Assembly: GCA_965649765.1 (NCBI GenBank)
Contig: OZ287755.1
Location: 14,198,001 to 14,262,000, forward strand
Reading direction: 5' to 3'
Source: Bispira polyomma
Taxonomy: Eukaryota
DNA: 64,000 nucleotides
How positions within the stretch are numbered: the stretch's first letter is position 1; every line of letters begins with the position of its first letter. Below, piece after piece: positions 1-64,000 of the stretch. Made by a program: the position numbers and the translations under genes. The notes beneath the pieces were generated by a model. The model made no database searches, had not been told where the DNA came from, and saw only the letters and a list, made by a program, of their open reading frames with translations.

Positions 1-200
1 CTCCCCCTTCATAAAAGAACTAGTCACTCAGTAACATATTTTAGGAAGAACTTTTACACTTACCTTAAGTTCCTTTTGTAGGGAAGATATTGCACCTGCA
101 AAGCAGTAGATTTAGATTTGATATTTCACATTACAGTGATGTCGGAAACTTGTGCGACATTAGCTTATTGTCCCTCTGCTCATTGCGGGTGTGACAGTTT

Positions 201-960
201 TTACATGGGGGTCATTTTTACCTGACTGGATTTGCAACCAGTGATGTACCATATGATGTAATATCTGATTCTGAAGAGAGTGGAGTTCCGAGATTCGACC
301 TTGTCAAGACGCTTATTTATGTTGGCGTTGGTGGATGCCAACCTCATAAGGCTACACATTACATTGGAAATATCACCTGTTCCTTGTGCGTCTACTTCCA
401 CTAGATGGCTTTCAAGATTCTGGACGATTGGATCTGCTCTTAAAGTTATCCCTCTCAATGGTCCAGTAGTATCTTTCGAGTTGCCATCTGTTTTTTCGAC
501 TGTGGAGCAGCCTGGAGTTTTCTTGCTTCTACCCATAGTCGTACGTTTGTATTAAAACTGTGTATTAACTTACTTATTAAAAATAAAATAACTTAAATAC
601 TATCACAGTTGAATTCGATTTTTTATTTCTGGGTGTTTACCCTTCAAATGTTGTTCTGAAATGGAGACATACACGCTAATTAAAGGGGACTAATTAATGG
701 TTGGCTAATCAGGTATAGGAGTATAGAAGAAAGAACAAGAAAGGTTTTAACAAGTGTGGTTTTTAAGTGGGTATATGAACTGAGACAGCAGACTCCTGAA
801 TTGGCATGCTGGGCACAGTACCCCAGATCCACTAACCTTGGTGAGACAGGAAACCCAGTAGCAAAGACAGGTAGAACAAGATGGAGAAGTTTATTTATTT
901 ACAACATTTGCAAACCTGTAAACTACAATTGTTACACTGAGAAGGGTTGGAGGGAGTAGA
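201..960 (-). mobile_element. 5' part of a YR (DIRS/Ngaro-like) retrotransposon (element E0): gag N-terminus plus upstream non-coding region
   Basis: ORF 536..201 (MGRSKK...LMRLASTNANINKRLDKVE) resembles the gag of element E3 (MGKTK...LRGLETSNANITRRLQLVE). The outer boundary is approximate and the rest of the element is not seen. Confidence 0.55.
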
Positions 961-1849
961 ACCTGGAGAACAATAAATCAAATGGATAACATTTGCCTCC
1001 TAAAAGTAATTGGTAGCGGTCAAGCACAGATTGCTTTAATAAAGTTATGGTTCTATAACACAGCATACCACCCGACCGTCCCAATTTAAGGATCGGGACC
1101 AGGGGGGGGGGGGGTATAATCAGAAGGATCGGGAGTTGCTCCCGAGTTATCTTTATCTATCATGCCACTTACTCAGGTTTTCAAGTATGTTGGAAAAACC
1201 CCTGCGATTAGGTGACACAAGGTGACCTATGTTTACAATCGTCCCCGCCCTTGACCCAAATCTGGAGCAGTTTCAAAGAAAACTATTCGGAGTGATCGCC
1301 CCATCCCTAACGATAGGTCAGAAAGCTACTGACTTATTAGCCATTGGCCCCAAGTATCCTGTCATTTGCTAACAATAAGTCATTGGAGTATAAAGATACC
1401 TCGGACATGGCTTCCGATAGCTCAGGAACGAACCCCTGAGTGTAAGGATAACTTGAGAACACGGAAGACAAATTGGGCTGACAAAGATAACTCGGGATCG
1501 TATTTTGATTTGCCCGAGTGTCAAATCGGGGGACCAGAAACAAATAAAAGGATGCCGTGACAGTAATTTTTACCTCATTTAATTTTTAGCAGCGAAGAGT
1601 ACACATCAGCAACTGGCAATTCAACTGGCAATTTTCATTGGATACGTATTATAAGTTTAGATTTTTGCTTTTTTGTTGTGAGTTAGAAGTTTAGAATTTT
1701 TAATATTGTACAACGTACATTTGTTTTATTAAATATTCCATCCAAGAATAGGGGAAGGAAGAGAAAAACACTGACTTATGATGACATGTCCTGTCCTGTC
1801 AAGGAAGCAAAGGTGGGGAGGGGAGGGGGGCAGAATAAGAGAATAAGAT

Positions 1850-2160
1850 AGTGCCACTGACCAACGAACAAGAGGAGGCTGTCATTGACTTCCTCAAGGA
1901 CCACGAGTGGCTATAAAACAAACGCCACACTGACTACAAGGACAACCAGAAGAAGAGTGTCACCTAGGAGGAGTTCTGCGGAGTCAGGGGGCTGGGGAAG
2001 TCAAGAAGTGGTTCTAGTCCCAGTGCACCATCTACAAAAAGCTAAGTGTGCCAAAGTCAGGTCAAGCCCCCCCCCCCTTCCCCCCCCTCCCGGGTTGACG
2101 GAGACGGACAGCCAGAGCTGAGTGAAGGACAACTTCAAGTTCCATCATCTGCCAAGTGAA
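1850..2160 (+). pseudogene. Harbinger-associated Myb/SANT (MADF-like) DNA-binding protein remnant
   Basis: Manual translation LTNEQEEAVIDFLKDHEWL*NKRHTDYKDNQKK..*EEF matches the MADF pattern 'E..LI..VK....LY.K....YKD...K...W'. Contains stops. Confidence 0.6.
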
Positions 2161-2589
2161 CAGGACGACTGGCTTCATGCCCATATCACCTGCGTCTGCT
2201 TCTGCTGGTCGTAGGTCTCAGCCACCCAAAAGTTTCAAAAACATTATTAGAGCTGTTTCTTAAATGAAAAAAAAAACAACCCTCACTACAAGAAGCATAC
2301 TGGCCACACAAAAAATTTATCACATATTCACACATAACAAAAACAATACTTGGCCCCTCCCCACAAAAATAAAAATACACTGTTGTATTTTCAACTTGTG
2401 AAAGCCCACCCCAATATATAAGTAGTAAGTAATTTTCTCCCTTAAATAATACTTTGATAAGTAGTTGCCCCTCCCTTAAATGGGGATGGGATGGGGGGGC
2501 CTAAAAGGGCTTATGGCTTCAGGAGGGAGGAAGTTGACTGATATTCTATCCTCTGTTTTAGTTCAGATTGATTGAAGGTCTGTGCATAT

Positions 2590-2790
2590 GAGCTGGGCAC
2601 ATTCCATCTGCCTGTATTGAGCCTCCACCTTCTTCTAGCACTGTGGAATTTTCGGCAAAGACAAGAATTACCCCTGGTATTCATCAATGATTGCCTGACA
2701 CACCTGGGGGACCAACCTGGTTATGGTGGACCTCCCCACTGCAAAGGAGTAGGTGTAGTGAACTGTAGGTCTCCCTAGTGGCCACAGTGG
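2590..2790 (-). pseudogene. Harbinger (HARBI1-like) transposase fragment
   Basis: YSFAVGRSTITRLVPQVCQAIIDEY followed, in another frame, by RWNVP. This is the typical HTH-to-DDE junction of Harbinger transposases. Confidence 0.7.
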
Positions 2791-3499
2791 CTGCTTAAAC
2801 CAGGTGGCCTGCTTCTCGATCTGGCTCTTCCTCATGTGATGACTTTTCCTTGACCTGTATCCTGTGTCTGTTTCTCTTCTTAACATGTCTATCACTTGAA
2901 GGCTTATTAAAGCCACTAAAACTTGAAGTACCCTCATAATCTCAATTACTCTTTGTAGAACCATATTGACAATTAAATCTGTCTGGATTTGAGTAATCAG
3001 CATTTGTCCAGGATTTGTCGGAGTAATTGGCAGGCCTCTCGAGTTATCGTGAACCACGCTGAGTGAATTGGGCTGCCTTCCCCAATTTATCTTAACGATC
3101 GTAAGTAGTATTACCCGGGAGGTCAGGGCAGCCATTTGATTATAATCGTGTGACTAAAATGCTGCTGAGTGCCCCCAATAGCATTATCAGGAGGTTAGCC
3201 CTGATCTAAATGGAACAGCCCCATAAGGCTTTAGTAACGTAACACAAAAAACGATCGCCACTAAACCATGTTAAAGCCTGGACACACCTACACGTGCTGG
3301 AGCTACATGTATGTGATGTTTTAAACTGTTTTGAACATAGTAAAAGGTAATGTCAAAAACGTCTCTCTTTGGTCGGCCGCACAATTGTTACAAACTGTTT
3401 GAAATACTAAATCGAGTAGCTATTAAACCTTCATTTATAATCCAAACTATTTGTATTTCCCAGAAGAGTTTCAACATTCCTTCAAACATTATAAGTAGG

Positions 3500-4930
3500 T
3501 CATACTTGCCATGATTAAAACAGTTAAAGGATACCAATTTCTACACTAAACTAAAAGAGGACCCTACAATAAAGATCTCAGACAAAATCTGTAAAGTTCT
3601 AACAAAAATGAGGAACCTAAAAATGATTGCAAAAAATAATTTAGAGTTCCTTAATATAAGTAACCGCAAAGAAGGACGATTTTACTTATTACCTAAAATG
3701 CACAAAAAATTAGTCCCAGGCAGACCCATATGTAGCTTAATAGAACACCCCACCTGTAACATCAGCAAATTGTTGATGCACACATCAAAGATTATGTACC
3801 CCCAAAAAGTGATATTTTAGAGATACACAGCATTTTATAAGTATGTTATCACTCTACACTAACATACCCAACCATGAAGGCATTTTAGCTGCAGCATCCT
3901 ACCTCAGAAGGGATAGGACCAAAGATCCTATTACACCTTACATACTAGAGCTACTTAAACTACTGCTGCATAGCATGAACTTCAAATTTAATGAGGATCA
4001 TTACCTACAAATAAGAAGGACTGCCATGCTTACAACACTTGCACCTAATTATGCAAACTTATTTATGGATAGGTTTGAAACTGAGGCTCTTGAAAATTGG
4101 CAAATAAAACCACTTATCTGGTTCTGATTCATTGATAACATCTTCATGATCTAGACACATGGGCAGAGTGAATTACAAAAATGTATTCACTACCTCAACA
4201 ACATTCAAGACAAAATTAAATTTACAAGTGAATGTATTACTGAATCCATCAACTTTCTAGACACAACAGTCAAAATAAATAATGACAGATCATTATGCAC
4301 CACACTGTATGAAAAACCTACTGACACACATCTGTACTTACACCATGAGTCTGGACATAATAAACCCTGCCACACCAAGAGCCAACTAGGACAGCTCTTG
4401 AGACTAAGAAGAATCAACCCAAGGAATCCTAATATCTGCAATTTTGTACACAAAAGTTGGAATATTATTGAACACATCCTAGATCGTGCAGATACTTTCG
4501 AAAACAAACCCATTATTGGTTACAGGAGATTACTAAATTTAAGGGAAATGGTGACCAATTCTTTGGTAACATATCCCCCTGAAGCTAAACAAACACGGCC
4601 CATTATGCCTAAACAATGCACCAGACTAGGCAAGTGCACCTACTACCGGCTAATTAAGAAAATTAGTGAGATCCAGTGCAATGTGACACATAAATGCATA
4701 AAACTATTGACCTCCCAAAACACATTACATGTGAATTAAGTGATATTATTTACTAAATCAGATGTACAAAATGCAATAAATACTATGTACAAGAGACAGG
4801 TAGGGCGTTGAGGAAAATCACATAAGAACATAGACTCACAGTGCTCAAACCAAGAGATGACAGAGTGACCCCAGTAAATGTGGAATATAGGAGCTATCAG
4901 TCTCATTGGCATTAATCAATTTATTTAATT
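3500..4930 (+). mobile_element. Degenerate Penelope-like retroelement (RT + GIY-YIG endonuclease)
   Basis: Motifs FYLLPKMHK..VPGRPICS, SLYTNIPN, NFKFNEDHYLQ..TAM...APNYANLFM, FIDNIF, INFLDT, YEKPTDTHLYL. Then C..C..YYV.ETGR (GIY-YIG, ~4760-4810) and a GINQF end. Multiple stops and frameshifts. Confidence 0.8.
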
Positions 4931-5922
4931 CAAGCTAATTATTCTGGGCTATCCACACTCAGCCCATACTCATTTTTATAACTTAGAAGGCAACAAGTTT
5001 TTTTGAAACTGTCTAAATTAGCTGTATTTTCTGGTGGCTAAAATGTGGATAGGATTTTTTTAGCGGCACCACCTTTGTGTTCACTGGAGTAAATATATAG
5101 TGTGTGCGAAATTTTCCATGATTCCGGGTACCTGGGTAACAATCGATGAAGGCAAGAACCACTCCTTTAGCAATACAGCAAGATATTAAGATCCCTTATA
5201 CAATCCTATTTAACTGAACTCATGAACCTTTTCTCCTATAGGAGACTATTATTTTGCATATCGACTGGGATGCACCATATAGGATGCCTGGTTATCGATT
5301 GTGGTGCTATGGAAGTAAAAAAAACAACAACATATTAACAGTGTCCTTAATTATGACCACACATACTTACATATTGACTTAATACAAGCTTATAATATAA
5401 ATAGTTCACGGAACTTTAGTGACACTAAGTGCAAACATCAATAATTTAGTAGTTTATTTTCGGTTAAAAATGATTATATTTATCCATTGCCTCTAATAGT
5501 TCTTCTTTATAAATAATTGCACTCTCAATTGGTAACCATCATGACCAGAAAAGGCAAATGCTATTTTATATCAATTATTTACTTGTATAACCATCATTCA
5601 CTGCCTTTAGATTTTTCATTTGAAGCTACTCTGTCAAGTGACATTTTTACTCAGAATTTATTTTAGCGCTATATTTTTTAAAGAAACTAAAACACTACAT
5701 CGGTGATAACTAGAATCCATCATGGAGTTGGTCTGGTGACCAGACATGTCTCTACTTTGACTGGTAATGCCATAATGCCATAGTTACCGGGAATTGCCCA
5801 CTGATGACAACTAATGGTATGGACTATGCCTTCTCGAAGATCAAGTGGTCTCAAAGGCTGAAATGTCAATAGTTGAATTCTACTAATTTTTCTTATTTTT
5901 TGTTGACATGTGACCGCATCAT

Positions 5923-6150
5923 TGGCCATAATCACGAAAAGGTATTTCTCTTAACATAGTCTTAAGCTTAACATTTATGTCTAACAACCTTAAGGAGTGC
6001 CCACCGTTAGTCTTAGTGTTAAGTTCAAAGTTGACACTAAGCAAATATAGTTTCTTACAGCAATTTAGACTAAGACCAAAATATTGCTCTTTTGGCCAAA
6101 ATCAAAGATTAATACTAAGTTAAGACTGGGACATTTTGTGAATATCTGAT
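5923..6150. mobile_element. MITE-like insertion with imperfect TIRs
   Basis: Left end ataatcacgaaaaggtatttctcttaac vs reverse complement of the right end atattcacaaaatgtcccagtcttaac. Absent from the paralogous sites at ~22970, ~35020 and ~54940. Confidence 0.5.
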
Positions 6151-8388
6151 CTGATGTGACACATGGAAGTGCCTACACTGTAGGTGTTGGGATACAAAAA
6201 TATCCTAGACTCATTATATGTCTCAGGTCACATTGGCGTCAAGGACTTCTTATTTTTGGCATGACATATTTACTTTGAACAATATAAAGCTGCAGATAAG
6301 GTCATGGGGTTGTGGGGTTATAAATAAATCAGGAAGAATTTGCACCAACAGGGTTTTCTACGAAACCAATGTCTTGAATAATTGCCTGCAATTGATGTTT
6401 TAAGCTAAAGCTGAAGTTTTGACTTATGATGTGGTTATCAATAATTCCGACAGAAGCGGTACCAAAAGGACAATGCAATGAATAATTGCCAACAATTGTC
6501 ATTTCTGAGAAAAAAAAATTCAGAGAAAACAACAATTGATCATAATAAATAAGGAAATTGAAAAAAAAAATATATGTGCAAACACACAGATGAAGTCAGA
6601 TTTGCTTGGCATTTGTGTGCAGTCTAGTGGTATGTATATATACATAAACACAGAGTGAAGTTAAGATCTATTTCCAAACAAAGGCTGTCTATTGCGTGTG
6701 TCTGTTATTTTTTGAAAGAAACATTGCATTATACATTAATCTAGGATGCAGTTATTTGTGTGCAATGTTTACCATCTAAATGGTGGATACTACAGGGAAT
6801 CCGTTCAATGGTAGATCCTTAATGTATCGATCAATTTCGTTGGTTATTTGTAATGTCCAAACATTTATGGCCACTAAGAAGGTTTAAAGCATTATATGCA
6901 GTATTCCAAATGAATTGGCCCTCAATTGTATGGTAATGCATACACCTCTCACCTCTGCTGTTTACAGTAGAGTTGTGGAAGGCTGGTGGTTTGTAGAATG
7001 AAAAACTTTCACCAACTACCAACTGTTCTGAATTTCCTCCCAACAGTGAATATCCTCTCCTGATATTGACACAAGCATGTAGAATATGATGGTAACCACA
7101 AAATCAATGAGAGAATGTTCTGTGAGAAACCCCAAAATCTTGACAGACTATGCCGTTTGGAATTCCTACACCAGTAATTTACCCCTTGTGATATATGACC
7201 CCAGACATGTTGAAAGCAACATCAAGCTTAAACTAAAAATGTTCTACATATCTCTGTTTTGTGTCAGCTGAGGTGTACCTACCCTTAGAATCAGTTACCG
7301 GAACATTTCATGGAACATTTGTCGATGACACATCAGCTTCTGCTCAACCAGGTATCCATGGTAATGGATTGGGTGTGTCCAAAACTCCAAAACAAAGGTA
7401 ACCATTGGCAACCAGAGGGGTGGTTGCTTTTGGTTACCGGAACTGTGTCCTGAATGAATGACATTTGCAGTGTGGATTAAGCTAGGTGAGGTGCTAATAT
7501 GTGAAATGAACTTTAAAAACACCTAAAAATTGAGTGTTCAACTTTCTCACTGAAGCAGTGTGGATATTAACCGTATTTAAAATATATTTATGTCAACTTG
7601 CCCTACTAGTTAATTTTGTGAAATCTTGATAAAACATATACATCCGCCACAGTGCCAAAAAGTGAAAAAAAGCCTATACACTCAGATCCTCTTCTCTGGC
7701 TCATACTTTATGTTAGTCAGTTTAGTAACTTTTATGTACTCCTGGTGACACACAAACTAACCATCGGAGGCAGGCAAGAACATAATCTCCATGGCAAGAA
7801 AATAACCACAATATTATAGAGCACTTAATAGAAAATAATACCTCTAACAATATTCATATAGAGCAATAGATTTCTCAAATAAACCAGTGCTAGCAATGTG
7901 CATATCAATAGCTTTGCATTTTTCTTTGGTTTAGGCATTAATTCAGTCACATGACTGTTAAAATTGATCTCTGATTTATGAAGAAATATGGCTACTTTTA
8001 AAAAGAAAAAATTACAACATACATTGGCATAGTTTCAAAATACATTCAAATTACAATGAAAAGAAACCTGTTAATATATGACAGTTTCGACATAAAGTAA
8101 CTCCAACAGTTCAACCTCTAATGACGGGGATAAACAACTCACCCTAGACTTGATAAACACTTATATTTACATTTTGGAAAGAAATAGCATTTGAGAGGTA
8201 CATTGAATTAAATGAAGTGTGGCATTGTAGACTTTGGAAGAAGCAACAACTATCTTATTTTTCTACCGTTGACTTCAAAAGTAAAAAAAATGTGTAACTT
8301 AACCTACAAGTAAACATACAGGTATGATAATAAACTGATACTGGTTGGCTGTGGCAGTCAAACAAAGGTTAATTATACCAGATAGAGG

Positions 8389-9153
8389 TAGGAATTTAAA
8401 TATGATACAACAATACACTGTAATACCCAGTTTTGCTTTCTTCCCTGAATAAAGTCCACATCATGATACAATGTTGGTATCATTGTTGATACAAAGTTGC
8501 CTAGGTACAACTTCGGTGATTTTTGACATCACATTCGACCATTAAACGGTGAGTGCAAATTGTCCCTTTAGATTACTTAGATCGCCGAGCAGTCGCTAGC
8601 AAATGCCGTGGAAGTGGGACAAGTAAAGCACAACCATTAATCTTAGGAATTTAAATACGATACAACAATACACTGTAATACCCAGTTTTGCTTTCTTCCC
8701 TGAATAAAGTCCACATCATGATACAATGTTGGTATCATTGTTGATACAAAGTTGCCTAGGTACAACTTCGGTGATTTTTGACATCACATTCGACCATTAA
8801 ACGGTGAGTGCAAATTGTCCCTTTAGATTACTTAGATCGCCGAGCAGTCGCTAGCAAATGCCGTGGAAGTGGGACAAGTAAAGCACAACCATTAATCTTA
8901 GGAATTTAAATACGATACAACAATACACTGTAATACCCAGTTTTGCTTTCTTCCCTGAATAAAGTCCACATCATGATACAATGTTGGTATCATTGTTGAT
9001 ACAAAGTTGCCTAGGTACAACTTCGGTGATTTTTGACATCACATTCGACCATTAAACGGTGAGTGCAAATTGTCCCTTTAGATTACTTAGATCGCCGAGC
9101 AGTCGCTAGCAAATGCCGTGGAAGTGGGACAAGTAAAGCACAACCATTAATCT
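8389..9153. repeat. Three near-identical tandem copies of a 255-bp intronic segment
   Basis: The unit starts taggaatttaaata at 8389, 8644 and 8899. It is single copy in units 2 (~25048) and 3 (~37516). Confidence 0.95.
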
Positions 9154-10183
9154 TAAATCTATATCCCCAACAAAAATCTGTACTGGTTTCCGGCACCAGT
9201 AAACTGCAACAGTGAAGTTCAGCTTATAATATAATATAAAGCTGTTAAGCCAAAGGTAAACTCTAGCTAAAACTAAACAATCCATATCACTGCAAGCCAC
9301 AGCATTTTGGTTGTATTTTCACCTTTTTATTTGGAAGTAAAAGGGGTTTCATACACAAAGGTGTTATATTGATTTTAGGTACCAGCGATGAAAGTATTCA
9401 ATACTTTATCTCCAATGGTGGACAAACACCACTGTTATATGGTATAGCCCTATTAATGAAGACTACCGGACTCCTGGTCTCAGTGAGAACTACAATCAAC
9501 TCGGTTGTTGTAGTTGATGATCCAGAAACGACCTACGAATCCAAAGTGGTAAGTACAAAATAATATTGAGTAATATATGCATTTAAATTTGTAAACACAG
9601 TCAAACCTGTACTAGTGACCATTCCCAAAAAAAGCCACTCCACTTTGAATCCTCCCATGAAGTTTGTTATGCAAATAGGCTGTATAGAAAGACGACTCCT
9701 AAGGTGTGACCAGATATCACCTAAATTATTCGCAACAGCAATATTTGACCAGAAAAGAAGAGGTCACTTCAAAGACATATCACAAGTTTATAGCCTTAAA
9801 ACATTATCTATAATTTATATTTTTCTAATTTTCTCATAGTACTAAGCCCCCAGGTTTTCACCTACAAAAGATGCTGGTAAAAAATAACAATCTGGTAACA
9901 ACTGACCTAAAGATAAGTCATATTTCACACTTTACTGTAAACTTAATTAGTAAGATTGTTTACTGAGCTACAGCCAATCGAATGCGTCCATGGTCGGGAG
10001 TTTCCCACCTTTCCTGTAAATTTGTCATTAATTAATAGGAAACCAAGGTGGAAACAAGTCAAAAATTCTTTATGTTTTTAGGTATTTTAATCTCAATATT
10101 TTAACCGTATGGTTTTGGGGAGAAGTGATTTGCATCATATGTGCGAAAGTTTATACAAAAAAAGTGTGATAAAATTAGTAGTT

Positions 10184-11284
10184 ATGGGACGAGGGAAATA
10201 ACGCCAGCAAACCATGATGGAAACGATGGTTCGCACTGTAGCAAGGTTAAAGAAAGATATGTCTGAGATGAAGAAAAGAAACAGACAGCCAGATACTCGT
10301 ACGCAACACGACACGGGTGAGGGATCTTCTGACCAACAGGACGAAACCAACGACACTCAAGGTAGTAACCCTTTATTAGACTACAATTCACGTCAAACAC
10401 CAGCACAGCCGAAACATGCTCGGCACGCGAACCCTCTCCCCACCTCGTGGAACCAAGATGACTGGAACCAAAGGGCTGATCCATACGGAGCACCACAACA
10501 TGTTGACGACTTTTGGTCGACACAAATTCACCAGAGCAGTGCTTCACGTTGAACACACCCTGCTCCTACTCAACAGTGGTCCAATGATTTGACATGGGAC
10601 ATTCACCCCACACCAGAGGTATTACAACACTCTGCACTAGTCCAGAACGAGGTCAAATTCAGATTGAAACAGTATGAGTCCATGGCAGCAGAGGACATAA
10701 TACAGGGTAAGCTTCATCACAAAAAGCGTTGGGGCGTTTCAACACCTCAGACATGTCTACTAGGGACCCAAACAAAAGCTGTTTAGCTGGTGCCCATAAA
10801 AAACGCCCATCTTATGACAACCTATCAGCAACACAATTTGCATCGGGGCAGATACAGAATATTTTAGAAGTTAAAAACAGTAACGTTGCTAGAGCTATGC
10901 TGAAGCAGTTATCAGACACACTTCGGGATGCTGGCAATATCTCAGGGCTAGTCGCTCGCGCTGCATACGCCAGCAATATGCACGATGTGGAGGAGGGCAG
11001 TCTAGGGTGGGGAGACAAAAACAAATGGAGCCTTAACAGGCTCTCCTACTCGCAAGCGTCCATCTCAACCTCAGCTACTATTACTGTTACAAAATCTCGA
11101 ATGCCATGTCGCCATTATCAAAAGGGGCAATGCTCACAAGAGGGTGACCATGAAAATTCAACTACAATCTTCAAGCACATCTGTGCAAATTGCAATCGTT
11201 TCAACAAAAAGGAAAACACATCCTAAAACCAAATGTTTCAAGTTGCATGGGAAAACGCCGACAGTAGGAACGACCCAACAATAG
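10184..11284 (+). pseudogene. E1 gag (disrupted)
   Basis: MGRGK start. RPSYDNLSATQFASGQ and ARAAYASNMHDVEEGSLGW are shared with the E2/E3 gags. C-terminal CRHYQKGQC..GDH..HICANC..HPKTKC zinc finger. Contains stops and frameshifts. Confidence 0.8.
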
Positions 11285-11447
11285 GACAGTCGACTGCACG
11301 CAGAACCAACTAGTACCAAGGTATCTAAATTCGAACATGAAGTTCATAATAAAAGTCTGGTTAATACAAATAGGGTTAATGATAAAGACAGAAATTTAGG
11401 CAATGACATTCAAAATTATATAGGAACTGATAAGCAATTGTGTAATG

Positions 11448-11665
11448 ATATTAATACTAGCAAGTTTGACTCATTGCAAATGAGTTTCAATGTAAAAAAT
11501 GCTTCAGCTGGTGAACTACCAGAAGAAGAGACTTGGAACTGTGAAACTGTTGATATATTAATACTAGCAAGTTTGACTCATTGCAAATGAGTTTCAATGT
11601 AAAAAATGCTTCAGCTGGTGAACTACCAGAAGAAGAGACTTGGAACTGTGAAACTGTTGATATAT
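11448..11665. repeat. 107-bp tandem duplication inside the E1 pol 5' region
   Basis: ttaatactagcaagtttgactc... starts at 11451 and again at 11558. It causes a frameshift. Confidence 0.9.
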
Positions 11666-13532
11666 ATACAAGTAGTGCAATTAGTTATGATGGTTATCAA
11701 TTGTATTATTTAAGATTTAAGAATAGTGATTTAATGGATGGTGTGTATAAAATGTTTTGTAATAATGTATTTCAGATATATTGTGATAAAACAGAATATT
11801 CAGTGACAAATATATGGCCACTGAATTTCTATGTACAAACAACAGTACAAGTACAAGCAGTTGCACAAACTTTTCCAAACACACATTCACACAAAAACAA
11901 AACAGAACACATTAGTCACACTACGACAAAACTGGAAACACACAATACTACATAGACATCATAGATAAGATATGTCAAAACATAGACAAGGACATAGACA
12001 ATACAGATACAGCCACAAGTCACAGCACAATTAGGAATGATAGTCAACAGACTTATTTGAGCTGTTTTCCTACATCACAACACGAAGAATCCACATCTCA
12101 TACAAAGAGTTCTATGATAATGACTTATGACAATACTGACTGTGTAGTATCCAATTTATCTCAACATACAAGAGATGACAGTGAGGACGTATCCAGTAGT
12201 GACACAATCAGAGACTGTGATGACAGAGATTATGGTTTTATCTCAAATAAGAGTTTGTCTTTTAGTTTCACAGGCCCAAGTAGGAAACCTGTGGACATAG
12301 GGGATTTTAGTACAGCTGATTGCATAAAACTGACAGGTCAGCCAAATTATCTAAAGGCCAGGATTCCTTTGGTTTCTGGCTTGAACATAGACATGTGAAA
12401 ATACTACTTAAGTGACTACCATGATAAACTCCTACTCCAGTACTTAAAGTACGGGTTTCCCATAGGTTCAAATGAGAGAGATAGATTAAATAACACACAG
12501 ATAAAAAACCATTTCTCAGCGTTAAGGTTTCCCACAGACATTGACAAATACTTTGACAAAGAAGTGGGGAAGGGCACAATAATAGGCCCAGTTTCTGACC
12601 TTAAGGGTACTGAAGTACATTGTTCACCAATGTTAACTAGACCGAAATATGACGGAAATAGGCGATTAATTTTAAACCTTTCATACCCCAATGGGGCCTC
12701 GGTAAACGATTGCACAATTAAAGATACATATGACAGCACAGAGTTTGTTCTAAAGCTTCCTACTATTGATCAAATTGTTGATCATATTAAAACAATAGGC
12801 CCGAGTGCAAGAATTGCGAAAGTGGACATAGCACATGCATTTAGGAACGTACACATAGACCCTACGATTGCCTCAAACTGGAAAAATCAGTATTATATTA
12901 ATTTAACCCTAGCGTTCGGCTTAACACAGGGAACTAGTATCTTTATGAGAACATCTGACGCAGTAACGTACATAATGAAAAAAAACAAAAAAACTTAGGT
13001 CTTTAACTACATAGACAATTTTAGATTATAGAAACTGAAGATAGGGCTACCTTAGCATATAATTTCCTTCAAGAATTGATGCATCAGCTAGGTCTTCCAA
13101 TAAACAAAAATAAACTTGTTGCACCAAGTACTAGAGTGACATGTATGGGCATCACGATAGATGTGTGTCAAAAAACCCTCAGTATAGACCAGGATAAACT
13201 CAATTCGATTTATGAATCAGTTATAGAATTCGAGAATTTAGAAAAAGTTAAAAAAAGCAAATACCAATCTCTACTCAGGAAATTATTATACATAAATAGA
13301 TGCATTAAACCAGCTAGGATTTTTATGGAATGCCACAAGTTTAAAGACAATTGAGTTAAAAAAATTCAAACGAGATTTGAATTGGTTTAAAAGGTTGTTA
13401 AAACAATTCAATGGAACTAAGAAATATGATAATGACACGGTTAATCATTTTGTCCCCATGCAAGTGGATGCTTGCTTGCAGGGCATAAGCGGTGTATCAG
13501 GAAGCCATGTATTTACAGCATTGCTTCCCCCT

Positions 13533-13788
13533 GAGGCCTCGGTGGCCTAGTGCTTAGCAAGCATTGCGCTTCACAATCACTGGTCTCTCACCTCTGGGCG
13601 GCGTGAGTTCGAATCCCGTCGTTGCCTATGTGGGAAAGGTGGTAGTTCCTTACTCTGGGCCGCTGGTTTCTCTGCAGAACCTTGACAGACTGTATGCAGT
13701 GTTTCCTCCAGCATTTCCAGCTACCCGTCCCAATATAACCTACTAAAAGGTACTAGAGTGGACATTAAATATCCATATTCAAATTCAA
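13533..13788 (+). mobile_element. tRNA-derived SINE inserted in E1 RNase H
   Basis: A box ggtggcctagtg, B box gagttcgaatccc, (attcaa)n tail. TSD attgcttccccct at 13520-13532 and 13789-13801. Confidence 0.9.
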
Positions 13789-14188
13789 ATTGCTTCCCCC
13801 TTGTATTAGGCAGAACTTATCTATAGTTCATTTCGAAATGCTTAGTGTATTAGTTGGTATTTGTTTATGGATTGACCAATTCAAAAATAAGTCAGTTCAT
13901 ATACAGTCTGACAACGCAGCTGTCGTTTCTGTCATGCAGTCGTCTAAGTCAAGAGATTCATATTTGAGCACTGGTCTGAGAAATTTATGGCTCATTTGTG
14001 CTGAAAATAACGTTAATGTGGAAATTACACATATTGAGGGAAAAAAGAATGTGATTGCAGATAATTTGTCCAGGTGGCATGACTTGGGTACTTATAGTTC
14101 TAGCATAAAAAATGACATGAGGAATAACTTCATTATGGATGAAGTCAAGGCAGACTTATTTACAATGGACAATGACATATAATTTCAG

Positions 14189-15172
14189 GTAATCCACTAG
14201 CAGTGAGATCTCTGATATCTGACGCCATGACAAAGATACAGGACAGCCAAAGACCAAGAACTCAGAAACAATATTCTCAACAATTTAGATTATATTTCTA
14301 GCTTTTGTGCTATACAACAATTTACAAGAAGTTTTCTCTTTTGCCACATTATTGGCTTTCATGGAATACCTTCATCAATGCAACATTTCAAATAAAGTGA
14401 TTAACAATTATTTGTCAGCAATAAGGCACTCGTGTAAGTTGCTCAACATAAATAACACACAACTCTATGATGACAGAATTTCTATGTACCAAAAATCACT
14501 GGCCATAAATTCGAATTTTTCTCCTAAACCCGAAGGGGTACTGGACATTGTCCAACTTCAACAGATTTCTAAATTATGTGAAACTCTAGTTTTTCCAGAA
14601 CTTTATAGGACAGGACAGCAATATTATTTTCTGTTTTAGGGTTTTTGAGAATCTCGAATCTTACTCCCACCAGTGGGGGAAAATTTGACCCCACTCTTCA
14701 CCTCACATGAGTTGATGTATTATTTGCTGAACCTGGGATTCATCTGGTGTTAAAATGGTCCAAAACGAATCAGGACAGAACTAAAGTTAATGTAATCCAG
14801 CTCCCGTGGTTGAAAAATAAATGGCTTTGTCCAGTAACTACAGCAAGAAGTTTGTTAAAAAAATACCCTCTGCCTACACTAGCCCCTTTACTAGCTCACC
14901 CGTCCTATAAAGGAAAATGTATTTCGGATTCAAAATTAAGAGAAGCCTTAAGATCCCTTGTACTTAAAGTGGGTCTAGTACCACAAGCACACACATTTCA
15001 CTGTTTAAGAAGGTCGGGGGCTTCACTAGCTTTTAATGCAAAAGTGAAATTACAGCATATACAGAAACACGGGTGCTGGAGGTCGGACGCCATTTGGCAT
15101 TACTTAGAGTCGACATCCCATGCTTCTTCTATTATCCCCACAACCTTTGCTGCCATCATTTCCCCTTCTTAG
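14189..15172 (+). pseudogene. E1 tyrosine recombinase (frameshifted)
   Basis: N-terminal ..QRPRTQKQY..F. Catalytic motifs GFLRISNL, LKWSKT, LCPV, FHCLRRSGA, HGCWRSDAIWHY. Confidence 0.88.
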
Positions 15173-15581
15173 TTGTTTGGTTTTGGCAGTAATAAAAAAT
15201 TAACTATATTTTAATTTTTCATGTACAGATGTATATAAACTTACCATGTAATAAAATACTCCAAATTGTTAGAATCTTTTTGTCCACGTCTTTGACCTAC
15301 ACATAACCTTAAATTTTAAGAGACTGTGTATGTCACTGCAGGGCAAGAGGCATGGCAAGTCATTCGGTAAAATTTCACACTTTACTGTAAACTTAATTAG
15401 CAAGATTGTTTACTGAGCTACAGCCAATCGAATGCATCCATGGTCGGGAGTTTCCCGCCTTTCCTGTAAATTTGTCATTAATTAATAAGAAACCAAGGTG
15501 GAAACAAGTAAAAAATTCTCCCAAACCCTCCTCCCTTAAAGACTTGTAAATAAAGGTGAAATTATAACATTGATACTGGTT

Positions 15582-15762
15582 TTCGAACTTAACGGATGAT
15601 GGGTCCGTTTGCAGACCCGTGTAAGGGCTGATCCACTCCTCCATAAACTTGCCTCCAGCGTGGCTGCTAGAGGAATTCGGAACTCTGCGGGGGTGGATCA
15701 GCTTTTGCTAGGCGAGTTGGTGCAGCAGGCTCTGTGAATGGACTCACAGCGTTGAGATCGAA
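15582..15762 (+). other. Predicted multi-stem structured RNA/ssDNA element in the E1 3' region
   Basis: Complementary segments 15582-15594/15750-15762, 15601-15605/15614-15618, 15623-15639/15690-15706, 15652-15659/15666-15673 and 15732-15737/15744-15749. Function unknown. Confidence 0.55.
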
Positions 15763-18700
15763 TTCCTATAATTTAATGTAACACACAACTACTGTAAGTT
15801 GCCATTATACGTCATTACAATCATTACGGTTAAAACATTTTAAGAGATACCATAGTAATGATATTAAGTATTTTAATGTATTTTTACTGTTAAAAACATT
15901 AATAGAATTATAAATACATTGTTATTATATATTTTTGTAATTGTTAATGGTTTACTTTATGCCCAAGGGGTTTACTTGTCACATATACTTTTACGTTTAA
16001 TTTTTACACTTACTTTTATTTTATTCTTTTAGTATGTGTTTCACCATACAGGTGTATGGCAGTAATAAAAAATTAATTATATTTTAATTTTTCATGTACA
16101 GATGTGTTTAAACTTACATGTAATAAAATACTCCAAATTGTTAGAATCTTTTTGTCCTCGTCTTTGACCTACACATAACCTTAAATTTTAAGAGACTGTG
16201 TAGAATGTAAAACAAAACACATTGTAAACACTCCAGTTTTCTAATAGGCCATCTTAAATGTTTTAAGCCATGCATAAATTTCCGTATTACCTGGCATAAC
16301 CTAGACTTGTCATCATCATTTTTGCAAACAGAAATGCCAGTGAGGAACTCAGTCAAATTGGTTAGATATTTGCTCTTCTATGATGACATGTATTACAAAT
16401 AAGGTAAAGTGTTAAAAAACCCTCCAGAAATGGTAGTTGCAAAAATATACATGTAAAGGTTATGTATTAGTTAAATCCCAACAACCCTGGACTTTATTTG
16501 GGTTTAAATAAAACAGAGCCCAATGCAACCAGATAATTCCGCAGTGTTAAGAGTTTCACAGATGTAGATCCCACTTCTAATTTGTTTTTTTTCTTAACTT
16601 TTTGATAATACCTTTATTTTAACTACAACTGCCAAATTATGCCATTGACTAGAGATTTCAAATAACCATTCCGTTATTCACCATGTCAGCTTTGTGTCAG
16701 TCTTAGTTAATTCTAATTGTGGCTGCAGTAACTTTGACTGAAATAAATTATAGTTACAATATATGGTCGCATAGTTTTAGTATTATATATATGGTACATT
16801 TGGGTTTAACAGGTACATATTAGATGCTCGAGATATCTGTGCTGTAAACTACCAACCCTTAGCATGTCCACTGCAGACATTCCCACATGCAAACTGGAGA
16901 AGATATTCTAACCAACAGGGTCCAGAGATTACAGATCCCCCCTCCCCCTTGTTGACTTGGCAGGTGTAAAGAGACATGTATTATATTAGATATAATACTC
17001 AAACATAAACTAATCTATATATTTTAGTCACTCTCAGAACCTAGTGACTATAATGAGTACATATTTGGGGCATCCAACCAACCCCTTTATCCTAAGTACT
17101 CTGAAGGCATACTGGACAAATTCCTCTTTTGGCCTGAAGATGCAGCTTTCATCAAATCTGTATGCTACAGTTATTTGACAGGTACAGAAACCTTCCCTAG
17201 TTACATATTTATTCTGGCATCTCCTTAGATACTACCACTTTCCGTTAAAGGTCTTTTTGAAACTTCAATATGAAATCAATAAATGCATCGTAGAATCCAC
17301 TATAATTTAATTATATTTTATTACATTCGAAGAAATACAAAAACAACACCATTTTATTGATACTTACTGGCTTATTTTGTTATAAAATTTAATCATACAC
17401 GGCACAGTGTAGCTTTATTGTATTGTATTGCATTTAACCCACCTTAATGATTGATGCAAAACATCATGTAAAGGCTAAATGCAGAATCAATTAACCAACC
17501 AAGTATTGAAAAAATACATTTATCACAGAGGTTTTACCATTAAATAACATGTCATTTCACTTTGAATATAGTGGACCCCTTTGAAGGGGGAGAGGTCCTA
17601 GATTGGCCTAAATTTACCATGGCATCTTTACATTGTCCAAGAATTTTATCTTCCAAGTTACTATTGTGACCTACCAGGGGTTTGAACCGGGGACCTAATT
17701 AGCACACAAACTCCAACTACTAATGAGCCGCTACGTCACACTGAAAACCCTTGTTTGCATTAGAGCTTAGACATATGCTAGAATGAAGACTAAACACCAC
17801 AAAATATTTTTTGACTAATTTGGACAGGATATTTTGAGAAATTTTCTGTTTCTTTCAGCTGGATGGTATTTTCAAAAAAACCTGTCGTTTAGTTAAGTAA
17901 GCAGATACATACCCGAAAGCTAACACAACATCATGACTACTTTACTCTCCTGGCAAGTTTGGATAATAAATGTTTAACTGTATTTACTTTGGAAAAAGTT
18001 TATTTCTCCCTATTATTTCTGTACATTCTAGGTATCCTCTGATGTGTTTTTCTTTGTAGATATTCAAACTATTCTACCCAAATGGGACAAACAATCTATC
18101 CACCAATGGATCTGTTTGCCCTGATAGATCAGTCCACTGATACTTGCCTACAGCTAAGAAACCTTGAGTTGACAACTTTCTCCCCTCATCCTGCGACCAG
18201 TTTGGGCCCATAATTCAATTTGTGCTACCAGACGGCATGTGGAGATGACATTCCAGAGCAATTTACCATAACCTTGACCTTTTTAGAGACATTGGAGTGC
18301 AACTATTACATCCAACTTGGCATCAGTAAACTGGTGAGCCCCCTCAGAGCTTATGGAGTGTCTATGAAAATGTGCTTCTTCCTGAACTCAAACAGTGTAG
18401 GCAATTTCTCTGTGAATACCTACAGTTGTAATGGGGTGCCTAAAGCTGTGTACCTGTCCTATCCAACCTCTGAACTGTGTGAAATAGAGTTTAATACTTA
18501 AAGTGAACAAATATACATAATTTATGCTTACATTGATTAATAATTGTTACAGGTTTTAAGTCACTGCGAACACACTATATATAGGTCATATTCCATTTTT
18601 ACTGGTGTGGGAAAGCAGTTCATACTAGTTGAACAACATTCTGCACTGTAAACCACTGGGTATCAGCAAGTACCTGACAACTTCCCCACATAAACCTTTC

Positions 18701-19569
18701 ACAATTTTGTTATGATGTAACTATTAAGTAATCATTCAAACACTTCAAAACCCCAATTTAGTCCCCTCTACGTTACTAAACCAAACAAGAATAAATGTAA
18801 GTATTATTATTGCTCTGGTCAACTTCAACTATACTGAATATGCTGCACCAACTTTTCCACCTGTCAGACATTGTAAAACACCTTGAATATTGGATTCCAG
18901 ATTTTTTTCATTAATATGTTCATACACGGTATGTTTGAAGATACCTTAGAAAGATAAAGCACTGTACAGATTCACGATACTATAGCTTACTGACACACTA
19001 TAAGGCTACAGTTTACCTGTATGTTTTATTTTCTCACATTTGTAAACATTCTAACAAATATCTGAGATTTCTGGATATATACCTAAAAGTCTTCACTGGT
19101 CTTGTAAAGTTTTCCTTGGAATAGTTTGGAATATTTTCTCTTATCTTGCGATATATTATTTAAAATTTACTGCTAATTCCATGTTGAATTTTTTAATGTA
19201 AACACATATTTATATGGTATTCATGGAAAGCTTGGGCTCTACAGGAAAATCTGAATGATATATTTTTTTAATTTAAACTTTGTATTTAATAATATAAGCA
19301 TCTTTCTTGACAAAAAAAACACCTATCCTTGAACTTCTGCGTTGTTTAATTTCATTATGCCTAAGTGTATAATATCATATGTGAAAATGTCACTAGCATA
19401 TTATACTTCTATATATTGACCTGCATAATTGTCATGGAGGAATATACGCATGATGAAAAATAGATTGTACCACATGATTATGTGCGCATGAAGTGTGCTT
19501 TTCATATTTATATATATTTTTTAAATATATAATATATAAAATGTTCACTTTGTGTTGTTACAGAATTAA

Positions 19570-21370
19570 AGTCAAAACACAACACAGTAAAACGTTTAAC
19601 AAAGCACAAGGTATAGAACACCAAAAAAAAACAATAAGATAATATACAATATATGTCAACCTTAAAATATGATAAAGCTCTTTGTTCTAAAAATAGTTTG
19701 TAGCATTGTTTCTGAAAAACATATCAGGCCGCGGTGGCATAGTGGTTAGCAAGCCTTGCGCTTCACAATCACTAGTCTCTCACCTCTGGGCGGCGTGAGT
19801 TCGAATCCCGTCGATGCCTATGTGGAAAAGGTGGTAGTTCCCTACTGTGGGCTGCTGGTTTCAGTGCAGACCCTTGATCAACTGTATGCAGTGTTTCCTC
19901 CAATGTTTCCAACTACCCATCTCAATATAACCTAAACAGGTACTAGAGTGGACGTTAAATATCCAAATTCAAAAAATTTAAAATTCTGAAAAACATATGT
20001 ATTTGAGTCATGGCTTATTTTTAGAACACCAGTAAATTTATTTCCTTGCCAGCATTAAGATAAAATTTAAAGGCCAAACGGTATCACCCAAAATGTAATA
20101 TCCTAAAATGTTCATAGTATTTGTTAATTCAAATTCTATCCCAATTGATTTATATTATCCGAAAAACTTAAACTTTTATGCATTTACAAAATACATGGTA
20201 TGTACTTTCTGAATATTGTTCACAAAATCCCCCAAAACTATTATTACTATTTTTTACATTGGAAAGATAGTTTTTTGAGGGTGAAATATTAAACAATATT
20301 TTATATTGTATACTTATGACTGAATTATCTAGCACGGACCTCAAACATGTTTTATAAATATTCTTCCAAAAAAAATCTGTGTTATTTTGAGGTAACAGGT
20401 TCCTTCACTTGCATTCACTCAGTGGGATAAAAACTGGCTTTTTGGCAGTTTGAAAAATATGATAAAAGCCTTTACATTCGTTAGTACACTTTAACAAAGG
20501 TGTAATATGAAATGGACATTTTCTGATTCTTTCTCAAATTTAGATACATAAGTGTTTAATAAAATTTTTTATTTAATAATAGTGTAATACATTTATGGTT
20601 ACACTATATTTATGTTTTATACTGTCACATGACTTGATTTCACCATCTGGATTTACAATATCTCCAACAAATAAAATAGCTTTTTTGGACTAAGTGGAAA
20701 AATAGAAAGGTGCCACTGATACATATGAATATTACCACATACAAGATTGTAGTATTTCTGATTTTGAATTTGCAGTTTTGAATTTGTAAAAGCTCATACC
20801 ATTATATTAAAACTAGTATATTTTTCATTTGAGTATATTATTGCACCATTTACCTCCAAGTATGAATACATTTTAAGGGTTTCTGTGTTTTTCAAATATG
20901 GGAGGCTCCACTGAGCATCATACAGAAACAAAGCTATTTTAATCAAATTTACCTTTGATGCTTTCTCGAAAGTAAATATAGTTCCACAAAAACTGGTTTA
21001 TGTTTGTCAAAAAAAAAATTGATATTGGTAATAATGCTAAAAGGTGAATGATTGTTGAAAGCAAGTGTGTTATATTAGAGTGACTCAATAAACGATTTCC
21101 CCATTCCCCCATTTTTCCATTTATTACCTTTTTTATCGTCAGCTATAAAATAATTTACCTCAGAAATATTATTTAAAATTACTGAAAATATTATACAACA
21201 CATCTCAAAATCAGTGTTTCCCCAATATAATCTTATTGAGAATTCTAATTTATCTCTTGCATATCTTTTCCTTTCAAATCCATACAATTTTTGATTTTTT
21301 TTCTTTCTTTATTTGTAATTTGTATCAAATATATTTCTAATGTGTTGAGAGCTGCTTGTAGAGAAGCCTG
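19570..21370 (-). mobile_element. Degenerate L1/Tx1-like LINE 3' fragment (post-RT region and zf-RVT), unit 1
   Basis: Minus-strand remnants KIVWI..KRYARDKL...WGNTDFEM..IIFSV..NNISEVNY, IQYKI, CGFCEQYSES..HVFCKC, LNFILMLAR. Same fragment in units 2 and 3. Confidence 0.7.
19725..19983 (+). mobile_element. tRNA-derived SINE (same family as 13533)
   Basis: A and B boxes present. TSD ttctgaaaaacatat at 19710-19724 and 19984-19998. Empty site in units 2 and 3. Confidence 0.9.
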
Positions 21371-22747
21371 TGAACCATCGATGATAAGGGTGCCATATTT
21401 ATTATTTTGTCTTAGCTATCGCAAGAACCTCTTGCAAATCTCTCAAGTGGCTGAAAATGTTTTATATCAACAGTGACATATTTTCCGAATTTAATCAGGA
21501 GAGAAGAAAAGCCACACCATCTGAGTATTGATATTTGTCTTCTCTGGTGATAAAATATACACCAATGTAATAGCTTATATTATGATTGTGACGTCATGTA
21601 ATCGTGACATAATCAAAGAAGATGATCTGTGGACTATTCATTTCATTTACCTATCCATGGAGGAATTGTACAACTGGCTAATAACTTATTGCATTTATGG
21701 ATGTCAGTATATTTTGTGCTCTTATGCTGGAACATATACTCATACTCTACTCAAATTGGGGTTCGCTATAACTCTGGATACAGTAAACAAATATCAAACC
21801 TGACACCAGTATCTGGTCTGTTTAAAATCTCACATTGTTTGCATTTAACCACACCATAATCAGGCTCCCTCTTGTTACACTTATTCCTTTTTTGGGCTAT
21901 CTCTGCTACATTGTTTCTTGGTTGCATATTTTTTTACCAGCTATTTTCGGTGGAGCATAGGGTGCTTGGGATGTTCTCCGTGGACAAACTTTATAATTGA
22001 GGAAATACATCTCTTTGAGTGCTACACTACTGCTATCTCTTCATCCATGCTTGAATAGGCTATGAATGCAAAATGAAAATAAAACGATCGCCAATAACCA
22101 TTTAAAGTGGGTTCTAGCTGCTTAGAAACTGCACAGCTTTTATTTTTTTTTATTTCTTAAACTCGATTTATGGACGGCATTTTTACATTTTTATGAGTAG
22201 AAATAATAAATAATGACATATTTTAATGAAATACTAATTCATATATTTTACTAAATTTTTAGACATACAATACACATAGTAGTATGTAAAATTGTAACTG
22301 AAATGAGCAATATTTTAAAAGTACATGCTTTACAAATGTGTGAAGTACACAGTCAATATTCTAACACATTGACATGGACATACCTTTGATCTAATTTTGG
22401 CTTCAACAGACCTAAAACTCATCTAAAAAAAGTGTTCAGCCTTTATATCCAATCATGCAATAGTTACATGCCCAATTGATCAAAACTCCCCAAAAGATTG
22501 TGAAAGTAACGCAATAACTCTAGTTTGAGGACCAACCTAAAAGGTCTGTTTTAGGGCCACCCAAAACGTTTCAAAACAATTACTGAGCTTTTGTTCGGAG
22601 AACCCAACTAAATACATAATTTCATGGATGGGAAAATAAATTGTGGTAAGGATACGAGTGACCTAGAGTGATGAAATGTTTTATCGGCCGATGGTCACCA
22701 ACTCGCACAGGTTTTAAATCATGCTTGAAATTTTGTTGTTGATATCC

Positions 22748-22915
22748 TGTGGCCTAGTGGTTATGGCGCTGGTCTGGCTATCAACATGTTAGTGGTTTGA
22801 CTTCTGGTAATGCCATAAATGATTTCTTTATTTCCTGATGACGACTGATAACGACCAATAGTATGTTGTACGACTTATACCTTCTCCCAGATCAAGTGCC
22901 ACAGAGGATGAAATA
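22748..22915 (+). mobile_element. Old degenerate tRNA-headed SINE-like repeat (paralogues ~5720-5860 and ~54717-54880)
   Basis: A-box-like tggcctagtggttatggcgctgg and B-box-like ggtttgacttct. No intact cloverleaf. Confidence 0.4.
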
Positions 22916-23372
22916 ATCATTAGTTGAATACTATTCGATTTTTCAAAAATTTATGATGACACATAACCACATCAGATCATATCTGACACACGAAAGTTGC
23001 TGCACATTTAGTTGTGGTATAAAACAAATCGTAGGCAGATTCCATATTCTATATTCTAAAGATGTGACTGATGATGTGGTTATAAATAAATCATACAGAA
23101 TCTGCACCAAAAGGTTTTTTACGAAAACAATGAAAGGATAATTGCCCACAATAGTCATTTCTGGGAAACAATAGAAGAAAACAACAGCTGATAAATGAAC
23201 AAATAATCAATAAATAATGACTTCAAAAGAACCTATAGATGAAGTAAGATTTGCTTGGCATTTGTGTGTGAGCAGTGGTATTTTTATAGACATAGATACA
23301 CAGTGAATTTGAGATATATTTCAAAACAAAGGCTGTCTATTGTGTGTTTTTGTTATTTTTTTGAAAGAAAAC

Positions 23373-26300
23373 ATGGCATTATACATTAATCTTGGATGCA
23401 GTTATTTTTATGCAATGTTAACTATGTTAATAGTGGATACTGCAGGGAATCCATTCAACGGTAGGTCCTTTACTTAACGTTCAATTTTGTTGGTTATTTG
23501 TAGTATCCAAACATTTGTGAATACTATGAAGGTTTTGAAGCATTGCAGCATTCCACAAAAATCTCCATTGGCCATCGGCAGCATAGTGATACCCACACGC
23601 CTCTTACCTCTGCCGTTGACAGTGGAGTTGTCCAAGGCTGGTGGTTTGTAGAACGGAAAACCTCCACCAATATCCAAGTGAATTTTCTCTCCTGATATTG
23701 ACACAAGCATGTAGAATATGATGTTAACCACAAAATTAATGAGAGAATGTTCTGTGAGAAAAACCAAAACTTTCACCGACTATGCTGTTCTGAATTCCTA
23801 CACCAGTGATTTGCCCCTTGTGATATATGACCTCAGACATGTTAAAAGCAACATTAAGCTTAAACTAAAAATGTTCTATATATCTCTGTTATTTATCAGC
23901 TGAGGTGTACCTATCCTTTGAATCAGTTACCGGGGATTCTGTTCCCGGGGGAACATTTCATGGAACACTTGTCAATGACACCTCGGCTTCTGCTCAGCCA
24001 GGTATCCATGGTAACGGATTAGCCGTGTTCCAAACAAAGGTCAGCATTGGCAATCGGAGGGATGCTTGCTTTTGGTTACCTGAACTGTGTCCTGAAGGAA
24101 TGACATTTGCAGTGTGGATTAAGCTAGGTAAGGGGCTAATATGTCAAATGAACTTTAAAAACACCTGACAAATTGAGTGTTCAACTTTCTTACTGAAGCA
24201 GTGTGGATATTAACCGTGTTTAAAATATATTTATGTCAACTTGCCCTACTAGTTAATTTTGTGAAATCTTGATAAAAATCATACATCTGCCAAGGCACCA
24301 CAGTGACAAAAAGAGAAAAAAAACCTGTCTACTCAGATCTTCTTCTCTGGCTTATACTTCAACAAGTTTTTTTTTCCGTCTTTTTAGTAATTTTTATGTA
24401 ATCCTGGTGACAAACAAACCAATCAATGGAGGCAGGCGAGAACATAATCTCCATGGCAAGAAAATAACCACAATAATATAGAGCACTGAATACCTTTAAC
24501 AATATTCATATAGAGCAATAGATCTCTCAAATAAACCAGTGCAAGCAATGAAAACATTGCATTTTTCATTGGTTTAGGCATTAATTCAGTCACATGTCTG
24601 TTAAAAATGATCTCTGATTTATGAATAAAATATGGCTACTTTAACAAAAAAAGAAACTCAATAATTACAACATACATAGGCATAGTTCTAAATTACATTC
24701 AAATAACAATGAAAAGAAACCTGTTAATACATGACAGCTTCGACAAAAGTAACTCTAACAGTTTAACCTCAAGGGAATGAGATAAACACCTCACCCTAGA
24801 CTTGATTTACACTTATATTTACATTTTGGAAAGAAATGGCCTTTGTGGGCTACATTTAATCAAATGAAGTGTGGCATTGTAGACTTTGGAAGAACCAACA
24901 ACTACTGTTGACTTCCAAAGTAAAAAAAAAAAATGAATGTGTAACTTAACCTACAGGTAAACATACAGGCATGATAATAAACTGATACTGGTTGGCTGTT
25001 GGCAGTCAAAGAAAGATTAATTAGCACTGTGAATACCAGGTAGAGGTAGGAATTAAAATACAATACAACAATAAACTGTAATACCCGGTTTTGCTTTCTT
25101 CCACAACTAAAGTCCCCATCATGATACAATGTTGGTATCATTGTTAATACAAAGTTGCCTAGGGACAACTTTGGTTATTTTTAAAATCACATCCGACCAG
25201 TAAACGGTGAGTGCAAATTGTAAGTCCCTTTAGATTACCTAGATCGCCCAGCAGTCGCTAGCTAATGTTGTGGAAGTGGGACAAGTAAAGCACAACAATT
25301 AATCTTAAATCTATATCTTAAATCTATATCTCCAACACAAATCTGTACTGGTTTTCTGCACCAGTAAACTGCATCAGTGAAGTGCAGCTCATGATATAAT
25401 AGAAAGCTGTTTGAATCTTAGCCATGTTAAGTCTCCACATTTGAAAAATATTTATGTCAACCAGACCTACTAGTTAACTTTAAGAAATCTTGATAAAACG
25501 CATACATCCACTGTGCCAAAAATTGAAAAAACCTGTACACACAGATTTTGTTCCCTGGCCCATATTTCACCCAGTTTTATGTTAGTCTGTTTAGTCATTG
25601 ATAAGTAATCCAGGTGACAAACAAACCAACCAACGAAAGCAGGCGAGAACATAATCTGGATGGCAAGAAAATAACCACAATAATATAGAGCACTGTACTC
25701 GGAATATGTATCTCTCACAATACTCATACCGATTTATAATGCATAAAGAAAGTACTGTCAAAAGCAAAGGTAAACTCTAGCTAAAACTAAAAGATCCATA
25801 TCACTGCAAGCCACAGCATTTTGGTTGTATTTCCACCGTTTTGTGGAAGTAAAAGGGGTTTCATACGTACAGGTTTTATATTAATTTTAGGTACCAGCGA
25901 TGAAAGTATTCAATACTTTATCTCCAATGGTGGACAAACAAAACATTCTCCTGGTCTCAGTGAGAACTACAATCAACTAGGTTGTTGTAGTTGATGATCT
26001 AGAAACGACCTACGAATCCGAAGTGGTAAGTACAAAATAATATTGAGTAATATATGCATTTAAAGTTGTAAACACAGCCAAACCTATACTAGTGACCATT
26101 CCAAAAGAGAAGCCACTCCACTTTGAATACTCCCATAAAGTTAGTTATGCAAATAGACTGTATGGAAAGACGACTCCTTAGGTGTGACCAGAGACCGACA
26201 AATTATTCGCAACAGCAATATTTGACTTGTATAGAAGAGGCCGCTTCAAGGACACATCACAAGTTTATAGCCTCAGATCATTATCTACTATTTATATTTT

Positions 26301-29300
26301 TCTAACTTTCTCATAGTACCCAGCGCCCAGTTTTTATCTACAAAAGATGCTAGTAAAAAATAATAATCTGGTAAAAATATAAGTCTTACTTTACTATCAC
26401 ATTCGGCTCTTTAAAACGATCGACCCCCTAGATAAGGTTGTCTTCAATTATACCCTTAAATGGACTTTCTATACAATTTCAATGTATAAAATAGGCCTGT
26501 TGAACCATATTTCTGTTTTGTTTACCAACCTAATATTTAAACTGAGTATTTTATTACAAGCTTCATAAATAGGTTTAAACTAAGATAAATGGCAGAAACT
26601 GGGGAGCTTTATATATAGCTATTTTGTGGATCTATCAACTGTGACACTATAAATGACAGATACAAGTTATATGTGTCTATAAAAATTGTGTTTACACTAA
26701 AAAAAAAATAAAAATTCTAATTTTCTAAACTATTCCATTATGAACTATTCCAGTAATGTAAGGTTTGGTGACGCCTGAGACTTCATCAGGATTTCTTGGC
26801 ATTTTTCTATCTTTCTCTTTTTTGGGGTCAGTTCTTCCATGTGGCAGTTACCTGGCAGAAATCTAACAATGAAACCAAGATGTATGTTGACGGAACTTTG
26901 AAAGCTACTTCTACAGCACTAGAAAAGTCAGATTGGTCAGATTGGTCAGATATTTGCTCTTCTATGATGACATATATTACAAATAAGGTTAAGTGTAAAA
27001 AACCCCTTCTAGAAATGGTAGCTGCAGAAATATTCATGTAAGGATTATGTCTTAGTTAAATCCCAACAACCCTCGAGTTTAAATAAAACAGAGCCCAATG
27101 TTTTGTTCAGTGCAACCAGATAATTCCCCAGTGTTAAGAGTTTCACAGATGAAGATGACACTTCTAAATAATTATATTTCTTAACTTTTTGATTATACCT
27201 TTATTTACTACTGACGAATTATGCCATTGACTGGAGATTTCAAACATCCATTGAGAAGTTAACAGAAATTTCCTATATGTACTTTAATGAAGGTCAATTA
27301 TGTTAGGAATTGTATATACTGTGCTGTTTATTCCGTTATAGTTATGACTATAAATATTGACAAATAGTTGCATCTTTTTTTACCATGTCAGCTCTATGTC
27401 AGTCTTAGTTAATTTATATTTTGGTTGCAGTAACTTTAACTGAAATAAATTATAGTTACAATATATAGTTGCGTAGTTTTAGTATTATATAGTATGGTAA
27501 ATTAGGGTTTAGCAGGTACATATTAGATGCTCAAGATATCTGTACTGTAAACTAAACTACCAACCCTCAGCATCTCCACTGCAGACCTTCCCACATGCAA
27601 ACTGGAGAAGATATTTTAACCAACAGGGTACGGAGATCACAGGCGAGAATGTTACAAATACATCATCGAGGTCCCCCCTCCCCCTTGTTGACTTGGCAGG
27701 TGTAAAGAGACATGTATTATATTAGATATAATAATCAAACATAAACTAATATATATATTTTAGACACTCTCAGAACCTAGTGACTATAATGAATACATAT
27801 TTGGGGCATCCAACCAACCCCTTCATCCCAAATATTCTGAAGGTATACTGGACGAATTCCTCTTTTGGCCAGAAATTAAAGATGCAGCTTTCATCAAATC
27901 TGTATACTACAGTTATTTGACAGGTAAACAAACCCTCCCTAGTTACATATTCATTCTGGCATCTCATTGGATACTACCACCTTCCATTAAACGTCATTTT
28001 GAGACTTAAATATGATAATCATAAATGCACCTTAGAATCCACTAGTTTTTGACTTGATTAGATTAAATTCGAAGAAACACAAAAACAACACCATTTTATT
28101 GATGATGGTTTGTTATAGCTAAAAATTCAAGTTAAATAAGTAATGTAATACAAGTAAAACCACAAGCATATATGATTAAATTATATAACTCAAGTAACCA
28201 AATACTAACAGGCTCATTTTGTTATAAAATTCAATTATACACAGCACTGTGGAGCTTTATTGTTTTGTATTTCATTTTAACCCACCTGATTGATTGATGC
28301 AAAACATCTTGTGAAGTGCAAAATCAAAATCAATCAACCAGTCAAATAATGTACAAAACATTAATCAGCAAGGTTTTACTATTAAATAACATATCAGTTC
28401 AGTGAATATAGTGAACACCTTTGAGGGGGGGGGGGGGGGGGGGGTGTCCTAGATTGGCCTAGATTTAGTGTCATAACATGGACATACTAGTTGTGGCATC
28501 TAATTGGTGAACCTCTGTTCTTCAAATAGCTACATTTATCCATATAGGTCTCATATTTTGAACCATTTATATATAGTACCGAATGGATATTTCATCCTCA
28601 AAGACACTTGTTCTCTGAAAAGGGATTATACATAGCATGGGTCGTCATCAGTAGGCCATGGCATGTTTACATTGTCCAAGAATTTTATCTCCCAAGTAAG
28701 TATTGTGACCTACCAGAAGTTTGAACCGGAGACCTAATTACCACACAAACTCCAACTACTTATGGGCCGATACTTCACACTGAAAAACCTTTGCATTAGA
28801 GCTTAGACATATGCTAGAATGAAAACTAAACACCACAAAATAATTTTTCTTTCAGCTGGATGGTAAGTTCAAAATACCAATATTTTATAGGATGAAATAG
28901 CTACTATTTGAAAGATATCATACAAAATCGTCATGCCCAACTCTAAACTTTTAAGAAAAGACAGTTAAATTTATTACTTTGTATATGCAAAGTATTTTTG
29001 CCGTTAATGAAAATTAATAAAAGCACTATTATGTATGAAACCTCTATCATACAAACTTCTAGTAGCTGAATTACAAACTTCTAGTTTGAATTTGAATTTG
29101 GATATTTAACGTCCACTCTAGTACCTTTTAGTAGGTTATATTGGGACGGGTAGTTGGAAACGCTGGCGGAAACACTGCATACAGTCGGTCAAGGTTCTTC
29201 AGAGAAACCAGTGGCCCACAGTAAGGGACTACCACCTTTCCCACATAGGCATCGACGGGATTCGAACTCACGCCGCCCAGAGGTGAGAGACCAGTGATTG

Positions 29301-29983
29301 TGAATCGCAATGCTTACAAACTTCTAGTATCTGAATATGTTACATATTTTCATTCTCCTAATCTTCATTCTATTGTTATACCAAAATGCCTTTCCCATTT
29401 TATCTGAACAAAATCTTTGTTCTCCTGGCAAGTTTGGATAATAAATGTTCAACTGTGTTTACTTTGGAAAAATGTTATTTCTCCCTCTTATTCCTGTACA
29501 TTCTGAGTTTCCTCTGATGTGTTTTTCTTTGTAGATATTCAAACTATTCTTCCCAGGATTGGACAGACAATCTTTCCACAAATAGACCCATTGGCCTTGA
29601 TAGATCAGTCCACTGATACTTGCTTACAACTAAGAAACCTGGACATAACAACTTTCTCCCGTCATCCTGCGGAGAACGATCGGTTTGGGCCCATGATTCA
29701 GTTTGAGCTGCCAGACGGCATGTTAGATGACATTCCAAAGCAATTTACCATAACCTTGACCTTTTTGGGGACATTGGAGTGCAACTATTACATCCAACTT
29801 GGCATCAGTAATCCGGTGAACCCCCTCAGAGCTTATGGAGTGTCTATGAAAATGTGCTACTTCCTAAACTCAAACAGTGTAGGCAATTTCTCTGTGAATA
29901 GCTACAGTTGTAATGGGGTGCCTAAAGCTGTGTACCTGTCCTATCCAACCTCCGAACTGTGTGAAATAGAGTTTAATACTTAA
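23373..29983 (+). pseudogene. Copy 2 of the secreted LamG/pentraxin-like gene (pseudogene)
   Basis: Exons 23373-23460 and 23900-24127 are intact. Exon 3 (25891-26025) has an internal deletion. Exon 4 (~26826) has acceptor AG>GG and a deleted donor. Exons 27764-27923 and 29535-29983 are open. Confidence 0.85.
29086..29313 (-). mobile_element. 5'-truncated tRNA-derived SINE
   Basis: Reverse-complement copy lacking the A box. TSD ttacaaacttctagt at 29071-29085 and 29314-29328. Empty site in unit 3 (~42115). Confidence 0.9.
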
Positions 29984-30009
29984 AGTGAACAAATATATAT
30001 TAATATATG

Positions 30010-30142
30010 CACTTCTCCAAAGAATGTTATGTTGTCTGTCGGTTCCATTGATTTTGTTTGTTTGTTTGTCACCAGGATTATGCTAAAATAACTACCGAAA
30101 ACAATTGAGATGAAATTTAGCAGTGGCGATGTGACATTGACC
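30010..30142 (+). repeat. Short interspersed repeat with (GTTT)n core, HINE/Pearl-like; related minus-strand copies in intron 2 of each unit
   Basis: gttatgtt...(gttt)n gtcaccaggatta...gaaattt. Present in units 2 and 3 (~42810), absent in unit 1. Reverse-complement copies at ~7600-7810, 24230-24485, 25450-25695, 36690-36945, 37925-38185 and 56370-56625. The family name is an inference. Confidence 0.45.
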
Positions 30143-31319
30143 TTGTACTGATTAATATTTGTTACAGGTTTTAAGTCACTGCGAACACACTGTATAGGTC
30201 ATATTCCATTTTTACTGGTGGGGGAAGCAGTTTTTACTAGTTGGACAACATTCTGCACTATAAACCACCAGGTATCAGCAAGTACCTGACAACTTCCCCT
30301 CATAAACATTTCACAATTTTGTTATGATGTAACTATTAAGTAATCATCCAAACACTTCAAAACCCAATTTAGCCCCCTCTATATACAGTCTTACTAAACC
30401 AAACAAGAATAAATGTAAGTATTATTACTGCTCTGGTCAACTTCAACTATACTGAATATGCTGCACCAACTTTTCCACCTGTCAGACATTGTAAAACACC
30501 TTGAATATTGGATTCCAGATTTTTTTCATTAATATGTTCATACACGGTATGTTTGAAGATACCTTAGAAAGATAAAGCACTGTACAGATTCACGACATTA
30601 TAGCTTACTGACATAGTATAAGGCTACAGTTTACCTGTATGTTTTATTTTCTCACAATTGTAAACATTCTAACAAATATCTAAGATTTCTGTATATATAC
30701 CTAAAAGTCTTCACTGGTCTTGTAAAGTTTTCCCTTGGAATAGTTTGGAATATTTTCTCTTATTCTTGCGATATATTATTTAAAATTTACTGCTAATTCC
30801 ATGTTGCATATATAAATGTAAATATATATTTATATGGTATTCATGGAAAGCTTGGGCTCTACAGTAAAATCTTAATTATATATATTTTTTAATTTAAACT
30901 TTGTACTTAATAATATAACAATCTTTCTTGACAAAAAACACCCATCCTTGAACTTCTGCTACTGTGATATGACATGGCAAACATCATAATTTATGAGTTT
31001 ATGTAGCCAATGCTCAGCAACTGCTACTCTAAACCATATTTGACATGGTTCTCTACATGGGATCAGTGACCATATCCCCAATATATTACTCTTGATAGCG
31101 TTGCTTAATTTCATATTGTCTAAGTGTATAATATCACATTTGAAAATGTCACTAGCATGTTATACTTCTATATATTGACCTGCATAATTGTAATGGAGGA
31201 ATATATGCATGATGAAAAGTAGATTGTACTACATGATTATTAAGTGTGCTTTTCATATTGATATATTTTTTTAACGATAAAATATACAAAATGTTCACTT
31301 TGTGTTATTACAAAATTAA

Positions 31320-32850
31320 AGTTAAAACACAACATAGTTAAAAGGTTTAACAAAGCTCAAGGTATACAGAACCAAAAAATTCATAAGATAATATACAATA
31401 TATGTCAACCTTGAAATATGATGAAGCTCTTTGTTCTAAATATATTATGCAGCATTGTTTCTGAAAAACATATGTATTCAAGTCATGGCCTCTTTTAGAA
31501 CACCAGGAAATGTATCTCCTTGCCAGCATTAAGATAAAATTTAAAGGCCAAGTTATCACACAAAATGTAATATCCTAAAATGTTCATAGTATTTGTTAAT
31601 TCAAATTCTATCACAATTGTGTTTAAGATCCATTGATTAATATTATCCGAAAAACTTTTATGCATTTACAAATACATGGTATATCCTTTCTGAATATTGT
31701 TCACAAAATCCACAAAAACTATTATTACTATTTTTCACATTGAAAAGATAGTCTTTTATGGGTGAAATATTAAACAATATTTTATATTGTATACTTATGA
31801 CTGAATTATTTAGCACAGACTTAAAACATGCTTTATAAATATTCTTCCATACAAATGTGTGTTATTTTGAGGTAACAGGTTCCTCCACTTGAATTCACTG
31901 AACTGGCTTTTTGGCAGTTTGAAAAATATGATAAAAGCCTTTACATTCGTTAGTACACTTTAACAAAGGTGTAATATGAAATGGACATTTTCTGATTCTC
32001 TCTCAAATTTAGACACATAAGTGTTTAATAAAAAGTTTTATTTAGTAATAGTGTAATACATTTATGTTTACACTATATTTATGTTTTATACTGTCACATG
32101 ACTTGATTTCACCATTTGGATTTACAATATCTCCAACAAATAAAATAGCTCTTTTGGACTAAGTGGAAAAATAGAAAGGTGCTACTGAGACATATGAATT
32201 TTACCACATACAAGGTAGTAGTATTTCTGATTTTGAATTTGCAGTTTAAATTTGTTATAGCTCACACCATTATATTAAAACTTCATGCCAAAGTATATTT
32301 TTCATTGATTTGAGTATATTTTTGCACCATTTACCTCCAAGTATGAATACATTATAAGGGTTTCTGTGTTTTTCAAAAAGTGGGAGGCTCCACTGAGCAT
32401 CATACAGAAACAAAGCTCTTTTAATCAAATTTACCTTTGATGCTTTCGTGAAAGTAAATATAGTTCCACATAAACTGGTTTATGTTTGTCAAAAAAATTT
32501 TGATATTGGTAATAATGCTAAAAGGTGAATGATTTTTGAAAGCAAGTGTTATATTAGAGTGACTCTGCCAATAAACGATAACTTTCAATTTTCCAATTTA
32601 TTACCTTTTTTATCGTCAGCTATAAAATAATTTACCTCAGAAATATTATTTAAAATTACTGAAAATATCACACCACACATCTCAAAATCAGTGTTTCCCC
32701 AATTTAATCTTATTGAGAATTCTAATTTATCTCTTGAATATCTTTTCCTTTCAAATCTATACAATTTTTGGTTTTTTCTTTCTTTATTTTTAATTGGTAT
32801 AAAATATATTTTAATGTGTTGAGAGCTGCCTGTAGAGAAGCCTGTCAACC
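31320..32850 (-). mobile_element. Degenerate L1/Tx1-like LINE 3' fragment, unit 2
   Basis: Paralogue of 19570-21370. ORFs 32585..32848 and 31347..31559 (LNFILMLARRYISWC). Confidence 0.7.
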
Positions 32851-33829
32851 ATCAACGATAAGGGTGCTATATTTATTATTTTGCCATCTGAGTGTTGGCA
32901 TTTGTCTTCTCTGGTAATAAAATATACACCAATGTAATAGTTTATATTATGATTGTGACGTCATATAATCATGATGATCTGTGGTCTTTTCATTTCATTT
33001 ACCTACCCATGGAGGAATTGTACAACTGGCTAATAACATATTGCATTTATGGATGTCAGTATATTCTGTGCTCTTATGCTGGAACATATACTCATACTCT
33101 ACTCAAATCGGGGTTCTCTATAAGTCTGGATACAGTAAACAAATATCAAATCTGACACCAGTATCTGGTCTGTTTAAAATCTCACATTGTTTGCATTTAA
33201 CCACACCATAATCAGGCTCCCTCTTGTTACACTTTTTCCTTTTTTTGGGCTATCTCTGCTACATTGTTTCTTGGTTGCATATTTTTTTACCCTCTATTTT
33301 TGGTGGAGCATAGGGTGCTTGGGATATTCACCCAGAACAAACTTTATAATGGAGGAAATACAATTCTTTTAGTGCTACACTACTGCTATCTCTTCATCCA
33401 TGCTTAAATGGGCTGTGAGAGCAAACACATAAAACGATCGCCAATAACCATGTAAAGTGTGTTCTAGCTGCTCAGAAACTGCCCAACTTTTATTTTTGTG
33501 CCTTAAACTCGATTTATGGATAACATTTTTACATTTTTATGAGTAGAAATAATAAAGAATGACATATATTTTGATTAAATACTAATCCATATATTTTACT
33601 AAATTTTTAGACATACAATACACATAGCAGTATGTAAAATTGTAACTGAAATGGGCAATATTTTAAAAGTACATGCTTCACAAATGTGTGAAGTACACAG
33701 TATGTCAATATTCTAACACATGTACATGGACATACCTTTGATCTAATTCTGGCTCCAACAGACCTAAAACTCATCTAAAAAGGTGCTCAGCCTTTATATC
33801 CAATCATGCAAACATGCCAGATAGATCAA

Positions 33830-34420
33830 AACTTCCTTTGTCACAAATCCAGCCGACAATATCTCTTCTCTACGCAAACAGTATATTTCAGACTGTTAAA
33901 CAAAACTAAAGGTGATCTTTACAAGTCTGTCATTAAAGAACATAGTCACAATGGGCGAAAATTGTGTCAAGGAAGAAAGGCTTTACACAGGTCAGCTGAA
34001 ACTTTTTTCCTACATCAAACAAATCCCTGGCAGACAAGTTAGTGCCCTTTTTAATGACATAACTAGAAATGTGTACTCTGCCGTGGTTTCCTACATTTAA
34101 TCTCTTTCTACCTGTCCCCTGTCTCGTTTGCAAAATTGACTGATGACGAAGTTCTAAAACTTTAACCCACCAAATCGTGTCTACTAAAACTTTGGCCTAT
34201 GTCACTTCTTAAGGAGAGCATTGACATCCTTCTTCCCTCAATTACTAAGCTTCTCAACCTATCATTGACGATGTTCACAAGTGGATGTTTGACAATAAGT
34301 TTAAAACATAGAAAAAACTAAATTCATTTTTTTTTAATTCCAATTGACAACGTGATAGTTTGACTGATAATTTCCCAGTAAAAGTTGTGGCATGCATTCT
34401 GGCTCATAAAATTCTTCTCC
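33830..34420 (+). mobile_element. Internally deleted L2/CR1-type LINE fragment
   Basis: LKESIDILLPSITKLLNLSL joined to DDVHKWMFDNK..KTKFI. A longer paralogue lies at 53290-54100. Confidence 0.6.
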
Positions 34421-34499
34421 AGATCCGAGATAGATCCAAATGTGAGAATTTACAACTTCAGGATTTTTCGGGGGAGAAAGGTTGTAGAGAAATCCTTTT

Positions 34500-34870
34500 G
34501 GTACAGAGGTTCGGGGTTTTACTCTATACCATGCAGCAAGAACCGCCAGTGGTAGCCACCATAGCCCTAGCCGGGGTCGTCCTACACAACATGATGAGAA
34601 CAGCTACTGTAAACCAGGCAACACACCACCCAAATCCAGAAGAGGACCCACCATTCCACAATAAGCACTTTTGGTTATAATAACCAACCTGAGAGTAGGA
34701 ATCCTAGCAGGATAGCCAAATAACAGAGACATACTCATGGACTACTTCCTTAACGAGAGGACAGTGCCTTGGCAGAATGACAGAGTATGAACCCTACCTT
34801 GAAACTACACCTGAGCCTGCAAGAAGAACCAATCGGTCCTTGTGAGGACCAGCCTAAAAGGCCTGTTTTA
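34500..34870 (+). mobile_element. Harbinger transposase C-terminal fragment
   Basis: RFGVLLYTMQQEPPVVATIALAGVVLHNMMR ... MDYFLNERTVPWQNDRV*, typical of the HARBI1-like C-terminus. Paralogue at 54150-54545. Confidence 0.65.
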
Positions 34871-35436
34871 GGGCCAAACTTTTCAAAACAATTACTTATA
34901 AATTACTTAAATAATTACGACTTATACGTTCTCACAGATCAAGTACCCCAGAGGATGAAATAATCAGTAGTTGAATACTATTCGATTTTTCAAAAATTTC
35001 TGATGACACCTAACCGCATCAGATCATATCTGACACATAATAGTTGCTGCACATTTAGTTGTGGTATAAAAAATCGTAGGCATATTCCATGTTTCAGTCT
35101 ACAATTTGGGGGGGACTTTCTATTCTACGACTTTCTATTATTGTAATAACATATTTACTTCAAACAATATGAAGTTGCAGGGAAGGTCATGACGTTATGG
35201 TGTCATAAATAAATTTGCACAAACGGGGTTTTCTACAAATAATGGCCAGCAGTTGATATTCTAAGTTGAAACTAAAGACTTGACTTATGATGTGGTTATA
35301 AATAAATCAGACAGAATCTGCACCAAAAGGGTGTGAGCAGTGGCATTTCTATAGACATAGATACACAGTGAAGTTAAGATATATTTCCAAACAAAGGCTG
35401 TCTATTGTGTGTGTGTTTTTTTTTTTGAAAGAAAAC

Positions 35437-38400
35437 ATGGCATTATACATTAATCTTGGATGCAGTTATTTTTATGCAATGTTAACTATGTTAATAGTGG
35501 ATACTGCAGGGAATCCATTCAACGGTAGGTCCTTTATTTAACATTCAATTTTGTTGGTTATTTTTAATGTCCAAACATTTATAAATACTTTGAAGGTTTT
35601 GAAACATTGTAGCATTCCAAAAAAAATCTCCATTGGCCATTTGCAGCATAGTGATACACACATGCCTCTCACCTCTGTCGTTGACAGTGGAGTTGTCCAA
35701 GGCTGGTGGTTTGTAGAACGGAAAACCTTCAACAGTGAATTTTCTCTCCTGATATTAACACAAGCATGTAGAATGTGATGTTAACCACAAAATTAATGAG
35801 AGAAAGTTCTGTGAGAAAACCCAAAACTTTAACCAACTATGCTGTTCTGAATTCCTACACCAGTGATTTGCCCCTTGTGATATATGACCTCAGACATATA
35901 CATCTCAGGTCATCATAATAAATAAGGAAATTGAAAAACGATCAATTTTGTTGGTTATTTGTAATGTTCAAACATTTATGGCCACTAAGAAGGTTTAAAG
36001 CATTATATGCAGTATTCCAAATAAATTGGCCCTCAATTGGATGGTAATACATACACCTCTTTTACAGTAGAGTTGTGGAAGGCTGGTGGTTAGTAGAATG
36101 GAAAACCTTTACCAACTACCAACTGTTCTGAATTTCCTTCCAACAGTGAATATCCTCTCCTGATATTGACACAAGCATGTAGACTATGATGTTAACCACA
36201 AAATCAACGAGAGAATGTTCTGTGAGAAAACCCAAAACCTTGACCGACTATGCTGTTCTGAATTCCTACACCAGTGATTTGCCCCTTGTGATATATGACC
36301 CCAGACATGTTGAAAGCAACATTAAGCTTAAACTAAAAATGTTCTATATATCTCTGTTTTGTATCAGCTGAGGTGTACCTACCCTTTGAGTCAGTTACTG
36401 GGGATTCTGTCCCCGGAGAAACATTTCATGGAACACTTGTCGATGACACCTCGGCTTCTGCTCAACCAGGTATCCATGGTAACGGATTAGCCGTGTCCCA
36501 AACAAAGGTCAGCATTGGCAATCGGAGGGATGATTGCTTTTGGTTACCTGAACTATGTTCTGAAGGAATGACATTTGCAGTGTGGATTAAGCTAGGTAAA
36601 GGGCTAATATGTCAAATGAACTTTAAAAAACAAATTGAGTGTTCAACTTTCTTACTGAAGCAGTGTGGATATTAACTATGTTTAAAATATATTTATGTCA
36701 ACTTGCCCTACTAGTTAATTTTGTGAAATCTTGATAAAAGGCATACAACAGCCAAGGCACCACAGTGCCAAAAAGTGGAAAAGCCCTGTACACTCAGATC
36801 TTCTTCTTTGTCTCATACTTCAAGAAGTTTTATGTTAGTCGGTTTAGTAATTTTTATATAATCCTGGTGATAAACAAACCAATCAACAGAGGCAGGCGAG
36901 AACATAATCTACATGGCAAGAAAATAACCACAATAATATAGAGCACTGAATAGAAAATAATACCTCTAACAATATTCATATAGAGCAATAGATCTCTCAA
37001 ATAAACCAGTGCAAGCAATGAAAATATTGCACTTTTCATTGGTTTAGGCAATAATTCAGTCACATGACTGTTGAAAATGATCTCTGATTTATCAAAAAAA
37101 TGTGGCTACTTTTAAAAAGAAACTTAATAATTACAACATACATGGGCAGAGTTCCAAAATACATTCAAATTATAATGAAAAGAAACCTGTTAATATATCA
37201 CAGTTTTAACACAAAGTAACTCCAACAGTTTAACCTTAAGGAACTGGGATAAACACCTCTCCCTAGACTTGATTTATACTTATATTTATATTTTGGAAAG
37301 AAATGGCCTTTGAGGGCTACATTTAATCAAATGAAGTGTGGCATTGTAGACTTTGGTAGACTATCTCATTTTTTTACTGTTGACTTCCAAAGTAAAAAAA
37401 ATGAATGTGTAACTTAACGTACAGGTTAACATACAAGAATGATGATAAACTGATACTGGTTGGCTGTTGGCAGTCAAAGAAAGATTAATTAACACTGTGA
37501 ATACCAGATAGAGGTAGAAATTAAAATTCAATACAACAATACACTGTAATACCCGGTTTTGCTTTCTTCCACAAATAAAGTCCCCATCATGATACAATGT
37601 TGGTATCATTGTTGATACAAAAGTTGCCTAGGTACAACTTCGGTGATTTTTAAAATCACATCCGACCAGTAAACGGTGAGTGCAAATTGTAAGTCCCTTT
37701 AGATTACCTAGATCGCCCAGCAGTCGCTAGCTAATGTTGTGGAAGTGGGACAAGTAAAGCACAACCATTAATCTTAAATCTATATCTTAAATCTATATCT
37801 CAAACAAAAATCTGTACTGGTTTTCTGCACCAGTAAACTGCATCAGTGAAGTGCAGCTCATGAAAAAATAGAAAGCTGTGTGAAGCTGTGTGGATCTTAG
37901 CCATGTTTAGTCTTCACATATGAGATATATTTATGTCAACTAGCTCTTTTAGTTAATTTTAAGAAATTTTGATAAAACGCATACATCCGCTAAGGCACCA
38001 CTGTGCCAAAAAGTGAAAAAACCTGTACATACAGATTTTATTCCCTGGCTCATATTTCACCCAGTTTTATGTTAGTCTGTTTAGTCATTGATATGTAATC
38101 CAGGTGACAAACAAACAAACCAACGGAAGCAGGTGAGAACATAATCTTAATGGCAAGGAAATAACCACACTAATATAGAGCACTGTACTCGGAATATGTA
38201 TCTCTCACAATACTCATACCGATTTATAATGCATAAAGAAAGTACTGTCAAAACCAAAGGTAAACTCCAGCTAAAACTTGAATTTGAATTTGGATATTTA
38301 ACGTCCACTCTAGTATCTTTTTAGTAGGTTATATTGGGATGGGTAGTTGGAAGAAAACAAAGTTGGAGAAAACACGGCATACAATCGGTCAAGGTTCTGC

Positions 38401-41400
38401 ACTGAAACCAGCGGCCCACAGTAAGGAACTACCACCTTTCCCACATAGGCATCGATGGGATTCGAACTCACTCCGCCCAGAGGTGAGAGACCAGTGATTG
38501 TAAAGCGCAATGCTTGCTAACCACTAGGCCACCGCGACCCCACTCTAGCTAAAACTAAAAGATCCATATCACTGCAAGCCACAGCATTTTGGTTGTATTT
38601 CCACCGTTTTGTGGAAGTAAAAGGGGTTTCATACGTACAGGTTTTATATTAATTTTAGGTACCAGCGATGAAAGTATTCAATACTTTATCTCCAATGGTG
38701 GACAAACAAAACAGTCATATGGTATAGCCCTATTAATGAAGACTACCGGACTCCTGGTCTCAGTGAGAACTACAATCAACTCGGTTGTTGTAGTTGATAA
38801 TCCAGAAACGACCTACGAATCCAACGTGGTAAGTACAAAATAATATTGAGTAATATATGCATTTAAAGTTGTAAACACAGCCAAACCTGTACTAGTGACC
38901 ATTCCAAAAGAGAAGCCACTCCACTTTGAATCTTCCCATAAAGTTTGTTATGCAAATAGACTGTATAGAAAGACGACTTCTAAGGTGTGATCAGAGACGG
39001 ACAAATTATTCGCAACAGCAATATTTGACTTGTATAGAAGAGGCCACTTCAAGGACACATCTTTAGCCTCAGATCATTATCTATTATTTATATTTTTCAA
39101 ACTTTCTCATAATACCCAGCCCCCAGTTTTTATCTACAAAAGATGCTAGTAAAAATAACAATCTTGTAAAAATATAAGTCTTACTTTACTATCACATTCG
39201 GCTCTTTAAAACGATCGACCCCCTAGATAAGACTGTCTTCAAGTATACCCTTAAATGGACTTTCTATACAATTTCAATGTATAAAATAGGCCTGTTGAAC
39301 CATATTTCTGATTTGTTTACCAACCTAATATTTAAACTGAGCATTTTATTACAAGCTTTGTAAATAGGTTTAAACTAAGATAAATGTCAGAAACTGGGGA
39401 GCTTTATATATAGCTATTTTGTAGATCTATCAACTGTGACACTATAAATGACAGATACAAGTTATATGTGTCTATAAAAATTGTGTTTACACTAAAAAAA
39501 ATTAAAAATTCTAATTTTCTAAACTATTCCATTTTGAACTATTCCAGTAATGTAAGGTTTGGTGACACCTGAGACTTGATAAGGATTTCTTGGCATTTTT
39601 CTATCTTTCTCTTTTTTAGGGTCAGTTCTTCCATGTGGCAGTTACCTGGCAGAAATCTACCAATGAAACCAAGATGTATGTTGACGGAACTTTGAAAGCT
39701 ACTTCTACAGCACTAGAAAAGTTTACAGTAAGTTTTTCCAGTGAGTAAAATGTAAAACAAAACACATTGTAAACACTCCAGTTTTCTAGTGGGCCATCTT
39801 AAATGTTTTGAGCCATGCATAAATTTTTGTATTACTTGGCATAACCTAGACTTGTCATCATCATTTTTGCAAACAGAAATGCCAGTGAGGAACTCGGTCA
39901 GATTGGTTAGATATTTGCTCTTCTATGATGACATATATTACAAATAAGGTTAAGTGTAAAAAACCCCTTCCAGAAATGGTAGAAATAATACAAATAAGGT
40001 TAAGTGTAAAAAACCCCTTCCAGAAATGGTAGAAATATTCATGTAAGGGTTATGTAATAGTTAAATCCCAACAACCCTCGACTTTATCGGGTTTAAATAA
40101 AACAGAGTTCAATGTTTTGTTCAGTGCAACCAGATAATTCCCCAGTGTTAAGAGTTTCACAGATGACGATCCCACTTCTAAATAGCTATATTTCTTAACT
40201 TTTTGATAATACCTTTATTAACTGCTACTGACAAATTATGCCAATGACTGGAGATTTCAAACATCCATTGAGAAGTTAACAGAAATTTCCTATATGTACT
40301 TTAATGAAGTTCAATTATGTTGGGAATTGTATATACTGTGCTGTTTATTCCATTCTAGTTATGACTATAAATATTGACAAATAGTTGCATCTTATTCACC
40401 ATGTCAGCTTTGTGTCAGTCTTAGTTAATTCATATTTGGTTGCAGTAACTTTAACTGAAATAAATTATAGTTACAATATATAGTTGCGTAGTTTTAGTAT
40501 TATATAGTATGGTAAATTAGGGTTAAGCAGGTACATATTAGATGCTCAAGATATCGGTACTGTAAACTACCAACCCTCAGCATCTCCACTGCAGACCTTC
40601 CCGCATGCAAACTGGAGAAGATATTTTAACCAACAGGGCACAGAGATCACAGGCAATAATGTTACGAACACATCACCGAGGTCCCCCCTCCCCCTTGTTG
40701 ACTTGGCAGGTGTAAAGAGACTTGTATTATCTTAGATATAATAATCAAACACAACTAATCTATATATTTTAGCCACTCTCAGAACCTAGTGACTATAATG
40801 AGTACATATTTGGGGCATCTAACCGACCCGTTCATCCCACATACTCTGAAGGCATACTGGACGAATTTCTCTTTTGGCTGGAAATTAAAGATGCAGCTTT
40901 CATCAAATCTGTATACTACAGTTATTTGACAGGTAAACAAACCCTCCCTAGTTACATATTCATTCTGGCATCTCATTGGATACTACCACCTTCCATTAAA
41001 AGTCATTTTGAGACTTAAATATGATAATCATAAATGCACCTTAGAATCCACTAGTTTTTGACTTGATTAGATTAAATTCGAAGAAACACAAAAACAACAC
41101 CATTTTATTGATGATGGTTTGTTATAGCTAAAAATTCAAGTTAAATAAGTAATGTAATACAAGTAAAACCACAAGCATATATCATTAAATTATATAACTC
41201 AAGAAAAGAAATACTAACAGGCTCATTTTGTTATAAAATTTAATTATACACAGCACTGTGGAGCTTTATTGTTTTGTATTTCATTTTAACCCACCTTATT
41301 GATTGATGCAAAACATCTTGTGAAGTGCAAAATCAAAATCAATCAACCAGTCAAATAATGTACAAAACATTAATCAGCAAGGTTTTACCATTAAATAACA

Positions 41401-42785
41401 TATCAGTTCAGTGAATATAGTGAACACCTTTGAGGGGGGGGGGGGGGGGGGGTCCTAGATTGGCCTAGATTTACTGTCATAACATGGACATACTAGTTGT
41501 GGCATCTAACTGGTGACACTCTGTTCTTCAAATAGCTACATTTATCCATATAGGTTTCATATTTTGAACCATTTATATATAGTACCGAATGGATATTTCA
41601 TCCTTAAAGGCACTTGTTCTCTGAAAAGGGATTATACATAGCATGGGTCGTCATCAGTAGGCAATGGCATGTTTACATTGTCCAAGAATTTTATCTCCCA
41701 AGTAAGTATGGTGACCTACCAGAAGTTTGAACCGGGGACCTAATTACCACACAAAGTCCAACTACTTATGGGCCGATACTTCACACTGAAAAACCTTTGT
41801 TTGCATTAGAGCTTAGACATATGTTAGAATGAAGACTAAACACCACAAAATAATTTTGAATTTGGACAGGATATTTCGATAAATTTTCTGTTTCTTTCAG
41901 CTGGATGATAAGTTCAAAATACCAATATTTTATAGGATGAAATAACTACTATTTCAAAGATATCATACAAAATTGTCATGCCCAAATCTAAACTTTTAAG
42001 AAAAGACAGTTAAAATTATTACTTGGTATATGCGAAGTATTTTTGCCATTAATGAAAATTAATAAAAACACTATTATGTATGAAACCTCTATCATACAAA
42101 CTTCTAGTACCTGAATTACAAACTTTTAGTATCTGAATATGTTACATATTTTCATTCTCCTAATCTTCATTCTATTGTTATACCAAAATGCCTTTCCCAT
42201 TTTATCTGAACAAAATCTTTGTTCTCCTGGCAAGTTTGGATAATAAATGTTCAACTGTGTTTACTTTGGAAAAATGCTATTTCTCCCTTTTATTTCTGTA
42301 CATTCTAAGTTTCCTCTGATGTGTTTTTCTTTGTAGATATTCAAACTATTCTACCCAGGATTGGACAGACAATCTTTCCACCAATGGACCCATTTGCCTT
42401 GATAGATCAGTCCACTGATACTTGCTTACAACTTAGAAACCTGGACATAACAACTTTCTCCCATCATCCTGCGGAGAACGATCAGTTTGGGCCCATGATT
42501 CAGTTCGAGCTGCCAGACGGCATATTGGATGACATTCCAGAGCAATTTACCATAACCTTAACTTTTTTGGGGACATTGGAGTGCAACTATTACATCCAAC
42601 TTGGCATCAGTAATCCGGTGAACCCCCTCAGAGCTTATGGAGTGTCTATGAAAATGTGCTTCTTCCTGAACTCAAACAGTGTAGGCAATTTATCTGTGAA
42701 TACCTACAGCTGTAATGGGGTGCCTAAAGCTGTGTACCTGTCCTATCCAACCTCCGAACTGTGTGAAATAGAGTTTAATACTTAA
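35437..42785 (+). CDS. Copy 3: intact six-exon gene, predicted secreted 400-aa protein with LamG/pentraxin-like (ConA-fold) domain and Cys-containing C-terminal domain
   Basis: Exons 35437-35524, 36368-36595, 38659-38828, 39620-39727, 40773-40932, 42337-42785. All introns GT-AG with matching phases 1,1,0,0,1; total 1203 nt open. Signal-like MALYINLGCSYFYAMLTMLIVDTAG. Motifs CFWLPELCSEGMTFAVWIK, YFISNGGQ, FFHVAVTW..MYVDG, GILDEFLFW. Confidence 0.85.
38279..38541 (-). mobile_element. tRNA-derived SINE in intron 2 of copy 3
   Basis: Full-length reverse-complement copy. TSD actc(c/t)agctaaaact at 38264-38278 and 38542-38556. Confidence 0.9.
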
Positions 42786-44016
42786 ATTGAACAAATATAC
42801 ATTAATTTATGCACTTCTACAAAGAATGTTATGTTTTCTGTCTGTTCCATTGATTTTGTTTGTTTGTTTGTCACCAGGATTACGCCAAAATAACTACTGA
42901 AAACAATTAAGATGAAATTTAGTAGTGGTGATGTGACATTGACCTTGCACTGATTAATATTTGTTACAGGTTTTAAGTCACTGCGAACACACTGTTTAGG
43001 TCATATTCCATTTTTACTGGTGGGGGAAAGCTGTTCTTACTAGTTGGACAACATTCTGCACTATAAACCACCAGGTATCAGCAAGTACCTGACAACTTCC
43101 CCTCATAAACCTTCCACAATTTTGTTATGATGTAACTATTAAGTAATCATCCAAACACTTCAAAACCCAATTTAGCCCCCTCTATGTACAGTCTTGTACA
43201 ACACCTTGAATATTGGATTCCAGATTTGTTATTAATATGTTCATACACATTATGTTTGAAGATACCTTAGAAAGATAAAGTACTGTACAGATTCACGATA
43301 CTATAGCCTACTGACACAGTATAAGGCTACAGTTTACCTGTATGTTTTATTTTCTCACATTTGTAAACATTCTAACAAATATCTGAGATTTCTGTATATA
43401 TAAGTGTTCACTGGTCTTGTAAAGTTTTTCCTTGGAATAGTTTAGAATATTTTCTCTAATTCTTGCAATATATTATTTAAAGTTTTCTGCTAATTCCATG
43501 TTGTATATATAAATGTAAATATATATTTTTCAGGGTGCTGCGTATGCAATAGCACAATGGTTCAGTTTCAGAGTGAGAAACATGAACAATTATCAAGGCT
43601 TGGCCTATGTGGAAGTTTAAGTGCTTGGCCTGAAAAGGTTAATAGTAAATTGAATACTGTATAAGGTGTGTCATATCAAACAGGTTAAAAATAGACTGGT
43701 AGAGTGGTTACTGCATACTGTCTAGTAGATTTGCAGAAATTTGAATAAATTATAAAGTCTGGAAGTTGAACGAAATTTACTCTCAATTTCTATTAACCCG
43801 ATATTTCCCGCCAAATAAGTTGATTATAAAAGACCCAACATACTAAAGTTCTGGGCTTGTGAAGTAGAATCTGACAGAGTGGGAGCAAATTGCTGGCTGG
43901 ATATTGTTCACTTGACACGAGTTTTTAAATTTATAAAAATCTGTTTGGAATTTTAGGAAAAATCCTCAAAGTCAAGCTAGCAGATATCCCGCCGGTGTGT
44001 GATTTTTTATTGTAGA

Positions 44017-45084
44017 ATGCCGACTAAAGCATTGAATAAAACTAATGGAAAGGACAAAAGTAAAATAGACAATAAAGTGGTTTCTGAGCACAGTATGGCT
44101 ACTGCTGATATACAGGGAAATGAGGACACGGGAGGTTTAGGGCAAGAAACTATTTCTGTTAATAATAAACCAGACGAACTTCTGCAAGTAGTGAAAGCCA
44201 TGGGTGGTCAATTACAAAGTCAAGAGGAGAGACTACGTAAACAGGAGGAGCGTGTTAGTGTGAATGAACTTTCACTAGTACCATCAGCTGAGAGTTCGCC
44301 CAAGGCTGCAGAAGGTGTACGTCACAAGTCTGTGACTAGAGTTGAAACAGAAGTACCAGCCAAACTGCCCTCATTTGAAGCCCTTCGTGCCAATTCCCGT
44401 GTGCAAGCTGAAGTGCAGAAGCCTATCCATGAGTATGAGAACACTTTCAGGCTACCTGAGGACAAAGGTAAAGCAAATTCAAATATTAAGTCTGGTTGGT
44501 TTCGTGCCGGCATAGCTAAAGTTACTGTTCCCTTGAGTTGGCCCCAAGATTACTGTTCAGTTACTACTGGGGCTAAGCAGCCTACCTATGATGAAATGAG
44601 TAGTGAGCAATGGTTTCAGGGTATTTTATACTGTATTATAGAACAGAAAGACAATAAGATTAGGGACACAATGTTGCATTACTATAGGTTATTGATGCAA
44701 GATGCTGTTGAGTTGTCGGTTAATACAGCTAGAAGAGCTCATGCAGCTGTACTTCAGGATATGGAAAAGGGAAATATTACCTGGACTCGCCCAGATTTGA
44801 TAGAGAAAGTAAAAAATTGAAATACTCAAAGAACTGTTCAAAATCCTAGGCAAAGTGTGGCCAGTAGCAATCAGAGGTGTATGCGTTATAATAAGGGTCA
44901 TTGTAGGCAGGAGGGAGATCATACCCACAATGGCATCTTGTATCAGCATTGTTGTTCATATTGCTTGAAAGAAACACAGAAAAAGTATGAACACCCTCTC
45001 GTTAAATGTATGAGACAGAAAAATGCAGGTGGTAGCCTTAAGGGTGACACTAACAGTCACAAGACTAAAGAACAGAGAGTTTAA
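44017..45084 (+). pseudogene. E2 gag with one premature TGA (44818-44820)
   Basis: LPSFEALR, QPTYDEMSSEQWFQG, ARRAHAAVLQDMEKGNITW, and CMRYNKGHC..GDH..HCCSYC..HPLVKC. Both parts are in the same frame. Confidence 0.85.
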
Positions 45085-45372
45085 CAGATTTATATCCGTA
45101 CTGCTAAGTACTGCAGAAGGTAGAGTTACTTTAAACAGCAGCTACAATTCTAAAGTACACGGTTTACACGGGTTTAGGTTAAATCCCTTAGCTATAACTT
45201 TGGCCCAGGTAATAAAAACCATGGAAGTTATGTTAAGGTTAATGAATGTGTTACTAATAACGTAGTTACTAGTGTTGTAAATCAGAATACAAATAGTATA
45301 GTAGTTAACATCAGTAGTGGTGGGAAATCTTTTTCCCCTATAGGGAATATTAATCCAGTACATAAGCCTTAC

Positions 45373-48000
45373 GTGGGACGTTTGGTGGACTGTAAACGTG
45401 TTTGTGAAAATGTCAATATTACACAAACATGTAATGTCAATATACGTTCATATAATAGTTCTGATGAGTATTTTAGTATTTATGACATGTCAGATAAACA
45501 AGTAGTCACATGGGAAAGTGACTGTACTAAAGATACGAATATATTAATAATGAACAGTATAGGTCAAAAGTGTATTAAATTAAATCATAATGTGCTTCAT
45601 TGGAATAGCACGGCTTACCACATAAATCATAAGGGTTTTAAGTTACCAGAACATGACACTTGGGAGAACTTGGACGAAACAAATCATAATGTCCTCGATC
45701 TCTCGGGGTGCTTGGGTAATAAACAGACTACAGGTGATAATGGTGATGAATATACGTGTGAAGACGTGAAAAATCATGATGCCCTCGGTATGTATACACG
45801 TGTATATAATAACAAGGATGCATATCATAATGGTCTGGACTCACGTAATAGTAGTGAATATGTATGTCAAGACGTGAAAAATCATAATGCCCTCGGTATG
45901 TATGCACGTATATATAATGATGGGGATGCATATCATAATGGGCTGAAGTCACGTAAGATAAATCATACCGTACCGTTTATTAACGGGTGGGACTGGGACG
46001 GGGGAAACCATAATATCCTAAATCTCACAGAACGTTATGATAATAATACAGTGAATGGCAATGATAGCACTTATGTAGAAAATTATAGTGTACTCAATGC
46101 TTCCATATGGACTTATAATAGTGTAGAGAACAAAAGTGTAGATCATAAAGGTAATAGCATGGTAAAGGTTGCTATGCAACACCCAATGCACAATACAACT
46201 AGTTCCAATACAGTAGATACTGATAAAATAGTAATACATAGTAATGGAAAAAACATAATGATACTACATGTGACTGTTATGTGCATAATAATGTATCTGA
46301 GAATAAGGTAGATAGTGATAAGTTTTATAATTATCATTTTAGTTTCATGGGCATACAGCAGTATGAATCTTTAGATGCAATAATAAATAACGATATGACC
46401 CACGTACAGGGTGACAAACAGTTGTTGATGAAAGGTAAAGAACAGTATTCAAGGGAGTTTGGATTTCTTCCACACAGCTTACCTCCTGTTATTAGTAAAA
46501 CAGGTTTTCAGGAAATAGACTTTGAACCTAATGCAAAATGGTTATGTGAAATTCATAATTTAGTTAAATCTCATGGCGTTCCTAACTATAAAGGTGCTAG
46601 AGTAAGAGTACCTTCAGGACTTACTGTTATGGCTTGGCGGACACTGCTTAAAGGCTATGATCTAAAAATTTTTGGTGAATACATAGAATTTGGGTTTCCC
46701 TTGAATGTAGATTATTCAATATTTCAACAAAATACTGAAATGGTTAATCATAATTCGGCTTTACTAAATCCAGTGGGAGTTTCAAAATATTTTCAAGTAG
46801 AATCAAGTAAACAGGCTATGATTGGTCCTTTGGAAAGTTCGCCTTTTAGTAAAACACATTAATCTCCATTAATGGCTCGGGATAAACCCGATGGTGGGGT
46901 AAGAGTTATAGTAGATATGTCATGGCCAATTGGTCAAAGTGTTAACAGCTGTGTGGCTGCTGAAGTGTATGGTGATATACCTTTTACTTTAACTTATCCG
47001 ACACTAGATCAGGTGGTAGAAAAAATTAAACAAGTAGGTCCTGACGCCTTGTTATATAAGATCGATTTGGAACGGGCGTTCCGTAATTTACGTATAGATC
47101 CGTTGGATTATCCATTATTGGGATTAAAATGGGATAATAAGGTATACATTGACGTTGGGTTGCCCTTCGGGTTCAAAACGGGAGCGGCGGCATGCCAATT
47201 ATGTACAGATCTTGTTACGTTTACGTTGCGTCAGCCCAACATTTGGTTAATTAACTATTTGGATGATTACGTCGGCATAGCCGAACCAAGTGTTGCAAAT
47301 ACTCATTATAAGGCTTTAACTAGTTTATTGAATTATCTAGGTTTGCCTATAAATCAGAAAAAGATTGAGAAACCTCATGAAGAAATTACATGTCTTGGTA
47401 TAAAAATAAATGCTAAAAAAGGTACACTGACAATTCCCCCAGACAAATTATGTCAGGTAAAAGATTTATGCCTTAAGTGGGCTCTTAAAACTACAGCTAC
47501 CCATAACCAGTTGCAAAAATTGACAGGTAAACTGCTGTATGTCCACCGCTGTGTAAAGCCAGCTAAGATGTTTACAAATTGAATTTTACAGGTATTACGA
47601 AATTCACCCATGAGAGGCCAAATAAATCTTCCACAAAGCTTCTATAAGGATATAACATGGTTCAACCAGTTTTTAGACCAATTTAATGGTGTAGTGGAAA
47701 TGCATGTTAACCCTTCTAAGATATATGAAATGTATGTAGATGCTTCACTTACAATGGTGGGGGCTTATTGGAATAAGCGGGTTTATTCGGCAGATATTCC
47801 TCAGCCTATTAAAAACATTACTTCTATAGTGCACTTGGAAGCGGCTAATATTTTGGTTTCCCTGAAATTGTGGGCTAAAGAATGGGCTAATACTTTAGTC
47901 ACAATATGGTGTGATAACTATGCAGTGGTGAATGCATTCCAGGCTAATAAAATTAGAGATCCTTGGTTGATGGCATGTGTTAGAACAGCATGGCTGTGTT
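45373..48000 (+). pseudogene. E2 pol (Asn/His-rich repeat extension, RT, RNase H)
   Basis: VPNYKGARVRV, FGFP, KIDLERAFRN, GLPFG, NYLDDY, YVDASL, HLEAAN, WCDNYAVV. Stops at ~46862 and ~47582. The RNase H 3' end and YR 5' end are deleted at ~48000. Confidence 0.88.
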
Positions 48001-48845
48001 CCTCACTGTGTCCAGACTGTAGTTTTGTATTTAGAGTTTTTAACTCAAAATGACTTAAAGGTTGTTTTGCTCAGAAACCATTTGTCAATACTTTGCCATT
48101 ACTTTGGCCTCTTTAACTGGCCTAGAGCTGCTCTATCAGCTAGGAAGGTGTTATTATTGGTAAAATCAGTAAAGATAAATTCAAAAATGCACACTAAAGT
48201 AAAAGGTATTATTACATTGCAAATATTACAGAAAATAATTAAAACTACTGAAACATGTTTTAATGGTAAAACTTTTCATGCTTATTTCTGTGTGCCTTTT
48301 TTGTTTTTTTCCGGTTAGCTTATCTCCTTCCTTCTGCTATTGCGCAGTTCGATAAGACCAGATATCCAGTAAGGGGTGATGTGATTTGGGGCCCTCCGGG
48401 GTTACATTTAGTGATGACATGTGCTAAGAACATGCAAAGTTCTAGTGAAATTCATGTAGTACAACTACCTGAGCTAAAAGGTTCCCTCTTGTGCCCAGTT
48501 AGGGCGATCAGAGTTTTAATGGACGAAATACCAGGTCATGCTGACCTCCCATTGTTTAGAATTAAAACAAAAAATGGTGTCTCTCCTCTAACAGCTTATA
48601 AAGCTCTTTCTTTTTTGAAAGTGGTTATTGCCAAAGTGGGGTTGAACCCTAGCCATTATACATTTCATGCTTTCAGGCGCAGTGGCGCCACCCTAGCTTC
48701 TGAAAATAATATTGGATTAGACAATATTAAACAGCACGGAAATTGGAAAAGTGAAGCTGTGTGGAAATATTTGAGCTCTACTCCAAAAGTAGCTGCAGTT
48801 GTCCCTTCCACTTTCAAAAAATTAATAGCTATAACTTCTACATAA
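48000..48845 (+). pseudogene. E2 tyrosine recombinase (5'-deleted, frameshifted)
   Basis: LCPVRA, FHAFRRSGAT, HGNWKSEAVWKY. Confidence 0.88.
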
Positions 48846-49670
48846 CGTGTTTGGTGTTTGGCAGTTTTAGATATCTCATTTAACCTCCTCTTTCATATTC
48901 TCACTTAGTCATTGCTAACTTGTGGTAACATTCAACTTGAACGAGTTTGAATTAAGCCCATGGGCAACGTAATGAACTCGGCTATTAGCTGTGAAACACT
49001 GGTATATGTGTAACCTTGTAAGGTTTGGATACGTCCAACCTAAATTCATGTCAACAGCTTACGCTTTGTACAGCTTCTATATGTAAATATAACAAGATAG
49101 TACTAATAACATAGTTCGTAAAAGTAATAGTAATATTATACTTAGATGTTATATAGACTGACACTTGTAATAGCATCTGATGGGTAAAATAACTAGAGCT
49201 TTGATATGTAAATAACTTAACCAGTGTGTAACTGTGTAAAGTTATAACGTGAATGTTAAACAATACTAATGTCAATGTTTTAACATTTTAACAAATAAAC
49301 AAACATGTCATCTAAAATGTTTTTATTATTCTGGTCTTTTCCTCTCGTGAAACTGATGTGGTATTCATGAAAAGCTTGGGCTCTACAGTAAAATCTTAAT
49401 TATATATATTTTTTTTAATTTAAACTTTGTATTTAATAATATAAGCATCTTTCTTGACAAAAAAAACACCAATCCTTGAACTTCTGCGTTGTTTAATTTC
49501 ATTATGCCTAAGTGTATAATATCACATTTGAAAATGTCACTAGCATATTTTACTTCTATATATTGACCTGCATAATTGTCATGGAGGAATATATGCATGA
49601 TAAAAAGTAGATTGTACTACATGATTATTAAGTGTGCTTTTCATGTTTATATATATTTTTTTATTATATA

Positions 49671-50594
49671 TGTGACGGTCGGTTGTAGCACGTATTTGCG
49701 GGATGGCGAAAGTCTATAAGATTTTTTATTCAAACGGATACGTTTGGGGAGTTTTATTTTCGAGCAGCTAGAGGAGCAAGAGAGAAGTTTGTGTATCCGG
49801 TCGGGATTTTGAAGTCCGATATTATTGTTTTGATTAGCTTGATGCTCGAGTGGAAGATCTTGTGAAAGGTTGTGCTGTGTGCAGGTGTTTGTTCCGCCGT
49901 TGAGGTGCAGCCTGATTGGTGGGTGCATTGCTGTGGTCGGTGTGTCTTTGCTGTTGTCAGTGTGTTTGCCGTAATATTGGTATGTGAAGTGAAAGACAAT
50001 AAACATCATATTAGTCAAAACATTCTTTTTCTCTGTTGACGCCAATCTAGTCAAGTCCGAACCCCCCTGTGCGAAGGTCCGGCAACATTTGGAGCCTCTA
50101 ATGAGATTTAGAGAAGATTCACACTTCTCCAAAGTGTGAATACTATACCACCTGACAAAGCGAAGACAAAGTTACCCCTAGACCCATGTTATGTTCTGTG
50201 ATACTGCTTAATATGCTGCAATATACATTAGGGTATATGTGTCTGTGAATGATTAACATATAAATGTTATTCCCATTGACGGGACATTTCATAATTATTC
50301 TACAGCTAATTTATAAGTCTGTGTAGAGCCTGGTATTTTCATTCATGTGAGGATCACGTTTTCTAAAAGCAATTTGATTACCTTAATGTTGCTTGAGTAA
50401 TAAATTAACATATCATTGCTTGGTGTATGTTATTCCTCTATCACACTTCTCAATTGCTATTGTCAGTGTGTTTGCCGTAACATTGGTATGTGAAGTGAAA
50501 GACAATAAACATCATATTAGTCAAGACATTCTTTTTCTCTGTTGACGCCACATCTAGTCAAGTCCGAACCCCCATGTGCGAAGGTCCGGCAACA
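49671..50594 (+). mobile_element. Internally deleted LTR retrotransposon (full 5' LTR, PBS, partial 3' LTR)
   Basis: TG...CA LTR 49671-50087, followed by PBS-like tttggagcc. The last ~140 bp is repeated at ~50455-50594. TSD TATA at 49667-49670 and 50595-50598. Absent in units 1 and 2. Confidence 0.75.
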
Positions 50595-50639
50595 TATAAT
50601 ATACAAAATGTTTACTTTGTGTTATTACAAAATTAAAGT

Positions 50640-52190
50640 CAAAACACAACACAGTAAAACGTTTAACAAAGCACAAGGTGTACAGCAGCAAAAAAAAAAA
50701 CATAAGATAATATACAATATATGTCAACCTTAAAATATGATAAAGCTCTTTGTTCTAAAAATAATTGTACCATTGTTTCTGAAAAACATGTATTCGAGTC
50801 ATGGCCTCTTTTAGAACACCAGTAAATGTATCTCCTTGCCAGCATTAAGATAAAATTTAAAGGCCAAAAGTTATCACCCAAAATGTAATATCCTAAAATG
50901 TTCATTGTATTTGTTAATTCAAATTCTATCCCAAAATTCTATTGTGTTGAAGATCCATTGATTTATATTTTCAAAAAAATTTGAACTTTTATGCATTTAC
51001 AAAATACATGGTATATACTTTCTGAATATTGTTCACAAAATCCACAAAAACTATTATTACTATTTTTTACATTGGAAAGATAGTCTTTTGTAGGTGAAAT
51101 ATTACACAATATTTTATATTGTATACTTATGACTGAATTATCAAGCACAGACTTAAAACATGCTTTATAAATATTCTTCCAAAAAATAAGTGTTATTTTG
51201 AGGTAACAGGTTCCTTCACTTGAATTCACTCAGTGGGATAAAAACTGGCTTTTTGGCAGTTTGAAAAATATAATAAATGCCTTTACATTCGTTAGTACAC
51301 TTTAACAAAGGTGTAATATGAAATGGACATTTTCTGATTCTTTCTTACATTTAGATACATAAATGTTTAATAAAAAGTTTATTTAATAATAGTGTAATAC
51401 ATTCATGTTTACACTATATGTTTTATACTGTCATATGACTTGATTTCACCATCTGGATTTACAATATCTCTAAAAAATAAAATACTTTTTTTTGGACTAA
51501 GTGGAAAAATAGAAAGGTGCCACTGATACATATGAATTTCTGATTTTGAATTTGCAGTTTGAATCTGTTATAGCTCACACCATTATATTAAAACTTCATG
51601 CCAAAGTATATTTTTCATTAATTTGAGTATATTTTTGCACCATTTACCTCCAAGTATGAATACATTATAAGGGTTTCTGTGTTATTCAAAAAGTAGGAGG
51701 CTCCACTGAGCATCATACAGAAACAAAGCTCTTTTAATCAAATTTACCTTTGATGCTTTTTTGAAAGTAAATATAGTTCCACAAAAACTGGTTTATGTTC
51801 GTCAAAAAAATTATTGGCAATGATGTTTATGTTTGTCAAAAATTTGTTGGTAATAATGCTAAAAGGTGAATGATTTTTGTAAGCAAGGGTGTTATATTAG
51901 AGTGACAATAAACGATAACTTTCAATTTTCCCATTTATTACCTTTTTTATCGTAAGCTATAACATAATTTACCTCAGAAATATTATTTAAAATTACTGAA
52001 AATATTATACCACAAATCTCAAAATCAGTGTTTTCCCAATTTAATCTTATTGAGAATTCTAATTTATCGCTTGAATATCTTTTCCTTTTAAATCCATACA
52101 ATTTTTGAATTTTTTCTTTCTTTATTTTTAATTTGTATAAAATATATTTCTAATGTGTTGAGAGCTGTCTGTAGAGAAGCCTGTGAACCA
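50640..52190 (-). mobile_element. Degenerate L1/Tx1-like LINE 3' fragment, unit 3
   Basis: ORFs 50963..51229 (IQYKILCNISPTKDYL..CGFCEQYSESIYHVFCKC) and 50663..50905. Confidence 0.72.
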
Positions 52191-53289
52191 TCGACAATAA
52201 GGGTGCTATATTTATTATTTTGTCTTAGCTATCACAAGAACCACTTGCACATCTCTCAAGTGGCTAAAAATGTCTTACATCGACAGTGACATATTTTCCG
52301 AATTTAATCAGGAGAGAAGAAAAGCCACACCATCCGAGTGTTGGTATTTGTCTTCTCTGGTGATAAAATATACACCAATGTAATAGTTTATATTATGATT
52401 GTGATGTCATGTAATCGTGACATAATAAAAGAAGATGATTTGTGGTCTATTCATTTCATTTACCTATCCATGGAGGAATTGTACAACTGGCTAATAAAAT
52501 ATTGCATTTGTGGGTGTCAGTATATTCTGTGCTCTTATGCTGGAACATATACTCATACTCTACTCAAATCGGGGTTCTCTATAACTCTGAATACAGTAAA
52601 CAAATTTCAAACCTGACACCAGTATCTGGTCTGTTTAAAATTTCACATTGTTTGCATTTAACCACACCATAATCAGGCTCCCTCTTGTTACACTTTTTCC
52701 TTTTTTGGGGCTATCTCTGCTACATTGTTTCTTGGTTGCATATTTTTTTACCCGCAATTTTCGGTGGAGCATGGGGTGCTTCGGATGTTCCCCCAGGACA
52801 AACTTTATAATTGGGGAAATACAACTTTTTGAGTGCTCCACCACTGCTATCTCTTCATCCATGCTTAAATGGGCTATGAAAGCACACATAAAAATGATCG
52901 CCAATAACCATGTAAAGTATGTTCTAGCTGCTCAGAAACTGCACAGCTTTTATTTTAGTGCCTTAAACTCGATTTATGGACAACATTTTTACATGTTTGT
53001 GAGTAGAAATAATGAAGAATGACATATATATTAATTAAATACTAATCCATATATTTTACTGAATTTTTAGACATACAATACACATAGCAGTATGTAATAT
53101 TGTAACTGAAATGGGCAATATTTTAAAAGTACATGCTTCACAAATGTGTGAAGTACACAGTATGTCAATATTCCAACACATCTACATGGACATACCTTTG
53201 ATCTAATTCTGGCTCCAACAGACCTTAAAATCATCTAAAAAAGTGTTCAGCCTTTATATCCAATCTTGCAATAGTTACATGCCAGATTG

Positions 53290-54100
53290 ATCAGAACTCC
53301 CCATTTGGATTGTAAAAGTTATGCAATAACTTTAGAACAATTTCAAAAAATTATCATGTCTCAGCTCAGAGTTGACCCTTTATGCACTTCCTTTGTCAAA
53401 AATCCAGTCGACAATATCTCTTCTCTACACAAACAGTATATTTCAGACCTAACAATGCTATTAGATCAGCATTCACCGGGAAAAACCAGATCCCTAAAAA
53501 TCCCTGCTCCCAAGTGGCTTACAGATTTGTACAAAATTGATACCCGACGCCCATATGAAAGAGTATGGCATAGGAATAAATCTGCAAATAGAACTCGCTT
53601 AAGGAAACAGATAGGTTGGTGCTGCAGACTGTTAAACAAAACTAAAAGTGATCTTTAAAAGTCTGTCATTAAAGAACATAGTCACAATGCTCGAAAACTG
53701 TGGCAAGGAAGGAAGGTTTTACACAGGTTTCCTATGTTTAATCTCTTACTACCTGTCCCCTGTCTTGTATGCAAAATTGACTGATGACGAAGTTCTAAAA
53801 CTTTAACCCACCAAATCATGTCTACTAAATCTTTGGCCTATGTCACTTGTTAAGGAGTGCATTGACATCCTTCTTCCCTCAATTACTAAGCTGCTCAACC
53901 TATCACTGACAATGTTCACGAGTGAATGTTTGATAATAAGTTATAAACATAAAAAAAACTAAATTCATTTTTTTTTAATTTCAAGTGACAACGTGATAGT
54001 TTGACTGATAATTTCCCAGTAAAAATTGTGGCATACATTCTGGCTCATAAAATCCTTATCCAGATGCGAGATAGATCCAAATGTGAGGATTTACAACTCC
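53290..54100 (+). mobile_element. L2/CR1-type LINE fragment
   Basis: LLDQHSPGKTRSLK..APKWLT..RRPYERVWHR and KECIDILLPSITKLLNLSL. Confidence 0.65.
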
Positions 54101-54149
54101 AGGATTTTCTGGGGGAGAAAGGTGGTAGAGAAATCCTTTTGGGTCACAG

Positions 54150-54545
54150 TACAGAGTTTCGGGGTTCTACTCTCTACCATGCAACAAGACCCGCCAGTGA
54201 TAGCCACCATAGCCCTAGCCGGGGTCGTCCTACACAACATGATGAGAACCGCTACTGTAAACCAGGCAACATACCACCCAAATCCAGAAGAGGACCCACC
54301 ATACTACAATAAGCACTTATAGGATATAATAACCAGCCTGAGAGTAGGAATCCTAGCAGGATAGCCAAATAACAAAGAGACATACTCATAGGCTAGTTCC
54401 TGAACGAGGTGACAGTGCCTTGGCAGAGTGACAGAGTATGAACCCTACCTTGAACCTACACCTGAGCCTTCAAGAAGAACCAATCCGTCCTTGTGAAGAC
54501 CAACCTAAAAGGCCTGTTTTAGGGCCACCCAAAACTTTTTAAAAC
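54150..54545 (+). mobile_element. Harbinger transposase C-terminal fragment (paralogue of 34500)
   Basis: FGVLLSTMQQDPPVIATIALAGVVLHNMMR..TVPWQ. Confidence 0.65.
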
Positions 54546-55518
54546 AATTACTGAGCTTGCATTTTTTGGGAGAACCCAACTAAATACATAATTTCTTGGA
54601 TGGGAAAAAAATTGTGGTAAGGATACGGGTAACCTGGAGTGATGAAATGTTTTTTCGGCCGATGGTCACCAAACTGGCACAGGTTTTCAATCATGCTTGA
54701 AATTTTGTTGTTGATATCCTAGTGGTTATGGCGCTGGTCTGGCTATCAACATGTCAGTGGTTTGACTTCTGGTAATGCCATAAATGGTTACTGGGATTTC
54801 TTGATAACGACTGATAACGACCAATAGTATGTTGTACGACTTATACCTTCTCCCAGATCAAGTGCCCCAGAAGATGAAATAATCAGTAGTTGAATACTAT
54901 TCGATTTTTCAAAAATTTCTGATGACACATAACCGCATCAGATCATATCTGACACATGAAAGTTCCTGCACATTTAGTTGTGGGACAAAACAAATCGTAG
55001 GCATAGTCTATGTATCAGTCTACAAGGTGGGGGGGGGGGGCTTTCTATTTTATGACTTTCTATTATTGTCATAACATATTTACTTCCAACAATATGAAGC
55101 TGCAATGAAGGTCATGACGTTATGGTGTTATAAATAAATTAGAAACAATTTGCACAAACGGGGTTTTCTACAAAACCAATGTCATTAATAATGGCCAGCA
55201 TTTGATATTCTAAGCTGAAGCTAAAGATATGACTTATGATGTGGTTATAAATAAATCATACAGAATCTGTACCAAAAGGATTTTCTACGAAAACAATAAA
55301 AGGATAATTGCCCGCAATAGTCATTTCTTGGAAACAATAGTTAGAAGAAAACAACAGCTGATAAATGAACAAATAATCAATAAATAACAACTTCGAAAGA
55401 ACCTATAGATGAAGTAACATTTACTTGCCATTTTTATAGACACAGATACACCGTGAAGTTGAGATATATTTCCAAACAAAGGCTGTCTATTGTGTGTGTG
55501 GTTTTTTTTAAAGAAAAC

Positions 55519-58500
55519 ATGGCATTATACATTAATCTGGGATGCAGTTATTTGTGTGCAATGTTAACTATGTTAATAGTGGATACTGCAGGGAATCCAT
55601 TCAACGGTAGGTCCTTTATTTAATATTCAATTTTGTTGGCTATTTGTAATGTCCAAACATTTATAAATACTATGAAGGTTTTGAAGCATTGCATCATTCC
55701 AAAAAAATTTCCATTGGCCATCGGCAGCATAGTGATACATACATGCCTCTCACTTCTGTTGACAGTGGAGTTATCCAAGGCTGAGGGTTTGTAGAACGGA
55801 AAACCTTCACCAACAACCAAGTGAATTTTCTCTCCTGATATTGACGCAAGCATGTAGAATATGATGTTAACCACAAAATTAATGAGAGAATGTTCTGTGA
55901 AAAAAACCAAAACTTTCACCGACTATGCTGTTCTGAATGAATACACCAGTAATTTGCCTCTTGTGATATATGATCTCAGACATGTTAAAAGCAACATTAA
56001 GCTTTAAGTTAAAATGTTCTACATATCTCTGTTTTGTGTCAGCTGAGGTGTACCTACCCTTTGAATCAGTTACCGGAGGCTCTGTCCCTGGGGGAACATT
56101 TCATGGAACACTTCTCGATGACACCTCTGCTTCTGCTCAGCCAGGTATCCATGGTAACGGATTGGCCGTGTCCCAAACAAAGGTCAGCATTGGCAATCGA
56201 AGGGATGATTGCTTTTGGTTACCTGAACTGTGTCCTGAAGGAATGACATTTGCAGTGTGGATTAAGCTAGGTAAGGGGCTAATATGTCAAATGAACTTTA
56301 AAAACACCAAACAAATTGAGTGTTCAACTTTCTTACTGAAGCAGTGTGGATATTAACTGTGTTTAAATTATATTTATGTCAACTTGCCCTACTAGTTAAT
56401 TTTGTGAAATTTTGATGAAAAGCATACATCTGCCAAGGCACCAGTGCCAAAAAGTGAAAAAAACCCTGTTCACTCAGATCTTCTACTCTGGCTTATACTT
56501 CAACAAGTTTTATGTTGGTCAGTTTAGTAATTTTTATGTAATCCTGGTGACAAACAACCCAATCAACGGATGCAGGCTAGAACATAATCTTCATGGCAAG
56601 AAAATAACCACAATAATATAGAGCACTGTACTCGGAATATGTATCTCTCACAATACTCATAACGATTTATAATGCATTAAGAAAGTACTGTCAAAACCAA
56701 AGGTAAACTCTAGCTAAAACTTGAATTTGAATTTGGATATTTAACGTCCACTCTAGTACCTTTTTTAGTAGGTTATATTGGGACGGGTAGTTGGAAACAC
56801 TGGAGGAAACACTGCATACATTTGGTCAAGGTTCTGCATTGTAACCAGCGGCCCACAGTAAGGAACTACCACCTTTTCCACATAGGCATCGACGGGATTC
56901 AAACTCACTCCGCCCAGAGATGAGAGACCAGTGATTGTGAAGCACAATGCTTGCTAACCACTAGGCCACCGCGACCCCACTCTAGCTAAAACTAAAAGAT
57001 CCATATCACTGCAAGCCACAGCATTTTGTTTGTATTTCCACCTTTTTTGTGGAAGTAAAAGGGGTTTCATACATACAGGTTTTATATTAATTTTAGGTGC
57101 CTGCGATGAAAGTATTCAATACTTTATCTCCAATGGTGGACAAACAAAACAGTCATATGGTATAGCCCTATTAATGAAGACTACCGGACTCCTGGTCTCA
57201 GTGAGAACTACAATAAACTCGGTTGTTGTAGTTGATGATCCAGAAACGACCTACGAATCCAACGTGGTAAGCACAAAATAATATTGAGTAATATATGCAT
57301 TTAAATTTGTAAACACAGCCAAACCTGTACTAGTGACCATTCCAAAAGAGAAGCCACTCCACTTTGAATCTTCTCATAAAGTTTGTTATGCAAATAGACT
57401 GTATAGAAAGACGACTCCTAAGGTGTGACCAGAGACCGACAAATTATTCGCAACAGCAATATTTGACTTGTATAGAAGAGGCCGCTTCAAGGACACACCA
57501 CAAGTTTATAGCCTCAGATCATTGTCTATTATTTATATTTTTCTAACTTTCTCATAGTACCCAGCCCCCAGTTTTTATCTACAAAAGATGCTAGTAAAAA
57601 ATAACAATCTGGTAAAAATATAAGTCTTACTTTACTATCACATTCGGCTCTTTAAAACGATCGACCCCCTAGATAAGGCCGTCTTCAGTATACCCTTAAA
57701 TGAACTTTCTATACAATTTCAATGTATAAAACAGGCCTGTTGAACCATATTTCTGATTTGTTTACCAACCTAATATTTAAAATGAGCATTTTATTACAAG
57801 CTTTGTAAATAGGTTTAAATTAAGATAAATGTCAGAAACTGGAGAGCTTTATATATAGCTATTTTGTAGATCTATCAACTGTGACACTATAAATGACAGA
57901 TACAAGTTATATGTGTCTATAAAAATTGTGTTTACACTAAAAAAAATTAAAAATTCTAATTTTCTAAACTATTCCATTTTGAACTATTCCAGCAATGTAA
58001 GTTCTGGTGACGCCTGAGACTTAATAAGGATTTCTTGGCATTTTTCTATCTTTCTCTTTTTTAGGGTCACTTCTTCCATGTGGCAGTTACCTGGCAGAAA
58101 TCTACCAATGAAACCAAGATGTATGTTGACGGAACTTTGAAAACTACTTCTGCAGCACTAGAAAAGTTTACAGTAAGTTTTTCCAGTGAATAAAATGTAA
58201 AACAAAACACATTGTAAACACTCCAGTTTTCTAGTGGGTCATCTTCAATGTTTTGAGCCATGCATAAATTTCCGTATTACTTGGCATAACCTAGACTTGT
58301 CATCATCATTTTTGCCAACAGAAATGCCAGTGAGGAACTTGGTCAGATTGGTCAGATATTTGCTCTTCTATGATGACATATATTACAAATAAGGTTAAGT
58401 GTAAAAAACCCCTTCCAGAAATGGTAGTTGCAGAAATATTCATGTAAGGGTTATGTATTAGTTAAATCCCAACAACCCTGGACTTTATCGGGTTTAAATA

Positions 58501-59335
58501 AAACACAGCCCAATGTTTTGTTCAGTGCAACCAGATAATTCCCCAGTGTTAAGAGTTTCACAGATGAAGATCCCACTTCTAATTAGTTATATTTCTTAAC
58601 TTTTTGATAATACCTTTATTAACTACTACTGACAAATTATGCCATTGACTGGAGATTTCAAACATTCATTGAGAAGTTAACGGAAATTTCCTATATGTAC
58701 TTTAATGAAGGTCAATTATGTTAGGAATTGTATATACTGTGCTGTTTATTCCATTCTAGTTATGATTATAAATATTGACAAATAGTTGCATCAAATTCAC
58801 CATGCCAGCTCTGTGTCAGTCTTAGTTCATTCATATTTTGGTTGCAGTTACTTTAACTGAAATAAATTATAGTTACAATATATAGTTGCGTAGTTTTAGT
58901 ATTATATAGTATGGTGAATTAGGGTTTAGCAGGTACAAATTAGATGCTTAAGGTATCTGTACTGTAAACTACCAACCCTCAGCATCTCCACTGCAGACCT
59001 TCCCGCATGCAAACTGGAGAAGATATTTTAACCAACAGGGTACAGAGATCACCGGCAAGTATGTTATGAACACATCACTGAGGTCCCCCCTCCCCCTTGT
59101 TGACTTGGCAGGTGTAAAGAGACATGTATTATATTTGAAATAATAATCAAACATAAACTAATATATGTATTTTAGCCACTCTCAGAACCTAGTGACTATA
59201 ATGAGTACATATTTGGGGCATCCAACCAACCCCTTCATCCCACATACTCTGAAGGCATACTGGACGAATTCCTCTTTTGGCCGGAAATTAAAGATGCAGC
59301 TTTCATCAAATCTGTATACTACAGTTATTTGACAG
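55519..59335 (+). CDS. Copy 4 of the secreted LamG/pentraxin-like gene, exons 1-5 intact (exon 6 expected beyond the window)
   Basis: Exons 55519-55606, 56043-56270, 57097-57266, 58065-58172, 59176-59335. Same lengths and phases as copy 3, no stops. E3 is inserted in intron 5. Confidence 0.78.
56722..56978 (-). mobile_element. tRNA-derived SINE at the same site as 38279 (duplicated with the unit)
   Basis: Same TSD actctagctaaaact at 56707-56721 and 56979-56993. Confidence 0.9.
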
Positions 59336-60102
59336 GTAAAGAAACCCTCCCTAGTTACATATTCATTCTGGCATCTCCTTGGATATTACCACCTTCCGTT
59401 AAAAGTCATTTTGAGACTTGAATATGATAATCATAAATGCGCCTTAGAATCCACTAGTTTTTGACTTGATTAGATTAAATTCGAAGAAACACAAAAGCAA
59501 CACCATTTTATTGATGATGGTTTGTTATAGCTAAATATTCAAGTGAAAGAAGTAATGTAATAAAAGTAAAACCACAAGCATATATCATAAAATTATATAG
59601 CTCAAGAAAAGAAATACTAACAGGCTCATTTTGTTATAAAATTTAATTATACACAGTACTGTGGAGCTTTATTGTTTTGTATTTCATTTTAACCCACCTT
59701 ATTGATTGATGCAAAACATCTTGTGAAGTGCAAAATCAAAATCAATTAACCAGTCAAATAGTATAAAAACATTAATCAGGAAGGTTTGCATAGCAAGTCC
59801 ACCCCAGGGGACTGCTAGATCAGTCCAACCTCCTCTTTTATCACACTACTTTAATCCCTAGCGAATGCAATGGCATCATCCAACTTTCTGTCCATCTGGG
59901 CCTCGTCCAATCACAGCATTAGCTATTAGTGACCCCTAAGCTAGGATAGCTATCCTCCATATTGAATTTGTGTTTTCACCTGTGAACAGGACATTTAGAA
60001 AAAACTGAAATTTTAACCACGTATTTACACTGAATTGGTTTTATTTATATTTTATTCTTTTATTAACTGATGTGGTACGGGAACTAGTGATTGTTGTGTG
60101 AA

Positions 60103-61332
60103 ATGGGGAAAACAAAAGCAACTCCCGTGTTAAGCAGCAAGAAATGGACGACAAGGACAACTTCAACTAGCACAGCCAGAAAAAGGGGTACTGGTCAGGT
60201 AACTACTACAAATAATCACGATCAATCAGAAATACATAGAACAGTCATTGCCGACACCGCGTGTCCTAGTATTGATTCTCAGTTATTGACCAGTTCAAAT
60301 GGATCATCTAGCCAAGCCAGGCTGTCATCTCAGGCCGTACCCCAGTCACAAGTCGAGTCACAAAGCATGTCCGAGGTTCTTTCAATCCTGCGTGGTCTGG
60401 AGACCTCCAACGCTAACATAACCCGGCGATTGCAACTCGTAGAGGACAATCAGACAGTTACACCTGCTAATTCTCCATTACACACCATGAGGGATGGTAC
60501 GGTGGTCCAACAGAGACACGAGGGCTATTCGTTACCTCTTCCCCCTCCCAGGTACAACGGGGTAGCACAGCCGCTGGCTCAACCTATGATGCAACCACCA
60601 ACAGGTCAGGGTTACAACACAGATGGCATTGTCCCCAGTCTCGATGCGTTAAGACCTTTTCCAAACGTGCAGGCGGCCGTTACCAGGCAGCTGGCTGACT
60701 ACGAAGCCTTGGCCCAGAGGGGTCTAGTCCAGGGTAAGCACTCAATCAGGCAGAAGTCTGGTCGTTATAACTCAGATATTACTTTAGCTGATCCCAAACT
60801 CAGATGGTCTAACGAAGGTTGGGGTGGGGGATCGACCCGTCGAAGGCCAGTCTTTAACGACCTCACGTTGCGGCAGTGGGCGGCTGGCCAGCTGGCCAAC
60901 TCGCTACAAGTAAGTGATCCGGCAACAATGAAAGCTATGGTGAACCAAGTGGTACACGCACTACGGGATGCAGCCACAGTTCCGTGGCCTGCTGTCAGGA
61001 CAGCCTGGGCTGTCAGTATGCATGAGATCGAGGAAGGCAGGCTGTCCTGGCAGGACAACACTCAGTGGGCACTGAATCGCATCAGTGCCTCCCAGATGGC
61101 TATGGTAGGCAACAACGGCAGTAACTTGGCTAACGGGGCTTCTTCAGAAAGTAAATCCATCTGTAAGCTGTTTAATAATGGCAAGTGTACTCACAAGGCA
61201 GATCATGGCAATTATCGTCATGTATGCTGGTATTGTAATAAGACATTAGGAAAGGACGCGTCGCACCCAGAATTCAAATGCTTTAAAGCGAATGTAAGTA
61301 AGCAGCCAGACAGACAACAAGGTAACATCTAG
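60103..61332 (+). CDS. E3 gag (intact) with C-terminal CCCH/CCHC-type zinc finger
   Basis: Open ORF from MGKTK. Motifs IVPSLDALR, RPVFNDLTLRQWAAGQ, WPAVRTAWAVSMHEIEEGRLSW, CKLFNNGKC..DH..HVCWYC..HPEFKC. Confidence 0.85.
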   Translation: MGKTKATPVLSSKKWTTRTTSTSTARKRGTGQVTTTNNHDQSEIHRTVIADTACPSIDSQLLTSSNGSSSQARLSSQAVPQSQVESQSMSEVLSILRGLETSNANITRRLQLVEDNQTVTPANSPLHTMRDGTVVQQRHEGYSLPLPPPRYNGVAQPLAQPMMQPPTGQGYNTDGIVPSLDALRPFPNVQAAVTRQLADYEALAQRGLVQGKHSIRQKSGRYNSDITLADPKLRWSNEGWGGGSTRRRPVFNDLTLRQWAAGQLANSLQVSDPATMKAMVNQVVHALRDAATVPWPAVRTAWAVSMHEIEEGRLSWQDNTQWALNRISASQMAMVGNNGSNLANGASSESKSICKLFNNGKCTHKADHGNYRHVCWYCNKTLGKDASHPEFKCFKANVSKQPDRQQGNI

Positions 61333-62376
61333 GACCATGATTCACAACCAGTTGGACGAACATTAGGTAGTGATAAGGGTAATTCAGTGATGAATGGTAA
61401 CATAATAACATAATATATTTGTAAAAGAGTTTAATATAAAGGACGAAAACAGTGAATTAGGTTGTTGGGACAGATGCATGTCTGAAATTAACACAAATGG
61501 GCAAAGTTCCAATAGTAATGATTGTCAGCATATGGTAATGTCAGATAGTACAAGTTTTGTCAATGATGTATTCAACACTGATGTTAATGTGAACTTTGTT
61601 GATAATGATGTCTTTAATAATATTGCAGTTTCAGTGGAAATTACCAGTATGAAACCAAGAATGTAAATGAATGTATTCAATTTCAGAGCAGGACCCAGTC
61701 GGGTCACCATAGATGGGACAGTAGCACTGAGGGCTGCATTTCAAATGGGAGCAATCACTATGCTAATTTACCAGTTTGTAACAAAGAGACACACACGTGT
61801 CAGGTATCAGTTACCAATTGGAAAACTTTTTGTGGGGAAATTCAAAACTTGGCCCCAATTGCTTACATTAGGGATAGGGATGGAAAATTCTCAGGTTATT
61901 TCCACATGTTTTATGATGTGATTGCTGCCAGGTGTGTATATGCTCGTGTTGAATTTCCACCTAGCCAAAACCTTTGTATTATTCAAACCTTTCAAACCAT
62001 AGTCCAGGTTCAGGCTGTTTCTTTAAATACTACCAGTTATACTAATGTGGAAACTCATCACCAGGCTGTGGCCAAGCAAGCCGCTGATACATTTTATTAT
62101 TTCGAAAGAGATAATGCCTGTTTCAAGCTGTTGGGTTTTGATTATACTGAATACATGACCAGGTTAGTAGATGCACTTAATAGTGACAGCGAAGATGAAA
62201 CACTTGACAATTGCCATGAGTCAGACAATTGTGCAGACTTGCTAAATCTAAGTACACAAAAATCAAGTAAGGCTGTAAACAGCCTGATTTGTGATAAAAT
62301 ATACATGAACTCGTCGAGCAACGAATTCACCCAAATGGTTGATAGTGTTCAAGCAAACAAAGATTTGTACAAATAA

Positions 62377-64000
62377 ATTAAGGACTTTAATGACCCCGAG
62401 AAAACCATGGGTTTCTTAGCACTTTCCTCAACAGCATTCACATTCACAGGTCCTGACAAACCTTTTAGGAAAATTGAAACAGTAGAAGACATGCTGCAAG
62501 TGGCTTCTGTTATCAGAGACACTGCACTTCCCAATTATAGACAAGCAAGGGTTCCCCTGGTGTCAGGACTTAATCCAGATGCATGGGATGAAGTTTTCCA
62601 AGATTATCCTGACCAGTTGCTGTGTCAGTATATTAGATTCGGTTTTCCTCTTTCTCTCACCAATCCAAAAATGCTTAACAATGCCTCTGTCACCAATCAT
62701 CATTCTGCCCTCCAACATACAAGTAGAGTAAGAGAATATCTGGTTAAAGAAAGTAATAAGGGTGCCATGTTGGGCCCAGTGAAGGAGGTTAGCTCCTCAC
62801 ATTATCATTGTTCACCACTTCTCACACGTCCCAAGGACATTACTAGTCGTAGGGTAATTCTTAACCTCTCATACCCACAAGGCAATTCGCTTAATGAGAA
62901 TGTGGATAAGAATTTATTTGACGGAAAAAAATTTATTCTGAAATTTCCTACAATCGATGATATTACTGCGATCAAAGTCACAGATGATCCGGTATTGTTT
63001 AAAATCGACGTAGCTCGCGCTTTCCGTAACTTGCGTGTAGATCCTGTCGACGCTGTAAAATTAGGAATCCAGTTTGAAAAGGGTAGTTACATAGATCCTG
63101 CGGTAGCGTTTGGCTGGATTCATGGCAGTGCTGCATTCCAACGCTGCTCTGATGCAATAGCGTCATATATGCGCAAAAAAGGTTTCAATATGTTCTGCTA
63201 CATCGACGATTACATTTGCGTCTCGAATAGAGCAGAGGCTCATAGGGGTTTTCAGATTTTGACCAAACTGCTAGACTATTTAGGTCTCCCCATGAATGCC
63301 AATAAACGCACCCCACCTAGTACTAGCATTACTTGTTTGGGCATTAACATTGACACTGCCGCTGGTACTATTAGCATTCAGCATGAAAAAATAGAAGAGA
63401 TTCTTGAATGTGTGTGTGACGTGTTTAACAGGCACTTCATAACGCGCAGTCGTTTCCAGTCCCTCTTAGGGAAACTTCTGTATGTGCACAAATGCATCAA
63501 GCCGGCACGCACTTTTATTAATAGATTGCTTCACACGCTTAGAAACAACGAGGATAAGAAGAAATTTGCTATTTCTCAAGACATGCGGAACGATTTAGCG
63601 TGGTTCAAGCGGTTCTTACAGACATTTAACGGAGTAACTTACATTGACCCTCCTATTATTCAAAACATGAGTGAGTTACATTTAGACGCTTGCCTTACCG
63701 GTTTAGGAGGCGTGTGGAAAGATGAGGTGTATGCTACACCATATTTCAATGTTTATGGCAGAGAGTTGACAATAGTTCACTTAGAGATGCTGAATATAAT
63801 TCTCGCGTTGCGTGTATGGGCGTTAAAGTGGGCGCATCAACGGATTTTGTTTCACTGTGACAACATGGCCGTAGTACTGGTTGTGAATTCACAAAAAACT
63901 AAGGATGACTTTCTGGCCTCATGTTTGAGGAATATCTGGCTGCTAGCAGCCACACATGACATCACAATTGACATACAACACATTCCAGGGAAAAACAATG
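62377..64000 (+). CDS. E3 pol RT + RNase H (open to the window end; absent from the ORF track because it has no stop)
   Basis: Read codon by codon with no stop in 62377-64000: LPNYRQARVPL, RFGFP, HCSPLLTRPK, KIDVARAFRN, AFGW, CYIDDY, HLDACLTGLGG, HLEMLN, HCDNMAVV, HIPGKNN. In frame with ORF 61849..62376 across a single TAA. Confidence 0.9.
   Translation, partial: MKDFNDPEKTMGFLALSSTAFTFTGPDKPFRKIETVEDMLQVASVIRDTALPNYRQARVPLVSGLNPDAWDEVFQDYPDQLLCQYIRFGFPLSLTNPKMLNNASVTNHHSALQHTSRVREYLVKESNKGAMLGPVKEVSSSHYHCSPLLTRPKDITSRRVILNLSYPQGNSLNENVDKNLFDGKKFILKFPTIDDITAIKVTDDPVLFKIDVARAFRNLRVDPVDAVKLGIQFEKGSYIDPAVAFGWIHGSAAFQRCSDAIASYMRKKGFNMFCYIDDYICVSNRAEAHRGFQILTKLLDYLGLPMNANKRTPPSTSITCLGINIDTAAGTISIQHEKIEEILECVCDVFNRHFITRSRFQSLLGKLLYVHKCIKPARTFINRLLHTLRNNEDKKKFAISQDMRNDLAWFKRFLQTFNGVTYIDPPIIQNMSELHLDACLTGLGGVWKDEVYATPYFNVYGRELTIVHLEMLNIILALRVWALKWAHQRILFHCDNMAVVLVVNSQKTKDDFLASCLRNIWLLAATHDITIDIQHIPGKNN

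Follow-up and report, generated by a model that had tools for sequence, protein, structure and literature searches.

Predicted splicing of a Gag leader onto the tyrosine recombinase in Ngaro-type retrotransposons of Bispira polyomma

Elements of the Ngaro superfamily (order DIRS) carry their genes in the order gag, RT/RNase H and tyrosine recombinase (YR), lie between split direct repeats arranged as A1-ORFs-B1-A2-B2 and lack a methyltransferase domain, according to the accessible parts of the published descriptions (PMC4157794, PMC6681497, PMC13465315, PMC3783388). In those parts, YR occupies an ORF of its own that may be in frame or frameshifted, its mode of expression not being stated, and neither "intron" nor "splic" occurs in the accessible text of PMC3783388. 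PAT-like DIRS elements have the same repeat layout and gene order but, in the portion consulted of PMC4157794, differ by a methyltransferase domain after RNase H.

The window analysed here is a stretch of 64,000 nt of Bispira polyomma (GCA_965649765.1, contig OZ287755.1, 14,198,001-14,262,000, forward strand; positions 1-64,000), which holds three elements, E1, E2 and E3 (Table 1). By their sequence they are Ngaro-type YR retrotransposons, an assignment made from gene order, repeats and domains against the published definitions, the tree holding these elements alone. Pol carries RT and RNase H (PF00078, E 1e-11; PF13456, E 1e-7), and YR lies 3' of pol on the same strand, with PF02899 above the cut-off, PF00589 weak and below it (E 3e-4 to 0.03) and the R...HxxR...W/Y recombinase pattern visible in the alignment. 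The split direct repeats A1-ORFs-B1-A2-B2 were found for E1 and E3; unlike in the Ngaro descriptions, A2 and B2 are here about 540-875 nt apart. The Pfam search gave no methyltransferase match after RNase H, pol ending about 35 codons past the last RNase H motif, and no protease domain in Pol. A PAT-like assignment was rejected since pol is devoid of the methyltransferase domain, and a DIRS1-like one since the terminal repeats are direct and no element-bounding inverted pair was present among the 25 of 32 pairs listed. The element type is already known; what would be new is the proposed expression strategy.

Table 1. Features of the three elements in the window (positions 1-64,000)
Element	Feature	Position	Strand	Remarks
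E1	Terminal repeat A1	9922..10069	+	96.6% identity to 15372-15519
E1	gag 5' part, predicted exon 1	10184..10706	+	deletion and stop in this copy
E1	Phase-1 donor CAGG|GTAAGC	10704..10712	+	intron from 10707; retained in 5/5 reliably mapped relatives (10 fetched)
E1	Predicted intron	10707..14188	+	pol with RT and RNase H (broken in this copy), preceded by the gag 3' half with its helical core, Cys/His finger and stop (11282-11284)
E1	Dispersed repeat (~255 nt) inserted in RNase H	13533..13788	.	not in relatives L021-L023
E1	pol stop and acceptor TTTCAG	14180..14188	+	stop 14180-14182, TTTCAG 14183-14188; CAG in 7/9 mapped relatives
E1	YR exon	14189..15172	+	in YR frame; broken in this copy
E1	Repeat B1	15184..15330	+	96.6% identity to 16057-16202
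E1	Repeat A2	15372..15519	+	partner of A1
E1	Repeat B2	16057..16202	+	partner of B1
E2	gag 5' part, predicted exon 1	44017..44467	+	
E2	Phase-1 donor AAAG|GTAAAG	44465..44473	+	intron from 44468; GT in 5/6 mapped relatives (10 fetched)
E2	Deletion site (395 nt, at 47997)	47996..47998	+	RNase H end, pol stop and acceptor gone; reference copy L033
E2	YR remnant	47998..48845	+	
E3	Repeat A1	59787..60010	+	A2, B1 and B2 past window end, in locus L001
E3	gag exon 1	60103..60733	+	210 codons
E3	Phase-1 donor CAGG|GTAAGC	60731..60739	+	intron from 60734; GT in 17/19 mapped family loci, window copy counted
E3	Predicted intron	60734..64000	+	on to window-equivalent 64137 (L001 4637); gag 3' half, stop 61330-61332, pol

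An earlier note on this DNA had placed a splice-donor-like site at the same gag position in all three elements, and its coordinates hold for each: every donor falls after codon position 1 of the Gly following a conserved helix. The comparison was extended to 38 sequence clusters (families; YR identity 31-97%), drawn from a genome in which a loose first-pass search returned about 13,000 YR-like candidate places; gag could be mapped in 31 of these clusters and the YR start scored in 37. The phase-1 donor G|GT is retained in 30 of the 31 families and in 95 of 100 copies, the family counts not being independent because of common ancestry. The donor Gly is encoded by GGT in all 30 family representatives, leaving no synonymous variation at this position. 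By comparison, GGT is used at 50 of 219 Gly positions in the rest of gag and at 12 of 27 for the Gly of a conserved KSGR motif about 10 codons downstream. On this sequence comparison, the donor, like the acceptor described below, is conserved beyond chance. The following codon is AAG in 23, AAA in 3, ATG in 2 and AAT in 2 of the 30, so that the Lys of the "GK" proposed before is not obligatory. In the predicted Gag model, which had no PDB match, the donor maps to residues 187-193, a loop modelled with low confidence that links helices 147-185 to the core.

The acceptor expected for E1 directly after the RNase H stop was found as proposed, that of E2 had indeed been lost with its deletion, and that of E3 lies past the window end as anticipated: in L001 the pol stop (4629-4631) is followed by TTTCAG and an exon from 4638, equivalent to window position 64138. 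In the E2 family ACAG|GT occurs in 10 of 10 relatives, and in the E3 family CAG is retained in 19 of 20 loci, the window copy counted. In 36 of 37 families a phase-1 YAG precedes the RPxT motif of YR by 20-21 codons, the L113 family having none at the expected offset, and phase-1 AG is common at other offsets too (21/37 at -9, 13/37 at -2). The acceptor is retained in 117 of 130 copies. The codon preceding it differs (TCA 12, GTA 10, ACA 5, TTA 4, GCA 4, CTA 1) and encodes five amino acids, yet always reads ..YA|G. Six nt upstream of the AG, 28 of the 34 clusters listed have TAA or TGA as the pol stop, and none has TAG. The predicted intron shows a GT donor in a U1-like context and a YAG acceptor with matching phases, as in U2-type spliceosomal introns, and the phases agree in every family with both sites. 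Three metagenome loci (YR identity 39-47%) all possess the acceptor, and the two that include gag possess the donor.

No conserved start codon was found for YR across the 37 families. An in-frame ATG is present upstream of the RPxT motif in 14 of them, dispersed over 11 offsets, and 23 have no ATG before helix 1. In E3 the first in-frame Met of YR is codon 79, beyond the PF02899 SAM-like match at 22-78. For the E1 family an ATG does occur in the YR frame, 13 codons past the acceptor, which the earlier note did not mention.

The copy L116, in the region C1:95308297-95310504 and belonging to a sister family of E1, is missing exactly the 3.4-kb GT...AG segment, which is bounded by GT...AG in 7 of 8 relatives checked, and its exon 1 and YR form one frame of 426 codons. 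It is the one such copy found, its 5' and 3' element ends are exact without poly(A), and its identity to the six closest relatives is 97-98.6% on either side of the junction, whose ends share AG, a microhomology of 2 nt. About 15 other deletions of at least 100 nt in 36 copies touch neither donor nor acceptor. Judged from these features, L116 is likely a reverse-transcribed spliced RNA.

L116 was the single spliced copy found, whether among 40 scored places, among 150 or among 6 pattern matches, the other five of which are unspliced; the sensitivity of this pattern scan is below half, since one half of the pattern fits 66 of 100 donors and the other 78 of 117 acceptors. A degenerate pattern scan gave no spliced copy in the E2 clade. 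Other candidates were rejected, L125, L126 and L145 because their long YR frames are pol-YR merges, L078 and L094 because gag is not joined. The public runs X1-X3 have an even, repeat-level depth and are DNA-like in character; none of the contigs listed from these three runs bridges the L116 junction, and no donor-to-acceptor joint occurs among the 15 of 27 joints listed. No gag-YR fusion was found among the 120 listed of 441 database homologues, all of at most 348 aa, nor among four longer ones, three of which are RT-YR merges; these homologues seem to be ORFs called from DNA that is not spliced.

Taken together, the phase-matched donor and acceptor, conserved as they are in the face of synonymous drift, the missing conserved start of YR and L116 lead us to propose, with a probability of about 0.87, that these Ngaro-type elements splice the phase-1 gag donor to the acceptor at the YR start, giving a subgenomic mRNA for a predicted protein of the N-terminal 140-270 residues of Gag and the whole recombinase. 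Such a fusion would explain how YR is expressed without a conserved start codon. The spliced subgenomic mRNA suggested in the earlier note gains support from the acceptors in E3 and other copies, from the invariant donor Gly codon, from the scatter of the YR ATGs and from L116, and the coiled-coil it expected at the N-terminus of YR agrees with a helix of 31 residues predicted within exon 1.

Alternatively, YR could be produced without splicing, the full-length RNA being read by way of a -1 frameshift or a stop-restart where pol ends, or else an internal ATG or promoter being used; the splice-like motifs would then be by-products of the protein sequence. In E1 and E3 the YR frame, -1 relative to pol, does overlap the final few codons of pol, the ATG of the 14 families mentioned above, that of E1 included, could start nearly the whole of YR, the gene calls of several database homologues have a Met directly before "ISG/ISD", and pol and YR are merged in 3 of 124 homologues and in several genomic copies. 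The ATG positions are however scattered, the "MISG" start codons are gene calls alone, and in the E2 family the stretch from the pol stop to the acceptor contains a stop in the YR frame. Unspliced expression would moreover account neither for the invariable GGT at the donor, nor for constant nucleotides beside a varying residue at the acceptor, nor for L116, and we regard it as very unlikely.

Splicing could also be real but regulatory, either damping the full-length RNA or letting U1 block early polyadenylation, the functional YR then arising from a downstream Met or by cleavage of the leader. For EVD, a plant Ty1/Copia element, the part of PMC5580714 available describes a donor under U1-dependent control, exon 1 is weakly conserved and variable in length, and E1-type families have a Met near helix 1. 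This reading is yet a little less probable, given that matched phases are needed solely if the join is translated, that most families have no ATG before helix 1 and that Pol has no protease domain. Least probable of all is that L116 results from an accidental loss of DNA or from faulty assembly, in which case the direct evidence would go and the conservation evidence stay. Large deletions are frequent (about 0.4 per copy) and often show microhomology, as its junction does, L116 is one instance, and its junction was not recovered from the contigs listed. Against this, both ends are nucleotide-exact at sites predicted beforehand from other families, a coincidence roughly estimated at no more than about 1e-6 per deletion, hence below 0.01 expected for a few thousand deletions genome-wide.

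In retroviral env and foamy-virus pol mRNAs, a downstream ORF is likewise reached by splicing out gag or gag-pol, and these ORFs mostly start on their own codon or with few leader codons. The env analogy drawn before applies to the access to a downstream ORF but is otherwise loose, because here the first exon is coding and would supply about 140-270 residues of Gag to a product predicted to be a recombinase. In EVD, as far as the consulted part of PMC5580714 goes, a conserved alternative splice divides one transcript into genome and subgenomic Gag mRNA, a division common to both systems; the EVD spliced RNA stops early and encodes Gag only, whereas here the Gag core and Pol would be skipped and the integrating enzyme is predicted. 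A search covering part of the YR literature returned no report of spliced Gag-YR expression.

According to the proposed splicing model, the unspliced RNA would be both the genome and the message from which Gag and Pol are translated, and the leader, with its heptad helix and conserved helix pair, could bring YR into the Gag complex, suggesting a physical link between Gag and integration. L116 would have arisen by reverse transcription of the spliced RNA, followed by integration or recombination through the element's own route. The model implies that spliced and unspliced RNA are balanced in a retrovirus-like manner and hence that intron-containing RNA has to be exported. The model gives a precise and testable answer to how the third ORF is expressed in a very large YR group and predicts the real recombinase sequence, needed for purifying or modelling YR enzymes. 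More tentatively, and at somewhat less than even odds, splicing a Gag leader onto the recombinase may be a general and old strategy of animal Ngaro elements, in which the leader oligomerises with Gag or binds chromatin, loading or aiming the recombinase. If so, YR ORFs of the Ngaro group are annotated without their N-terminal domain, and a mechanism would be at hand for the link between Ngaro ORF1 and integration site reported in Cafeteria (PMC8547959, accessible part).

The ~255-nt repeat interrupting RNase H in E1 has inverted copies elsewhere in the window. Regarding Pol, a conserved pol acceptor for the gag donor is not supported: the TAG-G at the gag stop is in the wrong phase and its upstream sequence is purine-richer (pyrimidine 0.39 vs 0.56, 13 families), an unalignable pol N-terminus being able to hide acceptors. 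No stable hairpin was detected past the gag stop in 18 families (z -1.7 to +2.2). In the E1/E3 clade Pol would likely arise through readthrough of the gag stop, and in the E2 clade through a +1 shift at that stop; it lies in frame after the gag stop in 6 open copies of 4 families.

The earlier note had placed in three decayed tyrosine-recombinase (YR) retrotransposons, E1, E2 and E3, a phase-1 GT splice donor within a gag glycine codon, and had proposed that YR is made from a spliced RNA joining the 5' part of gag (exon 1) to a phase-1 YAG acceptor at the start of the YR frame. On re-reading the sequence, all its donor and acceptor coordinates were correct. The acceptor predicted for E3 past the window edge was found as TTTCAG after the pol stop, in the same phase as in E1, and the E2 acceptor is indeed lost, a 395-nt deletion having removed the element's own site. 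In the E3 family, window copy included, 19 of 20 loci have the acceptor CAG, and 17 of the 19 loci mapped for the donor have its GT. Ten E1 relatives keep the donor in 5/5 reliably mapped cases and the acceptor CAG in 7/9 mapped, and ten E2 relatives keep the acceptor in 10/10, at a distance of about 70 nt from the pol stop that precedes it; their donor is kept in 5/6 mapped.

To follow both sites across families, 140 genomic and 4 metagenome loci were sampled; 134 rows with a YR N-terminus gave 45 groups at 80% DNA identity and 38 after merging by hand, four rows being removed before counting (two whose paired gag belonged to a different element, a window row that was mis-anchored, and L116, a copy treated below). 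YR identity is 31–97% (median 47%) among 28 representatives. G|GT stands at the aligned gag column in 30 of the 31 families with mappable gag, the sole miss (L066) having a frameshift at this point. When each family is represented by one copy that bears the Gly, the donor codon is GGT in 30/30, so the synonymous variation that would speak against splicing is absent, versus 50/219 for the other gag glycines and only 12/27 for the glycine of KSGR, a gag motif also conserved about 10 codons downstream; the Fisher p value for this bias (8e-7) is overstated because the families are kin. In 30/30 the next codon, for Lys, Met or Asn, starts with AA or AT. The acceptor was counted in one copy per family, eight indel-bearing loci being excluded by hand, and a phase-1 YAG lies 20 or 21 codons upstream of the RPxT motif near the YR start in 36/37 families, L113 being the single one without it at the expected offset. 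A phase-1 AG is by itself not rare, since it reaches 21/37 (-9) and 13/37 (-2) at other offsets; the telling feature is near-invariance while the amino acid is free, the pre-acceptor codon encoding Ser, Val, Thr, Leu or Ala with an invariable YA ending. Over all copies the donor is present in 95/100 and the acceptor in 117/130. Six bases upstream of the acceptor, 28 of the 34 listed clusters have TAA or TGA as their pol stop, and none has TAG.

In L116, gag exon 1 continues directly into YR in a 426-codon frame, exon 1 carrying an upstream stop. The absent segment (3.06–3.43 kb) starts with GTAAG in 7/8 relatives and ends with TTTCAG in 8/8, and both sides are 97–98.6% identical to L130–L135. 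The copy runs from the exact element 5' end to the B1 repeat end, as do the unspliced L105, L114 and L120, and lacks a poly(A) tail. Among 36 copies, about 15 further large deletions touch neither splice site. We infer that L116 stems from a spliced RNA that was reverse transcribed and then inserted, or recombined into a copy.

An origin of L116 other than spliced RNA would be in agreement with its being single, no second intron-less copy having been found in genome searches, with the AG shared by the two ends at its junction, and with this junction being bridged by no contig among those listed from three public runs, which appear to be of DNA. A conserved start codon of YR's own, the other route considered in the earlier note, is not common to the families: an in-frame ATG precedes helix 1 in 14/37, at 11 separate offsets with at most 7 families at any one, and the first Met of the E3 YR is codon 79, past the SAM-like domain match (22–78). 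For E1 taken by itself an internal start is conceivable, its family having an in-frame ATG at YR codon 13. A frameshift from pol into YR is excluded for the E2 family by a YR-frame stop after the pol stop. Since codon-level selection and the spliced copy L116 support it, gag-to-YR splicing is the reading we favor for YR production in E1–E3-type elements, with a probability of roughly 0.87.

Exon 1 encodes about 140–270 residues. Its N-terminus varies and is basic or Cys/His-bearing; next come a heptad helix, a disordered linker and a conserved pair of helices. In the AlphaFold model (23 Gags), helices occupy 53–83 (pLDDT 71–88) and 147–185, and the donor falls in a low-confidence loop (187–193) ahead of a confident helical core and finger, so that splicing would put YR in place of this core and finger, with the join at a boundary between domains. 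The Gag leader could tether or aim YR; in Cafeteria Ngaro, according to the portion consulted of PMC8547959, ORF1 loss accompanies a changed insertion preference. In several families (L023, L096, L113, L121, L123, L130) the N-terminus of Gag bears a CxxC..H..C motif, which lies within exon 1 and would thus pass to the recombinase. No gag-YR fusion occurs among the listed protein-database homologues, which is expected for unspliced ORF calls and is no proof either way.

No conserved pol acceptor was found in the families analysed. All 13 E1/E3-clade families in which the gag 3' half is complete have TAG then G at the gag end; pol is in frame with gag in 6 open copies of 4 families, which suggests readthrough of the gag stop. 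A CAR-YYA-like word (C-x-x-C-Y-A), a possible readthrough signal, often lies 13–18 nt past this stop; no stable hairpin was found after it. In the E2 clade, gag ends in GTT TAA C in three families and pol overlaps in the +1 frame in 3 open copies of one family, making a +1 shift at the gag stop a candidate.

E1, E2 and E3 each carry gag, RT/RNase H and YR. In E1 and E3 the direct repeats are split as A1-ORFs-B1-A2-spacer-B2; pol ends about 35 codons past RNase H and methyltransferase is absent. By the structural definitions in the consulted portions of PMC4157794, PMC6681497, PMC13465315 and PMC3783388, these elements are Ngaro-type. The genome (1.035 Gb, 75 contigs) holds about 12,000–14,000 loose YR candidates and no fewer than 35 clusters, which amounts to a very large expansion of Ngaro, and the E3 family includes copies 97–99% alike. 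The A2/B2 spacer (540–875 nt) is conserved from copy to copy, and in E3 part of it is G+C-rich. Many copies end exactly at B1, without A2-B2 (L007, L010, L014, L105, L114, L120, L134), and in L008 and L099 a second unit follows, tandem-like; both forms bear on the integration or recombination model. Some YR elements of algae or fungi reportedly contain introns. The element type is known and its expression strategy apparently undescribed. Spliced YR expression is likely novel: no report of it was found in full-text literature searches, in the portions consulted of PMC9341512, PMC6681497, PMC4157794, PMC7192593, PMC8547959 and PMC5633606, nor in those of PMC12477816, PMC8226300, PMC5890265, PMC13465315, PMC3783388 and PMC5580714.

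Features and their coordinates (window positions unless a contig or locus is named)
Feature	Coordinates	Strand
Window	C8:14198001-14262000	
L116 element	C1, ~95308297-95310504	
Gag stop TAG, E1/E3 clade	11282-11284; 61330-61332	
Gag end GTT TAA C, E2 clade	45079-45085; also L046-L060	
A2/B2 spacer	15520-16056; L001 (E3 extended) 5985-6860	
Remnants of a further like element	201-551; 2186-3153	-
RT-like fragments of another retroelement	3515-4739	+
Tandem array	~6700-59500	
158-codon frame	29507-29983; 42309-42785; again in L001	

The remnants include a gag N-terminus with a heptad helix and gag/pol-like pieces. The RT-like fragments are presumably Penelope-like; 4155-4736 gave no Pfam match. 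The tandem array, of 11–19-kb units, is probably a host gene cluster, and the repeated 158-codon frame has no Pfam match.
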